NCBI GenBank assembly: GCA_010093705.1
Contig: MU006100.1
Coordinates: 1-64,000, forward strand
DNA length: 64,000 bases
Reading direction: 5' to 3'
From: Patellaria atrata CBS 101060
Taxonomy: Eukaryota
Shown: piece by piece, positions 1 to 64,000 of the stretch
Position numbering within the stretch: position 1 is the first letter of the stretch
How the letters are laid out: each line of letters opens with the position of its first letter
Notes under the pieces: generated by a model
The model's database searches: none
What the model was told of the DNA's origin: nothing
The model's input: the letters and a program-made list of their open reading frames with translations, nothing else
Translations under genes and position numbers: made by a program

Positions 1-115
1 TCCTGATACTCTCAGGTGCCGGATAAACTCGTGGTCTTCGGTCTTGATACTCTCAAGCACCGGGTTGGAATATTATGTCGCCTTTCCAAGGCCGTGGTGG
101 TAGAACTTAATCTAA

Positions 116-313
116 TGTGACGGCGTAGCGGTTGTAGAGAATCGAATTGGATTGCAACTAGTATAACCTAACTACAGTGTAAAGAGATTAAGTTAAGGAA
201 AGAAGAAGTTATAGTCGCGCGATCTACTAGTATCAAGCACGTAGCGGTAGAACCTCGGCGCGACTACTACTAATAAGGGAAAGTAGGAAATGATAATCTG
301 TGACATCGTCACA
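116..313 (-). mobile_element. 5' LTR (198 bp) of a minus-strand Ty3/gypsy element whose body lies left of the window
   Basis: Termini TGTGACG (116-122) and CGTCACA (307-313) are perfect inverted repeats. The adjacent PBS-position sequence 104-113 is the exact reverse complement of LTR-internal 185-194. Confidence 0.75.
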
Positions 314-3300
314 ATAGTTAATTTAGTTATCTATACTCTAATTATTTTAGTTATTAGTTATTCTCTATAATTAACGCGACTAATAACTACTATCTAGTTA
401 TTTTAGTCGTTAGTCGTTTTCTACGACTAACGCGACTAATAATCACTATTTAAGTTATATAATTCTTTATTACTTATTCTATTTATAGTTTTTTTAAGTG
501 ATATTCTCTCCTTTTTCTTACTTATTATCTATATATTCTTATAACTTATAGTTATAACACTATCTTTCTCCTTTTTAACTTTTATCTTAAGAGTTTATTT
601 CTTTTACTTAAGTATATAATAGACGTATTATCTATTTATTAAGTTATATATATCTCTCTTTTCTTTCTTCCGAGATATTAAAAGCTAAACCCCGTCTAGT
701 CCGCCGTCGATATTACGCTATCTATATTACTTTATATAGTTATTTTATATTAATTCTTTATTTCGTTTATCGTCGTTCTTCTTATTCTTATATTATCGAT
801 ATTCTTTCTAGTTTCTATTCTAAGTGTCTTATTTATAGTTTAAAATATAATCTTATAATAATATAGAAAGACTAGAATAAGCTTAATACTTTAAAGACTT
901 AGACTTATTCTAAGTTAACTATTATTAAGAATAAGTAAGAATCCCTTTAAGCTTATATATATTATCTTTATAAATAACTTTATTCTTTTAAAGAGAAGGA
1001 ATTTAAGATATCTCGCCGTAAACTTAGTTCTATTAAGGAATTTAAAACTTTAAAGTAAATAATTAAAAGATAGTAAACTTTCTTAATTATTCTTTCTTTC
1101 TTTATTATTATATCTCCTTCTAATTAGTCTAGTTTAGATTTTTCTACTTTCGAGAGTCTAGAATTCCCTAATTTTAGCGATAAAACTATTTAAATTTCTA
1201 ATTATAATTTATTAAGTACTTAAGAGATTCCTATATATTATTTATATATTTATAGTCTTTCTATTTTACTAAATACTTATATTAACTATCTACTTATTAT
1301 AGGTCTAAGATTCGTTTTATTTTATAAATATCTTCTTCCTTAAATTCTATAGGTTATATTTAGAGTTTAGCGTTAGTATATACTAGTTTTAAAAGTAATA
1401 TATAGAAAACTAGATATATCTTTATTCTTTATAATAGTTTTAACTTATAGTTAACTTTTCTTTTAATCTATTTAACTTTAAAAGGGCCGATTTTCTTATA
1501 GTCTAGTTTCTTATTAAGTCGTTTTATTTTAAGATTTTTCTATAATAAGTAAACTTTATTCTCTCTTTTAAAGATTAGTTTTAGCGATTTATATTAATTA
1601 TTATACTTTATAATTCTTATCGTTTAAAAGGCTATATTTTATAATAACTATATATATAATTCTTTAATTTACTCGACTTTTAACGCTACTTTTTATAAGA
1701 TACTCTAAACTATTCTTAGCTTATAATATACTTCTAATTTAAAACTATAATTTATATAAAAGAGTAAAACCTTTATAATATCGAATTTCGCGTTATTATA
1801 TATAAATTATACTATTAGTAATAGCTCTATCTAGTTATTCTACTAATAATTTATATAATTACGTAAGTATTATTTTAGAGATTAATTTATTCTCTTAATT
1901 TAGCTATTTATTTATAGGTGAAAGCTTATTAATAGCTTATAATTTACCTTTAAACTCTATATTAAAGTTTATTAAAATATTAATTTAAATAGTTTATCTC
2001 TATCTAAGATAATCTCTCTTAGTATCTAATAATTTACTAGCATTATTTTTAATATTAATACTATTACTTATAATACTATTATCGTCGTCTTTATTAATAT
2101 AAAGTAAATAAACTTTATTAATTATTTTACGATAATTAATATTATATTATACTCTATTTTTATTACTAGATCTTTAAATTCTAATAGACTTATAATAAAG
2201 TCTATTATAATTAAGTTCTATACTCGCTTAGGTAGTTTAATATATTATATCTATCTATAAAGTGTATACTTTATACTTTTATTTCGTGTATAATTATTAC
2301 ATTTTAAGATAACTTATTTTACTATACTTCTTACCCTTAGAAAATAGTAATTCCTTGAAATCCTTTTTAAGATTTTATTAATATCTTAGTAACTATATAT
2401 TAATACTTTATAGATTTCTCTAGTAAGAGTCTTTTATAATATTATTAGTATATATATAAGTTTATCGTATAATTATATTCTTTAAGCTATTTTTATTACT
2501 TTAAGGTTATTACTCTTTTAAAATTCTTCTATTATACTATCCTTTTAATAGATATCACGAATTTATTATTCTCTCGTAGATTCGATTATTAGTATTATGG
2601 TTAATCTTAGCTAGTTATAAGTGATTACGTTATTTTCTTTCTTTAATATTATATTATATACTAATTTTATTTCTTTTAGATAATTAGATCTTCTATTTAT
2701 AATATTAGCTAGTTTATTTTTAACTCTTAATTTATAGAATATCTTAAAGTTAAAAGATATAAGTATCTTTATCTATTTTACTTATCTTCGATTTAACTTT
2801 TTTATTATAAGGAAGTTCGTTAGATTTTAATAATTTAACTAAACTTTTATAATATACTTAGATTCTTTAAAATATAATCTCTATTATTCGAATACGTCGA
2901 TAATTACTAATAACTCTTTATCGTGTATATTATAGTTTAGCTTTATAGCTATAAACTTTTATAAATAAAAGATTATTAGATATAATTATCCTTTCTTATC
3001 TAGTTAACTTATATATATATATATCTAGTATATAATTAGATATATTAGTTTTTAGTACTATTAATTTCTCTAAGTTAAATATAACTAAGATAAATATTAT
3101 AATAAATTTCTTCTTAAATTCGTCGAATACTTTCTACGCCTTTTCTATCTAAATAAAGGTATTATCCTTCTTTATTAGTTCTAATAGTAGCGTTATTACT
3201 TTCGAGTACCCTTAAATAAACTTTTAATAATAGTTTATAAAGCTTAAGAACGATTATATATTCTTTATATTCTTTAACGTTAGCTAATTTTCGATTACGA

Positions 3301-5600
3301 CTATCTTTTTTAGGTCTACTTATATATCTTTAATAGTAATAATAAAGCCTAGAAATTCCGTCTCTTTAATATAGAATTTATATTTATCTAGATAAATTAG
3401 GAGTCTTTTCTCTCTTAATTTCCTTAATACTTTTTTTATATACTTCCTATACTCTTTAAATATTCTATTTATATATACTAGTATATTATCTAGGTAAATA
3501 GTTATAAATATATTTAAATATTCTTTTAATATATAATTAATCACTACTTAGAATATTACTAGAGCGTTAATTAAGTTAAATAATATTACTATATATTTAT
3601 ATAGTTTAAACTTTATTTTTATAGTTATCTTTTATTCTTCGCCTTCTTTTATCCTAATTCGATAGTAATTATCTTAGATATTAAATTTTATAAACTATTT
3701 TACTTTTTATAACCTATCTTAAATTTCTAAGATTAAAGGTAATAAATATCTATTCTTAACTATAATATCGTTTAACTATCTATAATTAATATATAATCTT
3801 AGCTTATTATTCTTCTTTAGTATAAATAAAATCGGTGAAGCTATTAAGTTTTTATTAAATTATATATATCTCTTTTCTAAGTTAGTATAAATATATTCTT
3901 TAAATACTTTATATTATTCTCTTAATAATAGGTAAATAGAATTAGATTATAATTTTATACTCTTCTTTAATATTATTTTATAATTCTATATCTAGTAATT
4001 TAAAAGTATAGTTATTATATCTTCCTTAAATAAATCTTTAAACTTATTATACTCTTTAGATATTTTAAGTTTTTCGAAAATCTTTTCGATATTTATTTTC
4101 CTAAGCTATACTATATTTACACTTTTAGATTTATTTCTATAAATCTTTATTATTTTATAGTGCGAAATACGTTCTATAGATATATTAATGTCTATCTATT
4201 TAATATATCTCGTTTATTTAACTTTATTCTTTTTTAAAGTATTTTAATTAATTTAGATACTTCTTATTTTCTAGTTAATATTTAAGTTTATTATTTATAA
4301 CTAGTCTATCTCTAGAATTATATCTATATCTTCTAAATTAATTATAAAGATATATTAAATAGTTACCTTCTCTTATATATTAACTTCTATTAATATAGTC
4401 TTAAAGTTAATTAGACCTTATCTATATTCTATTCCTTTATTATTTTCTAATTATAACGGGACTAGATTTTTAAGTTTTATATAAGATATACTTTTCTTCT
4501 CTACTTATCGAGATAAAATAAACGAATCGGTGGCGTTATTATTAACTAACGCTATCGTTCTTTTACTATATATAGTAATATCTATTTAAAGTGTTTTATT
4601 ATTACTTTATAAGATTCTAAAAAATTTAAAAGTTATACTTCTTAATTATTCTTATCTTAAGTAGCTTAATAGTTTTTTATATAGCCGTACGTTAAATAAC
4701 TAGGCTTTATATACTTAGTCTAGTATAATCTATTATATCTATTATAATACGGGCCTTTACGATATTCTTTATATTCGAGCTTTCGATATTCTCGTTTAAT
4801 AATTATATTATAGCTTAGGTTACTTTTAATTCCTACTTTTTATCTCTATACTATATAATAGTTATATTATATATCTTTTATTATATATTATTTAAAGTCT
4901 TATATATTATATTTAATAATATATTTAAGTATTTCTTTATTATTTTAAAGTACTTCTATCTTTTATAGAAATACTTTTTCTTTATAAAATTCTTCTTTTA
5001 AATCTTTATAATATTAGTAATCTATACTATATTTATAGTCTTTCCACGTTATTACTATATATCCCGTATAGATTAGTGTTTAATAATATCGCCTATATTT
5101 AAACTTATTTATATAATCGAAACTATTATACTTCTTATAATTATCTATTAATAGTTCGAGTTTTTAGTTCTTTTTAAGTATTCTTATTTTATCTTTATAG
5201 ATTTTATATCCTTTTATCTAGTATTCGCCTTTAGGTAAATATTCGTATATAAAATCTTAATCTTTAAACTTTATTATAGCCTTTTATTATTTATAATATA
5301 AGTAGTTATCCTCTTTATATTATATTTATTAAAAGGCTAGGTAATCTTCTACTCTCGATATAAGATTTAACTATTATTCTTCGATAATCGCGTCGGTATA
5401 TTCTAGGACGTCTTTTTTAAGATACGCTAATATATTAAGTATATATTTATTATTATCTATTAACTCTATTTTCTTATAATAGATCTTTATTTAAGTTAAA
5501 AATTCTCTTAACTTATCTCGTTTACTATTATATAATACGGGTTCTTTAACTTTCGCGGTCCGCTTTTATAGTGATAATAACTATACGGTAAATTATTAAA
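314..5600 (-). mobile_element. RIP-inactivated Ty3/gypsy chromovirus, family A copy 1 (gag-pol, 3' LTR remnant 314-559, 5' end truncated)
   Basis: RT YLDNILVY (degenerate YLDD) in ORF 3320-3544. Chromodomain remnant YKIKRILD...YKYLVK*KDY...*ES at ~1210-1340. Polypurine tract 560-576 (minus strand) abuts the LTR end at 559. The gag segment 5548-5600 matches 23642-23690. Confidence 0.9.
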
Positions 5601-8600
5601 GAGATAATATAAAAGAAAGATTTAACTTTAAAATAAAATAAACTTTTTAACTTTAAATATAAATATTTTATTAATAAATAATTTATAAAGGGTTTATACT
5701 TAATTAATATTAATATATTCGTTTTAAACTTCGTTAATAAAGGCTTTATATAAAAATATAAGTTTAAATCGATAATATTAAAAGATTTAATAATACTAAA
5801 ATTAATTAATAATAAATCTATAAAATAATTAATATATATAGTATTAATTAAATTAAAGATTAGATATTATATAAATTAGTAATTATATTATATAATTAAT
5901 TTAAGCTTTAATTATATATATAAAATATTATAGATAAAATAATATAATTTATCTCTAAAATTCGAAATTAATAAATTTATATTTAATTTTAACTACTATC
6001 TAGCTTATTATAATAAAGACTACCGGTTTTATATAGTTTATAGTTTAAATATAAAGTAAGTAGATAAAAATAAAGCTATATAAATTAAATATAAAAATAT
6101 TTATAAAGTCTTAACTTAAACCTTTTATAAAATATTAATAAAAGTAGAGAATATAATAATTATATTAATTTTATAAAGCTTTAAAATACTAGATAATAAT
6201 AATAATAATAATATTAAATAGATAAAAGCACTCGCTATAAATCTAATAATAATTATAGTTAAAGACTATAAAAAGTTTTTCGTTAAAATTATAAAAGAAT
6301 CTATAATAAAAAAGAAGTTAAAGAAAAAGATATTAAAGAAATATTAACTATAATTAGATAAATAAAACTTAAAAAAAGCTAATAAACTTTTAAAATAATA
6401 TTATATTATAAATTATAGAATTAATCTTATTTTAAATATTATTTTACTAGTTAAAAAGATATTTAGACTTTTAAGAGATTAAACACTTATTATATAAAAG
6501 TATATTAAAAATATATTTAATAGAGGCTATATTCGATTAAATATATTATTATTTATAGTATCTATTTTAATAGTAAAAAAGCTAGATAATAGTTTATATA
6601 TTTATATTAATTATAAAGAACTAAATACTATTATAATTAAGAAATATAATATATTACTATTAATTAAAGATATATTTAATTAATTTTATAAAATGAAAAT
6701 CTACTCTAAATTTAATATTATTATAGCCTTTAATAAAATAAGAATAAAGAATAAAGATAAAGATAAAATAGTTTTTCTAATTAGATATAAATTATTTAAA
6801 TATATAGTAATATTATTTAGATTATATAATATATTTAAAATATTCTAAGTATTTATAAATAATATATTAAGAGATTATTTTAATATATTCTATATAATAT
6901 ATTTAGATAATATATTAATATTTAATAATAATAAAAAGAAATATATAAGATATATTTAATAAATACTTAATAAATTACGTCTAATAAAAGTTTATCTAGA
7001 TATTAATAAATATAAGTTTAAAATTAAAAAGATAATATATTTAGAGCTAATTATTATAATTAATAGTATCGAGATAAATTTAAAGAAGATTAAGGCGATC
7101 TAAAATTAATTATAACTATAATATCTTCGCGATATATAGACGTTTTTAGGCTTAGCGAATTTCTATAAAAGATTTATTTAAGATTACTTTAGTATAATAA
7201 TATCGTTACTAGCTTTTACTAAAATCGAGAATAAAAAGATAATATATCTATAATAATTAGATATTATAAAAAATTAAGTCTTTAAAAAGTTAAAAGTAAT
7301 ATTTAAATTAGACTTAATTCTAACGTATTTTAATCTAGATAAGTAATATTAGTTTAAGATAAATATTTTAAACTATATTATTACTATTATATTATTATAA
7401 AAGAATAAGGATAGAGTATTTCGGCTAATAATATTTCTATTATAAAAGATAATACCCGCGGAGTATAATTATAATATCTATAATAAAGAGTTATTAGTTA
7501 TAGTTAAAACGTTTAAGAAATAAAAGTTTAAGCTAATAAAAATATTTATTAAAAATCTAATTAAGATAATAATAAATTATTAAAATTTAAAACGATTTAT
7601 AATTATAAAAAAGCTTAATAGATAATAAATATATTAAATTAAGTTTCTATTAAAGTTTAATTTTAAGATTACCTACTAACTAGATAAGTAAGATATTATA
7701 TTAAACGCTTTAATATATAGATTATAAGATCTATTATCTAAAGATATAGACGATTAAAAATAGTATTAAATTTAAATAATACTATAAGAATAGAATCTAG
7801 ACTAAAATTCTTTTATAACTATAAATTTAATAAATTAAGTTAATAATAATATTACTTTAAAAGTTATAGAACTAGCTATAATAATCTATATCTTAGAAGA
7901 AAAGAAGTATTAAAAAAAGAAGTTAAAGTTTAAATCTTCTAAAATAAATTCTTTAAATAAACTAAATATATAAGCGACTAAAGACGATATAATTAAAAGA
8001 AAGTTAAAGTTTAAATTTAAAACGATAAATTTAATAGTAAAGATTATATAATAGATTCGTGAAAAGATAAAAGATAAAAGATATTATAAGCTATTATTCT
8101 CGCGAAAAAGAAGTAAGTTTAACGAGTACTAAATTATTTACTTAAAACTAGTATATATATAAAGCTAGATAATTATAAGATAAAAGACTAGATTCTATAT
8201 TATAGATAAAGAATATAGATATTAAAAGATATTTATATAATAGTAATTAAAATATATTATAATAATAAGATTAATAGCCACGATAATAAAATAATAATAT
8301 ATAATAAAATAGCTTAATATTACTTCTAGCTAAGTATAATAGTATTAGTAATAACTTATATTAAAGTTTACTTAACTTATCGATAAATAAGTATATATAA
8401 AGAGGGAAAATAGAAACTATTAAGACTATTACCCGTGTTAAATCGCTACTAGAATAATATAGTTATAGACTTTATTAAGTCTTTATCGAAGTGCGTGTAT
8501 AAAGGAATCACGTATAAGAACGTGCTTATAGTAATAAATCGCTTATCGAAAAAGTATAGATTTATCTCTCTATCTAGATTAAAAGTCGATAATATAGTTT

Positions 8601-10284
8601 AAATATATATCGAGTAAATATAGCGAGAAGAAGGCTATCTATAATTAATTATCTTTAATTAAGAAATATAGTTTACGTTATATTTCTAGTAAAGACTCTA
8701 TAAGAGGATTAGCAGGAAACCGAAGCTTTTAATAATATAGTATCCGGAAATAGACGATTAAACGAAAATAGCGAATAGATTATTAAAGATATATCTAAGA
8801 TATTTTATAGCTTATTATTAAGACGACTAGATTAATTTTCTACTATTTATAAAGTATAAAGTAAACTTATACTAAAGCGAAATAATAAATCTTTTATTCT
8901 TTAAAATAATAAAAGGCTATATATTATAATCTAATTTAGAACCTAAAGAGATATAAATAAAAGATTAAGAAGAGAAAGCTATAAATAAGTTAATTAAATA
9001 AATAGATACTCTTTAGTAACGCCTACGAGAAAATATAAAATAGGTTTAAGCTAAATAGGAAAAATATACTAATAAGTTAAAAATACTAGTATTAGAGCTT
9101 AAAATCGGCGATAAAGTAATACTAGATATATATAATATTAAGATAATAAGGCTAAATAAAAAGCTAGATCTTAAGTATTAAGGCTTATTTAAGATTATAA
9201 AAGTGATAAATAATATAGCTTATAAACTAAAACTATTTAAGTCGATAAATAAAATCTTTTCTATCTTCTATTTATAGCTATTATATTTATAAGAAAAAGT
9301 AAGCTTATTAAGCTAAATATAGAAATTAATTCTAGTAATTAAAGTCTATAGAGATAGTTTAAATAAATACGAAGTTAAAGAAATCTTAGACTTAAAAGAG
9401 ATTAAAAGACTCGATTTATTTATATATAAGAAACTATTATTAAGATATCTTATTAAATAAAAAAGCTATAGACCTAAAGATAATTAATAGATAGATTAGC
9501 TAAATATATTATATTATCTAGAACTAGTATATATCTTTTATCGTAAGTATTTAAATAAACTTAAGTTATATAAGATCTATAATAAACTAAAGCTTTAAAA
9601 ATATCTAATAATAATATCTCTAATCATCTTAATATCTATAGATAGCCCGGCGGATATTAAATTAAGGGAGTAAATCTCTCTTTAAAAGTAGTACGACTAA
9701 ATAATTAAGAAGATTACTTAATAGGCTACTTTATAAAATTTAAAAACGAGAAAGAGATACTACTAGCCTTTATTATAATATAGCTAAATATAATTTTATA
9801 AGCCTTCGACGAAGCCGAAGCCGAAGTCGAAGTTAACGGGCTAAGCTAAATATTATAAAAACGATTATTTAATATAAACTAGCCTATTTAAGTTCTTAGT
9901 TTAAATCGACTCCATTTCGCGATTCCGATAGCTTTAAAATCGACGAATAACGTATAACGACGCCACCGTGATTAATAACTATAATAATAAGTTAGAAATA
10001 AAATAAGATATACCCTATAGTCTATATATATTAGAGTTATAACGTATAATAAAATAGTTACTATAAAGATAATAGAATAATCGTTTATAAGGAAGGGAGT
10101 AATATTATAATTTAATACTTATATATATATATCCTATAATTATATAGCCTTATCTTATTAGATAAGATTCTTTAATATAATAATTATATTAACGATTCTT
10201 TATAATTTATAGATAATTAGTTCTAATATATTTATTAATACTTAATATTATTAGTTTATCTATTATATTAATATACCCTTATAA
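5600..10284 (+). mobile_element. RIP-inactivated Ty3/gypsy chromovirus, family B (protease-RT-RNaseH-integrase-chromodomain, PPT, 3' LTR), 5' truncated
   Basis: YLDNILIF at ~6900; RNaseH EYNYNIYNKELLVIV at ~7461; integrase VINRLSK at ~8531 and YPEIDD*TKIAN (HPETDGQTE-like) at ~8741; chromodomain YEVKEILD...YLIK*KSY at ~9368-9470; PPT AAGGAAGGGAGTAA 10089-10102 followed by TATTATAA (RIP-mutated TG.. LTR start). The right boundary is approximate. Confidence 0.88.
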
Positions 10285-11740
10285 TATTATATAAAAATAA
10301 TATAATAAATAAAGTTAAATTTAAAGCTATAATATTTAAATTTATAAATAAAATTAATAATAAAAATAATTATAAAGAATTTAAATATATAAAAGAAAAA
10401 TTATTTTTAAATATTTCTATTTTTTATAATTTAATTTAATAGTATTTATTTTATTTATTTTATTTATCTTTTAAATATATTAAATATATTAATTATTTTA
10501 CTCGCTTTACTTATTTTCTAAATATATTAAGTATATTAAGTATATTAATTATATTATATAATCTTTTATTTATAATAATTATTTTATTCTAATATTTTTA
10601 TATTATTATTTAATAGATAATATTATTTCTTTATCTTATAATTATAATAATATATTTTTTTATAACTTTTATTTTTTTATTATAAAGTTTAATTTTATTA
10701 ATTTTATTTTATTATAAACTTTCTTTAATCTTTTTCTTTTTAAAGATATTAAAAGTAAAAAGTTCTATAATTTACTATTATTATTATATATTAAAGATAA
10801 ACTTTTTTAGTTTTATAATATTTTTTTTCTATTTTATTTATTTTTCTCGCGGTTTTATCTATTATATTAATTTAAAAATTAATTATTATATTAAATATCA
10901 TTATATTATTTAAAAATATAATCTAATTTTATTAAAGAAAAAGTTTATTTATATAAATAATTTAATATTTTCTTTTTATTTATAATTAATTAAAATTAAA
11001 AATTAATAAAAAATTAATAAAAAATTCTTTAATTATAAATTTATTATTTTTAGAAATAATTTTATTTAATTAAGTTTTATTTTAATAAATTACTTATTTA
11101 TAAATCTATTTTAGTTAAGTAATTAAAGATTTTAAAATAAAAAATTAAAAAATAATAAACATTTTAAAATATCTTTATTTCTTCTTTTATTATATTTTTT
11201 TTTTAAATTAATTTAAGTTAAATTTCTTTATTTTTATAAACTTAGAAATTTTTTATTTTAGTAATAAAATTATTTAAAATTTTAATAATAATTTATAAAG
11301 TATTTAAATAATTTTAATATATTATTTATATATTTATAATTCTTTTATTTTATTTAATATTTCTATTAATTATTTATTTATTATAAATTTAAAATATATT
11401 TTATTTAAAAAATATCTTTTTTCTTAGATTTTATAAATTATATTTAAATTTTAATATTAATAGATATTAATTTTAAAAATAATATATAGAAAATTAAATA
11501 TATCTTTATTTCTTTAAATAGTTTAAATTTATAGTTAATTTTTTCTTTAATTTATTTAATTTTAAAATAATAAATTTTCTTATAATTTAGTTTTTTATTA
11601 AATTATTTTATTTTAAGATTTTTTTAAAATAAATAAACTTTATCTTCTTTTTTAAAGATTAATTTTAATAATTTATATTTATTATTATATTTTATAGTTT
11701 TTATTATTTAGAAAATTATATTTTATAATAATTAATTATA

Positions 11741-12038
11741 TAATTTATTTAATTTATTTAATTTATTTAATTTATTTAATTTATTTAATTTATTTAATTT
11801 ATTTAATTTATTTAATTTATTTAATTTATTTAATTNNNNNNNNNNNNNNNNNNNNNNNNNNNNNNNNNNNNNNNNNNNNNNNNNNNNNNNNNNNNNNNNN
11901 NNNNNNNNNNNNNNNNNNNNNNNNNNNNNNNNNNNTAATTTATTTAATTTATTTAATTTATTTAATTTATTTAATTTATTTAATTTATTTAATTTATTTA
12001 ATTTATTTAATTTATTTAATTTATTTAATTTATTTAAT
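11741..12038. repeat. 9-bp tandem repeat (AATTTATTT)n spanning a 100-N gap (11836-11935)
   Basis: Perfect 9-bp period on both sides of the gap. Confidence 0.95.
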
Positions 12039-14083
12039 CTTTAATATTATTTTTTATAAAATACTTTAAATTATTTTTAATTTATAATATATCTTTAATT
12101 TAAAACTATAATTTATTTATAAAAATTTAATCTTTATAATATTAAATTTTATATTATTATATATAAATTATATTATTTATAATAATTTTATTTAATTATT
12201 TTATTAGTAATTTTTATAATTATATAAATATTATTTTAAAAATCAATTTATTCTCTTAATTTAACTATTTATTTATAAATAAAAACTTATTAATAATTTA
12301 TAATTTATCTTTAAACTTTATATTAAAAATTTTTTAAATATTTAATAATTAATTAATTCTATCTTTAATATTATTATTATTATTAATAAGACTATTATTA
12401 TTAGCTTTATTAATATAAAATAGATTAACTTTATTAATTATTTAATAATTATTAATATTAAATTATATTTTATTTTTATTATTAAATTTATAAATTTTAA
12501 AAAATTAATAATAGAGTTTATTATAATTAAATTTAATACTTATTTTAATAATTTAATATATTATATTTATTTATAAAATTTGGATTTTATATTCTTATTT
12601 TATATATAATTATTATATTTTAAAATAATTTATTTTATTATATTTTTTACTTTTAAAAAATAGTAATTTCTTAAAATTCTTTTTAAAATTTTATTAATAT
12701 CTTAATAATTATATAATAATACTTTATAAATCTTTTTAATAAAAGTCTTTTATAATATTATTAATATATATATAATTTTATGATATAATTATATTTTTTA
12801 AACTATTTTTATTATTTTAAAATTATTACTTTTTTAGAATTTCTTTATTATATTATCTTTTTAATAAATATTATAAATTTATTATTCTCTTATAAATTTA
12901 ATTATTAATATTATAGTTAATTTTAATTAATTATAAATAATTATATTATTTTCTTTTTTTATAATATTATATTATATATTAGTTTTATTTTTTTTAAATA
13001 ATTAAATCTTTTATTTATAATATTAATTAATTTATTTTTAACTTTTAATTTATAAAATATTTTTATCTATTTTATTTATTTTTAATTAAATTCCTTTATT
13101 ATTAGAAAATTTATAAAATTCTTATACTTTAATTAAATATTTATAATAAATTTAAGTTTTTTAAAATATAATTTTTATTATTTAAATATATTAATAATTA
13201 TTAATAACTTTTTATTATATATATTATAGTTTAATTTTATTATTAATATAAAATATTATTAAATATTATATACTATTAAATATTATAAAATTTCTTAATA
13301 TAAATATTTTATTATAGAAAATATTAAATTAATTATTATTAAATAGAGAATCTATATAATTTATATTTATATTAAATTTAGAAATCTCTTTTAAATTCTT
13401 TTTATATATTTAAATATTATATTTAGTTTCTTTATAATTTCTATAATATTATATAGATAGTTAAACTATTTTATAATTATTATTATTTTTAGTCTTTTTT
13501 AATCGCTAAATATTATAAACGTTTTAATAATTATTTTCATTAATATTTTATTATATTAATATTTTATATTAATATTTTTCGTAAATATTAAATTTTATAT
13601 TAATATTTTTCGTAAATATTAAATTTTATAAACTATTTTACTCTTTATAATTTATCTTAAATTTTTAAAATTAAGAATAATAAATATCTATTTTTAATTA
13701 TAATATTCTTTAATTATTTTTAATTAATATATAATTTTAATTTATTATTTTTCTTTAATATAAATAAAATTAATAATATTATTAAACTTTTATTAAATTA
13801 TATATATCTTTTTTCTAAATTTATATAAATATATTTTTTAAATATTATATATTATTCTTATAATAATAAATAAATAAAACTAGATTATAATTTTAAACTT
13901 TTTTTTAATATTATTTTATAATTTTATATTTAATAATTTATAAATATAATTATTATATCTTTTTAAAATAATTTTTTAAATTTATTATACTTTTTAAATA
14001 TTTTAAATTCTTTTATATTCTTTTTAATATTTATCTTTCTAAATTATATTACTTTTATATTTTAAAATTTATTATTATAAATC

Positions 14084-17000
14084 TATTATAACGGAAGTCT
14101 ATATTTATCGAGATAGAACGAGATAAGTTTAGAAAAGCGTTTAACTTTTCACTTAACGTAGTTAATTATAAAGATAGGTTTAATAAAATAATAAAATATA
14201 TATAATAAAGATATTTTAAGTTAATAATATAATTTATTAACTTTTTAACTTCGGATAAAGCTTATAATAAGATAAGACGTATTATATAAAAATAATATAA
14301 TAAATAAAGTTAAGTATAAGACTATAATATTTAAATTTATAGATAAGATTAATAGTAAAAATAACTATAAAGAATCTAAATATATAAGAGAAAGATTATT
14401 TTTAAATATTTCTATTCTTTATAATTAATTTAATATACTCTTTCTACTTTAAGTGAGATTATTAAAATTATTACTTCTATTACTTTCTTTACTTTTATTC
14501 TTCTAAATAGGATTACTAAGATTATTACTTTTATTACTCCCTTTACTTCTATTCTTCTAAATAGGATTATTAGAATCACTACTTAGTCACCGTTTTAGTC
14601 ACGTGACTCGTGCACTCGTTATTCCGTCTCGATATCTTATACTACTATTCTACTAATAATACTATCTCTTTATTTTATAGCTATAATATTATCTCCCTTC
14701 TCTATAGCTTTTATCTCGAAAATACCGCGTTTAGTTATTCTTATTATAAAGTCTAGTTCTATTATTTCTATTATATTATAAGCTCTTCTTATCTCTTTCT
14801 TTTAAGATACTTAAAGTTAAGAGTTTTATAATTTATCGTCGTTATTATATTATTAAGATAAACTCTTTAAGCTTTTATATATCTTCTTTTTATTCTAATT
14901 ACCGTTCCTATAACCTTTCTTATCGTGTGGACTTAAAGACTAGTTATTATAGGGAATATCTAGTAATATACCGTAAGTGCGATCTTATAGTGATAAATAA
15001 GGATTTTATTTATACTTATAAACTTATATTCTTTCTCTATTCTTAACTTAAAGCTATTAAGAATAAGTAAGAGTTTCTTTAAACTTATATTTATCGTCTT
15101 TATAAATAACTCCGTTCTATTAAATCTTATTATAGTGAGCTCTTATCCCGGGAATATAATTCTATCGAGAAGTTAGAGATTTTAGAGTAAGAAATTAAAA
15201 AGTAATAAACTTTCTTATCTTTCTCTATATTTTCTTTATATCTTATATCGTTTTCTAGTTAATCTAATTTAGATTTCTCTACTCTTAAAAGTCTAGAATT
15301 TCTTAATTTTAGCGATAAAACTATTTAAGTTTCTAATTATAGTTTATTAAATACTTAAGTAGTTTTTATATATTATCTATATATTTATAACCTCTCTATT
15401 TTACTAAGTACTTATACTAATTATTTACTTATTATAAGTCTAAGATTTATTTTATCTCGTAAATATCTTCTTCTTCTAGTTTTATAGGTTATATTTAGAG
15501 TTTAGTATTAGTATATACTAATTCTAGAAGTAATATATAGAAAACTAGGTATATCTTTATTTCTTATAATAATTTTAACTTATAATTAACTTTTCCTTTA
15601 ATCTATTTAATTTTAAAAGGGCTAATTTTCTTATAGTTTAGTTTCTTATTAGGTTATTTTATTTTAAGATTTTTCTATAATAAGTAAACTTTATCTCTCT
15701 TTTTAAAGATTAATTCTAGTAATCTATATTAATTATTATACTTTATAGCTCTTATCATCTAGAAAGTTATATCTTATAATAGCTATTTATATAATTTCTT
15801 AATTTACTCGACTTTTAACACTACTTCTTATAAAATACTCTAAACTATTCTCGGCTCACGATATACCTTTAATTCGAAACTATAATTTATATAGAAGGGT
15901 AAAATCTTTATAATATCGGATTTCGCGCTATTATATATATATAAACTATACTATTAGTAGTAACTTTATCTAGTTATTTTATTAGTAATTTACGTAATTA
16001 CGTAAATATTATTCTAGAAATTAATTTATTCTTAAAGCGTTAATTAAATTAAAAGATATTATTATATATTTATATAATTTAAATCTTATTTTTATAGTTA
16101 TTTTCTATTCTTCGTCTTCTTTTATTTTAATTTAATAATAGCCTTCTTAAATATCGAGTTTTATAAACTATTTTACTCTTTATAATTTATCTTAAATTTC
16201 TAAGACTAAGGATAATAAATATCTATTTTTAATTATAATATTATTTAGCTATTTATAATTAATATATAATCTTAATTTACTATTCTTCTTTAATATAAAT
16301 AGAATTAGTGAAGCTATTAGACTTTTATTAAATTATATATATCTCTTTTCTAAGTTAATATAAATATATTCTTTAAATACTATATATTATTCTCGTGATA
16401 ATAGATAAATAGAATCGGGTCGTAATTTTATACTTTTCTTTAGTATTATTTTATAATTCTATATCTAGTGATTTAGAAGTATAGTCGCTATATTTTTCTT
16501 AAATAAATCTTTAAACTCGTTATACTCTTTAGATATTTTAGATTCTTTAAAAATCTTTTTAATATTTACTTTCTTAAGCTATATTACTTTTATATTTTTA
16601 AGTTTATTTCTATAAATCTTTATTATCTTATAATACGAAATATATTCTATAAATATATTAATGTTTATCTATTTAGTATATCTCGTTTATTTAACTTTAT
16701 TCTTTTATAAAATATTTCGATTAATTTAAGTACTTCTTATCTTTTAATTAATATCTAAATTTATTATTTATAACTAGTCTATTCTTAAAATTATATCTAT
16801 ATCTTCTAGATTAATTATAGAGATATATTTAATAGTTACCTTCTCTTATATATTAACTTTTATAAATATAGTCTTAAAGTTAATTAGACCTCGTCTATAT
16901 CCTATTCCTTTATTATTTTCTAATTATAGTAGGACTAAATTTTTAAATTTTATATAAAATATACTCTTCTTTTTTATCTATCGAGATAAGATAAATAAAT

Positions 17001-19714
17001 TAGTGGCGTTATTATTAACTAGCGTTATTATTCTTTTATTATATATAATAATATCTATTTAAAGCGTTTTATCGTTACTTCGTAAAGTTTTAAGGAATTT
17101 AAAAGTTATATTTCTCGATTATTCTTATTTCGAGTAACTTAATAGTTTTTTATATAATTATATACTAGATAATCGAGTTCTATATATTTAGTCTAGTATA
17201 ATCTATCGTGTTTATTATAATACGGGCCCTTATAATATTTTTTATATTCGAGCTTTCGATAATTATACTTAGTAATATATTTAAGTGTTTCTCTATTATT
17301 TTAAAGTACTTTAATCTTCTATAGAAATATTTTTTCTTTATAAAACTTTTTCTTTAAATCTTTATAATACTAATAATCCGTACTATATTTATAGTCTTTC
17401 TATATTATTACTATATATTCTATATAAATTAATATTTAATAGTATTATCTATATTTAAACTTATCTATATAATCGAAACTATTATACTTCCTATAATTAT
17501 TTACTAGTGATTTAAACTTTTAGTTTTTTTTAAGTTTTCTTATTTTATCTTTATAGATTTTATATCCTTTTATCTAGTATTCACTTTTAGGTAAATATAT
17601 ATATATAAAGTCTTAATCTTTAAACTTTATTATAACTCTCTACTATTTATAATATAAATAATTATTCTCTTTATATTATATTTATTAAAAGATTAAATAG
17701 TCTTCTATTTTTAGTATAAGATTTAACTATTATTTTTCACCGATCGTGTTAATATTAGATTTAAATTTAATTAGTTTCTAATTTTAGAGTTTTTATTTAA
17801 ACTATTATTATTATTTTATAATTTAATATATAAGGCTTAGTCTATTAAATATTTATACTTTAATTCTTTAATCTTAATTCTATATTAGATATTCTAATAT
17901 TATATATATATATATATTTCTATATACCTAATATTATTAGTTATCTAAATATTATCGGAGTATCTTCTTTTTTAACTAGTTTCCTACTATTAAAAATAGT
18001 GTCGATAATCTATTTACTTTTTTTTAATATAGTAGCGGCGTTTCTTTAATCTCTTTTTCTTCGAACGATAAAACTAGTAATAATAGTATTAAATATATAA
18101 CTCTAAGTTATATATATTAATTATATCGCGATAATAGTTATATCTTTTATAAATAGTCTCTTTTAAAATATCTTATCTCTTTATATTATAGATATATTTT
18201 ATTTATAAAATATTTTTTTCTTTTTAGATAAACTATTATTATTTCTTTAATTTCTTTTATTTTATCTATTATAATCGATTAAAATTTATTAAGTCTCTTT
18301 AATTTTATTTATTTATAATCTTTATTATCTTCTTTTTATACTTAATTATAATATTCTTCCGTTCTCTCTTTTTCTATTTATATTTATATAGCCTATTATT
18401 TATTTTAATTATTTTAATTATTATATCTTATATACTTATTAGTTTTTTATAATAAACCTATTTATCTTTTACTTCTTTTTTTAAATCTTAATAAAAGATA
18501 ATTATTAGTAATTTATTAGGCTAATTTAATATTAATATTACCTATTAAAATATAATTATATACTTTAAAGTTAACTCTTTTTATTTAAGTCTTTAAAACT
18601 TTCTTTTAACTCTTTATTATTTATCGATTTTCTTAAAGACGTTCTTAAATATTTCTTTAAACTTTAGAAACGACTTAAAAATCTTAATTATTTTATTCTT
18701 TTAGTATTCTTCGCTATTCTTAAAATAGTCTTATATAATAGATTTAAATTATTTTAAAGCGTCTTCTTTAAAGTATATTAATATATCGAGTATATATTTA
18801 TTATTATCTATTAACTTTATTCTTTTATAATAGATTCTTATTTAAATTAAGAATTCTTTTAACTTATCTCGTTTACTATTATATAGTACGGGTTCTTTAA
18901 CTTTCACGGTCTATTTCTATAATAATAATTATTATATAATAAGTTATTTAAGTTAATTCTTAAATTTTTAGATTATTTCTTTACTTTTAAATTTATTAAT
19001 ATATTTATATAACACTTAAATATATTTTTTATCTATCTTTATATTAGTTATAACTAATAATATTATATTTAAATCTATTATATATTTTCCTATTATATAA
19101 TAGTTATAATATTATAATAGAAGTCTATACTTATTAAGATAGAATTAAATAAGTTTAAAAACGTATCTAGCTTTTTATTTAATATAGTTAACTATAAAAG
19201 TAAATTTAATAAAATAATAGAATATATATAATAAAGATATTTTAAATTAATAATATAACTTATTAACTTCTTAATTTCGGGTAAAGCTTATAATAAGATA
19301 AAATATATTATATAGAAATAGTATAATAAATAAAGTTAAATATAAAACTATAATATCTAAATTTATAAATAAGATTAATAATAAGAATAATTATAAAGAA
19401 TCTAAATATATAAGGGAAAGATTATTTTTAAATATTTTTATTTTTTATAATTAATTTAATATACTTTTATTACTTTAAATAGAATTATTAAAATTATTAC
19501 TTTTATTACTTTCTTTACTTTTATTCTTCTAAATAAGATTATTAAAATTATTACTTTTATTACTCTCTTTATTTCTATTCTTCTTAGTGTAATTACTAGA
19601 ATTACTACTTAATTATCGTTTTAATTATATAACTTATATACTTATTATTCTATTCTAATATCTTATATTATTATTCTATTAATAATACTATCTCTTTATT
19701 TTATAATTATAATA
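14084..19714 (-). mobile_element. Family A copy 2: two 605-bp LTRs (14084-14688, 19110-19714), 5-bp TSD AAATC, internally deleted
   Basis: LTRs align end to end. AAATC occurs at 14079-14083 and 19715-19719. PPT (minus strand GAGAAGGGAGATAA) at 14689-14702. Internal sequence is collinear with copy 1 except for a ~1.67-kb deletion at ~16032, a smaller deletion near 17265 and a ~1-kb insertion. Confidence 0.92.
17755..18749. mobile_element. Unclassified ~1-kb RIP-decayed insertion within gag of copy 2
   Basis: Absent from copy 1, where the flanks are contiguous at ~5398. A more decayed partial copy lies at ~20110-20550. Confidence 0.7.
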
Positions 19715-21099
19715 AAATCTTTATTATTTTATAAATTTATTAATTTTTATTTATAATATTTATTTTATTATTATAATTTAAATTTTCTTTAAAATCTTTT
19801 AATTAAATTAAATAATTTTTTTTAATTAATATCTAAATTTATTATTTATAATTTATTTATTTATAAAATTATATCTTTATTTTTAAGATTAATTATAAAT
19901 TTTTAAGAATTATAAAAGTTATATTTTTTAATTATTTCTATTTTAAATAATTTAATAGTTTTTTATATAATAGAAAATTAAGTTTTATATATATAATTTG
20001 ATATAATTTATTATATTTATTATAATATAAATTTTTATAATATTTTTTATATTTTAATTCTTAATATTCTTATTTAATAATTATATTATAATTTAAATTA
20101 CTTTTGAATTTTATTATTAAAAATAATATTAATAATTTATTTATCTTTATTTAATATAATAATAATATATTTTTAATCTTTTTTTCTTTAAATAATAAGA
20201 CTAATAATAATAATATAAAATATAATTTTAAGTAATATATATTAATTATATTATAATAATAATTATATTTTTTATAAATAATTTCTTTTAAAATATTTTA
20301 CTTTTTTATATTATAAATATATTTTATTTATAAAATTTTTTTTCTTTTTAAATATATTATTATTATTTATTTTAACTTTTTTTATTTTATTTATTATAAT
20401 TAATTAAAATTTATTAAATCTTTTTAATTTTATTTATTTATAATTTTTATTATTTTCTTTTTATATTTAATTATAATATTTTTTTATTTTTTCTTTTTTT
20501 ATTTATATTTATATAATTTATTATTTATTTTAATTATTTTAATTATTATTATTATAATTATAAATTAAAAAATATATAAATATTAAATAAAGGAAAAAAG
20601 AAATATTATTTAAAAAAATTATAAATAATAATAAATAATAATAAATTATATAATTTAAAAATTTAAATATATAAATATTTTAATTATAAGAAATATTTAA
20701 ATAATTAAATAACTAAAATAATTAAAAAAAATTATATAACTTAAATATATAAATATATAAATATTTTAATTATAAAAAATAATTAAAATAATTAAATAAT
20801 TAAAATAATTAAAATATAAATATATTAAATTAATTATAAAGAATAAAAATAATTAAAATATAAATATATTAAATTAATTATAAAAAATAAAAATATTTAA
20901 AAATAATTTTTCTTTTATATATTTAAATTCTTTATAATTTAAATATTTTTCTTTTTATTTATTTATATAAATATTATTAATTATAATAAAATATATTATT
21001 ATAAAAAAAAATTATTATAATTTTTTATTTATAATAATATAATATAAAATATTATTAAATATTATATATTATTAAATATTATAAAATTTTTTAATAATT

Positions 21100-22450
21100 A
21101 TTATTTTTATTATAATATAAAATATTTTAATAATAATAAAATAATAAAATTAAATAAAAAAATTAAATAAAGTTTATATTTTAAACTTATAAGAAAAATT
21201 AATTTTAAAGTTAATAATATATTATTTTTATATATAATATATATTTATAAAAGCTTTAATAAAAATATAATTAAATTTTTATTTAAATTAATTATTAAAT
21301 TAATTATTAAAAGTTTATTATAATTAAAAAATAAATAATTATTTAATATATTTTTAATTTTAATTTATAAGAATTTATATTTTAATTATATAAAATAGTA
21401 AATATAATAGATAAACTATTAAATATATAAAATAAAAAGTAAATAAATAAGAATTAATTTAAAAAATTTATAATATATTTAAATAAATTAAAAATAATCT
21501 TTAATTAAATAAAATATTATTAAAAAAAATTTTAAAAATTTTAAAATAATTAATATATAATTTAAATTTATTAAAAAGATAAAAATTAAATATAATATTT
21601 ATAATAATAATATTTATAATTTCGATAAAATTAATTTTTAAAAAAATATAATTAAATTAATAAAAATTATTATAAATATAAAAAAATTTATAAAATTTAT
21701 AAAATTTAACTAAATAATTAAAAATAAATTATAATTATTTAAAATATTTATATTATAAAGTATATAATTTTATTCTTTATTATTTATAAAGACTATATTT
21801 ATATTTTTATATAATATAAAAAGATAAATATATTATATAATTAAAAGATTTTAATTTTTTAAAATAGTTAAATAAATAATATACTTAATTTTAAATAATT
21901 AAAATATTTTAATATATATATAAAGATATATATAATAAAGATATATTAATTATTTATTTTTAATAATTATAAAAATTATCTTAATTAGAATTTTAAGAAT
22001 TATTATTTAAAAAATAAAAATAAAAATCTTTATATATTTTCTTATTTATTATATATATTTTAATTCTTTAATATAATTTACTTTTTATTATTAAAGTATA
22101 AATACTTTTAATATATTTATAAAGAAGAATTATTATAAAATTTTTAAAATATTAAATTTTATCTTTATTAATATATAAATAATATTAAATTATTTTAAAA
22201 TATATTTATATATTTTATTAAAATCTTTATTATTATAAATATTATAATAATTAAAGATTTTAAATAATATATTTAAACTAAAATTATAATTAAAATTTAT
22301 ATAAAATTTTATTATTAAATTATTTATTATAATTTAATTTAAATTTATATAATTTATAAAAAAAACTAAATTAATAATATATAAAAAATATATTTATAAA
22401 TATTTATATTATTAAGTTTAAAAAGTAATTAATAATAATAATTAAAAGAA
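21100..22450 (+). mobile_element. Extremely decayed gypsy pol remnant
   Basis: ~21985-22010 (agaattttaagaattattattt) resembles the integrase RISRNYYF segment of copy 1. Little else is recognisable. Confidence 0.35.
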
Positions 22451-23379
22451 AAATATATAAATAAAAATAAATTTAATATAATAATATAATAAAATATAAT
22501 AAAATATTAATAAAAATAATTATTAAAGTATTTATTATATTTTAATAATTAAAGAAAATTTAAAATAATAATAATTATAAAATATTATAAAAATTATAAA
22601 AAAATTAAATATAATACTTAAATATATAAAAAAATTTTAAAAGAAACTTTTAAATTTAATATAAATATAAATTATATAGATTTTTTATTTAATAATAATT
22701 TATTTAATATTTTTTATAATAAATTATTTATATTAAGAAATTTTATAATATTTAATAATACTTTATATTATAATAAAAATATAAATTTTTATTAATTTTA
22801 TTTATAATTTTTTAATTTTTTAATTATATATATAATATTCTTTTTTTTTATAATTTATTATTATAATTTTAAAATTCTTTAAATAATATTTATTTTAAAA
22901 AAATAAAAGATAAAAAATTTTATTAAAAAATTTTAAAAATTTAATATATTTAAAAAATTAATAGAAAAATTTATTATTACTTTTAATATTATTAAATAAA
23001 TTTTCTTTTAACTTTTTAATTAAAAATTTAATTATAATTTAAATATATTAAATTTTTAATCTTTTTTAATAATAAAATTTTTTAATAAATTAAAAAGTTT
23101 TTATATTATTTTTTTTTAAATCTTTTTAAATTTTTTCGATAATATAATAATTTAAATAAATAAATTAATAATAATAAAATAGTTTATATTAATTAAAAAT
23201 AAAATAATTAATATATAATAAATTTAAAAGTTTTAAAGATTTTATTTAAAAAATTTATAGTTAAAATTTAAATAAAAAGTATTATATAATTAATATTTTA
23301 ATTTATTACTCTTTACTATATTATTTAAAATAATATATATAATACTATTTTTCTTAGAAAAAAAAGAATCTATAACTAT

Positions 23380-23489
23380 AATATAGATCTAGATTTCCTG
23401 GATTTTTTAAGGATCGAATCTAAATCCACGTTAAATCGCGTTGAAAATCCAGTCCAGATCCAGCTGAATCCAATCCACGGCCATCACTG
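23380..23489. mobile_element. Probable hAT-like DNA transposon terminus
   Basis: The minus strand begins CAGTGATGGCC at 23489, followed by many short subterminal GGAT(T/C) motifs. The flanking 8-mer TTTAAAAT fits the nTnnnnAn hAT target preference. Confidence 0.5.
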
Positions 23490-23641
23490 TTTAAAATCAA
23501 CAGTACCCATGGTCGCCAGTAGCACCAATACTCCAACAGCGCCACCATCTAACAATACTTAACTTATAAGTCGGAGCCGAGCAATTAGCTCTGAAAATCT
23601 CCAACATAAGGCTATCGGAGATCAGCCGTCTGACATTATTT

Positions 23642-23952
23642 GACTTTCGCGGTTCTCTTCTGTGGTGATAACAATTGTACGGTAAGTTGTTCGAGCTGGT
23701 CCTAAGTTCTTGGACTGTTCCTTCACTTTCAAGTTCGCCGATACGTTTGTACAACGCTTGGATATGTTCCTTATCCGTCTTCGTGTTGGCTGCGGCTGAC
23801 GACATCGTGTTTCGGTCTGTTATACGCTTTCCTACTGCGTGGTAGTTATAATGTTACAACGGGAGTCTATACTTATCGAGACAGAATAGGATAAGTCTAG
23901 AAACGCGCCTGGCTTCTCACTTAACGTGGTCAACCACTAGGGTAGGTTTAAT
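23642..23952 (-). mobile_element. Near-unmutated family A fragment: LTR end (23852-23952), PBS region and gag N-terminus (ATG 23805)
   Basis: TGTTACAACGGGAGTCTATACTTATCGAG... aligns to the RIP-mutated LTR ends at 14084 and 19110. 23642-23851 aligns to 18898-19109 mostly by C/T and G/A transitions. Confidence 0.9.
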
Positions 23953-24116
23953 TATTCCTCCGCTTCCATCCAATCAAAGACCTTAGATTTCGAGAGTTGT
24001 TCCGACATCATTTGTTGAAGTATGGGTCCCCTGTTAGACTGAAGATCTTGGTGGAAAGGATAATCAAGTATATCTCCTACTGCCTTACGCTAGTTATTAG
24101 CATCATTCCTTTAACA

Positions 24117-24596
24117 CAGCTGCCTAGTAGGTATCAACGCTGTTGCCTGCATGTTCTTGGTGGAATTGAGGGTCACGCAAGGTGGCTGGATATCAGATGG
24201 CTGGATATCAGATGGTTGGGGACCAGGATAAGTGAGATGGTTAAGCAGGCAATACTATAAGATAGCACAGGCACCCACTCCAGATAGTNNNNNNNNNNNN
24301 NNNNNNNNNNNNNNNNNNNNNNNNNNNNNNNNNNNNNNNNNNNNNNNNNNNNNNNNNNNNNNNNNNNNNNNNNNNNNNNNNNNNNNNNCAGATGGCTGGA
24401 TATCAGATGGTTGGGGACCAGGATAAGTGAGATGGTTAAGCAGGCAATACTATAAGATAGCACAGGCACCCACTCCAGATAGTTGACAATCAATGAACAC
24501 TCTTACCCTTCTATCTACTACCTTAGCTCATACCTGTGTGGATTTAATCAGTTCTCAGTTGCCTAGTAGGTATAAACGCTGTTACCTGCATGTTCT
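24117..24596. repeat. Small repeat unit bounded by 41-bp direct repeats, containing 15-bp tandem repeats and a 100-N gap
   Basis: 24117-24157 and 24556-24596 differ at 3 positions. GATGGCTGGATATCA-type tandem units lie at 24181-24215. About 95 bp is duplicated either side of gap 24289-24388. Confidence 0.7.
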
Positions 24597-24962
24597 CATG
24601 TATTTAAACGCTCTTTAGAACAGTCATTCAACAAGGGAGCGATTATCTTGATCATTTTCAGCACCCTTACGTCTGACATCATTCTTTTCTCCATCAAGTT
24701 CATATGGTAACATCACTGTCACTACGAATGCGCAACCTCCCAACCGTTTGGATGTTGGTATAGCAATTGACAGTGTTCAACTGAGTCAACGTCTTCGCAA
24801 GAACACAGCCTTTACGACCGTATGATGGTGTATAAAGAGGACTGTTCTACGCCTGGGAGATGGCTGGAACTGCAGAAAACACACGATATCTTCTCCAAGA
24901 GATAATTCAAATACAACCCTCTAGATAAGAACATCTTCCTAGTAGCATCGAGGACATTCATT

Positions 24963-25838
24963 ATGTCGTATGAGAAGCCAACTCTAGCCATCTTCGGATC
25001 CACCGGTGTTTGCGCCTCACAAGCACTGGCTTTGGCATTGAGAGACGGATACACAGTTACAGCTCGTAAGTCCCACCGAACTGAGATGGGAGATTACCCG
25101 ATCAGATGATAGCCGGAATGGATACTGATCTCCTGGTCAATAGTCGTCCGGACGCCTGAGAGGCTTCGCAAGCTCCTATCCGAAACCCACAGCATCGACT
25201 CCAGTTTGGTAGACAGAAATCTCATCATTGTTCAAGGAAACGTCAAAACCATCGCTGATATGAAGAAAACACTTGTCATCAATAACCGCATGGTTGACTT
25301 GATCGTCTGCGGAATTGGAGGCGCACCACAGTTCCAAATGAACCTCAAAACCCCGTTTACTCTTGACGATCCGCAAATCTGCGAAAGTGCCATAAAGACT
25401 CTACTCGAAGCCATCAAAGAACTTAGCGCCGATCGCTCCATTACAGGCACCAAGAAACCCGCTATCACCGTCATCTCCACCACGGGCCTTTCTAAAACCA
25501 GAGACGTACCTCTTGTATTGTATCCTCTATACTATTGGACTCTTACCGTACTTCATATAGACAAGAAGATTATGGAAGATTTGGTTATCGATGCTGCTTC
25601 GGCTAACGAGATATCTAATTTCACCATTGTACGGCCAACACTTTTGACTAAAGGGAGAGCGAAAGGCTTGGATAACGTTAAGCAAGAGTGGGAGTTGCTG
25701 AATGGAGAAAAGGGGGATGGGCCAGGACCTACTATGGGATACTCTATCTCCAGATCGGATGTCGGGACCTGGATCTTTGAGAAAGCGATCAAGGAGATTC
25801 AGGTATGGGGTGATAGGTGTGTCAGTTTAGCATACTGA
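24963..25838 (+). CDS. NAD(P)-binding Rossmann-fold oxidoreductase (flavin reductase / AvfA-AflX-like)
   Basis: Exons 24963-25065 and 25144-25838. N-terminal LAIFGSTG...VTALVRTPERL; later FTIVRPTLLT and GYSISRSDVG motifs. Confidence 0.85.
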
Positions 25839-28675
25839 GGACTTTCGAAAAAGCTGTTGGGAGCGTAGTTCATGAATTAATGGTAGGTAAATATGTATGT
25901 GTTTTAGTTCTACTCTCAGTCCTATGCGATACCTGTAGACATTTCCTCACGTTCCCGAAGTAGGTGGGATTCCTCGGTCCTTGTACGCTTGCAAAACACC
26001 TATGAACACACCTTTTATTCCCTGATATTCAACAATCTTGATCGATTAAAACGATTGAAGCTTAAGTGCGATGAGCACAACGTCCATGTTTCTTATTTTC
26101 TGTACAAAAGAGTCGCAGTTCGTCTCGAGAGTGAGCGTACAGTAGTCGAGCAATGTCAATAGAAAGAGAAAGATATTCTTTGATTAATACTGTACTTGTG
26201 CTACATCATTCCTCATAGTCGAAGAAGTGTTCATTTAGATGAGCGCCCTTATAGATCGCCATTTCTCTTCTCCGCCTAATCATTTTGTACAAATGAAGGT
26301 CTAGCCTAATCGCCGAAGCCGTTGAGACCAAGAAGTATTGGCTGAAAAATGTAGGGAATTCTGATATGTTACAGACGTAAAGAATTCAACCGTTGTGGTT
26401 TTTATCTAGAACACCGAAAAGGGAAGGAACCAAAGTGTTGACTCCTGGTTGACTGCCGAATCGCAACTTCCATTCTCAACCGGTCCCCTGAAAAGTCACA
26501 TTCCTCTTCATCTAGCGTTTGTCCTGCACTACGGCCGACGAGGACCTGCCGAAAATTTTATTTCTCTGGATATACCACTTTGTTTACTTCATCCACACCC
26601 TTTCCTTGACTTCCCTACCACAAATCACATTTCAACTTCTTGATAACTCGATCATATTGTGGGGACAAAACCCACACGACCTTCTAAATTCAGAATTAGA
26701 AGTCATTCTTCTAATTCGAGATATCTGCGGCCTTTTCAAGATGAAGATTCGCGAAGTCTTCTTCGCGAACCCCTAGAACTGGAGGGTCTATTTGGTGACG
26801 TCGGTCATCAACAGTGGTGGGACGGCTGATGAGAGTCCCACTGTCGAAGAGACCAGGAAGAGAGCATGGATGGAACGAGTCTGGCGGAATTCCTCTGATG
26901 GTGCTATTGAACGGAGCATCATCGATGCGAACTTCTTGGATGAGAACGCGATGATATCCCAGAAGATCGCGTGGGAGCTTATCGAGGATTTGATATTTAC
27001 ACCCATCTACACGCTTAACTATTCCCTACTGATCAAGCAAGGGCAAATATTTCGATGTCGTAACCTCGCGCCTCGCCGCCCATGTCCAAGTCCGATGGGG
27101 TGCGTCAAAACATCTCCTTGAATTACCCAGGGGATACGCAAGAGAAGTCGGGCTGAAGTGAGTAATAACCAAGTACGAACACAAGACACCAAAGTACTAA
27201 TCACTATTCAATAGCCCGGTAACCATGATGTGCGCTCAACTACACTCCCATCTTTCATAAAGATGGTACAACAGGACCTGTTTCGTGGGATAGTCAATGG
27301 ACAGAAGATTTTTTTGGCTTGAGTAATCGGGATGGTACAATTAATCATATTGTATCTACCTCAGCCACAAAGTCTAGATTATGCGGATAGTATCACAATG
27401 GTACCTGAGTATCAGGAAGTTCTGTACAAATGAAGGATCAGTCATCAATATTGATTCTTTTGAGTACCCTCGCTTCATATTCACTTTTCATCCCTTCATA
27501 TGGTGTCATTAATTTGTAGTAGTGTATGCTTGCTTATGATATGTGGTAAGTGTATAGTATATTGTCATCTCCAACTGTTTGGCCGCCCAGGTATACTTCA
27601 GCGGTAATGGTACTATACAGCTGACAACAAGCCCAAACCTCTAGCATGTGCCATAGATACATCGAAGGCAACAAGAAAGCGATAGTGTACATATCTCCTA
27701 GCGCTACGTATGTATAGTAGAGGTAAATAGTTTAGCCGTGCTAGAGCAAATCGTGGACGGTTATAGTAGTGTAGACTAAGCTATACACTTTAGTAACTAC
27801 TTGAAGTTGAGAACATTTACTAGAATGTAATTTGAAGACAAAGTATCATGACCTACATGTACTGATAAGAAGGACAGAGGGTTGGAAGTTCCACCTTGGT
27901 TCTGTACCTTATTTCCACCTGCGTTCAACAACGCAGCAACGCAACGTAGAAATCCACCAAACACGGAATAGCACGACTTCCACATCATATGAATGCCGTA
28001 CTCACACGCCACCAAATTCCATCTTCAAACTTCCATAAAATAACATGACCTCAGCGTCAAATATCCCCTTGTTTCTTACCCCACAATCCCCGATCAAGCC
28101 CCGAATCTCACTAAGCCCAATCAGGAAATTTGAACTCTGCCTAAGCTTTCCAACCACTATCATTGGCGAGATAAGCACGGAAAACCAAAGCTTAGCTATC
28201 TTGGCTTCCATCATGAGGCGCTCAAACTCTCATTTTTCTGTCTGTCATGAGGTGATGCTCAACATCGTCAACGGCGTACTTCTGTAGTGAAAATATCTCG
28301 CTGCAGATGCGACCATTGAGCGCGGGGATAGACTGCGAGTATGGAGAAATGGGGATGTATAAGAGCTTATTTATATGTGATTGTACAAATTTTACAATAT
28401 GAAAGTGTGTGGAAGTGTATCCTTAAAACTGCACATAAAAGTTCCCAAGATTTGCTTAAGCGGTCTTGGTGGCGTATATGTGCAGGGCTTCCATTGTAAC
28501 GTTGAGGTCATTACCGGGGAAGCTTGTGAGGGGTATAATCAGATCTGTCTGACCTCAACAGTTCTTCACTCGCCTTCACCCCCCTTAGAACCTTCTGACA
28601 CTGTGCGGGGACAAGTTTGGCTGTATCTACCTATCCTCCAACCTCAAGAAACTGTAAAATCAGTGTAACATCACA

Positions 28676-30384
28676 ATGGCTCCGTCGGAGGGGAGGATCG
28701 AGTCGCGCCATGCGACTCCAGTCGATATACCAGACGAGAACATGAGTCCTGGTCAATACATCGCGACGAGAATTCCGACTTTGAAACCGCCGATGGCAAA
28801 GGCGCCAAATCCCTTCAAGTGTCTGGTGAGCATTTCCGCATCTCAAACATACATATCATGGGGGACACCGATTTCTGACCGTGACAGGCGCTATTAAACA
28901 AACAACAATGGCTTTTCTTCCTCGTCGCCTTCTTCGCCTGGTCTTGGGACGCCTTCGATTTCTTCACCGTCTCCCTGACCGTCGAGCACCTCGCCGAGAC
29001 CTTCGAAAAATCCAAAGCAGACATCACCTGGGGCATTACTCTCGTGCTCATGTTGCGATCTGTCGGTGCCGTCATTTTCGGTATCGCTGCAGATAGATAT
29101 GGGCGTAAATGGCCGTTTGTTGTTAATAACGTGCTCTTTATTATTTTGGAGCTTGCGACTGGGTTCTGCAGCACGTACAAACAGTTCTTAGGTGTACGTG
29201 CGCTTTTTGGTATCGCGATGGGTGGACTGTATGGCAATGCGGCTGCTACGGCGCTGGAGGATTGTCCGGATGCTGCGAGAGGTATTTTGTCGGGGATGTT
29301 GCAGGAGGGATACGCTTTTGGGTATCTTCTTGCTACTGTATTTGCTCGTGCTTTTGTGAATACTGTTGGTCATGGATGGAGGCCTGTAAGTTGCGAACCA
29401 GTCCGAATGTTGATATAAGTGGCTGCTAACAGATCAAACACAGCTCTTCTGGTTTGGAGCCGGACCTCCTGTTCTCATAATCATTTTCCGTCTTTGCCTT
29501 CCGGAGACGCAAGCGTACCAAGAGAGACAGAGAGTGAGAGAATCTGATACCAACGTCGGGAAAACCTTTATTGCAGAGGGTAAGGTTGCATTAAGACGCC
29601 ACTGGTTGATCTTGATATACATGGTCCTTCTTATGGCGGGATTTAACTTCATGGTGAGCTGCTCCAGATGGTTACAACCATGTTAAAAACATAATTTCTG
29701 ACAAGTCTGAAGTCCCATGGATCCCAGGATATCTATCCCACAATGCTCTCAAATCAATTCAACTTCAGCCCCGACACAGTGACCGTAACCCAAGTCGTAG
29801 CAAACCTAGGAGCCATGACAGGCGGTACCTTAGTCGGATACTCTTCGCAAATCTTCGGCCGCCGCTTCACCATCATCTTCATCTCCATCGTTGGCGGCGC
29901 CCTACTCTACCCGTACACCTTCGTGAAAACCCACGCAGTCATCGCACCAGCATTTTTCGAGCAATTCTGTGTCCAAGGCGCATGGGGAGTTATCCCAATC
30001 CATCTCATGGAGCTTTCACCGGGCGGTTTTCGTACTTTCGTAGTTGGAACGTCGTACCAGCTCGGTAACCTCGTTTCTTCGGCATCTAGTACTATTGAAG
30101 CGACGCTTGGTGAGGGGCTTCCGTTACCGCCCAAGGAAGACGTGAAACGGTATGATTATGGAAAGGTTATTTGCATATTCATGGGGTGTGTTTACATTTA
30201 TGTTATTATCTTAACGTACATCGGGCCGGAGTATAGAGGTCGGGCCTTCGATGTGAAAGCTGATAAGGACTTGGCTGAAGCGACATATCATCGTGAAATT
30301 ATAAATACTGATTCAATTGCACGAAGAACCGGAAGCTCTGATGAGGAGAAAGGAATAACTCATGATGAAAAAGAACGGTTTTAG
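28676..30384 (+). CDS. JEN1: MFS carboxylate/H+ symporter, Jen1-like
   Basis: Four exons (28676-28825, 28888-29385, 29444-29653, 29713-30384). WDAFDFF; GIAADRYGRK (MFS motif A); Jen signature NFM|SHGSQDIYPT across intron 3. Confidence 0.92.
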
Positions 30385-30800
30385 ATAAGCCGTCCGAGAA
30401 GAGGTAGTCTCGGTGCGGCTGCGGAGAGAATATGTGTCTATTTGTTTTGGAATAGCGAGTTTGTATGAAAGGAAGTACTTACACTATCGATTTTATCTTT
30501 TTCGTTCCGTTAATTGACTCCTTGAGAACGGTGATGTATTATTACTGAATTCCGTTGCTACACACAGCCGTCAGTTGCCGTCAACCCCTCATTGGCCAAG
30601 TGGAGACTACGCCCTTTCGACGACCTACATATTGCCCGAAAACCGCATCAATTGTGCAGCTATGACTCTAAGGTTGGTTTGGTGACTTTTGAGCTTGATA
30701 TTATATATATATCTGTGCGGCAGTGAAAGGAGTAGTCGTTTCCATCTGTAGATAATTGTCGCACCGTCCGTTTCGTAAACCATCCCTGTATTTATTCAGA

Positions 30801-32331
30801 ATGACGATCAGGCCCCCAAATGCAACAAACGAGCAGTCACTACCTGTTCGTGAAAAGAGGCTTGAGCAATCTATCTCCAATGGCTCTCGACCGACCTTTG
30901 GTAGGGCTATGCGATCAGAGTTCATGTTTGATGATGACTTTATGAACCTGAATCACGGTAATCCCCCTTCTTTAACAACAAGTATCGCAATTGAAACCGC
31001 TGTCGTTGATATTAACACTGAGTAGGATCCTTCGGTACCTATCCGCGCGAGATCCGCAACGTGCTGCGTCACTACCAGGAGAAGAGCGAAGCCCGTCCTG
31101 ACCAGTTCATCCGCTACGACTACCCAAAGCATCTAGATGAGTCTCGAACCGCGATCGCGAAGCTGTTAAACGTCCCCGTTGATACAGCAGTATTCGTTCC
31201 AAATGCAACGACTGCTGTCAATACCGTGCTCCGTGGCCTGACATTCGCACCTAACGACAGAATCATCTATTTTGCAAGCATATATGGGGCTTGTGAGAAG
31301 GTTGTTGCGTATATCACTGAAATTACGCCTGCGGAATCGATCAAGATAGAGTTTGAGCACCCTGTTCCCAATGAGTGGTTGGTGCAAGAGTTCAGAAGAG
31401 TTGTCCAGAAAGAGAAAAGTGAAGGGAAGAATGTTAAAGTAGCTATCTTTGACGTTGTCAGCAGTATGCCAGGTATAAGAATGCCGTTTGAAGACTTGAC
31501 CAGGGCTTGTCGGGAACTTGGAGTACTCAGTTGTATCGACGGCGCACATGGTGTCGGCCACGTGGAGCTTGACCTCGGAAGTCTCGATCCAGACTTCTTT
31601 GTGAGCAATTGCCATAAGTGGTTGTTTGTTCCTCGAGGTTGTGCAGTTTTTGTTGTCCCAACTCGCAACCAGGAGCTTATGAGATCCACCATACCAACAT
31701 CTCACGGGTTCACTCCAAAACCAAGGTAAGTAAATTTAGCAGCATATCAGGCTATTTACCTAAAGTCTCTAGGCTTTCCGGCAAAGGTATTGGTAACCCG
31801 TTGCCGTTATCCAATAAATCACCTTTCATTACGAATTTCGAATTCGTGGGTACAATTGATAATTCACCGTATCTTTGCATCCCCGCCGGAATCGAGTATC
31901 GTTCAAGTATAGGCGGAGAGAAAGCAATCCGTGATTATTGCTTCAATCTTGCCAAAACCGCCGGTCAACTCCTTTCGACCGAGCTAGGGACCGAGATCCT
32001 AGAGGACGAAGAGAACCACGGAAATTCCAATTTTAGTAACGTCAAACTTCCAATAGAGCTTAACCGCCTCGATATCATGGTGGAAAATGCGCAAGTAAAC
32101 CTACCAGACGTAGGTATAACTGTTAGAGACTGGTTGACGATGAGAATGGTTAGGGAGTACAGTACGTTCATGGCGCTTATTGGGTATAAGGGGGCCATCT
32201 GGATTCGAGTCAGTGCACAGATATACCTCGAACTAGCTGATTTCAAGTGGGCTGCAGAAATCTTGAAGGAGTTATGTGGTAGAGTATACAAAGGGGAGTT
32301 CTTAGACGACATCAAGAAAACTGTATCCTGA
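30801..32331 (+). CDS. PLP-dependent class V aminotransferase-fold C-S lyase (hercynylcysteine sulfoxide lyase Egt2 / LolT-like)
   Basis: Exons 30801-30957, 31026-31725, 31773-32331. [32 protein letters not shown] (PLP lysine), RVSAQIY. Confidence 0.88.
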
Positions 32332-32968
32332 TCCCCGAGTACCCAAAATGGGCAAAAGAGCATGCATCTAGTTACAGTTAGTAGATTCGGTCTTCAAATA
32401 GCGCGCACTTACTAAAGACATAATGTTTTGTGGTTATTCTTTCTTGAAACCATTTGTAAACATTTCAGCACGGCTGACACTACTTCCGGTTTCCGGATCC
32501 GACTTTCACTTTGTAAACACGCTTACAAATTCGCTTTTGTCCCCACCAGTCAATCAATTTAGTTGTCTTAGCAAGCATATATTACGGTATAACGGAAGGA
32601 GGAGCTTTAGACTTCCGATGAATTTGAACAAAGTTGTATAGAGTTTTACAAACACTGCATTTTGCGTTTTGCTTAGAAGCAGCTCTCGCTGTTCGCGCAT
32701 TGATGGATTGAGAATCAACAGGAATACTCCTAGTGGCTAAGAAGATGAGATGAGAGCATCAAGAGGATTATTGACAACATGTCCGCATAATCTATGTTTC
32801 CTCTAAATGTTTATAAAGAGACGATGACCCTCTGTAGAAGGTCAGTATAACAAGCAGGAACGCAGAACTCAGGATAACTCAAAAGCAAAGTAGAAATACA
32901 GAAGACAAGTCAAACGCAAGATCCGAAGTTCAGAACAACTTGAAAGTCGAAACCGTGCTCAAAATAAC

Positions 32969-33724
32969 ATGACCAAACCAATTACAATATACGGCAAGGG
33001 TGGTGTGAGTATTCACAATGTCTTGCATATAGCAAAATACTAAGTTTAAGCAGACCCCCAATCCACTTAAGGTCCTCATCATGCTTGAGGAACTCGGATT
33101 ACCTTTCGAGACGAAGGAAGTACAAAATGAGGACTTGAAGAAAGAGCCATATGAAAGCGTCAATCCGAACGGAAGACTCCCCGCAATTTTCGATCCGAAT
33201 ACGGATGTGACCCTCTTCGAAGTATGCAACCCATAGTTCTTTATCAATCTGTTGATCCTTTGGCTGATTGTCCATAGTCGGGCGCTATTATTGAGTATCT
33301 TGTGGAAACCTACGACAAGGAGGGGAAGTTTACCTACACCACCTCACCAGAGAAGTACCTCCTCAAGTCATGGTTAGCTTTCCAAATATCTGGCCAGGGC
33401 CCTTACTTCGGTCAAGCTGCTTGGTTTATGTTCTTCCACCCGGAGAAACTTCCATCGGTAATTGAACGCTATCAGAACGAGATCAAGCGCGTGATAGGTG
33501 TTTTCGAGAGACACTTCAAGCGCAAAGGTACGGAGTACCTTGTAGGGGACAAAGTGACCTATGTGGATCTGGCTTTTATCCCTTGGAACAGCGGTATCTC
33601 CGGGTTTCTAGTCAAGGACTGGGATTGGCGGAGCGAGCATCCTCTTACTGCTGCATGGCATGAGAAGTTGATGTCTAGGCCAGCTGTGAAAAAGATACTA
33701 GAGGAGCATGGGCCAAAGGTCTAA
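32969..33724 (+). CDS. Glutathione S-transferase (Ure2p/GST-II-like)
   Basis: Exons 32969-33004, 33054-33221, 33278-33724. TPNPLKV..LEELG, NPNGRLPAI, LFESGAI, FQISGQGPYFGQ, YLVGDKVTYVDL. Confidence 0.92.
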
Positions 33725-34159
33725 AGATTCGTTAGGTATTCAGTGTTCAAGTAGTCTTTTTCTGCGCGCGACGAGTTGTGATGTAAAAGAACGCGTAAGA
33801 AGAAGTGCGATCGTCGTAGAACATGGATTCTTCCGCATCTGTGAATTATTTCAGAACAGAATAGATAGATCTTGAATTACATTTGATGCAAATATGGGCT
33901 GAGGAAAACACTGTGCACAACTTGACGCGCTCGAAAAGACGCGACGTAATAGGGATGCCAAGCCGGCGGTGCACGGTTTATATTTCACAACGCACCGCAA
34001 CCACTCCATCATTAATATCATTGTCTTTACCGTCCCTTATCCTCTTTCAATGATCATCCAGATATTATTTACATCTAAATCAACGCAAGGAGGTTCTCGT
34101 ACTGTAAACATGACACTAAACTTCTGTTCGGCCTTGGTAACAACAGCGCAGAACTAGAA

Positions 34160-36193
34160 CTAGAACACCATACCATTCCCTGAACAGTCTGTTCTCGTGA
34201 TAGACGGTGGACTTCCCACGACAGAAGACCCTGAAATAGAAGAACTACGAGAACCCCTCCCTTCAGGGGAGTCTTGAGTGGAGTCTTGAGGGACATCGTA
34301 ATGAAGTGACATCCCTCGTCTGATGTTGAAGAGCCTGTCGGTGATTGTTGCCGCGTTTACTTTCGGTTTGGGTTCGAAAATAATGTCTTTAACCAAGGAC
34401 ACACATTCATCGATCCAGTTGTATTCTTCTCCCTGCCTATTTCTATTTTTCCGCAGATTTTCCAACCAGCTCGATACCCTTGGTTTGATGTTTCCGTTTT
34501 CATCATAAAATCGCATGTCATCACTCCCTTTCTTGCACCTTTTTCTCAGTTCAAGGACTAATTCGTGTCCTCCAACAGCGTACCCTACGACTTCACATAG
34601 GATAGCTCCGAATGACCACACGTCTCCAGTCCTCGCGTCTTCCTGATCCTCACCTCGCTCTTTAATCCAGGGGGCTGTAAACTTCCCACCATTACGTTTC
34701 GTTTTCGTTTTTGAAAGAGATGGTGTTAGTCTATGGGTTAGGTCGCATGTTGTTGTTGGTTCCGATATCTCCGTTGTACGTGATCGTCTGGGAATAGGAG
34801 AGAGCAGATCGAGCTGTGCTTTCGGGTTCGGCCTATCATCGGATACAGATCTATTTCCCTGCAGACGCCTTTTTGGTTTGATCTTAGAGAGACCGAAATC
34901 TGTGATCTTCCAGATTCCCACCGGGTATGTAACATCCTGCTCGATGTTGTTCGGGAAAAATACCAAAATGTTCTCGGGCTTGAGATCATTGTGTGTACAC
35001 GCAATTACATCCGTGGAGACCAGTCCAGAATGGAGAAACTTGAGAGCATCGGCTAGGTATCTACACTCTTGGATGACGTCTCCAGCCCACCAATGGTCTG
35101 AATTGTTCCTCCCATCTGGTGCCGCATCATTTCGTTTAGCTCTCGGCCCTTCTGTAAGTAAAGTTTCCAAGGAGAACGCTGCCAGATCATAGAATATGTG
35201 ATATGTTGGACCAACTTGGGAGAACTGTTCTTTAATCGTAGTGATATTGACCATGATTCGGGAATGTTGACTCAAGCATTCTCGGAGTGAGGTTAGATTT
35301 TCGAACTCTATTTGTTCCGCATTTCGCTCTATAACTCTTTTCACGGCCACCTTTCGCGGCTAGTGCTCGAATGATGTGATTAGTTTGTTTACTTTGATAA
35401 GATAAGAGGAACATACCTCAGTATTTTCAGTTTTAAAAGTCGAAGTTTCGTATTTCAGATGATGAGGAGCGATGACTACCTTATACACAGATCCTGTAGC
35501 ACCATCCCCGATTTTCTCTTCTGGTTCGATGTATGGAAATCGATAGTGTAACTCAGAGAGCACGTATGGCCTTGGCCTCTCTTGAATAACCAACGGACAA
35601 AACTGCCATTGATTTTTAAAGAATGAGTGTCCGTCATAGGGTCCTAGAAAGTCTTCTTTGACGAGTTCTTCTCTGGGGAATGGAAGATTCACATCGCGAC
35701 GATGGCGCTTAACGAAGATCGCCTCGAACTGATCCCATTCTTCAAACCTGATAAGGATAAGGATAGACAAAATTTTCAGATAATCTCCCATCTCGTTATT
35801 CAAATCCATCGATCGTGGATACCACAACTGGTTTCGGTAAAATCGATATCTATCCTGTTTGCACCAAAAGTCTGCTAGCTCGTGGGATAAAATAATGCTC
35901 TGATCTAAGCTTGATGTCGATGATCTAGCGAGTTGTTCAAGGTCCACGGCGATCCTCCTCTGTAATTCCTTTGACTCTCGAGGAGCTAAAGGAGGTATAC
36001 GAGCAATATTATTCGCCCATGTTGGAATCGTACCGTATCCATTCGCCCCGTTGTTGTTTTCGTTAAGCGGTAGAAGTTGCTCTCTTGATGAGCTTGACGA
36101 AGCTCTATCTCCTACCGACTGAGTATTCGAACTGGATTTACCCTGCGACGTACGTTTTCGACGACCACCGAAACAGGAAAGACAGAAAGACAT
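34160..36193 (-). CDS. Atypical fungal Ser/Thr protein kinase with N-terminal extension
   Basis: Exons 36193 (or 36217)-35417 and 35359-34160. IGDGATGSVYKV, KVAVK, EFENL, HNDLKPENIL, ITDFGLS, FTAPW, DVWSFGAIL. A further short 3' exon ending ~34037 is possible. Confidence 0.88.
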
Positions 36194-37862
36194 TATTGAG
36201 TTCGGCTCTTTGATCATTAGGGATTTGACATGGATTAATCCAATAATTTCACAGAAAACGAGTCGTCAGGAAGCTTGTGTAGAGACGACCTTTTCGAAAT
36301 AAAAGACAAGCATAGGTCTTTCACCACTATATCTTTAGCATTGTAAGTGTCAAGGAAACAATAACTGCCTCGTGGGGGTAGCAAACATAACCGCCCCGGG
36401 GCTTTTGATGCACCATCTACAGAAAATCGAGTTCGTACGGAGTACATAGCGAGAATCACGAAGTTCGACCAATGATCGCAAGATTTATGCACAAGGCTGC
36501 GGCAATCTGTCGCATCCAGCTGGAACAAGCGAGAGTGTGGGCGCCAACATATGAACACCAAAATCAGTTGGAGGGTCGCTTAAATATTCGATTTGCTTAG
36601 ATATATACACACCGGATGGCGCAGCTACCTCATCAGTCTAAAAGTCACACCGGAAAAGACCAAGCCGGTATGTCATTATTGTTTTACATTGGGGCAATAT
36701 ACATTCACTCACCCGTCAAATAGTCGCCTCGATCGTTCAGCCTTGTCATTCCATCAAATAATATCTCGCCAACCCTCGCTCAGATGCAAATCCAAGGCAA
36801 ACTTGCATAAGCACGATCAAATCTTTAGAGGCATAGGAAAAGCAATATGCGGCTCTGCAAAGTTCAAATAGCTGGTATAAATGATAGTGTCAGGAGTCTT
36901 TCTAAATCAGCCTTAGGTTTGCCGCAACTCTGCCTTGGAATATACTCTAAATAACCTTTAATTTGGCCCTTATGTCACGCTACGCCGTTCACATCGTTCT
37001 CCGGCCTAGGTTAAGCGGTTACATCACTAGAGCCCAACTAACCGCTTTCTTGGAGGATAGATTTCCTCGAGATCAATATCCAGGAGCAGCGACTAATCGA
37101 TTTGAAATAAAGGTACAACACGAACACCGTACGTGACTGACCGCAGTACTCTAATGGACATATTGAATACCGTAGGAAACAAACGATCAATGGGAATTCT
37201 ACGCTCCTGCAGAGATACCTGAGGTGAGTCTTCCCAGTCAAAACTAGATTCCCAGTGTTTCGGTCGCTGAAATAGTCACTCTCAGGAAGCCTATGAGTAT
37301 GTTAAAGATTATCTGGACTAAACTACTCTAAACTAAGTTCTCTAGACCACTAAAGAAGAAGAACGGCTGAGGCACTGTGACTTGCGTTGGCTGCCGGTCT
37401 AGTCATTGGCGCAGTGCTTGACTGGTAACTCTTATGAGTCGTCTTGGTAATTATTGCATGTACGAGCGATGTTTGGCCTTGTGAAGGCTACCGGCCGTAT
37501 TGTTTGGGCAAGTGGATCGGATTGCTCATTGCAAACTTGATCATCTGAACCGAATTGTCGGCTCTCGGGCTGGAAGTGGAACTCAATAGCACTCAACAAT
37601 ATGTTTTCATAGGTTGTGCGGAGCTTCGAAAATTGTGCGTGCTTCTAGACGAATGTTGCGCCCTCGAGGGTGGCAGCTCCACAGCCTTATCATACAGTAC
37701 AAGGCTACAATTGGTCCTATCGAAGTCATCTCACATGTGGCTGAGTGTTACGCATGCACTGCCCTCCGTCTGATAAGATGTAAAGCATCAAAACCCTTTT
37801 CGGGTCCTGTCCATATTTCCGTCCCACCGAGTTTCTGAAACCATATTTCTTTTCTCGCTAAC

Positions 37863-39894
37863 ATGAATGTAAATCTTCAGTATCAGGTGCATTCAAGCGA
37901 CATACTTACACCTGTGGGAAATCTATCCTTCGACGACGATGCAAAAGAATATCTCGACCGTATTCAAAAGCGTTCCCATGTTTTATTCAATGGCAAGACC
38001 AATTTTGATGTACGGTTAACGCGAATTCGATGCAAGAGTACAGAGATCATTCACCGCAGTGGAATTGCTGAATCTGAATCAGTAGAAGAGATTTCTTTTG
38101 ATAGACCATCGCTTTCCTTCATAAAGGATGAGTATGAATTAGACGAGCACTTGAAAAAATCAAGCGAGGATCTATATAGAGTGATGTGAAAATACCAGCT
38201 CTAATAATTAACAAATTGTACTGACTCAATTGCAGATCCTTCTCTCAAGAGTTTTCACTTGACCCATTATCATGTACAAAAGAAGCAATGATGGTGACGA
38301 TAAGAGACTGTAGAGTCCCACTTATGTTTTTCGATGTATTACTCAAATTTGGAAATCAGGAGCAAGTTTTCGATGAGTCCTCAGGATTCAGACAGGCTTG
38401 TCAACGCTCGGAAAGCTCATTCGGTAAGAAGCTTCAAGACCCTCTATCCACTAGGCCATCCAAACTCTTGATCGAAAATGAACCAACTGAATTTACCTTG
38501 GATAGAGATTTCCTATCAACTGATGTACGTTGAGCCAAATGGTCGACGTCTTGGGAGAGACCCTTGGTCATATCGTCAAACCGGACTCTACCATCGATAC
38601 CAGGCAAAAGGAAGCACCAATATATTTGTTCTATTGCATCCTAAATCGGACTCGGTCGTTCAACAACGAATCGAATCATGCTCACGAAGTCCAGAAGAGA
38701 AACAATCCCTTGCTGAACATCCGATGTACTTGCATTTGATCATTTTAAAATCTTACACTGCACATTGGCAAAGTTATATCGAGGACCTAGCAGATGGTCT
38801 AGCTAAGATTGTACGTCACAATTCTATACTCAAATTTCGGCCGCTAAAAGTTAAGTAGAGAAGTCGCATCTTAGTTCTGAATGTCCGAGAATCGCATTTC
38901 CAACCAGAAAAACTGCAAACCCTCCGTAATCTTGAGGACAAAATCTCATGTAAAGCATTGAGGTGTTTAAGAAGCACCGTGAAGCTTGTTCAAACACTAA
39001 AGGAGTTGAACGTAGGGCTCGAGGGAAACAAAGACTTGGAATTTGAGGAGAAGACCAAACAAGTTCATCAAGCGTTTCGATTGATCATTCACCGTCTCGA
39101 AGGCCATATAAATGCTGCCGAGATGCTAGCTGAAAGGATTCAGTCGACTATAGGTTTGGTGAGTTTTCACAGAGTTCAAAAGAAATCGTGCTCGGTGACT
39201 TGATAACCGAACGCGGAGAGGCCTTACTTCAAGTGTGACCCATTCCATTTTTTAGTAATCCTTTGATACTAACATACCCTTAGTTTAGAGATCTCCTTGA
39301 TCTTCAAAACCAAGCGGCGTCAGACAAACTGGACAACCACATGCTGAAATTGACCCGAGAAAGCGTCGACGATAACGCCACTGTCCGTGTGATCACATTC
39401 GTTACCTTAATATATCTCCCTGCGTCATTCATGGCCGTAAGCTTCAAACTCTATTTTCTGCTAATCTACTTTTAAAAATCTCCGCTTAGTTCAACTGTTT
39501 ATCATTTCGGGCAAGGGTCTTTCGGCTATCTTCACTTAGCTTGTTTATTTTATTGTCAAGATACGTGTTATTGGGCATTTCTCTTCTTTACATCATCTAA
39601 ACTGTACCTTCCATCGGCCAATTACTTATCAAGTTCTTTCCATCAATATTGATAATTACTTGTCTGTTATCCATAACATTCTCTAACACACCCCAGACAC
39701 TCCTAGGGATGAACCTCTTCGATTTCGATTCTGACGACAACGGTACTCTAAAAATCTCACCCTGGTTCTGGGTCTATATTGCTGCAACGTTGCCACTGAC
39801 TATCATGACGGTCGGCGGATGGTACCTCTTCAAAAGACGACATTCGCGGGAACGGAAGAATAAGGACGTGGAGGATTCGAGGAGGGAGGGATAG
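37863..39894 (+). CDS. Fungal CorA-like domain protein with two C-terminal TM helices and GMN motif
   Basis: Introns 38186-38235 (weak donor), 38424-38505, 38811-38858, 39159-39283, 39437-39696. Spliced product has FFDVLLKFG, DPWSYRQTGLYH, VRVITFVTLIYLPASFMA|TLLGMNLF and FWVYIAATLPLTIMTVGGW. The start is uncertain: a branch site and acceptor at 37858-37880 suggest an upstream exon. Confidence 0.82.
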
Positions 39895-40523
39895 GGTATA
39901 AAAGGTGTTGAAAATTAGTAGATATCATGAAGGCGGTTTTGTGCGTAGATATCGTTCTACTTGCGTACATAAATTTCGAATATACTTTTTAATTTTTTAT
40001 TCTGAGCGTGAGTATCATATTCCTATGATGAGCGTGACTATGAGGATATTTCATATTGTGAGATTTTGACTAGAAGGCGGAATATGAGTTGGGTTAATAT
40101 TATAATCGCCTCGTCCTTTTTTTTCAATTTTAATATTTAAGCAGATGGTCCCTAACTGGGTACAGACAACATACCAGATCACCTTGGACAATCCACACCA
40201 ATAACACCTTAGAGAGGGGAAAGAAGTCATAGAAACCCTATCAACCTCCCGTAATCAATATCTCTCTCTGTGATAATGATTAAATAGAGCTCATATTGTT
40301 TATAACCCTCCTTCACATGCATTCAGTACAGTACAATCCAAGCAGCAAATCTTCCACCAAAATTTAGTAAAGCCATTAGCGGCATCAACTTAATTGTTTC
40401 CTTGGAATGACGATAACATCGAAATTACCTGATTCGAATCCGAACCCCTTGGATTGGGCTTGCCATATCTATAAATCTTCGGTTAAGCATGAGAAGGGGT
40501 GGACTTCTCCACAAACACCAGTG

Positions 40524-41186
40524 TCATTCCACAACCGCCGTCTTATAACTTGGTAACCTTTCCGTACGGCTAGTTCCCTCCCCTAAGCTTTCCCCCTGCT
40601 CAGGAATCTCGGGCAGGAAGGCGGGCTGCGCAATGACACTGCTGCGCGCCACAACCGCAGGGAGCGGGGACCAGACTCGCGGGACGGGTATCGCTTGCTC
40701 GCCGACATCCATTTCCCCTTTCTCTGCCTCATAACCCACCTTCTTCTGCTCTTTCTCTTCACCCTCCCTGATGATACCAGTCTCGAGTTCTGTAAGCCTC
40801 GTCAACATCAACCCCGGGACGTCCTCGGAGATGGGTAAGCCGGGTTTTGCTTTTCCGACTCGCCAGACTCTCCACATCCGCATGAGGGTGTGTCTCTTTA
40901 CGGCCCATAGTAGTCCTAGACCGACGGTAACAAGGATGCCGATGCTGAGCCAGACGGTTGCTGCTATGGAGAGTGGTATGGATCGCGTGTGGGCTTCGGT
41001 TGCGAGGGTTGTAGTTGCAGCTGGGGCTGGGGTTGAGGAGGAAGAGGAAGAGGGGATGAAGGAGGTGGAAAATGTGGAGGAGAGCTTGAGTGTGAAGAAG
41101 GCGGTAGGTGTTGAAGGTGTGAGGGTGGTAGTGGGAAGGGTAAGTGTGACGAGGGTTGTTGGTGTTGGTGGGATTAATGTCGTCAT
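40524..41186 (-). CDS. Hypothetical single-pass membrane protein (Ser/Thr-rich N-terminus, TM helix, C-terminal LPSY)
   Basis: 220-aa ORF. Hydrophobic IAATVWLSIGILVTVGLGLLWAV is followed by basic residues. Confidence 0.6.
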   Translation of the reverse strand: MTTLIPPTPTTLVTLTLPTTTLTPSTPTAFFTLKLSSTFSTSFIPSSSSSSTPAPAATTTLATEAHTRSIPLSIAATVWLSIGILVTVGLGLLWAVKRHTLMRMWRVWRVGKAKPGLPISEDVPGLMLTRLTELETGIIREGEEKEQKKVGYEAEKGEMDVGEQAIPVPRVWSPLPAVVARSSVIAQPAFLPEIPEQGESLGEGTSRTERLPSYKTAVVE

Positions 41187-43440
41187 TGCGGTGTTTTGTG
41201 TGTTTATACTTTTGTGGATTGGATATGTTGATTTGGACGAGAAACGATATACTTACTCTTTTGATTATTTTAGTTTTGATACTCGCCCACAGAGCAGTTC
41301 TAATATGCAGAGATTTAGTTAAGAAGTTGGCGTTGAGGAATGAACCTGATATTTGAGTGTAGTGCTTCTTGTTACTAGTCTAGGCCTCGCACTTTGGAAA
41401 CAAAGACTCAAAGTTTGGGTGTTTCAAGATTAAATTAGGCTATGAGATAACAATAGATGAAAGTGAGGCTAAATTTGACCATAAGATAACAAAGAAGTTA
41501 CAGGGACATGCACAAGGCGTTGTCCTCGACGGAAAGCATCGTACTGGAAACTTGGAAACAGAAAGAGCATCGGGACTTAATATTGACTCTTTAAGGGAAC
41601 TGAAGTTAATTGAGTGCTATGGCCGAAATGATAGTATTAGGATTGAGAATGGCTCGAGGACTAGGAGAAAGAGTAGATTACTCAGATGCACGAATATCTC
41701 GTACTCAGTCGAAAGACGAGTAGAGAGAAAGTTTGAGATTCAAAGGAGCTTCATATCACAACTCTGTCGGCCGTCACCTTGTATTCAAGTATAAAAATTT
41801 AGCTATGAAATGTTTCTCAATGCTGCTAGCGTATAGTACTATATGTGGTAGTCATCATCATACGAAAGAACACACCCCCCTTGGGTACTGCGCTCTTGAA
41901 TCCGAACATTTTATGTCCCTCGTTTCCCTGTACTTATTGGTATACGGTTCTGATTGATGGGTGTTGATTTAAGGTTGTCAATAACAAAAGTCGACTTATC
42001 CAAGGTAGGTCGCACCGAGGCCCACCTATTTTAGGAAAACGCGACTCGGATCGGATTCGGCCCGGTAACCCTCAGCTTTGATATATCGCCGGTTGGTAGC
42101 TTGTTGATTTATATGAAAGATGATTTCGAAAGAAACAGGAGAAGAAATTATTTCCTATGCAAGATATTTCAACGCTGGATTTCACGTAGCTGTAAAGTTG
42201 TGGCTACGTGCGCGATAATAATAATGATATTATCACAGTATTGCTTAATTGCAACAGCAAAAATATAAGATGAAAGTTAGAATGGAGGCTGAATATGCGG
42301 GAGAATAAGAGACGAATCAAAATATTTCTAATTTAGGAATTCAACACTAGGTCCGCATTCCGCACTCTCGGAGAAAATCCTAGGATTACGCAGGGAGATG
42401 CTACTTGTGGCAGTATACGTGTTCATGATGCTGTACAAGTACAAGTATTTATCTGGAGAAGGAAATCTCCATGGGAGGGCTGATAAGGCATGCTCGTTTA
42501 TAGGAAAGCGGAGGCCGATGCGACGTCAGCTAAACCAGTTACAGCATGCTTATGCAAGTAAGAGCAACGTCGTTGGTGAGATATGATCCCTCGCTTCGGT
42601 GCGGGTCGGGGACATTCAGCTAGAAGTAGTAGGGAATAATGATTAGCGTGATTCCAGAAATTCTTACTGATGAGCTGCTGAAGGCTGGGTGTCTCATCGC
42701 TGTTACCCAAAGAAATCCGGGCGGTGTCGTAAAGAAGATTTGGAACACCGTATGGAGCACACACAAAAGTACCGTCGCTGGGATTTTCGTGTAGCTATAA
42801 CAAGTCAAGAAGGTATCTACAATGCTAAAGTGGGCGAAACAGTGACTTTACGAAAGCCGAGGCGAGACTCTGGTCCAGAAGGCCTTAATGTATATTCAGC
42901 GGCGAGTCGGGAAGACTTTGACATGCAGTACCCGGCATACCGGATTTGAAACGGTCATGATTGGCGTATTACATGATGCAGTTTCCACTACTGTCCGTAC
43001 TGTCGCCATGATCCAAGGGCCTTTGGGTTCTGTTGGCTCTGAAGAGCCCTGGAACTGTGGCCTCTGGAAGGGTACATACAGTAGTAGTCATCACAGATCA
43101 CAGCTACTTGTACGCTTCGGCCCTATCATATTGGTGTGTGGCAAAGGTATTTAACAATTGGCTTTGTTTAGCAGAAGCCGGGAAGAATCCAGGATGCGAA
43201 CGGCTTCGGAGATTGAGCCATGTTCTGATTGTATATTTTTCAAAGTGTCCAAAGAAAATGTAGGCAAAAAAGAGAATCAAATGACGAAGGCAAAAAATGA
43301 TATATTACAAGTGAGGTGGTCTTTACCTTTTATCGATATTCTGACCGTGCGCAAGCCGCGGGGGAGGCAGGTCGTTGAATTTGGGGGGATACTCATAGTC
43401 TTGGCGCTTTAGGAAGCCGCTAGTTAAAACAGTCTTAATT

Positions 43441-43651
43441 CTAGGACCCTGGCAAAAATTTTGGTTTTTTTTTTGACCGCTGCCACAAGAAACGCATAAA
43501 AACCCTTCCAGCCCACTTTCTTCCTTACATTCTAAAAACTCTCTCCCCTCACTTTTTGTGGTGCTTCTTCTCTTCCTTTTCTTCCCTTTTTCAGTTTCTT
43601 TATACCCTTTTAAGTTCGATAGATAGCGCCCTTTGCGCTATTAGGAGTAGA
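43441..43651 (+). promoter_or_regulatory. eEF3 upstream region: RRPE-like AAAAATTTT, pyrimidine-rich leader, short hairpin before ATG
   Basis: GCAAAAATTTTT at ~43452; C/T-rich 43500-43610; ATAGCGC-CCTTT-GCGCTAT at 43623-43641. Confidence 0.4.
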
Positions 43652-46600
43652 ATGGCTCCCTCTATCGAAGCCGCAGCCCACACCGCTGCTAACATCAAGT
43701 CCGAAAATTCAAAGTCCGTCAAGGTTCTGGAGGAGCTTCTCAAGAAGCTTACGGTATCGAAACAACAAGATGAAATTAACGCCTCTTCTCTCGATCTTGC
43801 TACATTCATCAACGGCGACATTGAGGAGAAAGATGCCCCCACACAGTAAGTTTTGCACCCGCTTCGCCCTCGGAAAAGTTTTCGCCCCATTGGTATTTGA
43901 CTATTTCTATATTCTAACGATCATTCTAGAGCCGTTGAATTGCTGAAGAAGCAACTCGGCAACAAGAAGGATGCTTTGGCGCGAGAGCGTGCGTTGGACG
44001 CTATCCGGGCTATTGCTCAACATTCCACCGTCTCTCCCTCCGTCGAACCATACCTTGTCGTCCTTCTTCCCAATGTCCTCGCCGCAGTTGGTGATAAGAT
44101 GACCTCGGTCAAGAACGCTGCCCAGACTACCGCACTCGCCATCGTTGGTGCTACAAACGCCAATGCCGTCAAGGCTGTTCTTCCTCCCATCCTGCACTCT
44201 CTAAAAAATGCTCAGAAATGGCAAGAGAAGATGACTGATCTGCAATGCATTGAAGCTCTTTGCGTCAGTGCACCAGCTCAGCTATCTTTCCGTGTCCCAG
44301 ATCTTATTCCCGCCGTTTCCGAGGCTATGTGGGACACAAAACCTGAGGTCAAGAAGGCTGCATACGGAACAATGGAGAAAGTTTGCGCTCTTATCGTCAA
44401 TAAGGATATTGAACGCTTCATTCCGGAGTTGATCAAGTGTATCGCTAAACCAGAGAATGTTCCCGAGACCGTTCACTTGCTAGGTGCTACTACTTTCGTT
44501 ACCGATGTTCACGAGCCAACCCTCGCCATTATGGTTCCTCTCCTAGAGCGTGGTCTCGTTGAACGCGAGACTGCTATCAAGCGTAAATCCGCCGTCATCG
44601 TTGACAACATGTGCAAGCTTGTCGAGGATCCTCAAATCGTCGCTCCTTTCTTGCCGAAGATGATGCCAGCTCTTACTAAGAACTTTGAGACCATCGCCGA
44701 CCCTGAGGCGCGTGAGAAGACCAAGCAAGGTCTCGATACCCTCACTCGTGTTGGTGCAGTCAAGGACGGTAAGATTCCAGAGGTTTCCAGGGCTGGTGAT
44801 ATCGGTACCGTGTTGGCTATGCTTAAGCAGATCCTTTCTTCAGCCAAGCACAAGGATGTTGCTGAATCTGCTAAATTCGAACCAATTCTTTCATATATTT
44901 CTGCTGTTGCTGGCCAACTCATTGATGAGAAGGTCACTGATCAGCTCGACTGGGTCACCAACGCTTCTCCCTACATTAACGCAGTCATTGGTGACGAAGA
45001 TACTAAGAACGTTGCGGATACCCTCAGAAAGCGTTCTTCACCCGGCATCGAAGAGGAAGACGTTCCAGAACCAGATGAGGAAGAAGGCGAGGATCTCTGC
45101 AACTGCACTTTCAACTTAGCCTACGGTGCCAAGATTCTCCTCAACCAAACTCATTTGCGTCTCAAACGTGGTCAACGCTATGGTCTTCTTGGGCCCAATG
45201 GTTCAGGCAAGACTACCCTCATGCGTGCCATCAATAACGAACAAGTTGAAGGTTTCCCCAAGCAGAGCGAAGTCAAGACTGTTTATGTAGAACACGATCT
45301 CGATTCTGCTGATACTGAGCAGACTGTCATTGGCTGGACTATGAAGAAGCTCGAGTCAGTTGGCATCAAGAAGGATCAAGCAGATGTCGAGGCCAAGCTC
45401 ATCGAGTTCGGTTTCGTCAAGGAGCAACTCGATTCCGCCATCACCTCTCTTTCTGGTGGTTGGAAGATGAAGCTTGCTCTTGCTCGTGCTGTGTTTGAGG
45501 AGCCCGATATCCTGCTTCTTGACGAACCTACCAATCACTTGGACGTCAAGAATGTTGCTTGGTTAGAACAATACCTAGTCAACTCTCCTTGCACATCCAT
45601 CATTATCTCCCACGACAGCAAGTTCTTGGATAACGTCATTCAGCATGTTATCCACTACGAGCGCTTCAAGCTCAAGAGATATCGTGGTAACCTCAGCGAG
45701 TTCGTCAAACGTGTGCCGTCAGCAAGGTCTTACCATGAGCTTTCCGCGACCGATATGGAATTCAAGTTCCCTGAACCCGGTTTCCTTGAAGGTGTTAAGA
45801 CTAAGGCGAAGGCCATCGTCCGTGTCAACAAGATGAGCTTTCAATACCCAGGCACCTCAAAACCTCAAATCTCCGACATCACCTTCCAATGTTCGCTCGG
45901 CTCTCGTATTGCTGTCATTGGTCCCAATGGTGCTGGCAAATCCACTCTTGTCAACGTCTTGACTGGTGAGCTTATTCCCACATCTGGTGATGTTTATCAA
46001 CACGAGAACATCCGTATTGCATACATTAAGCAGCATGCCTTCGCACATATCGATCATCATCTCGACAAGACTCCTTCTGAGTACATTCAATGGCGTTTCC
46101 AGACCGGTGAGGATCGCGAGACTATGGATCGTGCAAATAAGATCATCACCGATGAGGATGAGAAGGCCATGGACCACATCTACAAGATCGAAGGATCTCA
46201 GAGACGTGTCATTGGCATCCACTCGCGTAGAAAGTACAAGAACTCCTACGAATACGAGTGCTCGTTCGCCCTAGGTGAGAACGTCGGCCAGAAAAACGAG
46301 AAGTGGACTCCTATGATGACTGCCGATAACGCTTGGATTCCTCGCTCTGAAATCCTTGCGACCCACGGTAAGATGGTCGCGGATGTCGATCAGAAGGAAG
46401 CCCTTGCAAGCGGTCAATTCCGTCCCCTTGTCCGCAAGGAAATTGAGTCTCATGCCGCCAACTTTGGTCTCGACGCTGAGCTCGTCTCCCACTCCCGTAT
46501 GCGTGGTCTCTCTGGTGGTCAGCGTGTGAAGGTCGTCCTTGCCGCTTGCTCATGGCAACGTCCTCACTTGATCGTTCTCGACGAACCTACTAACTACCTT

Positions 46601-46948
46601 GACCGTGACTCGCTTGGTGCATTGTCAAATGCACTGAAATCATTCGAAGGTGGTGTCATTATCATCACTCACTCCGCTGAGTTCACAAAGGGTCTCACTG
46701 AGGAAGTCTGGGCTGTCGTTGACGGCAAGATGACCCCATCTGGCCACAACTGGGTTCAAGGTCAAGGAAGCGGGCCCAGGCTGAGCGCGAAAGATGATGA
46801 GGAGGAGAGGTTCGATGCCATGGGTAACAAGATCGATGCCGGTCCCAAGAAGAAGAAGCTCACCAGCTCTGAAGCGAGAAAGAAGAAGAAGGAGCGCATG
46901 GCTCGCAGGAAGAGGGGTGAGGAGGTCTTCTCGGATGAGGATGAGTAG
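43652..46948 (+). CDS. YEF3: Translation elongation factor 3 (eEF3)
   Basis: Exons 43652-43845 and 43930-46948. HEAT region, two ABC cassettes ([46 protein letters not shown]), chromo-like insert and basic tail. Confidence 0.98.
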
Positions 46949-47987
46949 ACGAATGGTATGAACGGAACAGAACAACATTTTCCCTTACATTCCTATGTGA
47001 TACTTTCTTTATTAAGCTGCATGCATACCCTCTAGTTATTCTTTCGCGGAGGGAAAAGTTTATGTATGGGTTAATAGACCTCTACCACTACACGAAGATA
47101 ATGTGGATGGGCTAATTGGGAGGCGTCTGGGTATGGGTTCGATATGTTTGTGCATGAGTTCTATGATTGATGCTAGAGATAGAATAGAGAGGTGAAAATA
47201 GACATAGAGTCTTCTCAAATCCACATTCGACTTGATATAACTATGTGATAGTCCTCATCTGAATGCTAGTTGAATTACTTTATATCTTTTGTAAGGTAGT
47301 GCTCAGTTGCATCTTTCCCAGTGATATCATGGTTATATAGTTGCATTTCCTCCCTCTACTACAAAGCCTCAATCCCTTGGTTTCTACTTAGAATTGCAAG
47401 CCGACTATCTTTCCATCCATCATTTGAGCACTAACGTCATGTTCCGTACACACTCAGAACTTCTACGAGATTCAACGGAGCCTTCAACTCATCGCTCCTA
47501 ATATTGAGAATATATCATTCAAAGAGTCTCTATACCCAAGTTATCGAGTATCTGATGTCCCCTGGGGAAGATGTGATGGAATATATATAGTAGATATTGT
47601 AATGTACACCGGCCTGGGGACGCCACAAGCGAAGGCTGATGACTCTTGACTCTTCGCCCCTCACCTTGACATACGGTACAATACACCCCCCGCTAACCTA
47701 AGGTAACTGGGACGCACACACAAACGCCTATCAACGCTTTTTTACATCCGTCACTGTTTTTTTTGACGTGAATCTATTTTGCCACTACCTCGACCACATC
47801 TATTTCCTACCATTCTCTTTCAATCCTCGCTCACACCACTTCCATCAACCTAAAACGCCTCCTCCGATATCACCGTCTTCCTTGTCAGATTCGTCCCCTT
47901 CAGCCTTTAATTAGGTTATCATCCACCAAAAAGAACTATACTCTTAGCATACCTCCTCTCACTTACTGAATAGCTGTTAACCTCAAC

Positions 47988-50900
47988 ATGGCGCCCAAGA
48001 ACAAGAAGAAGCAGCAGAATGATGACTGGGAGGCGGAACTTGGAGAGTCGATTGCCACAAATGGAAACAGCACACCTGCCCCGGAACCAGAAGCAGCCAA
48101 TACCCCTGCTGATGATAACGTTGGAGGGGGTGGTGGAGGCCTCATGGCCACTTTGAGGAAACAAAAAAATAAGAAAGGGAAGAATCAGCCAACGGAGCCA
48201 CAGCCGGACCTAAGTTCAAAAGCACCCGAGGAGGATACACTCGGTGATAAAGATGATGTATTTGCTGCCCCGAAGAAAGGTGGTAAGAATACGAAGCAAG
48301 CACCTAAAGTTGAGGATTCGGTTGCAGGATCGGATGATGAGGCTGGGGGACACTTGAAGACGAAGAAGGAGAAAGAGAAAGAGAAAAAGGAACGAGAGAA
48401 GCAGCGTAAGAAGGAACAGGTTTGTTTCCATCTCAATCTAAAGCCATATCAAATTGAGTTGAAGTTTTCTAATCAAGAGTGTCGTTATAGGCTAAGAAGA
48501 AGGCTCCTGTAGTCGCTGCAAAGGCTGCGAAGCCTGCAGCACCGGTCCCTGAAGCCGTCCCTGAACCAGTAAGAGCCGCACCTGAACCAGCAGGAGGAAA
48601 GAAAAAGAAAGTTCCAGCTGCACTTGCCGCAATTCAGAGACAACAAGAATTAAAGAGACAGCAAGAAGAGGAGGCTGCTCGATTGAAGGCTGAAGAAGAG
48701 GCCAGATTAGCGGAAATTGAGAGACAAGAGGCTGAGGAAACAAAGAGAAAAGAGGAAGCTAAGGCTGCAAAAAAGCTCAAGGAGAAGCAAAAGATAGAAC
48801 AGCTCAAAAAGGAAGGGAAGTTCCTCACCAAAGCCCAGAGAGAAGAGAAACAGCGTAATGAAATGCGGTTAAAGCAGATGCTGGAGAGCGGTAGTGCTAA
48901 GGTGGCTGGCTTTGAAGGAGCAACTAAGAAGAAACCTGTTTACGACAGTAGGAAGAAAAAGGGACCTAAGAAGGATGCTAAATCTGAAGAACTTGCAGTT
49001 CAGGAAGCTACAGAGCAATTAGAGCAACTGAAGGTTGATGATAGTGCATCTGCCCCTGAACCGCCTACCGTGATTGAGGAAGCACAGCCAGAGAAGGCGG
49101 AGGAGAAAGCAGAAGCCAGTGATGAACTAGAAGACTGGGAGGCACAAGCAGATGCTATGGACGGTGTAAAAGACAGCTGGGATGCACCCAGTGACGAAGA
49201 TTCTACACCCAAGCAGACAAATGGTAGAACAACTGCTAAATCTGCGGTATCTACCTCTAAATCAGCACAAGCAGACTCCAATTCTGACTCCGACTCAGAG
49301 GAAGAATCATCAGAGGACGAAGAAGTTACAGCTGCTAAGAGAGCAGAAGCAGCACGGAAAGCCAAAGCAGCGGAAGCTAGGAAACAGCGGCATGAGGAAG
49401 CATTGGCAGCACGCTCCGTAGACAATCTCCGATCACCTATTTGCTGTATTCTTGGTCATGTCGATACTGGCAAGACTAAGCTTCTGGATAAGATTCGACA
49501 AACCAATGTTCAAGAAGGAGAAGCTGGTGGTATCACACAACAAATCGGTGCCACATACTTCCCAGTCGAAGCTCTGAAAAAGAAGACCGACGTCGTTAAC
49601 AGGGATGGCTCTTTCATCTTCAATGTACCTGGTCTTCTTGTTATTGATACCCCTGGTCACGAGTCCTTCACAAATCTACGCTCTCGTGGTTCGTCTCTCT
49701 GTAACATTGCTATTCTTGTCGTCGATATTATGCACGGTCTCGAACCACAGACACTAGAATCTATGCGCCTTTTGAGAGACAGAAAAACTCCTTTCATTGT
49801 CGCTCTCAACAAGATCGATCGACTGTACGACTGGAAGAAGGTCGACAACAACGGTTTCCAGGAAAGTTTGTCACTGCAAAAGAAGTCAGTGCAGGCTGAG
49901 TTCAGAGACCGTTTGGAAAGGACGAAGGTTGCTTTCGCGGAACAGGGATTCAATTCAGAGCTATACTACGAAAATAAGTCTATGGCTCGCAATGTCTCAC
50001 TTGTTCCCACTTCTGCCCATACGGGTGAAGGCATCCCTGATTTGATCAAGCTTCTTTGCAAACTTACCCAGGAGCGCATGACAAACAGCATCATGTATCT
50101 CTCTGAAGTTGAGTGTACTGTGCTCGAAGTTAAGGTTGTTGAAGGTCTTGGGACGACAATCGATGTCATCTTATCTAACGGTGTACTCAAAGAAGGCGAT
50201 AGAATAGTAATATGTGGTACCAACGGACCCATAGCAACGAACATACGAGCCCTACTTACCCCTGCCGAAATGAAGGAGTTACGAGTCAAATCTGCATACG
50301 TGCATAACAAGGAGGTCAAAGCTTCAATGGGTATCAAGATTGCAGCTGATGGTCTCGATCAAGCTATTGCTGGTTCTCGATTACTCGTTGTTGGTAAGGA
50401 TGACGATGAGGACGAGCTCGGAGACGAAGTTATGTCAGATATCGCAAACTTACTCTCTAAGATCAGCACCACTGGCCGCGGTGTTTCCGTTCACGCATCT
50501 ACGCTTGGTTCACTCGAAGCCCTTCTAGAGTTCCTACGAGTCTCGAAAGTTCCCGTTGCGAATATTGGCATCGGACCAGTATTCAAGCGTGACGTTATGC
50601 AAGCCGGTACCATGCTCGAAAAACAAAAAGAGTATGCCGTCATGCTGTGCTTTAACGTCAAGATCGATAAAGAGGCACAACAGTACGCAGACTCGGTTGG
50701 GGTTAAGATCTGGACAGCCGAGATTATCTATCATCTCTTCGACAAGTGGACAGCTCACATGAAAGAGTTATCTGCTCAGCGTAAAGAGGAGAGCAAGATG
50801 TTAGCCGTCTTTCCTTGTGTCCTGGCTCCCGTAGCTGTTTTCATGAAGAAAGATCCTATTGTTGTGGGGGTGGATGTTATTGAGGGTAATCTGAGGCTTA

Positions 50901-51297
50901 ATACGCCTATTTGCGCCATCAAACGAAATCCTGTCACCAAAGTCAAGGATATCATAAACCTTGGTAGAGTGTAAGTTTCTCCCATTCTTTCATCCATACA
51001 AACCTTGGATACCTAAACTCTACAAAGACAGCCTGCTAACATGCTCATAACAGTACCTCCATTGAGCGTGATCATAAACAAATCGACATCTGCAAAAAGG
51101 GGCAGCCGTCCGTAGCGGTTAAGATAGAGGGTCCAAATCAACCTCTCTATGGAAGACATCTTGAGGAAAAGGATACACTGTACAGTCTTATTTCGAGACA
51201 GAGTATTGATACTCTTAAGGACTTTTACAGGGATGAGGTTAGCAGGGATGAGTGGGCGCTTATCAAAAAGTTGAAGCCTGAGTTCGATATTCCTTAG
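47988..51297 (+). CDS. FUN12: Translation initiation factor eIF5B
   Basis: Exons 47988-48419, 48491-50970, 51054-51297. [44 protein letters not shown]; long K/E-rich N-terminus. Confidence 0.97.
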
Positions 51298-52013
51298 AAA
51301 GAAATATCAGGTCGGGGGTGATTTTGAGCATAGGACTTTAGTGTCAGGTCATGGTACTAGGACCATTAGCACGATGAGAGAGGATAGTGAGCATATTGAA
51401 AGTGGGCTTGGTAAGTTTCAGTGTACACAATGGGGGCTTTGCTAGCCGTAAGGGGTTGGGTGTCTGGCGCTGAAAATACATTTCATGGTGTTCATAGTTT
51501 ATAATAGTTCTAAAAATCATTGGCACATCCCAATATCTCTTTGAAATACTCGTTGATCTCTAGCCTGCATGCATACCAATCCAGATAGGGTAAGGTGCAT
51601 TGGGCTGCTGACTCAGCGTTTGGTGTTTTACCTTGTTCTAAAAAGAAACCTCCACAGACAACGACTTCCAACTCATTCTTTCCCTCGAAATGGTTGTAAA
51701 CTAGGATTCATCTATATATCCCTCATGTGTCTGCTCTGGTACTCTGCTAAGCCCTAAGATATAGTACTTGATAACCCATTTGATCCGCTTAATCGCGGGC
51801 CGAGGTCGAGCTCTCAGCATGGATATAAGCAATCCGCTACGTATACGCAAGCTTTAGGCCTCCTGCAGAGGAGTAATCGCCGACGTAGAACTATAAGTAT
51901 AAGCCTGTCTTTTGGATATTCATCTTAACGTGAACTCAGTTCACTTGACCAAGTTCCTCATCAAAGTCTCAGCTCTCAACTTCTCCATCTCAAAATCAAC
52001 TTCCTTCTCCATT

Positions 52014-53345
52014 ATGTCGTCTTCATCTTCATCTGTACTACAATTACAAGAACTCGACTCCCTCACTGTAACATTGATCGTCGACAACGAACTGGACATC
52101 TTTACGCCCGTGCCGCCGGAAAAGGTTCAAGCTTACGGGAATCTCGGTCACGTGGCGCTGCAAGAGCCCGAAGATGTCACTGACAGAGGCGAGTGTAGGA
52201 GAGAAATCAAGATGGGGAGTATTTGTTGCGCTGCGTTAGGCTTGAGCGTTTTGATGGTATGTTGGTTTTCGAATTTGTGAGGTAGATGGGGACGCATGGG
52301 AGGTGATGTAATTATGCGCTGAGGATAGGGATACTACTGACGGGTGTTTATAGACCGCTAGGAAAGGAGATATCGAGCACTCTTTGTTATTTGATACCGG
52401 ACCAGATGGAACTCTTTGGAAAGCAAATGCTAAAAGGCTAAAGCTGGATCTTGCGCCCGTCGAGGTTGTTTTTCTGTCTCATTGGCATAGAGATCATTCT
52501 GGTATATCCCTCAATCCTCTATCCTCTTAGTCAACAACCTCATGACGCTAACCGCATTTAATAGGTGGTATGTTGGATGCCATTCATACTATCAAATCCG
52601 CGAAAAAGTTAAACTATGCTGCTCCACGGGAGTTGGTAGCTGATCTGCATCCTGCGCGACCCGACTATAGGGGGTTTAGGTTTGCGGAGCAGTTCATCAG
52701 TATGGAGGCGGATCCGTCCTTCCCCGAAATAGACCACGCTGGCGGTAAGGTTGACAAACAGTCCAAGTCGCATACTGTCCTGGATGATATGTTCCTCGTC
52801 TCCGGAGAAATCCCGAGGCAGACTAGTTATGAGATCGGACTGCCGAATGGAGTCAGGTTTGAGAAAGATACAGGAGGGTGGAAGAAGGACGAGGAGATCA
52901 CAGATGAGAGGTTCGTGGTCTGTAATGTGAAAGGTATGCTATTTCCCTTTCCACTTCCCTTCCCCCATACGCTTCCGCCAACTTCCCTCCAAACTTCCTT
53001 CCTTCCTTTCCCTACACAAATTTCCCTTAACTGTAAGTAGACAAGGGACTCGTAGTTCTAACCGGCTGCTCCCACGCCGGGGTTGTCAACACCTCGCGCC
53101 ACGCCGTCTCTCTTGTACCAAATACTCCTCTCCACGCCGTCCTTGGGGGATACCACTTAGCCAACAGTCCACCTGAGCAGATAGCAGCAACTATCAGCGA
53201 CCTAGAGGCCTTAGAACCAGACCTACTGATGCCCGGTCATTGTACGGGATGGAAAGCGAAGTTTGCGATGCAGCATTCCCTTCCGGGTAGAGTCGTGCCA
53301 ACGAGTGTGGGAATGAGTTACACTTTCTTGTCACCCAGAAGTTGA
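52014..53345 (+). CDS. Metallo-beta-lactamase-fold protein
   Basis: Exons 52014-52256, 52354-52501, 52565-52933, 53041-53345. LFDTGP, LSHWHRDHSGG (HxHxDH), LTGCSHAG, GGYHL, PGHCTG. Confidence 0.9.
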
Positions 53346-54003
53346 AAAGGAAAAGTAAAAGAGAGAAATCATAAAAATTTCAGAACATTGTATTTTGCAT
53401 TCTATATTTCGCCCAAAATGGTGGGTGGCATGCTTATGTAAGCGTGTGACGATGCAGCCTCAGACACCTGATCAGATGACCAGGCACCACACGAAAGACC
53501 ACTGACATCAGATGAGTACTTCAAGTCGCTCACCCGCACATTTTGTTTCTCAACCATTTCTGCGCCCCTTCTCGCTCTCATAAAAATGTTTGTGCCCTTT
53601 AGTCTACCCTTCTCTCACCGAGGTCATCTAAGACCAAAAAGGGCACCAGGTACATCTGTACCCTCTAGATGACTTGAGCACCGCCCACGAGGATCACATT
53701 AAGGGATACTATATAAATCGTAGCCTTTTGTCCCTCTGAGGAATAGTGCTCCCAATTTCGTTCTTTACCTTCAACTCAAATATCAGTCTACGCTCTTTGC
53801 ACAATTCAAGTTACAACTTACAAGTCACTCTCACTGCAACAGCCTCAACCACAATACAACCCACGATCTACCATCAGAACAGTATTACAACGCTCAGCTG
53901 TTCTATTTCACGCAAATTGCGTCCCGTTGCTCATCTCTCGCCTTGTACACCTCCCAAACCTTCCCTAAAAGGCGCCGCAATATACCTCTGAATCCCATCC
54001 ACA

Positions 54004-54504
54004 ATGCGCCGCACCTTCTCCCTCCATGCCTCCCGCACCCGCGACCGCGAAAACGACTACCAAATTCTCCCCTTCCCCTCGCGACCCTCCCACACCTCCC
54101 CCCGTCCCTGCTGTCCACCCTTCTACCCCGTCCCCACGGTCCCCCCTCCACCCCTCCCAGACCACTGCGACATCCCGATCCGTGAGCCCTGCCGAACTCC
54201 ACTGCGGTGCCGTTCTCCAAGTCCCCCACGTCCCCGTTTCCGGATCGTCAGACCCTCGTGGTCATCTTCGTCCTCGTCCTCGTCTTCGTCGAGCAGTTCG
54301 AGCTCGAGCGATAGCAGTTGTCACCGCGGTCGGAGTCGGAAGAGGGAGGTTAGGATCGTGAGGCGCAGACGGCAGGTTAGGGAGCTCGAGGATGATGTTA
54401 GGAGGTTGGAGGTTGAGGTACATTGGTGGAGGAGGGTAAGGGAGGTTAGGGTCTGGTGGGAGAGGGAGACGGATTGGAGGAGTCCGTGGTCGAGGAGGTG
54501 CTAG
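54004..54504 (+). CDS. Hypothetical Pro/Ser/Arg-rich low-complexity protein
   Basis: 166-aa ORF with ACAATG start context, upstream TATAAA at ~53712, poly-Ser tract and a short coiled coil. Confidence 0.45.
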   Translation: MRRTFSLHASRTRDRENDYQILPFPSRPSHTSPRPCCPPFYPVPTVPPPPLPDHCDIPIREPCRTPLRCRSPSPPRPRFRIVRPSWSSSSSSSSSSSSSSSSDSSCHRGRSRKREVRIVRRRRQVRELEDDVRRLEVEVHWWRRVREVRVWWERETDWRSPWSRRC

Positions 54505-55152
54505 AGCTAGGATAGTCGTTGGGTTGTGAATTGGAGTCTGAGATGTTCGATGTGGATCGTCTACCCGAGTAGTTATTGTGAATTTGGGTGTTCGGTGTAC
54601 GGTTTCATGGACGGTTTCCCTTTGTTCTGGCACTTTTCGACTATTTGGCGGCATTTGTGGTTGATGAGATACCCGGTTTGTTCTTCATCTATTCGGTTTG
54701 GGTGCTTATAATGGTATTATGGTGTGGGAATTGGAGATTGAGGTTTGGGAAGTATGGGAAATTTCCATTCATTAGTGATGGATCTCATTGTTCGTCCCTT
54801 TGCTCGATGGAAGGAATCGATCTGGTCACTCATTGATTTTCCTCCGTTTGTTGTCTAATGAGAAATGCGAACCTAATACCAGACTTCTATGTCCTTTTAC
54901 TCGTGGTTAATTTGATGAGCATAAGGGATACTTCCTGAATAAAGTAAGAAAATTGCATAATGTAATCAACTACACAAAAGAATATTCGATTCCCCAACTC
55001 CCATATCACACTCTCTATTACCTCACTCAGATGGATACCATTCCAAACCCTATCCAACGCAAACACCAACAATACTCTCCATCAAATCCAGCACCCAGCT
55101 AAAACCCCCACCCTCCCTTCCAAATCCTTAAGCCACCCCTCCACAAGCGCCC

Positions 55153-55500
55153 TTAAGTCCTCCGCCCCCGTTCCCCCTCCTCCTTCCAATCACTCACCAA
55201 AGCCCTCACCTCCTCAGGACGCGCATCCCCCCTAACATTCTCCTCCTTCCAAGCGCGCAACTGCTCCCCCACCTCAGCATACCGCTTCTGCTCATGGTCC
55301 AGCTTCGCCTGCAACTCACGCGCCTCGGCGGGCGGTGTGGTTTCGGAGATGTTGTTGACGAGGGCCGTGAGGACGTCGTGGGATGCGCGGATGGCGATGA
55401 GTTTGGTGCGGATTGAGAGGAGGGTTTTGTCCTTTGGGAGGAAGGAGTCGACGTCGAGGGGTTTGTTGTCATTGTCGTCGTTGGTTGGGGGGTGGGACAT
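55153..55500 (-). CDS. Hypothetical small coiled-coil protein
   Basis: 115-aa GC3-rich ORF with helical composition and GAAATG start. Confidence 0.55.
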   Translation of the reverse strand: MSHPPTNDDNDNKPLDVDSFLPKDKTLLSIRTKLIAIRASHDVLTALVNNISETTPPAEARELQAKLDHEQKRYAEVGEQLRAWKEENVRGDARPEEVRALVSDWKEEGERGRRT

Positions 55501-55889
55501 TTCGGATTCTGGCTAGGGAGGTTGTGATTGTGTTCTTTGACTTGGGATAGGTGAGGGGAATGGTGGTTGAAAGGGGGAAATAAGAGGGATAGTTGTGTAG
55601 AGGTGACTGCGGTGATTTTATGCTGCTTGGAAGGTAAAACACTTCCCGTCTGTTTGGATTGACAAACATATCTTGGGGATGTGGGATGGTGGTCAAGCAG
55701 GGAGGTCTTCCGTGTTGAAAATCTTTTTACATAGGGAGATATATAGAACCATAGTTCTGGAAATCGAGATGAGCATAGATATGTTTCCTAATCAAGTAGT
55801 CTGACATGATGTTACCTTTATCCTGCTTGCGTGACATCTCTGCAAACACGTCTATGCAATCATGGTATATTCTTAGGAAAGGTATATAA

Positions 55890-56428
55890 TTGTGTCAAGC
55901 TCTAAGCTGTTGGCATCTACAGAGCGTTTCTGAATCACACATTGAAAGAAACTATATACCAAAACTGAAGATAACAACATCATTCGAAGGGTTATGCGCA
56001 AAGTCTGAGTCCTTTCTCGCGGAGATTCGATCGGCTGAAGCGTCTTGGAGAAACTCCAGGAACAAAAGTGATAAAACAAACAATGAGCGGGAGAAGATTC
56101 AACTGAAAATTGAATATTTGGAAAAGAATACGATTGGGCTTCTGACAAGTTCAACAAGATTATGGAAGACTCTGAAAAATTCGATCGGAATGCCAAAGCG
56201 CTTCAACAGGAACTTAATTCATGGGGCCTTCAAATCTAAGCGTCGATGTCTACGGCAGAGAAAGCTCTCGAAAGTACTATCGATGAGACCAAGGAGTTGA
56301 GCGACTCAAGAAGGAAGAGAAAGCGGGATGTAGAGGACTCTCTCGAAAGGTTGGAGGAGCGGTTGAATGAAGTGGACACTGATTTGGACAGGGAGATAAA
56401 CAAGCCCAAGGCTCTAGGGGTTTCATAA
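55890..56428 (+). pseudogene. Probable disrupted coiled-coil gene
   Basis: Coiled-coil-like reading continues across a one-base frameshift at ~56122-56125 and an in-frame TAA at 56237-56239. The 5' boundary is uncertain. Confidence 0.5.
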
Positions 56429-56837
56429 AGAGGAAAGCGAATAACTAGGAACTTGAGAAGAGAACAAGATTCAACATCCCCGGAGCCGATTTAAGAGTCA
56501 TTTCACCAAGGTGAATATGAAGTAATAGGTACTCAGGTATGTTTTTCAGTAAAGTAGAAGTTATCCTGAACGAAAACTTGAAGAATAATACTAGATTGAA
56601 TGGAAATACATTTGAAAAAATTATCATATTGTCAAATGTGGAGCATATGACCATGTGACTTATTCGCGCGTGAGTACCTGCTTCTTTGTAAGACATGCGA
56701 TGAAAGGCTCACGTGCCTAAGACATTTCTTCCCCATTTTACTTGAGTTCAGACATGCTGGTCTAGTCTTGAACCTCATCTCAATATCATGTCCTCTGAAC
56801 ATATAACACTTGTACACCGTCAGCTACTCTTAACACC

Positions 56838-57335
56838 ATGAACGATGCCAGACTCACTTTCCCACCAAACAAATGGTCCCTCTTCTTGCCCGCTCTAGAC
56901 CCGGACAAAGACACGAGCGAGCAGAACATCCAAGCTCGCAAAGCTTGGGATGCACAAGTCAGGTGTGAAGAAAAGAAAGAGACGCCAAGGGCGTGGAGAA
57001 TCATCCTCTACGATCCACTCAAACGTAAATTTTCGGAAAACCCAATATCAACTGACGACACCATACACAACGAGTTCACGAAATTGAAAGAGCGAGCTGA
57101 TTACCTAGAGCAAGAGAGGTCGTTTACTGGGATGTTGGTGGACCAACTGGCTCGAGAAGCTGGCAGCGCCTACGAGGAGATGTTTGAGATTGAAGAAGAA
57201 TTCATGGAAGCAACAGATAGATGGAAATATACGGTGGATGGCTATGAGAGGAATCTCGAGCGCGCGAACAGGACCATCCAACTTCTGCAAGCGTTACTTA
57301 AGGTTGCGGATGAGAAGGGAATTAATCAGAAATGA
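56838..57335 (+). CDS. Hypothetical coiled-coil protein
   Basis: 165-aa ORF, CACCATG context, acidic heptad-rich C-terminal half. Confidence 0.55.
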   Translation: MNDARLTFPPNKWSLFLPALDPDKDTSEQNIQARKAWDAQVRCEEKKETPRAWRIILYDPLKRKFSENPISTDDTIHNEFTKLKERADYLEQERSFTGMLVDQLAREAGSAYEEMFEIEEEFMEATDRWKYTVDGYERNLERANRTIQLLQALLKVADEKGINQK

Positions 57336-57951
57336 AGTGAGATTGACACCTCATTTGTAGACAACATGAGAAGAGATTACTGATGATTCTAAAAGGGCAG
57401 TTCCTGTTAGCGGATGACCAAGTCTTGAAAAACACTTATTGCATTTCAGGGACAGAAACAGATGTTATTTGGAACAAGAGAAGTCGGGAAGTGTGATGAT
57501 GAAGATATCAGCCCTACGAGCTTTTCGGTTTATATATTGACGAAGTAAATGATATAATGAATATGCGATACCGTGATCTTTTCTTTGATAAATGATGACA
57601 CCGTCGTAAATTTGAGTGGGGGAATAAAAACGTTCTCCCATTACCTTCTGTGGAGGGAAGGTTGATTGTCCTGAATCAATAGCCATTCCTTTTTTACGGG
57701 ATGCCCTATCTTCAGGCCACTACAGAGCACATACACCAAAGAATGTATCTCTAAAATCTACACGCACGTAACCAGATCCATCCAATTGATATTGCTTCTA
57801 TGGTATTTTTGAGCAGCGCCGAACACCTTACAGACTCATGTGATCGCCTGAAAGCCAGTCCTAACCTTTTTGGAGGATGCCGCCCGTAATGTAATGAAGC
57901 AAGATAATAAGCGATGGAGAGAAACAATAAGCCTCCCCTGGGTGAATATTC

Positions 57952-59534
57952 TCAGGGATTTATGCTAAGTTCTCCTGCCTTAACCTTCTTTGCCTCACCC
58001 TGAGTTTCAGATGCGTCTTCGAGAGCGCGCTTCTTGCCAGGAGACTCCAAACCCTTTCGGGGAGGTTCTGCGCCTGCGGTTGCGTTCTCCTTGGGGCTCC
58101 TGTAAGGGGGAGATACCGAACTCTCCACAATAGGAATACCACTACAACAGGTTAGCGTTGTGTATCTAACATGTATCGGCTTACTTACTGAGCGTCGACC
58201 CTCCTCTTAGGGCTTGCACTCTTCTCCTTCCTCTTGGGCTTATCACTCTTCCCATTTTGGAAATCTTTCCTACGCCCATTCCAATCTCTCTCATCCCTGT
58301 TGCCCGGCCTGCGGTCTCTATCCCGACGATCACGTCCCCTGTCAAACCGACCTCCACCACGACCACCACGACCAGCTCTGGCTCCGTTGTTTCCCCTATA
58401 CTTGTCTCTGTTGTCATGTCGATCAGATGATTTCCCATCATTCTTCATCTTGCCCGCGTATTCTTTCCCTTTCAACACCACATATGCATCCTTGCTCATG
58501 ATCAATAGGTCCTGTCCATTCCACTTGGGCTTTGGATCGAGAGCTAGGAAGGCCTGTTGAGCTTCCTCGGTTTGAAATCCAACAAACACGCTTTCCTTGA
58601 ACTTGTTGTAATCCTCACTCTGGGGGTTAGTTTCACGGCGGAGTCTAACTTCTTCGATGGGTCCATACGGTGCAAAGAACGCTTCAAGGTCAAGTTGAGT
58701 AGTTGGAGTCTCCTTACCGAAACCTTTGACATACACAGCTCTGTGATGATTTGCAGACTGGTACACCTTCCGATTTTCATGTACGTCGGTGCTATAATTC
58801 TTCGAAAGCGGTTCCCTACGCCTGACTTCGTCGTTTTCGTTGACTTCGACGAATTTGCTGTCTTTGAGAGCAGCGACTACAGCGGAATATGGTTGGAATC
58901 GTTTCATGCGCTTAAAACCGTGAATATACTTGATCGCGATCGGGTTGTTAGCCGCGCCACCGACTTTGTTTAGGAGATTTTGATCCTTGTGAAGGTTGGC
59001 TTCCGAGAAGTAAAACTCTACTTGTTTACGAATCTCATCCGGATCATCGGTCTCAGGGAGATGGTCATACTGTGAGACGGGCTTTTGACCTCTCTTCTCG
59101 TACCTCTTCCCATTGTGTTTCCCATCAGTATTGCGCTTGTTATCCTCGTACTTCCTCTTGTCATTGGAATCAGAACCGTTCTTGACGGTAGCTTCTGATG
59201 TAACAACTTATTAGCATAATCAATACCAAGATACCGAGGGTAACGTACCTTTGTCAGCTTCAGTTGCTGGTTTGGGCTCGTCTGCTTTCGATGCCTCTAC
59301 TTTGGTTTCACCTGCTTTGGATCCCTCTGCTTTGGTGTCGCCCGTATTAGATTCGTCTGCTTTTATTTCGACTTCCTGAGGTTTCTCTTCCTTAGATGCC
59401 TCGGATTTAAGTCCCTCCTCCTTGGAATCTACATCCATAGCATTTTCGGTTGTAGCTGGAGTAGGTTCGGGTTGGGCTGGTACTTCTGAGGCAACGACGG
59501 CTTTGCTCTCAGATTTGAGCTCTTCGTCTACCAT
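57952..59534 (-). CDS. LHP1: La/SSB RNA-binding protein (La motif + RRM)
   Basis: Introns 59195-59248 and ~58142-58188. IRKQVEFYFSEANL..D, IHGFKRMKRF, RRM AVYVKGF...FKESVFVGF, RGG-rich tail. Confidence 0.92.
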
Positions 59535-60039
59535 ATTGACGATAACTAAAGTGGACGTAGTAGGAAAACACAAGAAAAAATTGGTGTTGAGCAACTTCCG
59601 ACTCTGAGCTTTTGTAGTTGGGCCGGGCTTTCTTGCTCAAGCTTTCGGAGAGCTCGTGGTGCTGCCTGGAGCTACTAGCTATAAAACTAGCGACAAGATG
59701 GATGCAAAATCGAGATAGAATGAGTCGCGGGTATCAATTGTAGATAATTTCGGTGCGACAATGATCAACAAGAAAGAAAATTGGTGTTTTCGCGGGGTTG
59801 AAGCAAAATTGGACGTTCCCGTCGAGATCAAGTGGGAGAGGTTGGGCGGACCGTGCACGAAAAGCTTGCGCCAAGATTTTAGAGTGACAATAGCCACGAA
59901 TGTTTCTATTGTTCGGCTTTTCTACGGCATTAAAGGGGCCCATGCGGAGAGCTTTCGATATTTTGTTGCTCCAGGAGAGCCGCAAGAGATCCAAGGTATT
60001 TCATTCGTCTAAGGTAGTCATACCGTCCGATCTTTCAAG

Positions 60040-61524
60040 ATGCGGAAGAGATTTCACAACCTCAAAAGACCGGTATATACTCCAATGCTCAATTCATACT
60101 TGGATGACTATTAACCCCTATCAGAAAATACGACAAGACTGGAGCAAATGGACTCTCTACAACCTCTCCCGCCAAAAAATCCCTTCAACCATCGGCAGAA
60201 CCTTCTTCCAGCAAAAGTGGACAGCCAAATCCCACTCTCGTGCCTACCACGGAGAACAGATTAGAGAAAAGCAATGGCAGCGCATGTTCAAGACCCAGCT
60301 GCCCGCTGTGGTTCCTATGAACTACCGCGAGCTTGCCCAAGATGACGGGTCCAAACAGTCCGCAGGTAGAGGTTCTGGTCAGGATGAGGAAGAAAGAAGT
60401 CGAGCAAAACAACGGACGCCGTATCCGCAAATGACGTATTGGCCGGTCGAGAGACGGTTGGATACCGCTATTTTCAGGGCAATGTTTGCGAGTAGTACGA
60501 GACAGGCGCGGCAGTTTGTCGTTCACGGACGCGTCAAGGTCAACGGGAAAAAGGTATGACAAACTTCGATGGCCACGGGAATGGGATGTTGATGATATAT
60601 TAGATGATATACCCCGGATATCTCCTCAATCCAGGAGACATGTTCCAGGTCGACGTCGACCGCGTCATGTACGCTACCGGCCAACGCAAGGACCAGCCTG
60701 AACCCAAAGAAGAAGAATTGGGCGTGCATTACGATATGGTAGAAGACATGGCTGAGATGGTCGCCCGTGCCATTGGATCCGACCGCAAGCCATCGAAACG
60801 GAAACCTGGAACAACCGAACCCGCAGAAGAGCCATCCCAGGACAACTCCGAAGCCGCAACAGAAGCATCTCCCCGGGCTACAGAAGAGGACAGCAAGAAC
60901 AAGAAACTGAAGACCAAACGCGAGCCAAAACCGCCTCCTGTCGCAGACGCCAAAAATGCACTCAAAGAGCTCTTATCACAAACCAAATCCCTCCTCTCCG
61001 ACCCACCAAAATCCTCCACCCTGACCGCAAAACGCAAGCAAGACCTCCGCGCGCTCCGCACAGTCCTGCAAAAAACCCTCCCCCGGGCCGAACAAACGGT
61101 GCCCGAAGCGCTCGAATCCCTCCGCACCCAACTCGCCGACCTCAAAGTGCGAATCGCAGCCCCACAAAAGAAACCCGACTCCTTCCGCGAATCCCCCAAA
61201 GAACCAGAAGAACCCGCGGACCCGGCCCTCGAAATGCTCAAGGAAAACTTCTCCGAGGCCTCCGGCTCCCTCCTCCAAGAGGCGTTGGAACTCGCCAAGG
61301 ACAACCCCGTCGACAAACGCCTGCCCTACCGCACCCCCTGGCGGCCGCGAGACTACATGAGCGCTTTCGCTTTCATACCGCGGTATCTGGAGGTCAATCA
61401 GAATATCTGCTCCGCGGTGTACTTGCGGCATCCGGTTGCGCGGCCCGGGTTGGCGGAGGTGCCGACACCGTTTCATCCCGAGACGAGCCAGTTGGCTTTT
61501 ACGTGGTATTTGAGACGGCGGTAG
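60040..61524 (+). CDS. NAM9: Mitochondrial small-subunit ribosomal protein uS4m
   Basis: Exons 60040-60072, 60125-60552, 60604-61524. [18 protein letters not shown]4 domain [32 protein letters not shown]-terminal AFIPRYLEV...WYLRRR. Confidence 0.95.
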
Positions 61525-62535
61525 AAAAGGGAATGCGCCTGTGAAAGTGTGTGTAAGTGTATAGGGTGGTGTCGATTCATTTTTTTCGAAATGTATTCCT
61601 CTTTATCGATAGATGTAGAAATACCACGCTTTTCCAATCACGCTCTCTCTGCATGTGTTGCGAAACTCCTAGGAATTGAACTTGTGCGAGTCAACGAGAT
61701 AGACGCCGTATCCCGGGAGTGTAGATATCTAATCAGTATCGTGCTACAATCTGTTCATCCGTTATATGCTACGTACCTCATCGTTGCGATGTCATGCCAA
61801 TGTCTCTAGATCCAAGTTAACCCCTTATAACATCTCAAAGCTACTGATAGGCCAACACGATCCCTAGATCCCAACCACCGCACATGATGAAAGCGCTTAT
61901 AGTCGATTTCCCATCCAGGCCGTGGGACGATATAGTTCACGGGCCTACCTTATCCACATCTCCTCCAACCCCGAACCCCAAGCAGCAGTCACAGCACGAC
62001 ATCACATCACGCTCACTCACTCACTCACCCACAGACGCAAAAAGTCCCACGAATCAATTACACAGTCACAACTAAGACTTCATAACCACTAAAAGCAGAG
62101 AAAGAAACACCGATGACTAAGGTGAGAACAAATATGAGAACAGAAAGAGGAGACGCAAACTCCAAAGAGCTCCGATACCACAGTCGCCGCGACTCGGACG
62201 CCGGTAGCACTTCATCACCAGATCCCAAATATAATTCATCGAAAGGAAGTGAGGATAGAGGATTGGGTGAAGGGGGGGGTTCGAACAACTACAGAAGGGT
62301 ACTGTACTTCTCCGTTTCGTATTGCCCTCTCCCCTGGTCCTAGTGAAGAGAATCCATGATCAAATCCCGATGGCGGCTAAAAGAAGAGAAGGGGAGAATT
62401 GAATAAACACAAAGCTCAACCTCGGGCGTATCAACAAACCAATTTCCGTAGTCCCATAACCTTAGCATGAAACATCGTATCTACCTCCACCGTATTCTCA
62501 TGTTGTTGGGATAAGACTGTACTTGGGGGAGGTAC

Positions 62536-64000
62536 TTAGGTATACGACCTCATCGCGTCCAAATACCCAGTTCCGCCCTTCAAATCCCTATCAAAACTCT
62601 CTGCAACCTCGAGCACCCTTTTGATATGCTCGAGACTCAACTTCATCTTTTCATTTACAGCGAGAGCCTGAGCCGTCCTGACCACGTTCTTGATCTATTC
62701 AAATATTAGCATAACTCACCATATCCCAAGACGCAAAAGGGTTACTCACCTGTCGTCCGTTAAGGTTCTTCCTAGCCAACTCGTCGTAATCCCGTTCCTG
62801 GAAAGGCATGATCTCAATGCCTTCCATAACGCGCACCTTCTCCAAGAACATCTTCCAGATCTCCTTCTTGGCTCTGGCAGACAGCTCTTCGTACCTCAGC
62901 GCGACATGAATACGGGACTGGAAAGCATCGTCGAATGTCTCAACGCGGTTGGTGGTCAAGAACAAGATACCCTGGAAATATTCGAGGAGGCGGAGGAAGA
63001 TGGAGACGAGGGCATTGCGGTGAATGTCGTGAACTTCGCGCTTTTCGAGGAAGACGTCTGCTTCATCAAGTAGAAGAACTGAAAACAAAACATTAGTATT
63101 ATAAAGTTTTGTTCAAGGGAAAGGATGTTCTTACCAGCACCCCAACTGTGCGCAATATCCATGATCTTTTGCAACTCATGCTCTAACATCCTACTATCCG
63201 TACCCAACTCACCCGCACTGACGGCATAAAGCGGACATTTCAAGAATTCCGCAATACCCTCCGCCGTCAGTGTCTTACCTACACCGGGAGGACCATGTAG
63301 CACGAAGACGAGACCGCGGCCCTTGCCTTGCACGACATCGTCGATAGTCTCGGCGGCGTGGAACTTGTGGGTTGAGACGAGTGCCGAGACAATGCTCTTC
63401 TGATTCGCGGGGAGGACTAGCGACTCGAACGCGCCTTCGTTCCATTCGATATCTCGCACTCCGGACAAGGAAAACTCGAGCCAGAGTTTCTCTGAGAACG
63501 CAAATCCAAGGACTACCGGGGAAGCAATGAGTAGCTCTTCGGGGGTGAATTCTTGCTTCTTAGCATCATCACCCTCAAGTGTATCCAGCTTCTCAGTATG
63601 AATTTCTAAGCCATCGTCATCAACGGGAACACGGACGACATGCGGTTTGTCATCAGAATCGAAGATAACCTTAAGCTTTGTCTTCTCCTTATCCTCGCCC
63701 TCTTCAAGGTTCTGCGGGCCCTCTGCACCCTCAGGCTGCTCGTCGCTCTCGCTGTCGGCACAGCAGTCATCACACTCATCATCGGTGTCATTAACCAGAT
63801 CATCCGGGTCCTTTGGTTTGATCAACGAGATCGAATAATTTGGATTGATGCGTCTGAAGATAGCAGGATCGATCATGATACGGCCGTTGATATTGACTTT
63901 CGCAACAGCCTTCTTCTTCTTCTGGAAAGCAAGACCCTTGTGGAAGCGATAGTTCATACCTGTCATGTTCACAAAGCGAGTACCACGTTCGATGAGCTGC
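62536..64000 (-). CDS. Fungal AAA+ ATPase (3' part; 5' end beyond window)
   Basis: Introns 63079-63134 and 62695-62749. Walker A GPPGVGKTLTAE, Walker B LLLDEADVFLE, FLTTNRV..FDDAFQSRIH, LNGRQIKN; stop at 62536. Confidence 0.92.

What the first reader, a model, noticed from the sequence alone, without database searches (positions are those of the whole stretch)
34160..39894. Head-to-head atypical kinase and CorA-like membrane protein: candidate fungal immunity / regulated cell death module
Seen: a minus-strand kinase and a plus-strand six-exon gene are divergently transcribed from a ~1.65-kb shared region. The second gene has a long soluble domain, a helical stalk and two TM helices with an intact GMN. 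The pair sits in the accessory-looking zone ~11 kb from a TE block. Known: GMN plus two TMs is the CorA pore signature; CorA-family proteins act as effectors in some bacterial type III CRISPR systems; fungal cell-death loci often pair an activating enzyme with a pore protein (Podospora het-Q gasdermin/protease); RIPK3-MLKL is a kinase-gated pore. Inference: the kinase phosphorylates and gates a repurposed CorA-like channel as a non-self-response effector rather than a housekeeping Mg2+ transporter of the Alr1/Mrs2 type.
Basis: partly seen in the sequence, partly recalled or inferred. Interest (0 to 1): 0.85.

Follow-up and report, generated by a model that had tools for sequence, protein, structure and literature searches.

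The report
Conserved fungal kinase and CorA-channel pair
A membrane-channel gene of the CorA magnesium-channel superfamily and an unusual protein kinase gene sit back-to-back in this fungus and remain next-door neighbours in six other distantly related fungi, which suggests that they work together, although their role is unknown.

Summary
The window comes from Patellaria atrata (Dothideomycetes). Both genes are real.

- **Kinase (minus strand):** two exons, 659 aa, with an invariant HND catalytic loop, an intact Lys and DFG, and a long activation-loop insert.
- **CorA-like gene (plus strand):** a fungal PF26616/CorA-fold protein.
- **"Shared" 1.65-kb region:** it holds conserved 5' exons of the CorA-like gene, so the true intergenic gap is about 0.8 kb.
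- **Linkage test:** both partners were recovered in 7 species, and in all 7 their GenBank accessions are consecutive on the same contig. One species also has adjacent locus tags.
- **Family placement:** the CorA-like protein is not a canonical CorA equivalog and shows no sequence match to Mrs2.
- **Distant second case:** one metagenome contig carries a remote HND kinase next to a remote CorA-like gene.
- **Immunity or cell-death role:** nothing tests it directly. The window has no NLR or HET gene, and I had no polymorphism or RNA data.

Best reading: a conserved, co-inherited kinase plus CorA-channel module. Direct gating by phosphorylation is inferred, not shown. I found no published description of the pair.

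The parts
34160..35359 (-). Kinase exon 2 (stop codon included). It runs from the VAVK lysine to the C-terminus and holds HNDLKPEN, DFG, a ~75-aa activation-segment insert and DVWSFG.
   Evidence: It is an open frame of 399 aa. Pfam Pkinase gives E 2.9e-9. Orthologues are 41-52% identical.
35360..35416 (-). Kinase intron (57 nt, GTATGT...CTAAT...AG)
   Evidence: Read from the sequence, and the join is in frame. The metagenome relative L001 has a break at the same position.
35417..36193 (-). Kinase exon 1. It holds a Cys-rich N-terminus (MSFCLSC), a disordered Ser-rich stretch, a helical domain with a SAM-like core (residues ~135-200) and the Gly-rich loop.
   Evidence: The AF2 model has pLDDT 79.8. 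SAM domains fill the top six structural matches, with Z of 5.1-6.5. Pfam finds nothing in this exon.
36194..36971 (.). Probable true divergent intergenic/promoter region (~0.78 kb)
   Evidence: It lies between the kinase ATG and the conserved upstream ATG of the CorA-like gene. No RNA data were available.
36972..37112 (+). Probable first exon of the CorA-like gene (MSRYAVHIVLRPRLSGYITRAQL...NRFEIK)
   Evidence: tblastn shows 55% identity (E 2e-12) to residues 1-47 of the Polyplosphaeria orthologue P0010, and E 1.5e-4 to P0018.
37176..37223 (+). Probable second exon (ETNDQWEFYAPAEIPE), followed by a strong GTGAGT donor
   Evidence: By eye it resembles 'REEQFTFWAPAIV' of P0018. It is in frame with the first exon across a 63-nt intron. 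Tentative.
37346..37396 (+). Possible third exon (TTKEEERLRHCDLRWLP). It carries a W..(Y)P motif also seen in the N-termini of P0008, P0016 and P0019.
   Evidence: An in-frame path exists, but its donor is weak (GTCTAG). The motif was compared by eye. Tentative.
37863..38185 (+). CorA-like exon 1 of the six-exon model. If the upstream exons are used, the acceptor would be at 37880/37881.
   Evidence: identical to GenBank model P0001.
38236..38423 (+). CorA-like exon 2 (…FFDVLLKFGNQEQVFDESSGF…)
   Evidence: 25-60% identity to the nine homologues compared; 42-60% for the eight Dothideomycetes ones.
38506..38810 (+). CorA-like exon 3 (YQLMYVEPNGR…WSYRQTGLYH…), the central beta-sheet of the cytosolic domain
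38859..39158 (+). CorA-like exon 4 (helical stalk)
39284..39436 (+). CorA-like exon 5, the end of the stalk plus TM1 (…VDDNATVRVITFVTLIYLPASFMA)
   Evidence: YLPAS is invariant across the 18 sequences of alignment A1.
39697..39894 (+). CorA-like exon 6 (stop codon included). It holds TLLGMN, an acidic loop, TM2 and a basic tail. The GenBank model lacks it.
   Evidence: tblastn identities to homologues are 34-54%, with E values of 1e-8 to 2e-18.
1..23000 (.). AT-rich, RIP-degraded block of repeated element copies. This is context, not part of the module.
   Evidence: GC is 3-29%. Fourteen direct-repeat families link 1.1-5.6 kb, 11.2-13.9 kb and 14-19.9 kb. The (CpA+TpG)/(ApC+GpT) ratio is 0.10 here against 1.15 in the genic part.

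Best explanation
The locus is a conserved two-gene module of Dothideomycetes.

**Gene 1** encodes a channel-like protein of the CorA superfamily, in the fungal PF26616 family. It has a large cytosolic alpha/beta domain, a long stalk helix, two TM helices and a GMN motif at the end of TM1.

**Gene 2**, transcribed divergently from a promoter region of about 0.8 kb, encodes a catalytically complete non-RD (HND) Ser/Thr kinase. The kinase has a SAM-like helical N-terminal domain. In several orthologues it also has an MGxxxS plus Cys N-terminus, which suggests lipid anchoring.

**Most likely mechanism.** The two proteins meet at a membrane. The kinase then phosphorylates the cytosolic domain of the CorA-like pentamer and changes its gating for divalent cations. 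This would be a conditional response rather than housekeeping Mg2+ uptake.

**Shown here:** the gene structures, the CorA fold and motifs, the kinase catalytic residues, and conserved adjacency in 7 species.

**Inferred:** co-regulation, physical contact, the direction of control (kinase to channel), the ion conducted and the biological role.
For: **Conserved adjacency**
- An exhaustive HMMER search with kinase exon 2 found orthologues at 41-52% identity.
- I looked up names for 20 of the 150 listed hits. Six come from species whose CorA-like orthologue had been found.
- In all six, and in the window's own species, the two GenBank accessions are consecutive and the contig lengths are equal:
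  - Patellaria: KAF2837144/45
  - Pleomassaria: KAF2708727/26
  - Polyplosphaeria: KAF2738922/21
  - Corynespora: PSN61810/11
  - Mytilinidion: KAF2809486/85
  - Plenodomus: KAI8933032/33, also locus tags NX059_009681/82
  - Zopfia: KAF2182450/49
- These species span Patellaria, Mytilinidion, Zopfia and four taxa that I recall as Pleosporales. Gene order in this class is heavily reshuffled, and conserved blocks are argued to be under selection (PMC3516569, section 9 and passages read).
- Pairwise identities of the two proteins co-vary (r = 0.79 over 21 species pairs). This fits co-inheritance.

**Second, distant instance**
- Metagenome contig L030 carries a remote CorA-like gene (A1-profile E 3e-10, STD in place of GMN). 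About 0.7 kb downstream lies a remote HND kinase with the same N-terminal region.

**CorA fold**
- The AF2 model of orthologue P0003 (pLDDT 79.5) matches full-length T. maritima CorA (Foldseek E 1e-10, about 400 aligned columns).
- PF01544 matches 16 of 18 family members.
- GMN is kept in all 7 linked orthologues.

**Kinase**
- The catalytic-loop HND, Pro and Asn, and the DFG motif, are invariant in 17 sequences; the VAIK-type Lys is kept in every sequence that covers that column.
- Four of 10 full-length orthologues start MGxxxS with a nearby Cys.
Against: - There is no direct evidence of co-expression, interaction or phosphorylation.
- Orientation in the other six species is unknown, because accession order alone does not give the strand.
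- I could not measure how often random neighbouring genes stay adjacent in these genomes. Passive retention of a tight divergent pair is therefore not excluded.
- Two metagenome contigs carry family-type kinases (L001, L002). Neither shows a CorA-like gene in the 2.2-2.7 kb of upstream flank available. In L001 the upstream neighbour is a different membrane-protein gene, and the kinase lacks its 5' part.
- None of the 27 long kinase relatives is fused to a CorA domain.
- For 5 species with a named kinase orthologue no partner of the other kind was recovered, and likewise for about 10 species with a CorA-like homologue. Those searches were not exhaustive.
- The window kinase starts MS, not MG, and has W in place of the E of the APE motif.
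Confidence: 0.5

Rival explanations
1. Passive synteny. The two genes are unrelated in function. They stay adjacent only because they share a short bidirectional promoter region, where breakpoints are harmful, or simply by descent.
For: - Only adjacency was shown, not function.
- Many microsyntenic blocks persist in Pleosporales (PMC3516569 section 9), and four of the seven species are, from recall, Pleosporales.
- No kinase-CorA fusion appears in 27 relatives.
- L001 and L002 show no CorA-like neighbour in the flank available.
Against: - Adjacency also holds in Patellaria, Mytilinidion and Zopfia. [quoted passage not shown]
- A very distant paralogous pair is also adjacent in L030. Descent of a single locus does not easily explain that.
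Confidence: 0.25
2. One reading: a non-self or regulated-cell-death module in which the kinase opens a repurposed CorA pore to kill or arrest the cell. It would be analogous to RIPK3-MLKL or to CorA effectors of type III CRISPR.
For: - The pair is conserved.
- Both proteins evolve fast, at 34-63% identity among the orthologues.
- The kinase is of the non-RD type. I recall this type as enriched in innate-immune kinases; no call tested that.
- One of 27 long relatives is kinase + NPHP3_N/NACHT + ankyrin, and 4 of 27 carry ankyrin repeats.
- SAM-family domains occur at fungal NLR N-termini (PMC9815663, passage read), and the kinase has a SAM-like core.
- A CorA-domain gene is one of two polymorphic candidates for vegetative incompatibility in Morchella importuna (PMC8940278, section 15 read).
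- The locus lies 11 kb from a RIP-degraded repeat block.
Against: - None of the 37 window ORFs I scanned has an NLR, HET, HeLo, gasdermin or protease domain.
- Housekeeping genes (EF3, eIF5B, La) lie close by.
- GMN is strictly kept in the linked orthologues. That points to selective ion conduction rather than a lytic pore.
- Matches to the PADLOC CRISPR-CorA models are marginal (E about 1e-3, TM region only).
- The pair is retained as single orthologues across species rather than as variable paralogues, which is not the usual pattern of allorecognition loci.
- The Morchella candidate has not been functionally validated.
Confidence: 0.15
3. Reverse direction of control. The CorA-like protein acts as the membrane sensor or scaffold, for a cation or a metabolite bound by its cytosolic domain. 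The lipid-anchored kinase acts as its signalling output, like a receptor with a receptor-like cytoplasmic kinase.
For: - The MGxxxS/Cys N-termini and the SAM-like interaction domain fit a kinase that docks at a membrane partner.
- From recall, CorA cytosolic domains are ligand and Mg2+ sensors in bacteria.
- In the wider family GMN is replaced in 6 of the 23 homologues that cover the motif: GTN in 3, GME in 1, and SSS or SSN in 2. L030 has STD. Conduction is therefore not always conserved, whereas YLPAS is.
Against: - The linked orthologues all keep GMN.
- No downstream kinase substrate is suggested by the locus.
- Nothing tested here gives the direction of control.
Confidence: 0.15
4. An ordinary housekeeping Mg2+ transporter of the Alr1/Mnr2/Mrs2 kind that happens to lie beside a kinase.
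For: - It has a CorA fold, GMN and two TM helices.
- The literature treats expanded fungal CorA genes as Mg2+ transporters (PMC3897900 and PMC10694956, passages read).
Against: - It scores 25-32 bits against the 200.75-bit cut-off of TIGR00383.
- The family profile matches only the TM1-GMN segment of T. maritima CorA (E 0.002) and no Mrs2 chain at E <= 1.
- Orthologues are only 40-63% identical.
- Every named homologue recovered is from Pezizomycotina, mostly Dothideomycetes.
- Conserved adjacency to the kinase is left unexplained.
Confidence: 0.05

Closest known systems
Thermotoga maritima / Methanocaldococcus jannaschii CorA Mg2+/Co2+ channels (PDB 4I0U, 3JCF, 8TMB, 4EV6)
   Same: - The overall fold matches: an N-terminal alpha/beta domain, a long stalk helix and two C-terminal TM helices. 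Foldseek gives E 1e-10 to 5e-8 over about 400 columns for the model of orthologue P0003.
- GMN sits at the end of TM1.
   Different: - Structural-alignment identity is about 11-12%, and the profile match covers only 45 positions.
- It fails the TIGR00383 cut-off.
- It is roughly 100-170 residues longer, with a fungal-specific PF26616 N-terminal region.
- TM1 reads YLPASF rather than the bacterial motif context.
- The TM1-TM2 loop is longer and acidic, and it is modelled as a beta-hairpin.
- A dedicated neighbouring kinase is present.
Fungal Alr1/Alr2/Mnr2 and mitochondrial Mrs2 (e.g. MoAlr2/MoMnr2 of Magnaporthe, PMC4945025; only the listing and the start of the abstract were seen)
   Same: Eukaryotic CorA-superfamily proteins with GMN and two TM helices.
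   Different: - No Mrs2 chain matched the family profile at E <= 1.
- The family is lineage-restricted and evolves fast.
- It carries PF26616.
- Membership was not tested by phylogeny or by complementation.
CorA-family effectors of type III CRISPR-Cas systems (PADLOC models PDLC01174 / PDLC01043; the biology is recalled, not taken from a call)
   Same: A CorA-fold membrane protein encoded beside the enzyme thought to control it, with an effector role rather than a housekeeping one.
   Different: - Only marginal TM-region hits were found (E 9e-4 to 6e-3 in 2 of 4 proteins tested).
- The locus is eukaryotic and spliced, with no CRISPR or nucleotide-signal enzymes.
- The partner is a protein kinase.
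RIPK3-MLKL necroptosis pair and fungal HeLo/MLKL-like executioners (review PMC12881547, passages read)
   Same: The concept is shared: a kinase paired with a membrane-permeabilising protein. The kinase here is non-RD, as I recall RIP kinases to be.
   Different: - The partner has a CorA fold, not a four-helix bundle.
- The kinase N-terminal domain looks SAM-like, not 4HB.
- No RHIM or amyloid motif was looked for or seen.
- That review does not mention CorA; the single 'cora' hit is the word 'corals'.
Morchella importuna mimpvic32 (CorA-domain candidate vegetative-incompatibility gene, PMC8940278)
   Same: An ascomycete protein with a PF01544 CorA domain that is implicated, as a candidate only, in non-self recognition.
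   Different: - It is 765-773 aa with 8 introns.
- Its sequence relationship to this family was not tested, because the sequence is not held here.
- Its co-candidate mimpvic33 has no recognised domain and is not a kinase.
- It has not been functionally validated (section 15 read).

Membership tests
CorA superfamily (Pfam PF01544, CorA fold) | A significant match to the PF01544 profile | tested here: met
   - Sixteen of 18 family members match at E <= 0.01, with a best E of 1e-13. Orthologue P0003 scores 44.9 bits against a cut-off of 27.
- The truncated GenBank model of the window protein scores 26.5 bits, just under the cut-off.
- The full six-exon product could not be submitted, because spliced sequences are not accepted.
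CorA superfamily (Pfam PF01544, CorA fold) | Two C-terminal TM helices with Gly-Met-Asn at the end of the first | tested here: met
   - The window protein reads ...IYLPASFMATLLGMN..., followed by WFWVYIAATLPLTIMTVGGWYLF.
- GMN is present in 17 of the 23 homologues that cover the motif and in all 7 kinase-linked orthologues.
CorA superfamily (Pfam PF01544, CorA fold) | Full-length structural similarity to solved CorA (cytosolic alpha/beta domain plus stalk plus TM hairpin) | tested here: met
   The AF2 model of orthologue P0003 (pLDDT 79.5) matches T. maritima CorA with Foldseek E 1.1e-10, probability 1.0, 395-414 aligned columns and target-normalised TM-scores of 0.56-0.61. An orthologue was tested, not the window protein itself.
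CorA superfamily (Pfam PF01544, CorA fold) | Homopentameric funnel and divalent-cation conduction | not tested
Canonical Mg2+/Co2+ transporter CorA (NCBIfam TIGR00383 equivalog) | A score at or above the curated cut-off of 200.75 bits | tested here: not met
   P0003, P0006 and P0010 score 32.5, 24.9 and 25.5 bits.
Alr1/Mnr2/Mrs2 eukaryotic Mg2+ transporters | Sequence relatedness to solved Mrs2 chains or a place in those clades | tested here: inconclusive
   The family profile matched only T. maritima CorA sequences (7 of 9 hits, E about 0.002) and no Mrs2 at E <= 1. No phylogeny with Alr1/Mnr2 was built, because those sequences are not held here.
Alr1/Mnr2/Mrs2 eukaryotic Mg2+ transporters | Complements Mg2+ uptake in alr1 or mrs2 mutants | not testable with these tools
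   This needs a bench experiment.
Fungal 'CorA-like transporter domain' family (Pfam PF26616) | Carries the PF26616 domain | tested here: met
   The precomputed Pfam column lists PF26616.1 for the window's own protein P0001 and for 21 of the 25 proteins. The local Pfam copy did not report it, so this rests on the precomputed annotation.
Type III CRISPR-associated CorA effectors | A match to the defence-associated CorA models, plus a CRISPR/nucleotide-signal gene context | tested here: not met
   - PADLOC CorA models gave E 9e-4 (P0003) and 5e-3 (P0006), restricted to the TM region. P0010 and P0001 gave no hit.
- The context is a spliced fungal locus with no such genes.
Eukaryotic protein kinase (active) | Pkinase profile match plus the catalytic Lys, the HxD Asp, the catalytic-loop Asn and DFG | tested here: met
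   - Pkinase scores 37.2 bits against a cut-off of 31.7.
- H, N, D, P, N of the catalytic loop and D, F, G are invariant in 17 sequences. The VAIK-type Lys is present, and the Gly-rich loop reads GDGATG.
- The family is non-RD, with HND invariant.
- Activity itself was not tested.
RIPK3-MLKL-type / HeLo executioner modules | A four-helix-bundle (MLKL/HeLo) executioner domain in either protein | tested here: inconclusive
   - The partner has a CorA fold.
- The kinase N-terminal model gave SAM domains as the six matches with Z >= 5 (Z 5.1-6.5), and no MLKL or HeLo entry appears among the 50 rows shown.
- Foldseek found nothing at E <= 0.001.
Fungal NLR / het incompatibility locus | A NACHT/NB-ARC, HET, HeLo, gasdermin or partner-protease gene at the locus | tested here: not met
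   Thirty-seven ORFs of at least 110 aa between 23 and 64 kb were scanned. None has such a domain (the weak AAA-type NACHT row belongs to EF3). Small or heavily spliced genes could be missed.
Fungal NLR / het incompatibility locus | Balanced or trans-species polymorphism | not testable with these tools
   No population data are held.

The most novel reading that the evidence does not exclude
The pair is a fungal innate-immunity or regulated-cell-death executioner of a new type. A lipid-anchored non-RD kinase, whose family is also used as an N-terminal module in NLR-like proteins, would phosphorylate and open a CorA-fold cation channel on detecting non-self or damage. This would be a eukaryotic counterpart both of kinase-gated MLKL and of the CorA effectors of bacterial type III CRISPR. 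The association would recur in distant paralogues such as the pair on L030.
Probability: 0.15. Interest if true: 0.9.

Novelty: new variant of a known kind. Interest (0 to 1): 0.62.

Why it matters
Filamentous ascomycetes carry many CorA-like genes. Genome papers list them as 'Mg2+ transporters' without testing that. The PF26616 accession appears in none of the papers I could search.

A kinase that has stayed next to one of these genes across a class of fungi with scrambled gene order gives the first concrete, testable handle on what this family does. It also points to a channel-plus-kinase signalling unit that has not been described in fungi.

If the module proves to be a death or defence effector, it would link fungal immunity to the CorA effectors of prokaryotic defence.

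On the practical side, the work corrects two GenBank gene models. The CorA-like model lacks its pore exon and probably its 5' exons, and the kinase model is truncated.

Tried and rejected
1. **An early wrong inference.** After the word-indexed search with kinase exon 2 (14 hits), I inferred that kinase orthologues were absent from the species that hold CorA-like orthologues. The exhaustive search and the name look-ups overturned this.
2. **Whole genome.** None is held for this window, so I could not count paralogues or test the background rate of synteny.
3. **RNA evidence.** No RNA holder was listed. The two runs laid (X1, X2) were DNA contigs with no joints. The splice sites, the 5' exons and co-expression therefore remain unverified.
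4. **Complex prediction.** I submitted CorA-like residues 1-400 with kinase residues 70-520. The result was no verdict (score 0.01), which is evidence neither way.
5. **Metagenome scans.**
   - The first scan, with P0055, found no relative.
   - The second, with alignment A2, gave 60 loci. Only 3 of them (L001, L002, L030) carry a kinase with this family's N-terminal region.
6. **Earlier findings of this scan.** By place, genome, words and sequence there was nothing relevant. The one note returned concerns a red-alga CorA pair and did not bear on this locus.
7. **Kinase N-terminal domain.**
   - Pfam found nothing.
   - The Atlas returned only unnamed Ascomycota clusters.
   - Foldseek against the PDB found nothing at E <= 0.001.
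   - Only the VIA-align wide search gave the SAM-like lead, at a middling Z.
8. **Fusion search.** No kinase-CorA fusion was found among 27 long relatives.
9. **Flanking ORFs of L030 and L001.** Pfam gave nothing useful.
10. **Exact 5' splicing of the CorA-like gene.** Ninety-seven in-frame paths with one intermediate exon and 2 direct in-frame paths exist, so the model upstream of 37863 cannot be fixed without RNA.
11. **Literature.** Five searches for a described fungal CorA-kinase pair or a CorA role in fungal cell death found none. They did turn up the Morchella candidate.
12. **Supplementary tables.** I did not open the supplements of PMC3516569 (its syntenic-block tables) or of PMC9815663. 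They could show whether this pair or this kinase domain was already listed.

Full report
**What is there**

Names attached to database proteins identical to the window's genes place the window in Patellaria atrata CBS 101060, a Dothideomycete.

The minus-strand gene is a kinase.
- It has two exons, 35417-36193 and 34160-35359, separated by a 57-nt intron with a GTATGT donor. Joined, they give a 659-aa protein.
- The GenBank model (P0027, 544 aa, flagged 'partial') is identical up to '...EVVGY'. It then skips sequence that is one continuous open frame in the window and that aligns with orthologues.

The plus-strand gene is the CorA-like protein.
- The deposited model (P0001, 435 aa) equals exons 1-5. 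It then runs through the donor at 39436 into the intron, so it lacks the GMN motif and the second TM helix.
- Exon 6 is real. Its translation (TLLGMNLFDFDSDDNGTLKISPWFWVYIAATLPLTIMTVGGWYLFKRRH...) aligns without gaps to the C-termini of homologues, at 34-54% identity by tblastn with E down to 2e-18.

**The 'shared region' is partly coding**

tblastn of homologues against 36200-40000 shows an upstream exon.
- Residues 1-47 of the Polyplosphaeria fusca orthologue (P0010) match window 36972-37112 at 55% identity (E 2e-12).
- The N-terminus of the Dothideomycetes sp. NU459 protein (P0018) matches the same stretch (E 1.5e-4).
- A second short exon (37176-37223, 'ETNDQWEFYAPAEIPE') resembles the next residues of P0018. 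It ends at a strong GTGAGT donor.
- In-frame paths from there into exon 1 exist, either direct or through 37346-37396.

The CorA-like gene therefore most probably starts at 36972. That leaves about 0.78 kb between the two start codons, not 1.65 kb. With no RNA data the exact 5' structure stays open.

**The CorA-like protein**
- The precomputed annotation lists PF26616 ('CorA-like transporter domain') for the window protein and for 21 of the 25 proteins. It lists PF01544 for 14 of 25.
- On the local Pfam copy, 16 of 18 aligned family members match PF01544 (best E 1e-13).
- An AlphaFold2 model of the Pleomassaria orthologue (pLDDT 79.5) shows an alpha/beta domain, a roughly 65-residue stalk helix and two TM helices. 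It matches full-length T. maritima and M. jannaschii CorA (Foldseek E 1e-10 to 5e-8, about 400 columns).
- By sequence the relationship is remote:
  - the family profile hits only the TM1-GMN segment of T. maritima CorA (E 0.002) and no Mrs2 chain;
  - three orthologues score 25-32 bits against the 200.75-bit cut-off of the CorA equivalog model;
  - the PADLOC CRISPR-CorA models give only marginal hits.
- GMN is present in 17 of the 23 homologues that cover the motif. It is GTN in 3, GME in 1 and absent in 2, whereas YLPAS in TM1 is invariant. All seven kinase-linked orthologues keep GMN.

**The kinase**
- Pfam Pkinase matches only the N-lobe through the catalytic loop (37.2 bits).
- In an alignment of 17 family members the catalytic-loop HND, Pro and Asn, and the DFG motif, are invariant, and the VAIK-type Lys is kept in every sequence that covers that column. 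A conserved insert of about 75 residues separates DFG from the (T)APE motif.
- It is thus a complete kinase of the non-RD type, with an unusual activation segment.
- An exhaustive search of 1.84 billion representatives returned only 756 proteins at E <= 1e-3 and 29 at E <= 1e-30. The family is therefore set well apart from mainstream kinases.
- The N-terminal 230 residues have no Pfam match and only unnamed Ascomycota look-alikes in the Atlas.
- An AF2 model (pLDDT 79.8) is helical from residue 58 to 195. Residues 135-200 superpose on SAM domains: the six matches with Z >= 5 (Z 5.1-6.5) are all SAM or SAM-like, at 2.2-3.5 A over 61-69 residues. At that Z this is a lead, not proof.
- Four of 10 full-length orthologues begin MGxxxS with a nearby Cys, and a fifth has the same motif at an internal Met of a 5'-open model. 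I recall this pattern as the N-myristoylation/S-acylation signature. The window protein begins MSFCLSC.

**Linkage, the decisive test**

My first reading, from the word-indexed search, was that kinase orthologues were missing from the species that hold CorA-like orthologues. That was wrong.

I looked up names for 20 of the 150 best hits of the exhaustive search. Kinase orthologues turned up in Pleomassaria siparia, Polyplosphaeria fusca, Corynespora cassiicola, Mytilinidion resinicola, Plenodomus lindquistii and Zopfia rhizophila. In each case the contig has exactly the same length as the contig of that species' CorA-like orthologue. The accessions of the CorA-like proteins are consecutive with those of the kinases in all six.

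| Species | Kinase | CorA-like |
|---|---|---|
| Pleomassaria | KAF2708727 | KAF2708726 |
| Polyplosphaeria | KAF2738922 | KAF2738921 |
| Corynespora | PSN61810 | PSN61811 |
| Mytilinidion | KAF2809486 | KAF2809485 |
| Plenodomus | KAI8933032 | KAI8933033 |
| Zopfia | KAF2182450 | KAF2182449 |

- In Plenodomus the locus tags are also adjacent (NX059_009681 and NX059_009682).
- The window calibrates the inference. Its two physically adjacent genes are KAF2837144 and KAF2837145.
- The pair is therefore adjacent in 7 of 7 species where both were recovered. No species gave both genes apart.
- Five further named kinase orthologues had no partner recovered: Aplosporella, Lophiostoma, Phaeosphaeriaceae sp., Lasiodiplodia and Paraconiothyrium. 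The same holds for about ten species with CorA-like homologues: Alternaria spp., Neocucurbitaria, Lentithecium, NU459, Delphinella, Bimuria, Phialocephala, Trichoglossum and Mollisia. Because the searches and name look-ups were not exhaustive, this says nothing about absence.
- Accession order does not reveal orientation.
- Pairwise identities of the two proteins co-vary across the seven species (r = 0.79 over 21 pairs). That fits co-inheritance, but any two orthologue sets would show some of it.
- Both proteins are only 34-63% identical between species, so they evolve fast.
- Ohm et al. (PMC3516569; abstract, passages and section 9 read) describe Dothideomycete gene order as reshuffled by inversions. 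They argue that blocks conserved across the class were selected for. Their blocks contain five or more genes, so their figures do not give a background rate for gene pairs.

**Beyond the orthologous locus**

Sixty metagenome loci were pulled out with kinase motifs. Only three encode kinases with this family's N-terminal region.
- **L030** has a remote CorA-like gene (A1-profile E 3e-10; TM1 '...FVFLPATFVS', STD in place of GMN). About 0.7 kb downstream on the same strand lies a remote HND kinase with DPG in place of DFG.
- **L001** is a 70%-identical relative of the P0055 clade. Its kinase homology starts abruptly at the SAM-like region, and the upstream 2.7 kb encodes a different membrane protein on the same strand.
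- **L002** shows no CorA-like gene in its 2.2 kb of upstream flank.

None of 27 long kinase relatives is fused to CorA. Four carry ankyrin repeats, and one of those is kinase + NPHP3_N (NACHT-type) + ankyrin, an NLR-like architecture.

**Surroundings**
- Positions 1-23000 hold at least three diverged copies of one element with an extreme RIP signature. GC falls to 2.7%, and the (CpA+TpG)/(ApC+GpT) ratio is 0.10 against 1.15 in the genic part.
- Between that block and the pair lie an NAD-binding protein, an MFS sugar transporter, a class-V aminotransferase and a GST.
- Beyond the pair lie a Ser/Thr-rich membrane protein, EF3, eIF5B, a La protein and an S4-domain protein.
- No NLR, HET, HeLo or gasdermin gene was seen among the 37 ORFs scanned.

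**How it most likely works**

Shown:
- two intact genes;
- a CorA fold with GMN;
- a complete non-RD kinase;
- conserved adjacency across a class with scrambled gene order;
- one distant second instance of the pairing.

Inferred:
- the divergent 0.8-kb region co-regulates the two genes;
- the kinase reaches the membrane through acylation;
- its SAM-like domain mediates docking or oligomerisation;
- it phosphorylates the large cytosolic domain that gates the pore in CorA proteins.

The reverse direction, with the CorA-like protein as sensor and the kinase as output, cannot be excluded. The immune or cell-death reading remains a minority possibility, supported only by indirect hints.

**Novelty**

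Five literature searches found no description of a fungal CorA-kinase pair. None of the searched papers mentions the accession PF26616.
- The 2025 review of fungal regulated cell death does not mention CorA (passages only).
- Genome papers note CorA expansions and assume Mg2+ transport (PMC3897900 and PMC10694956, passages read).
- The nearest lead is the CorA-domain candidate incompatibility gene of Morchella (PMC8940278, section 15 read).
- I did not open the supplementary tables of PMC3516569 or PMC9815663. They could already list this block or this kinase domain.

Noticed in passing
window 39437-39696 and 39697-39894: The GenBank model of the CorA-like gene (P0001, 435 aa) reads through the exon-5 donor and ends in the intron. 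It therefore lacks the GMN motif and TM2. The 260-nt intron splits the pore exactly between 'FMA' and 'TLLGMN'.
   Followed up: yes
window 34160-34620: The GenBank kinase model (P0027, 'partial', 544 aa) removes part of a continuous open frame after '...EVVGY'. The continuous reading aligns with the orthologues.
   Followed up: partly
window 10000-14000 and 20000-23000: The composition is extreme, with GC of 2.7-9% over several kb inside the RIP-degraded repeat block. Short AT-only tandem arrays occur there, for example 9-nt units at 11732-12038 and 20610-20908.
   Followed up: partly
window 1100-5600, 11200-13900, 14000-19900: Three diverged copies (about 63-90% identity) of the same multi-kb element. 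Repeats 5026 bp apart at 14084-14462 and 19110-19488 look like the ends of one element. No coding remnant was looked for.
   Followed up: no
L030:6360-11053: A metagenome contig carries a remote CorA-like gene (STD in place of GMN) followed in tandem by a remote HND kinase (DPG in place of DFG). Both conduction and catalysis may be altered in this distant pair.
   Followed up: partly
L001:2114-3644: The kinase relative appears to lack its 5' part. Homology begins inside the SAM-like region, directly after the end of an unrelated membrane-protein gene on the same strand. This could be a rearranged copy or a pseudogene.
   Followed up: partly
protein P0156: A relative of this kinase family forms the N-terminal module of an NLR-like protein (kinase + NPHP3_N/NACHT + winged helix + ankyrin repeats). 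Three other relatives carry ankyrin repeats.
   Followed up: partly
alignment (P0008, P0016, P0019, P0023, P0025, P0026): In the wider PF26616 family GMN is replaced by GTN, GME, SSS or SSN, while YLPAS in TM1 stays invariant. Not all members may be Mg2+-selective channels.
   Followed up: no
window 36972-37112: The conserved 47-residue N-terminal module (MS.YAV..V.GPRL.GYI....L..FL...FP...YPG....RF.I) of some CorA-like orthologues has no annotation. I did not search for it elsewhere.
   Followed up: no
window 40527-41252 (minus strand): The gene just downstream of the CorA-like gene has an open frame for a Ser/Thr/Pro-rich protein with one TM helix and no Pfam match. Whether it is also conserved next to the pair is unknown.
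   Followed up: no
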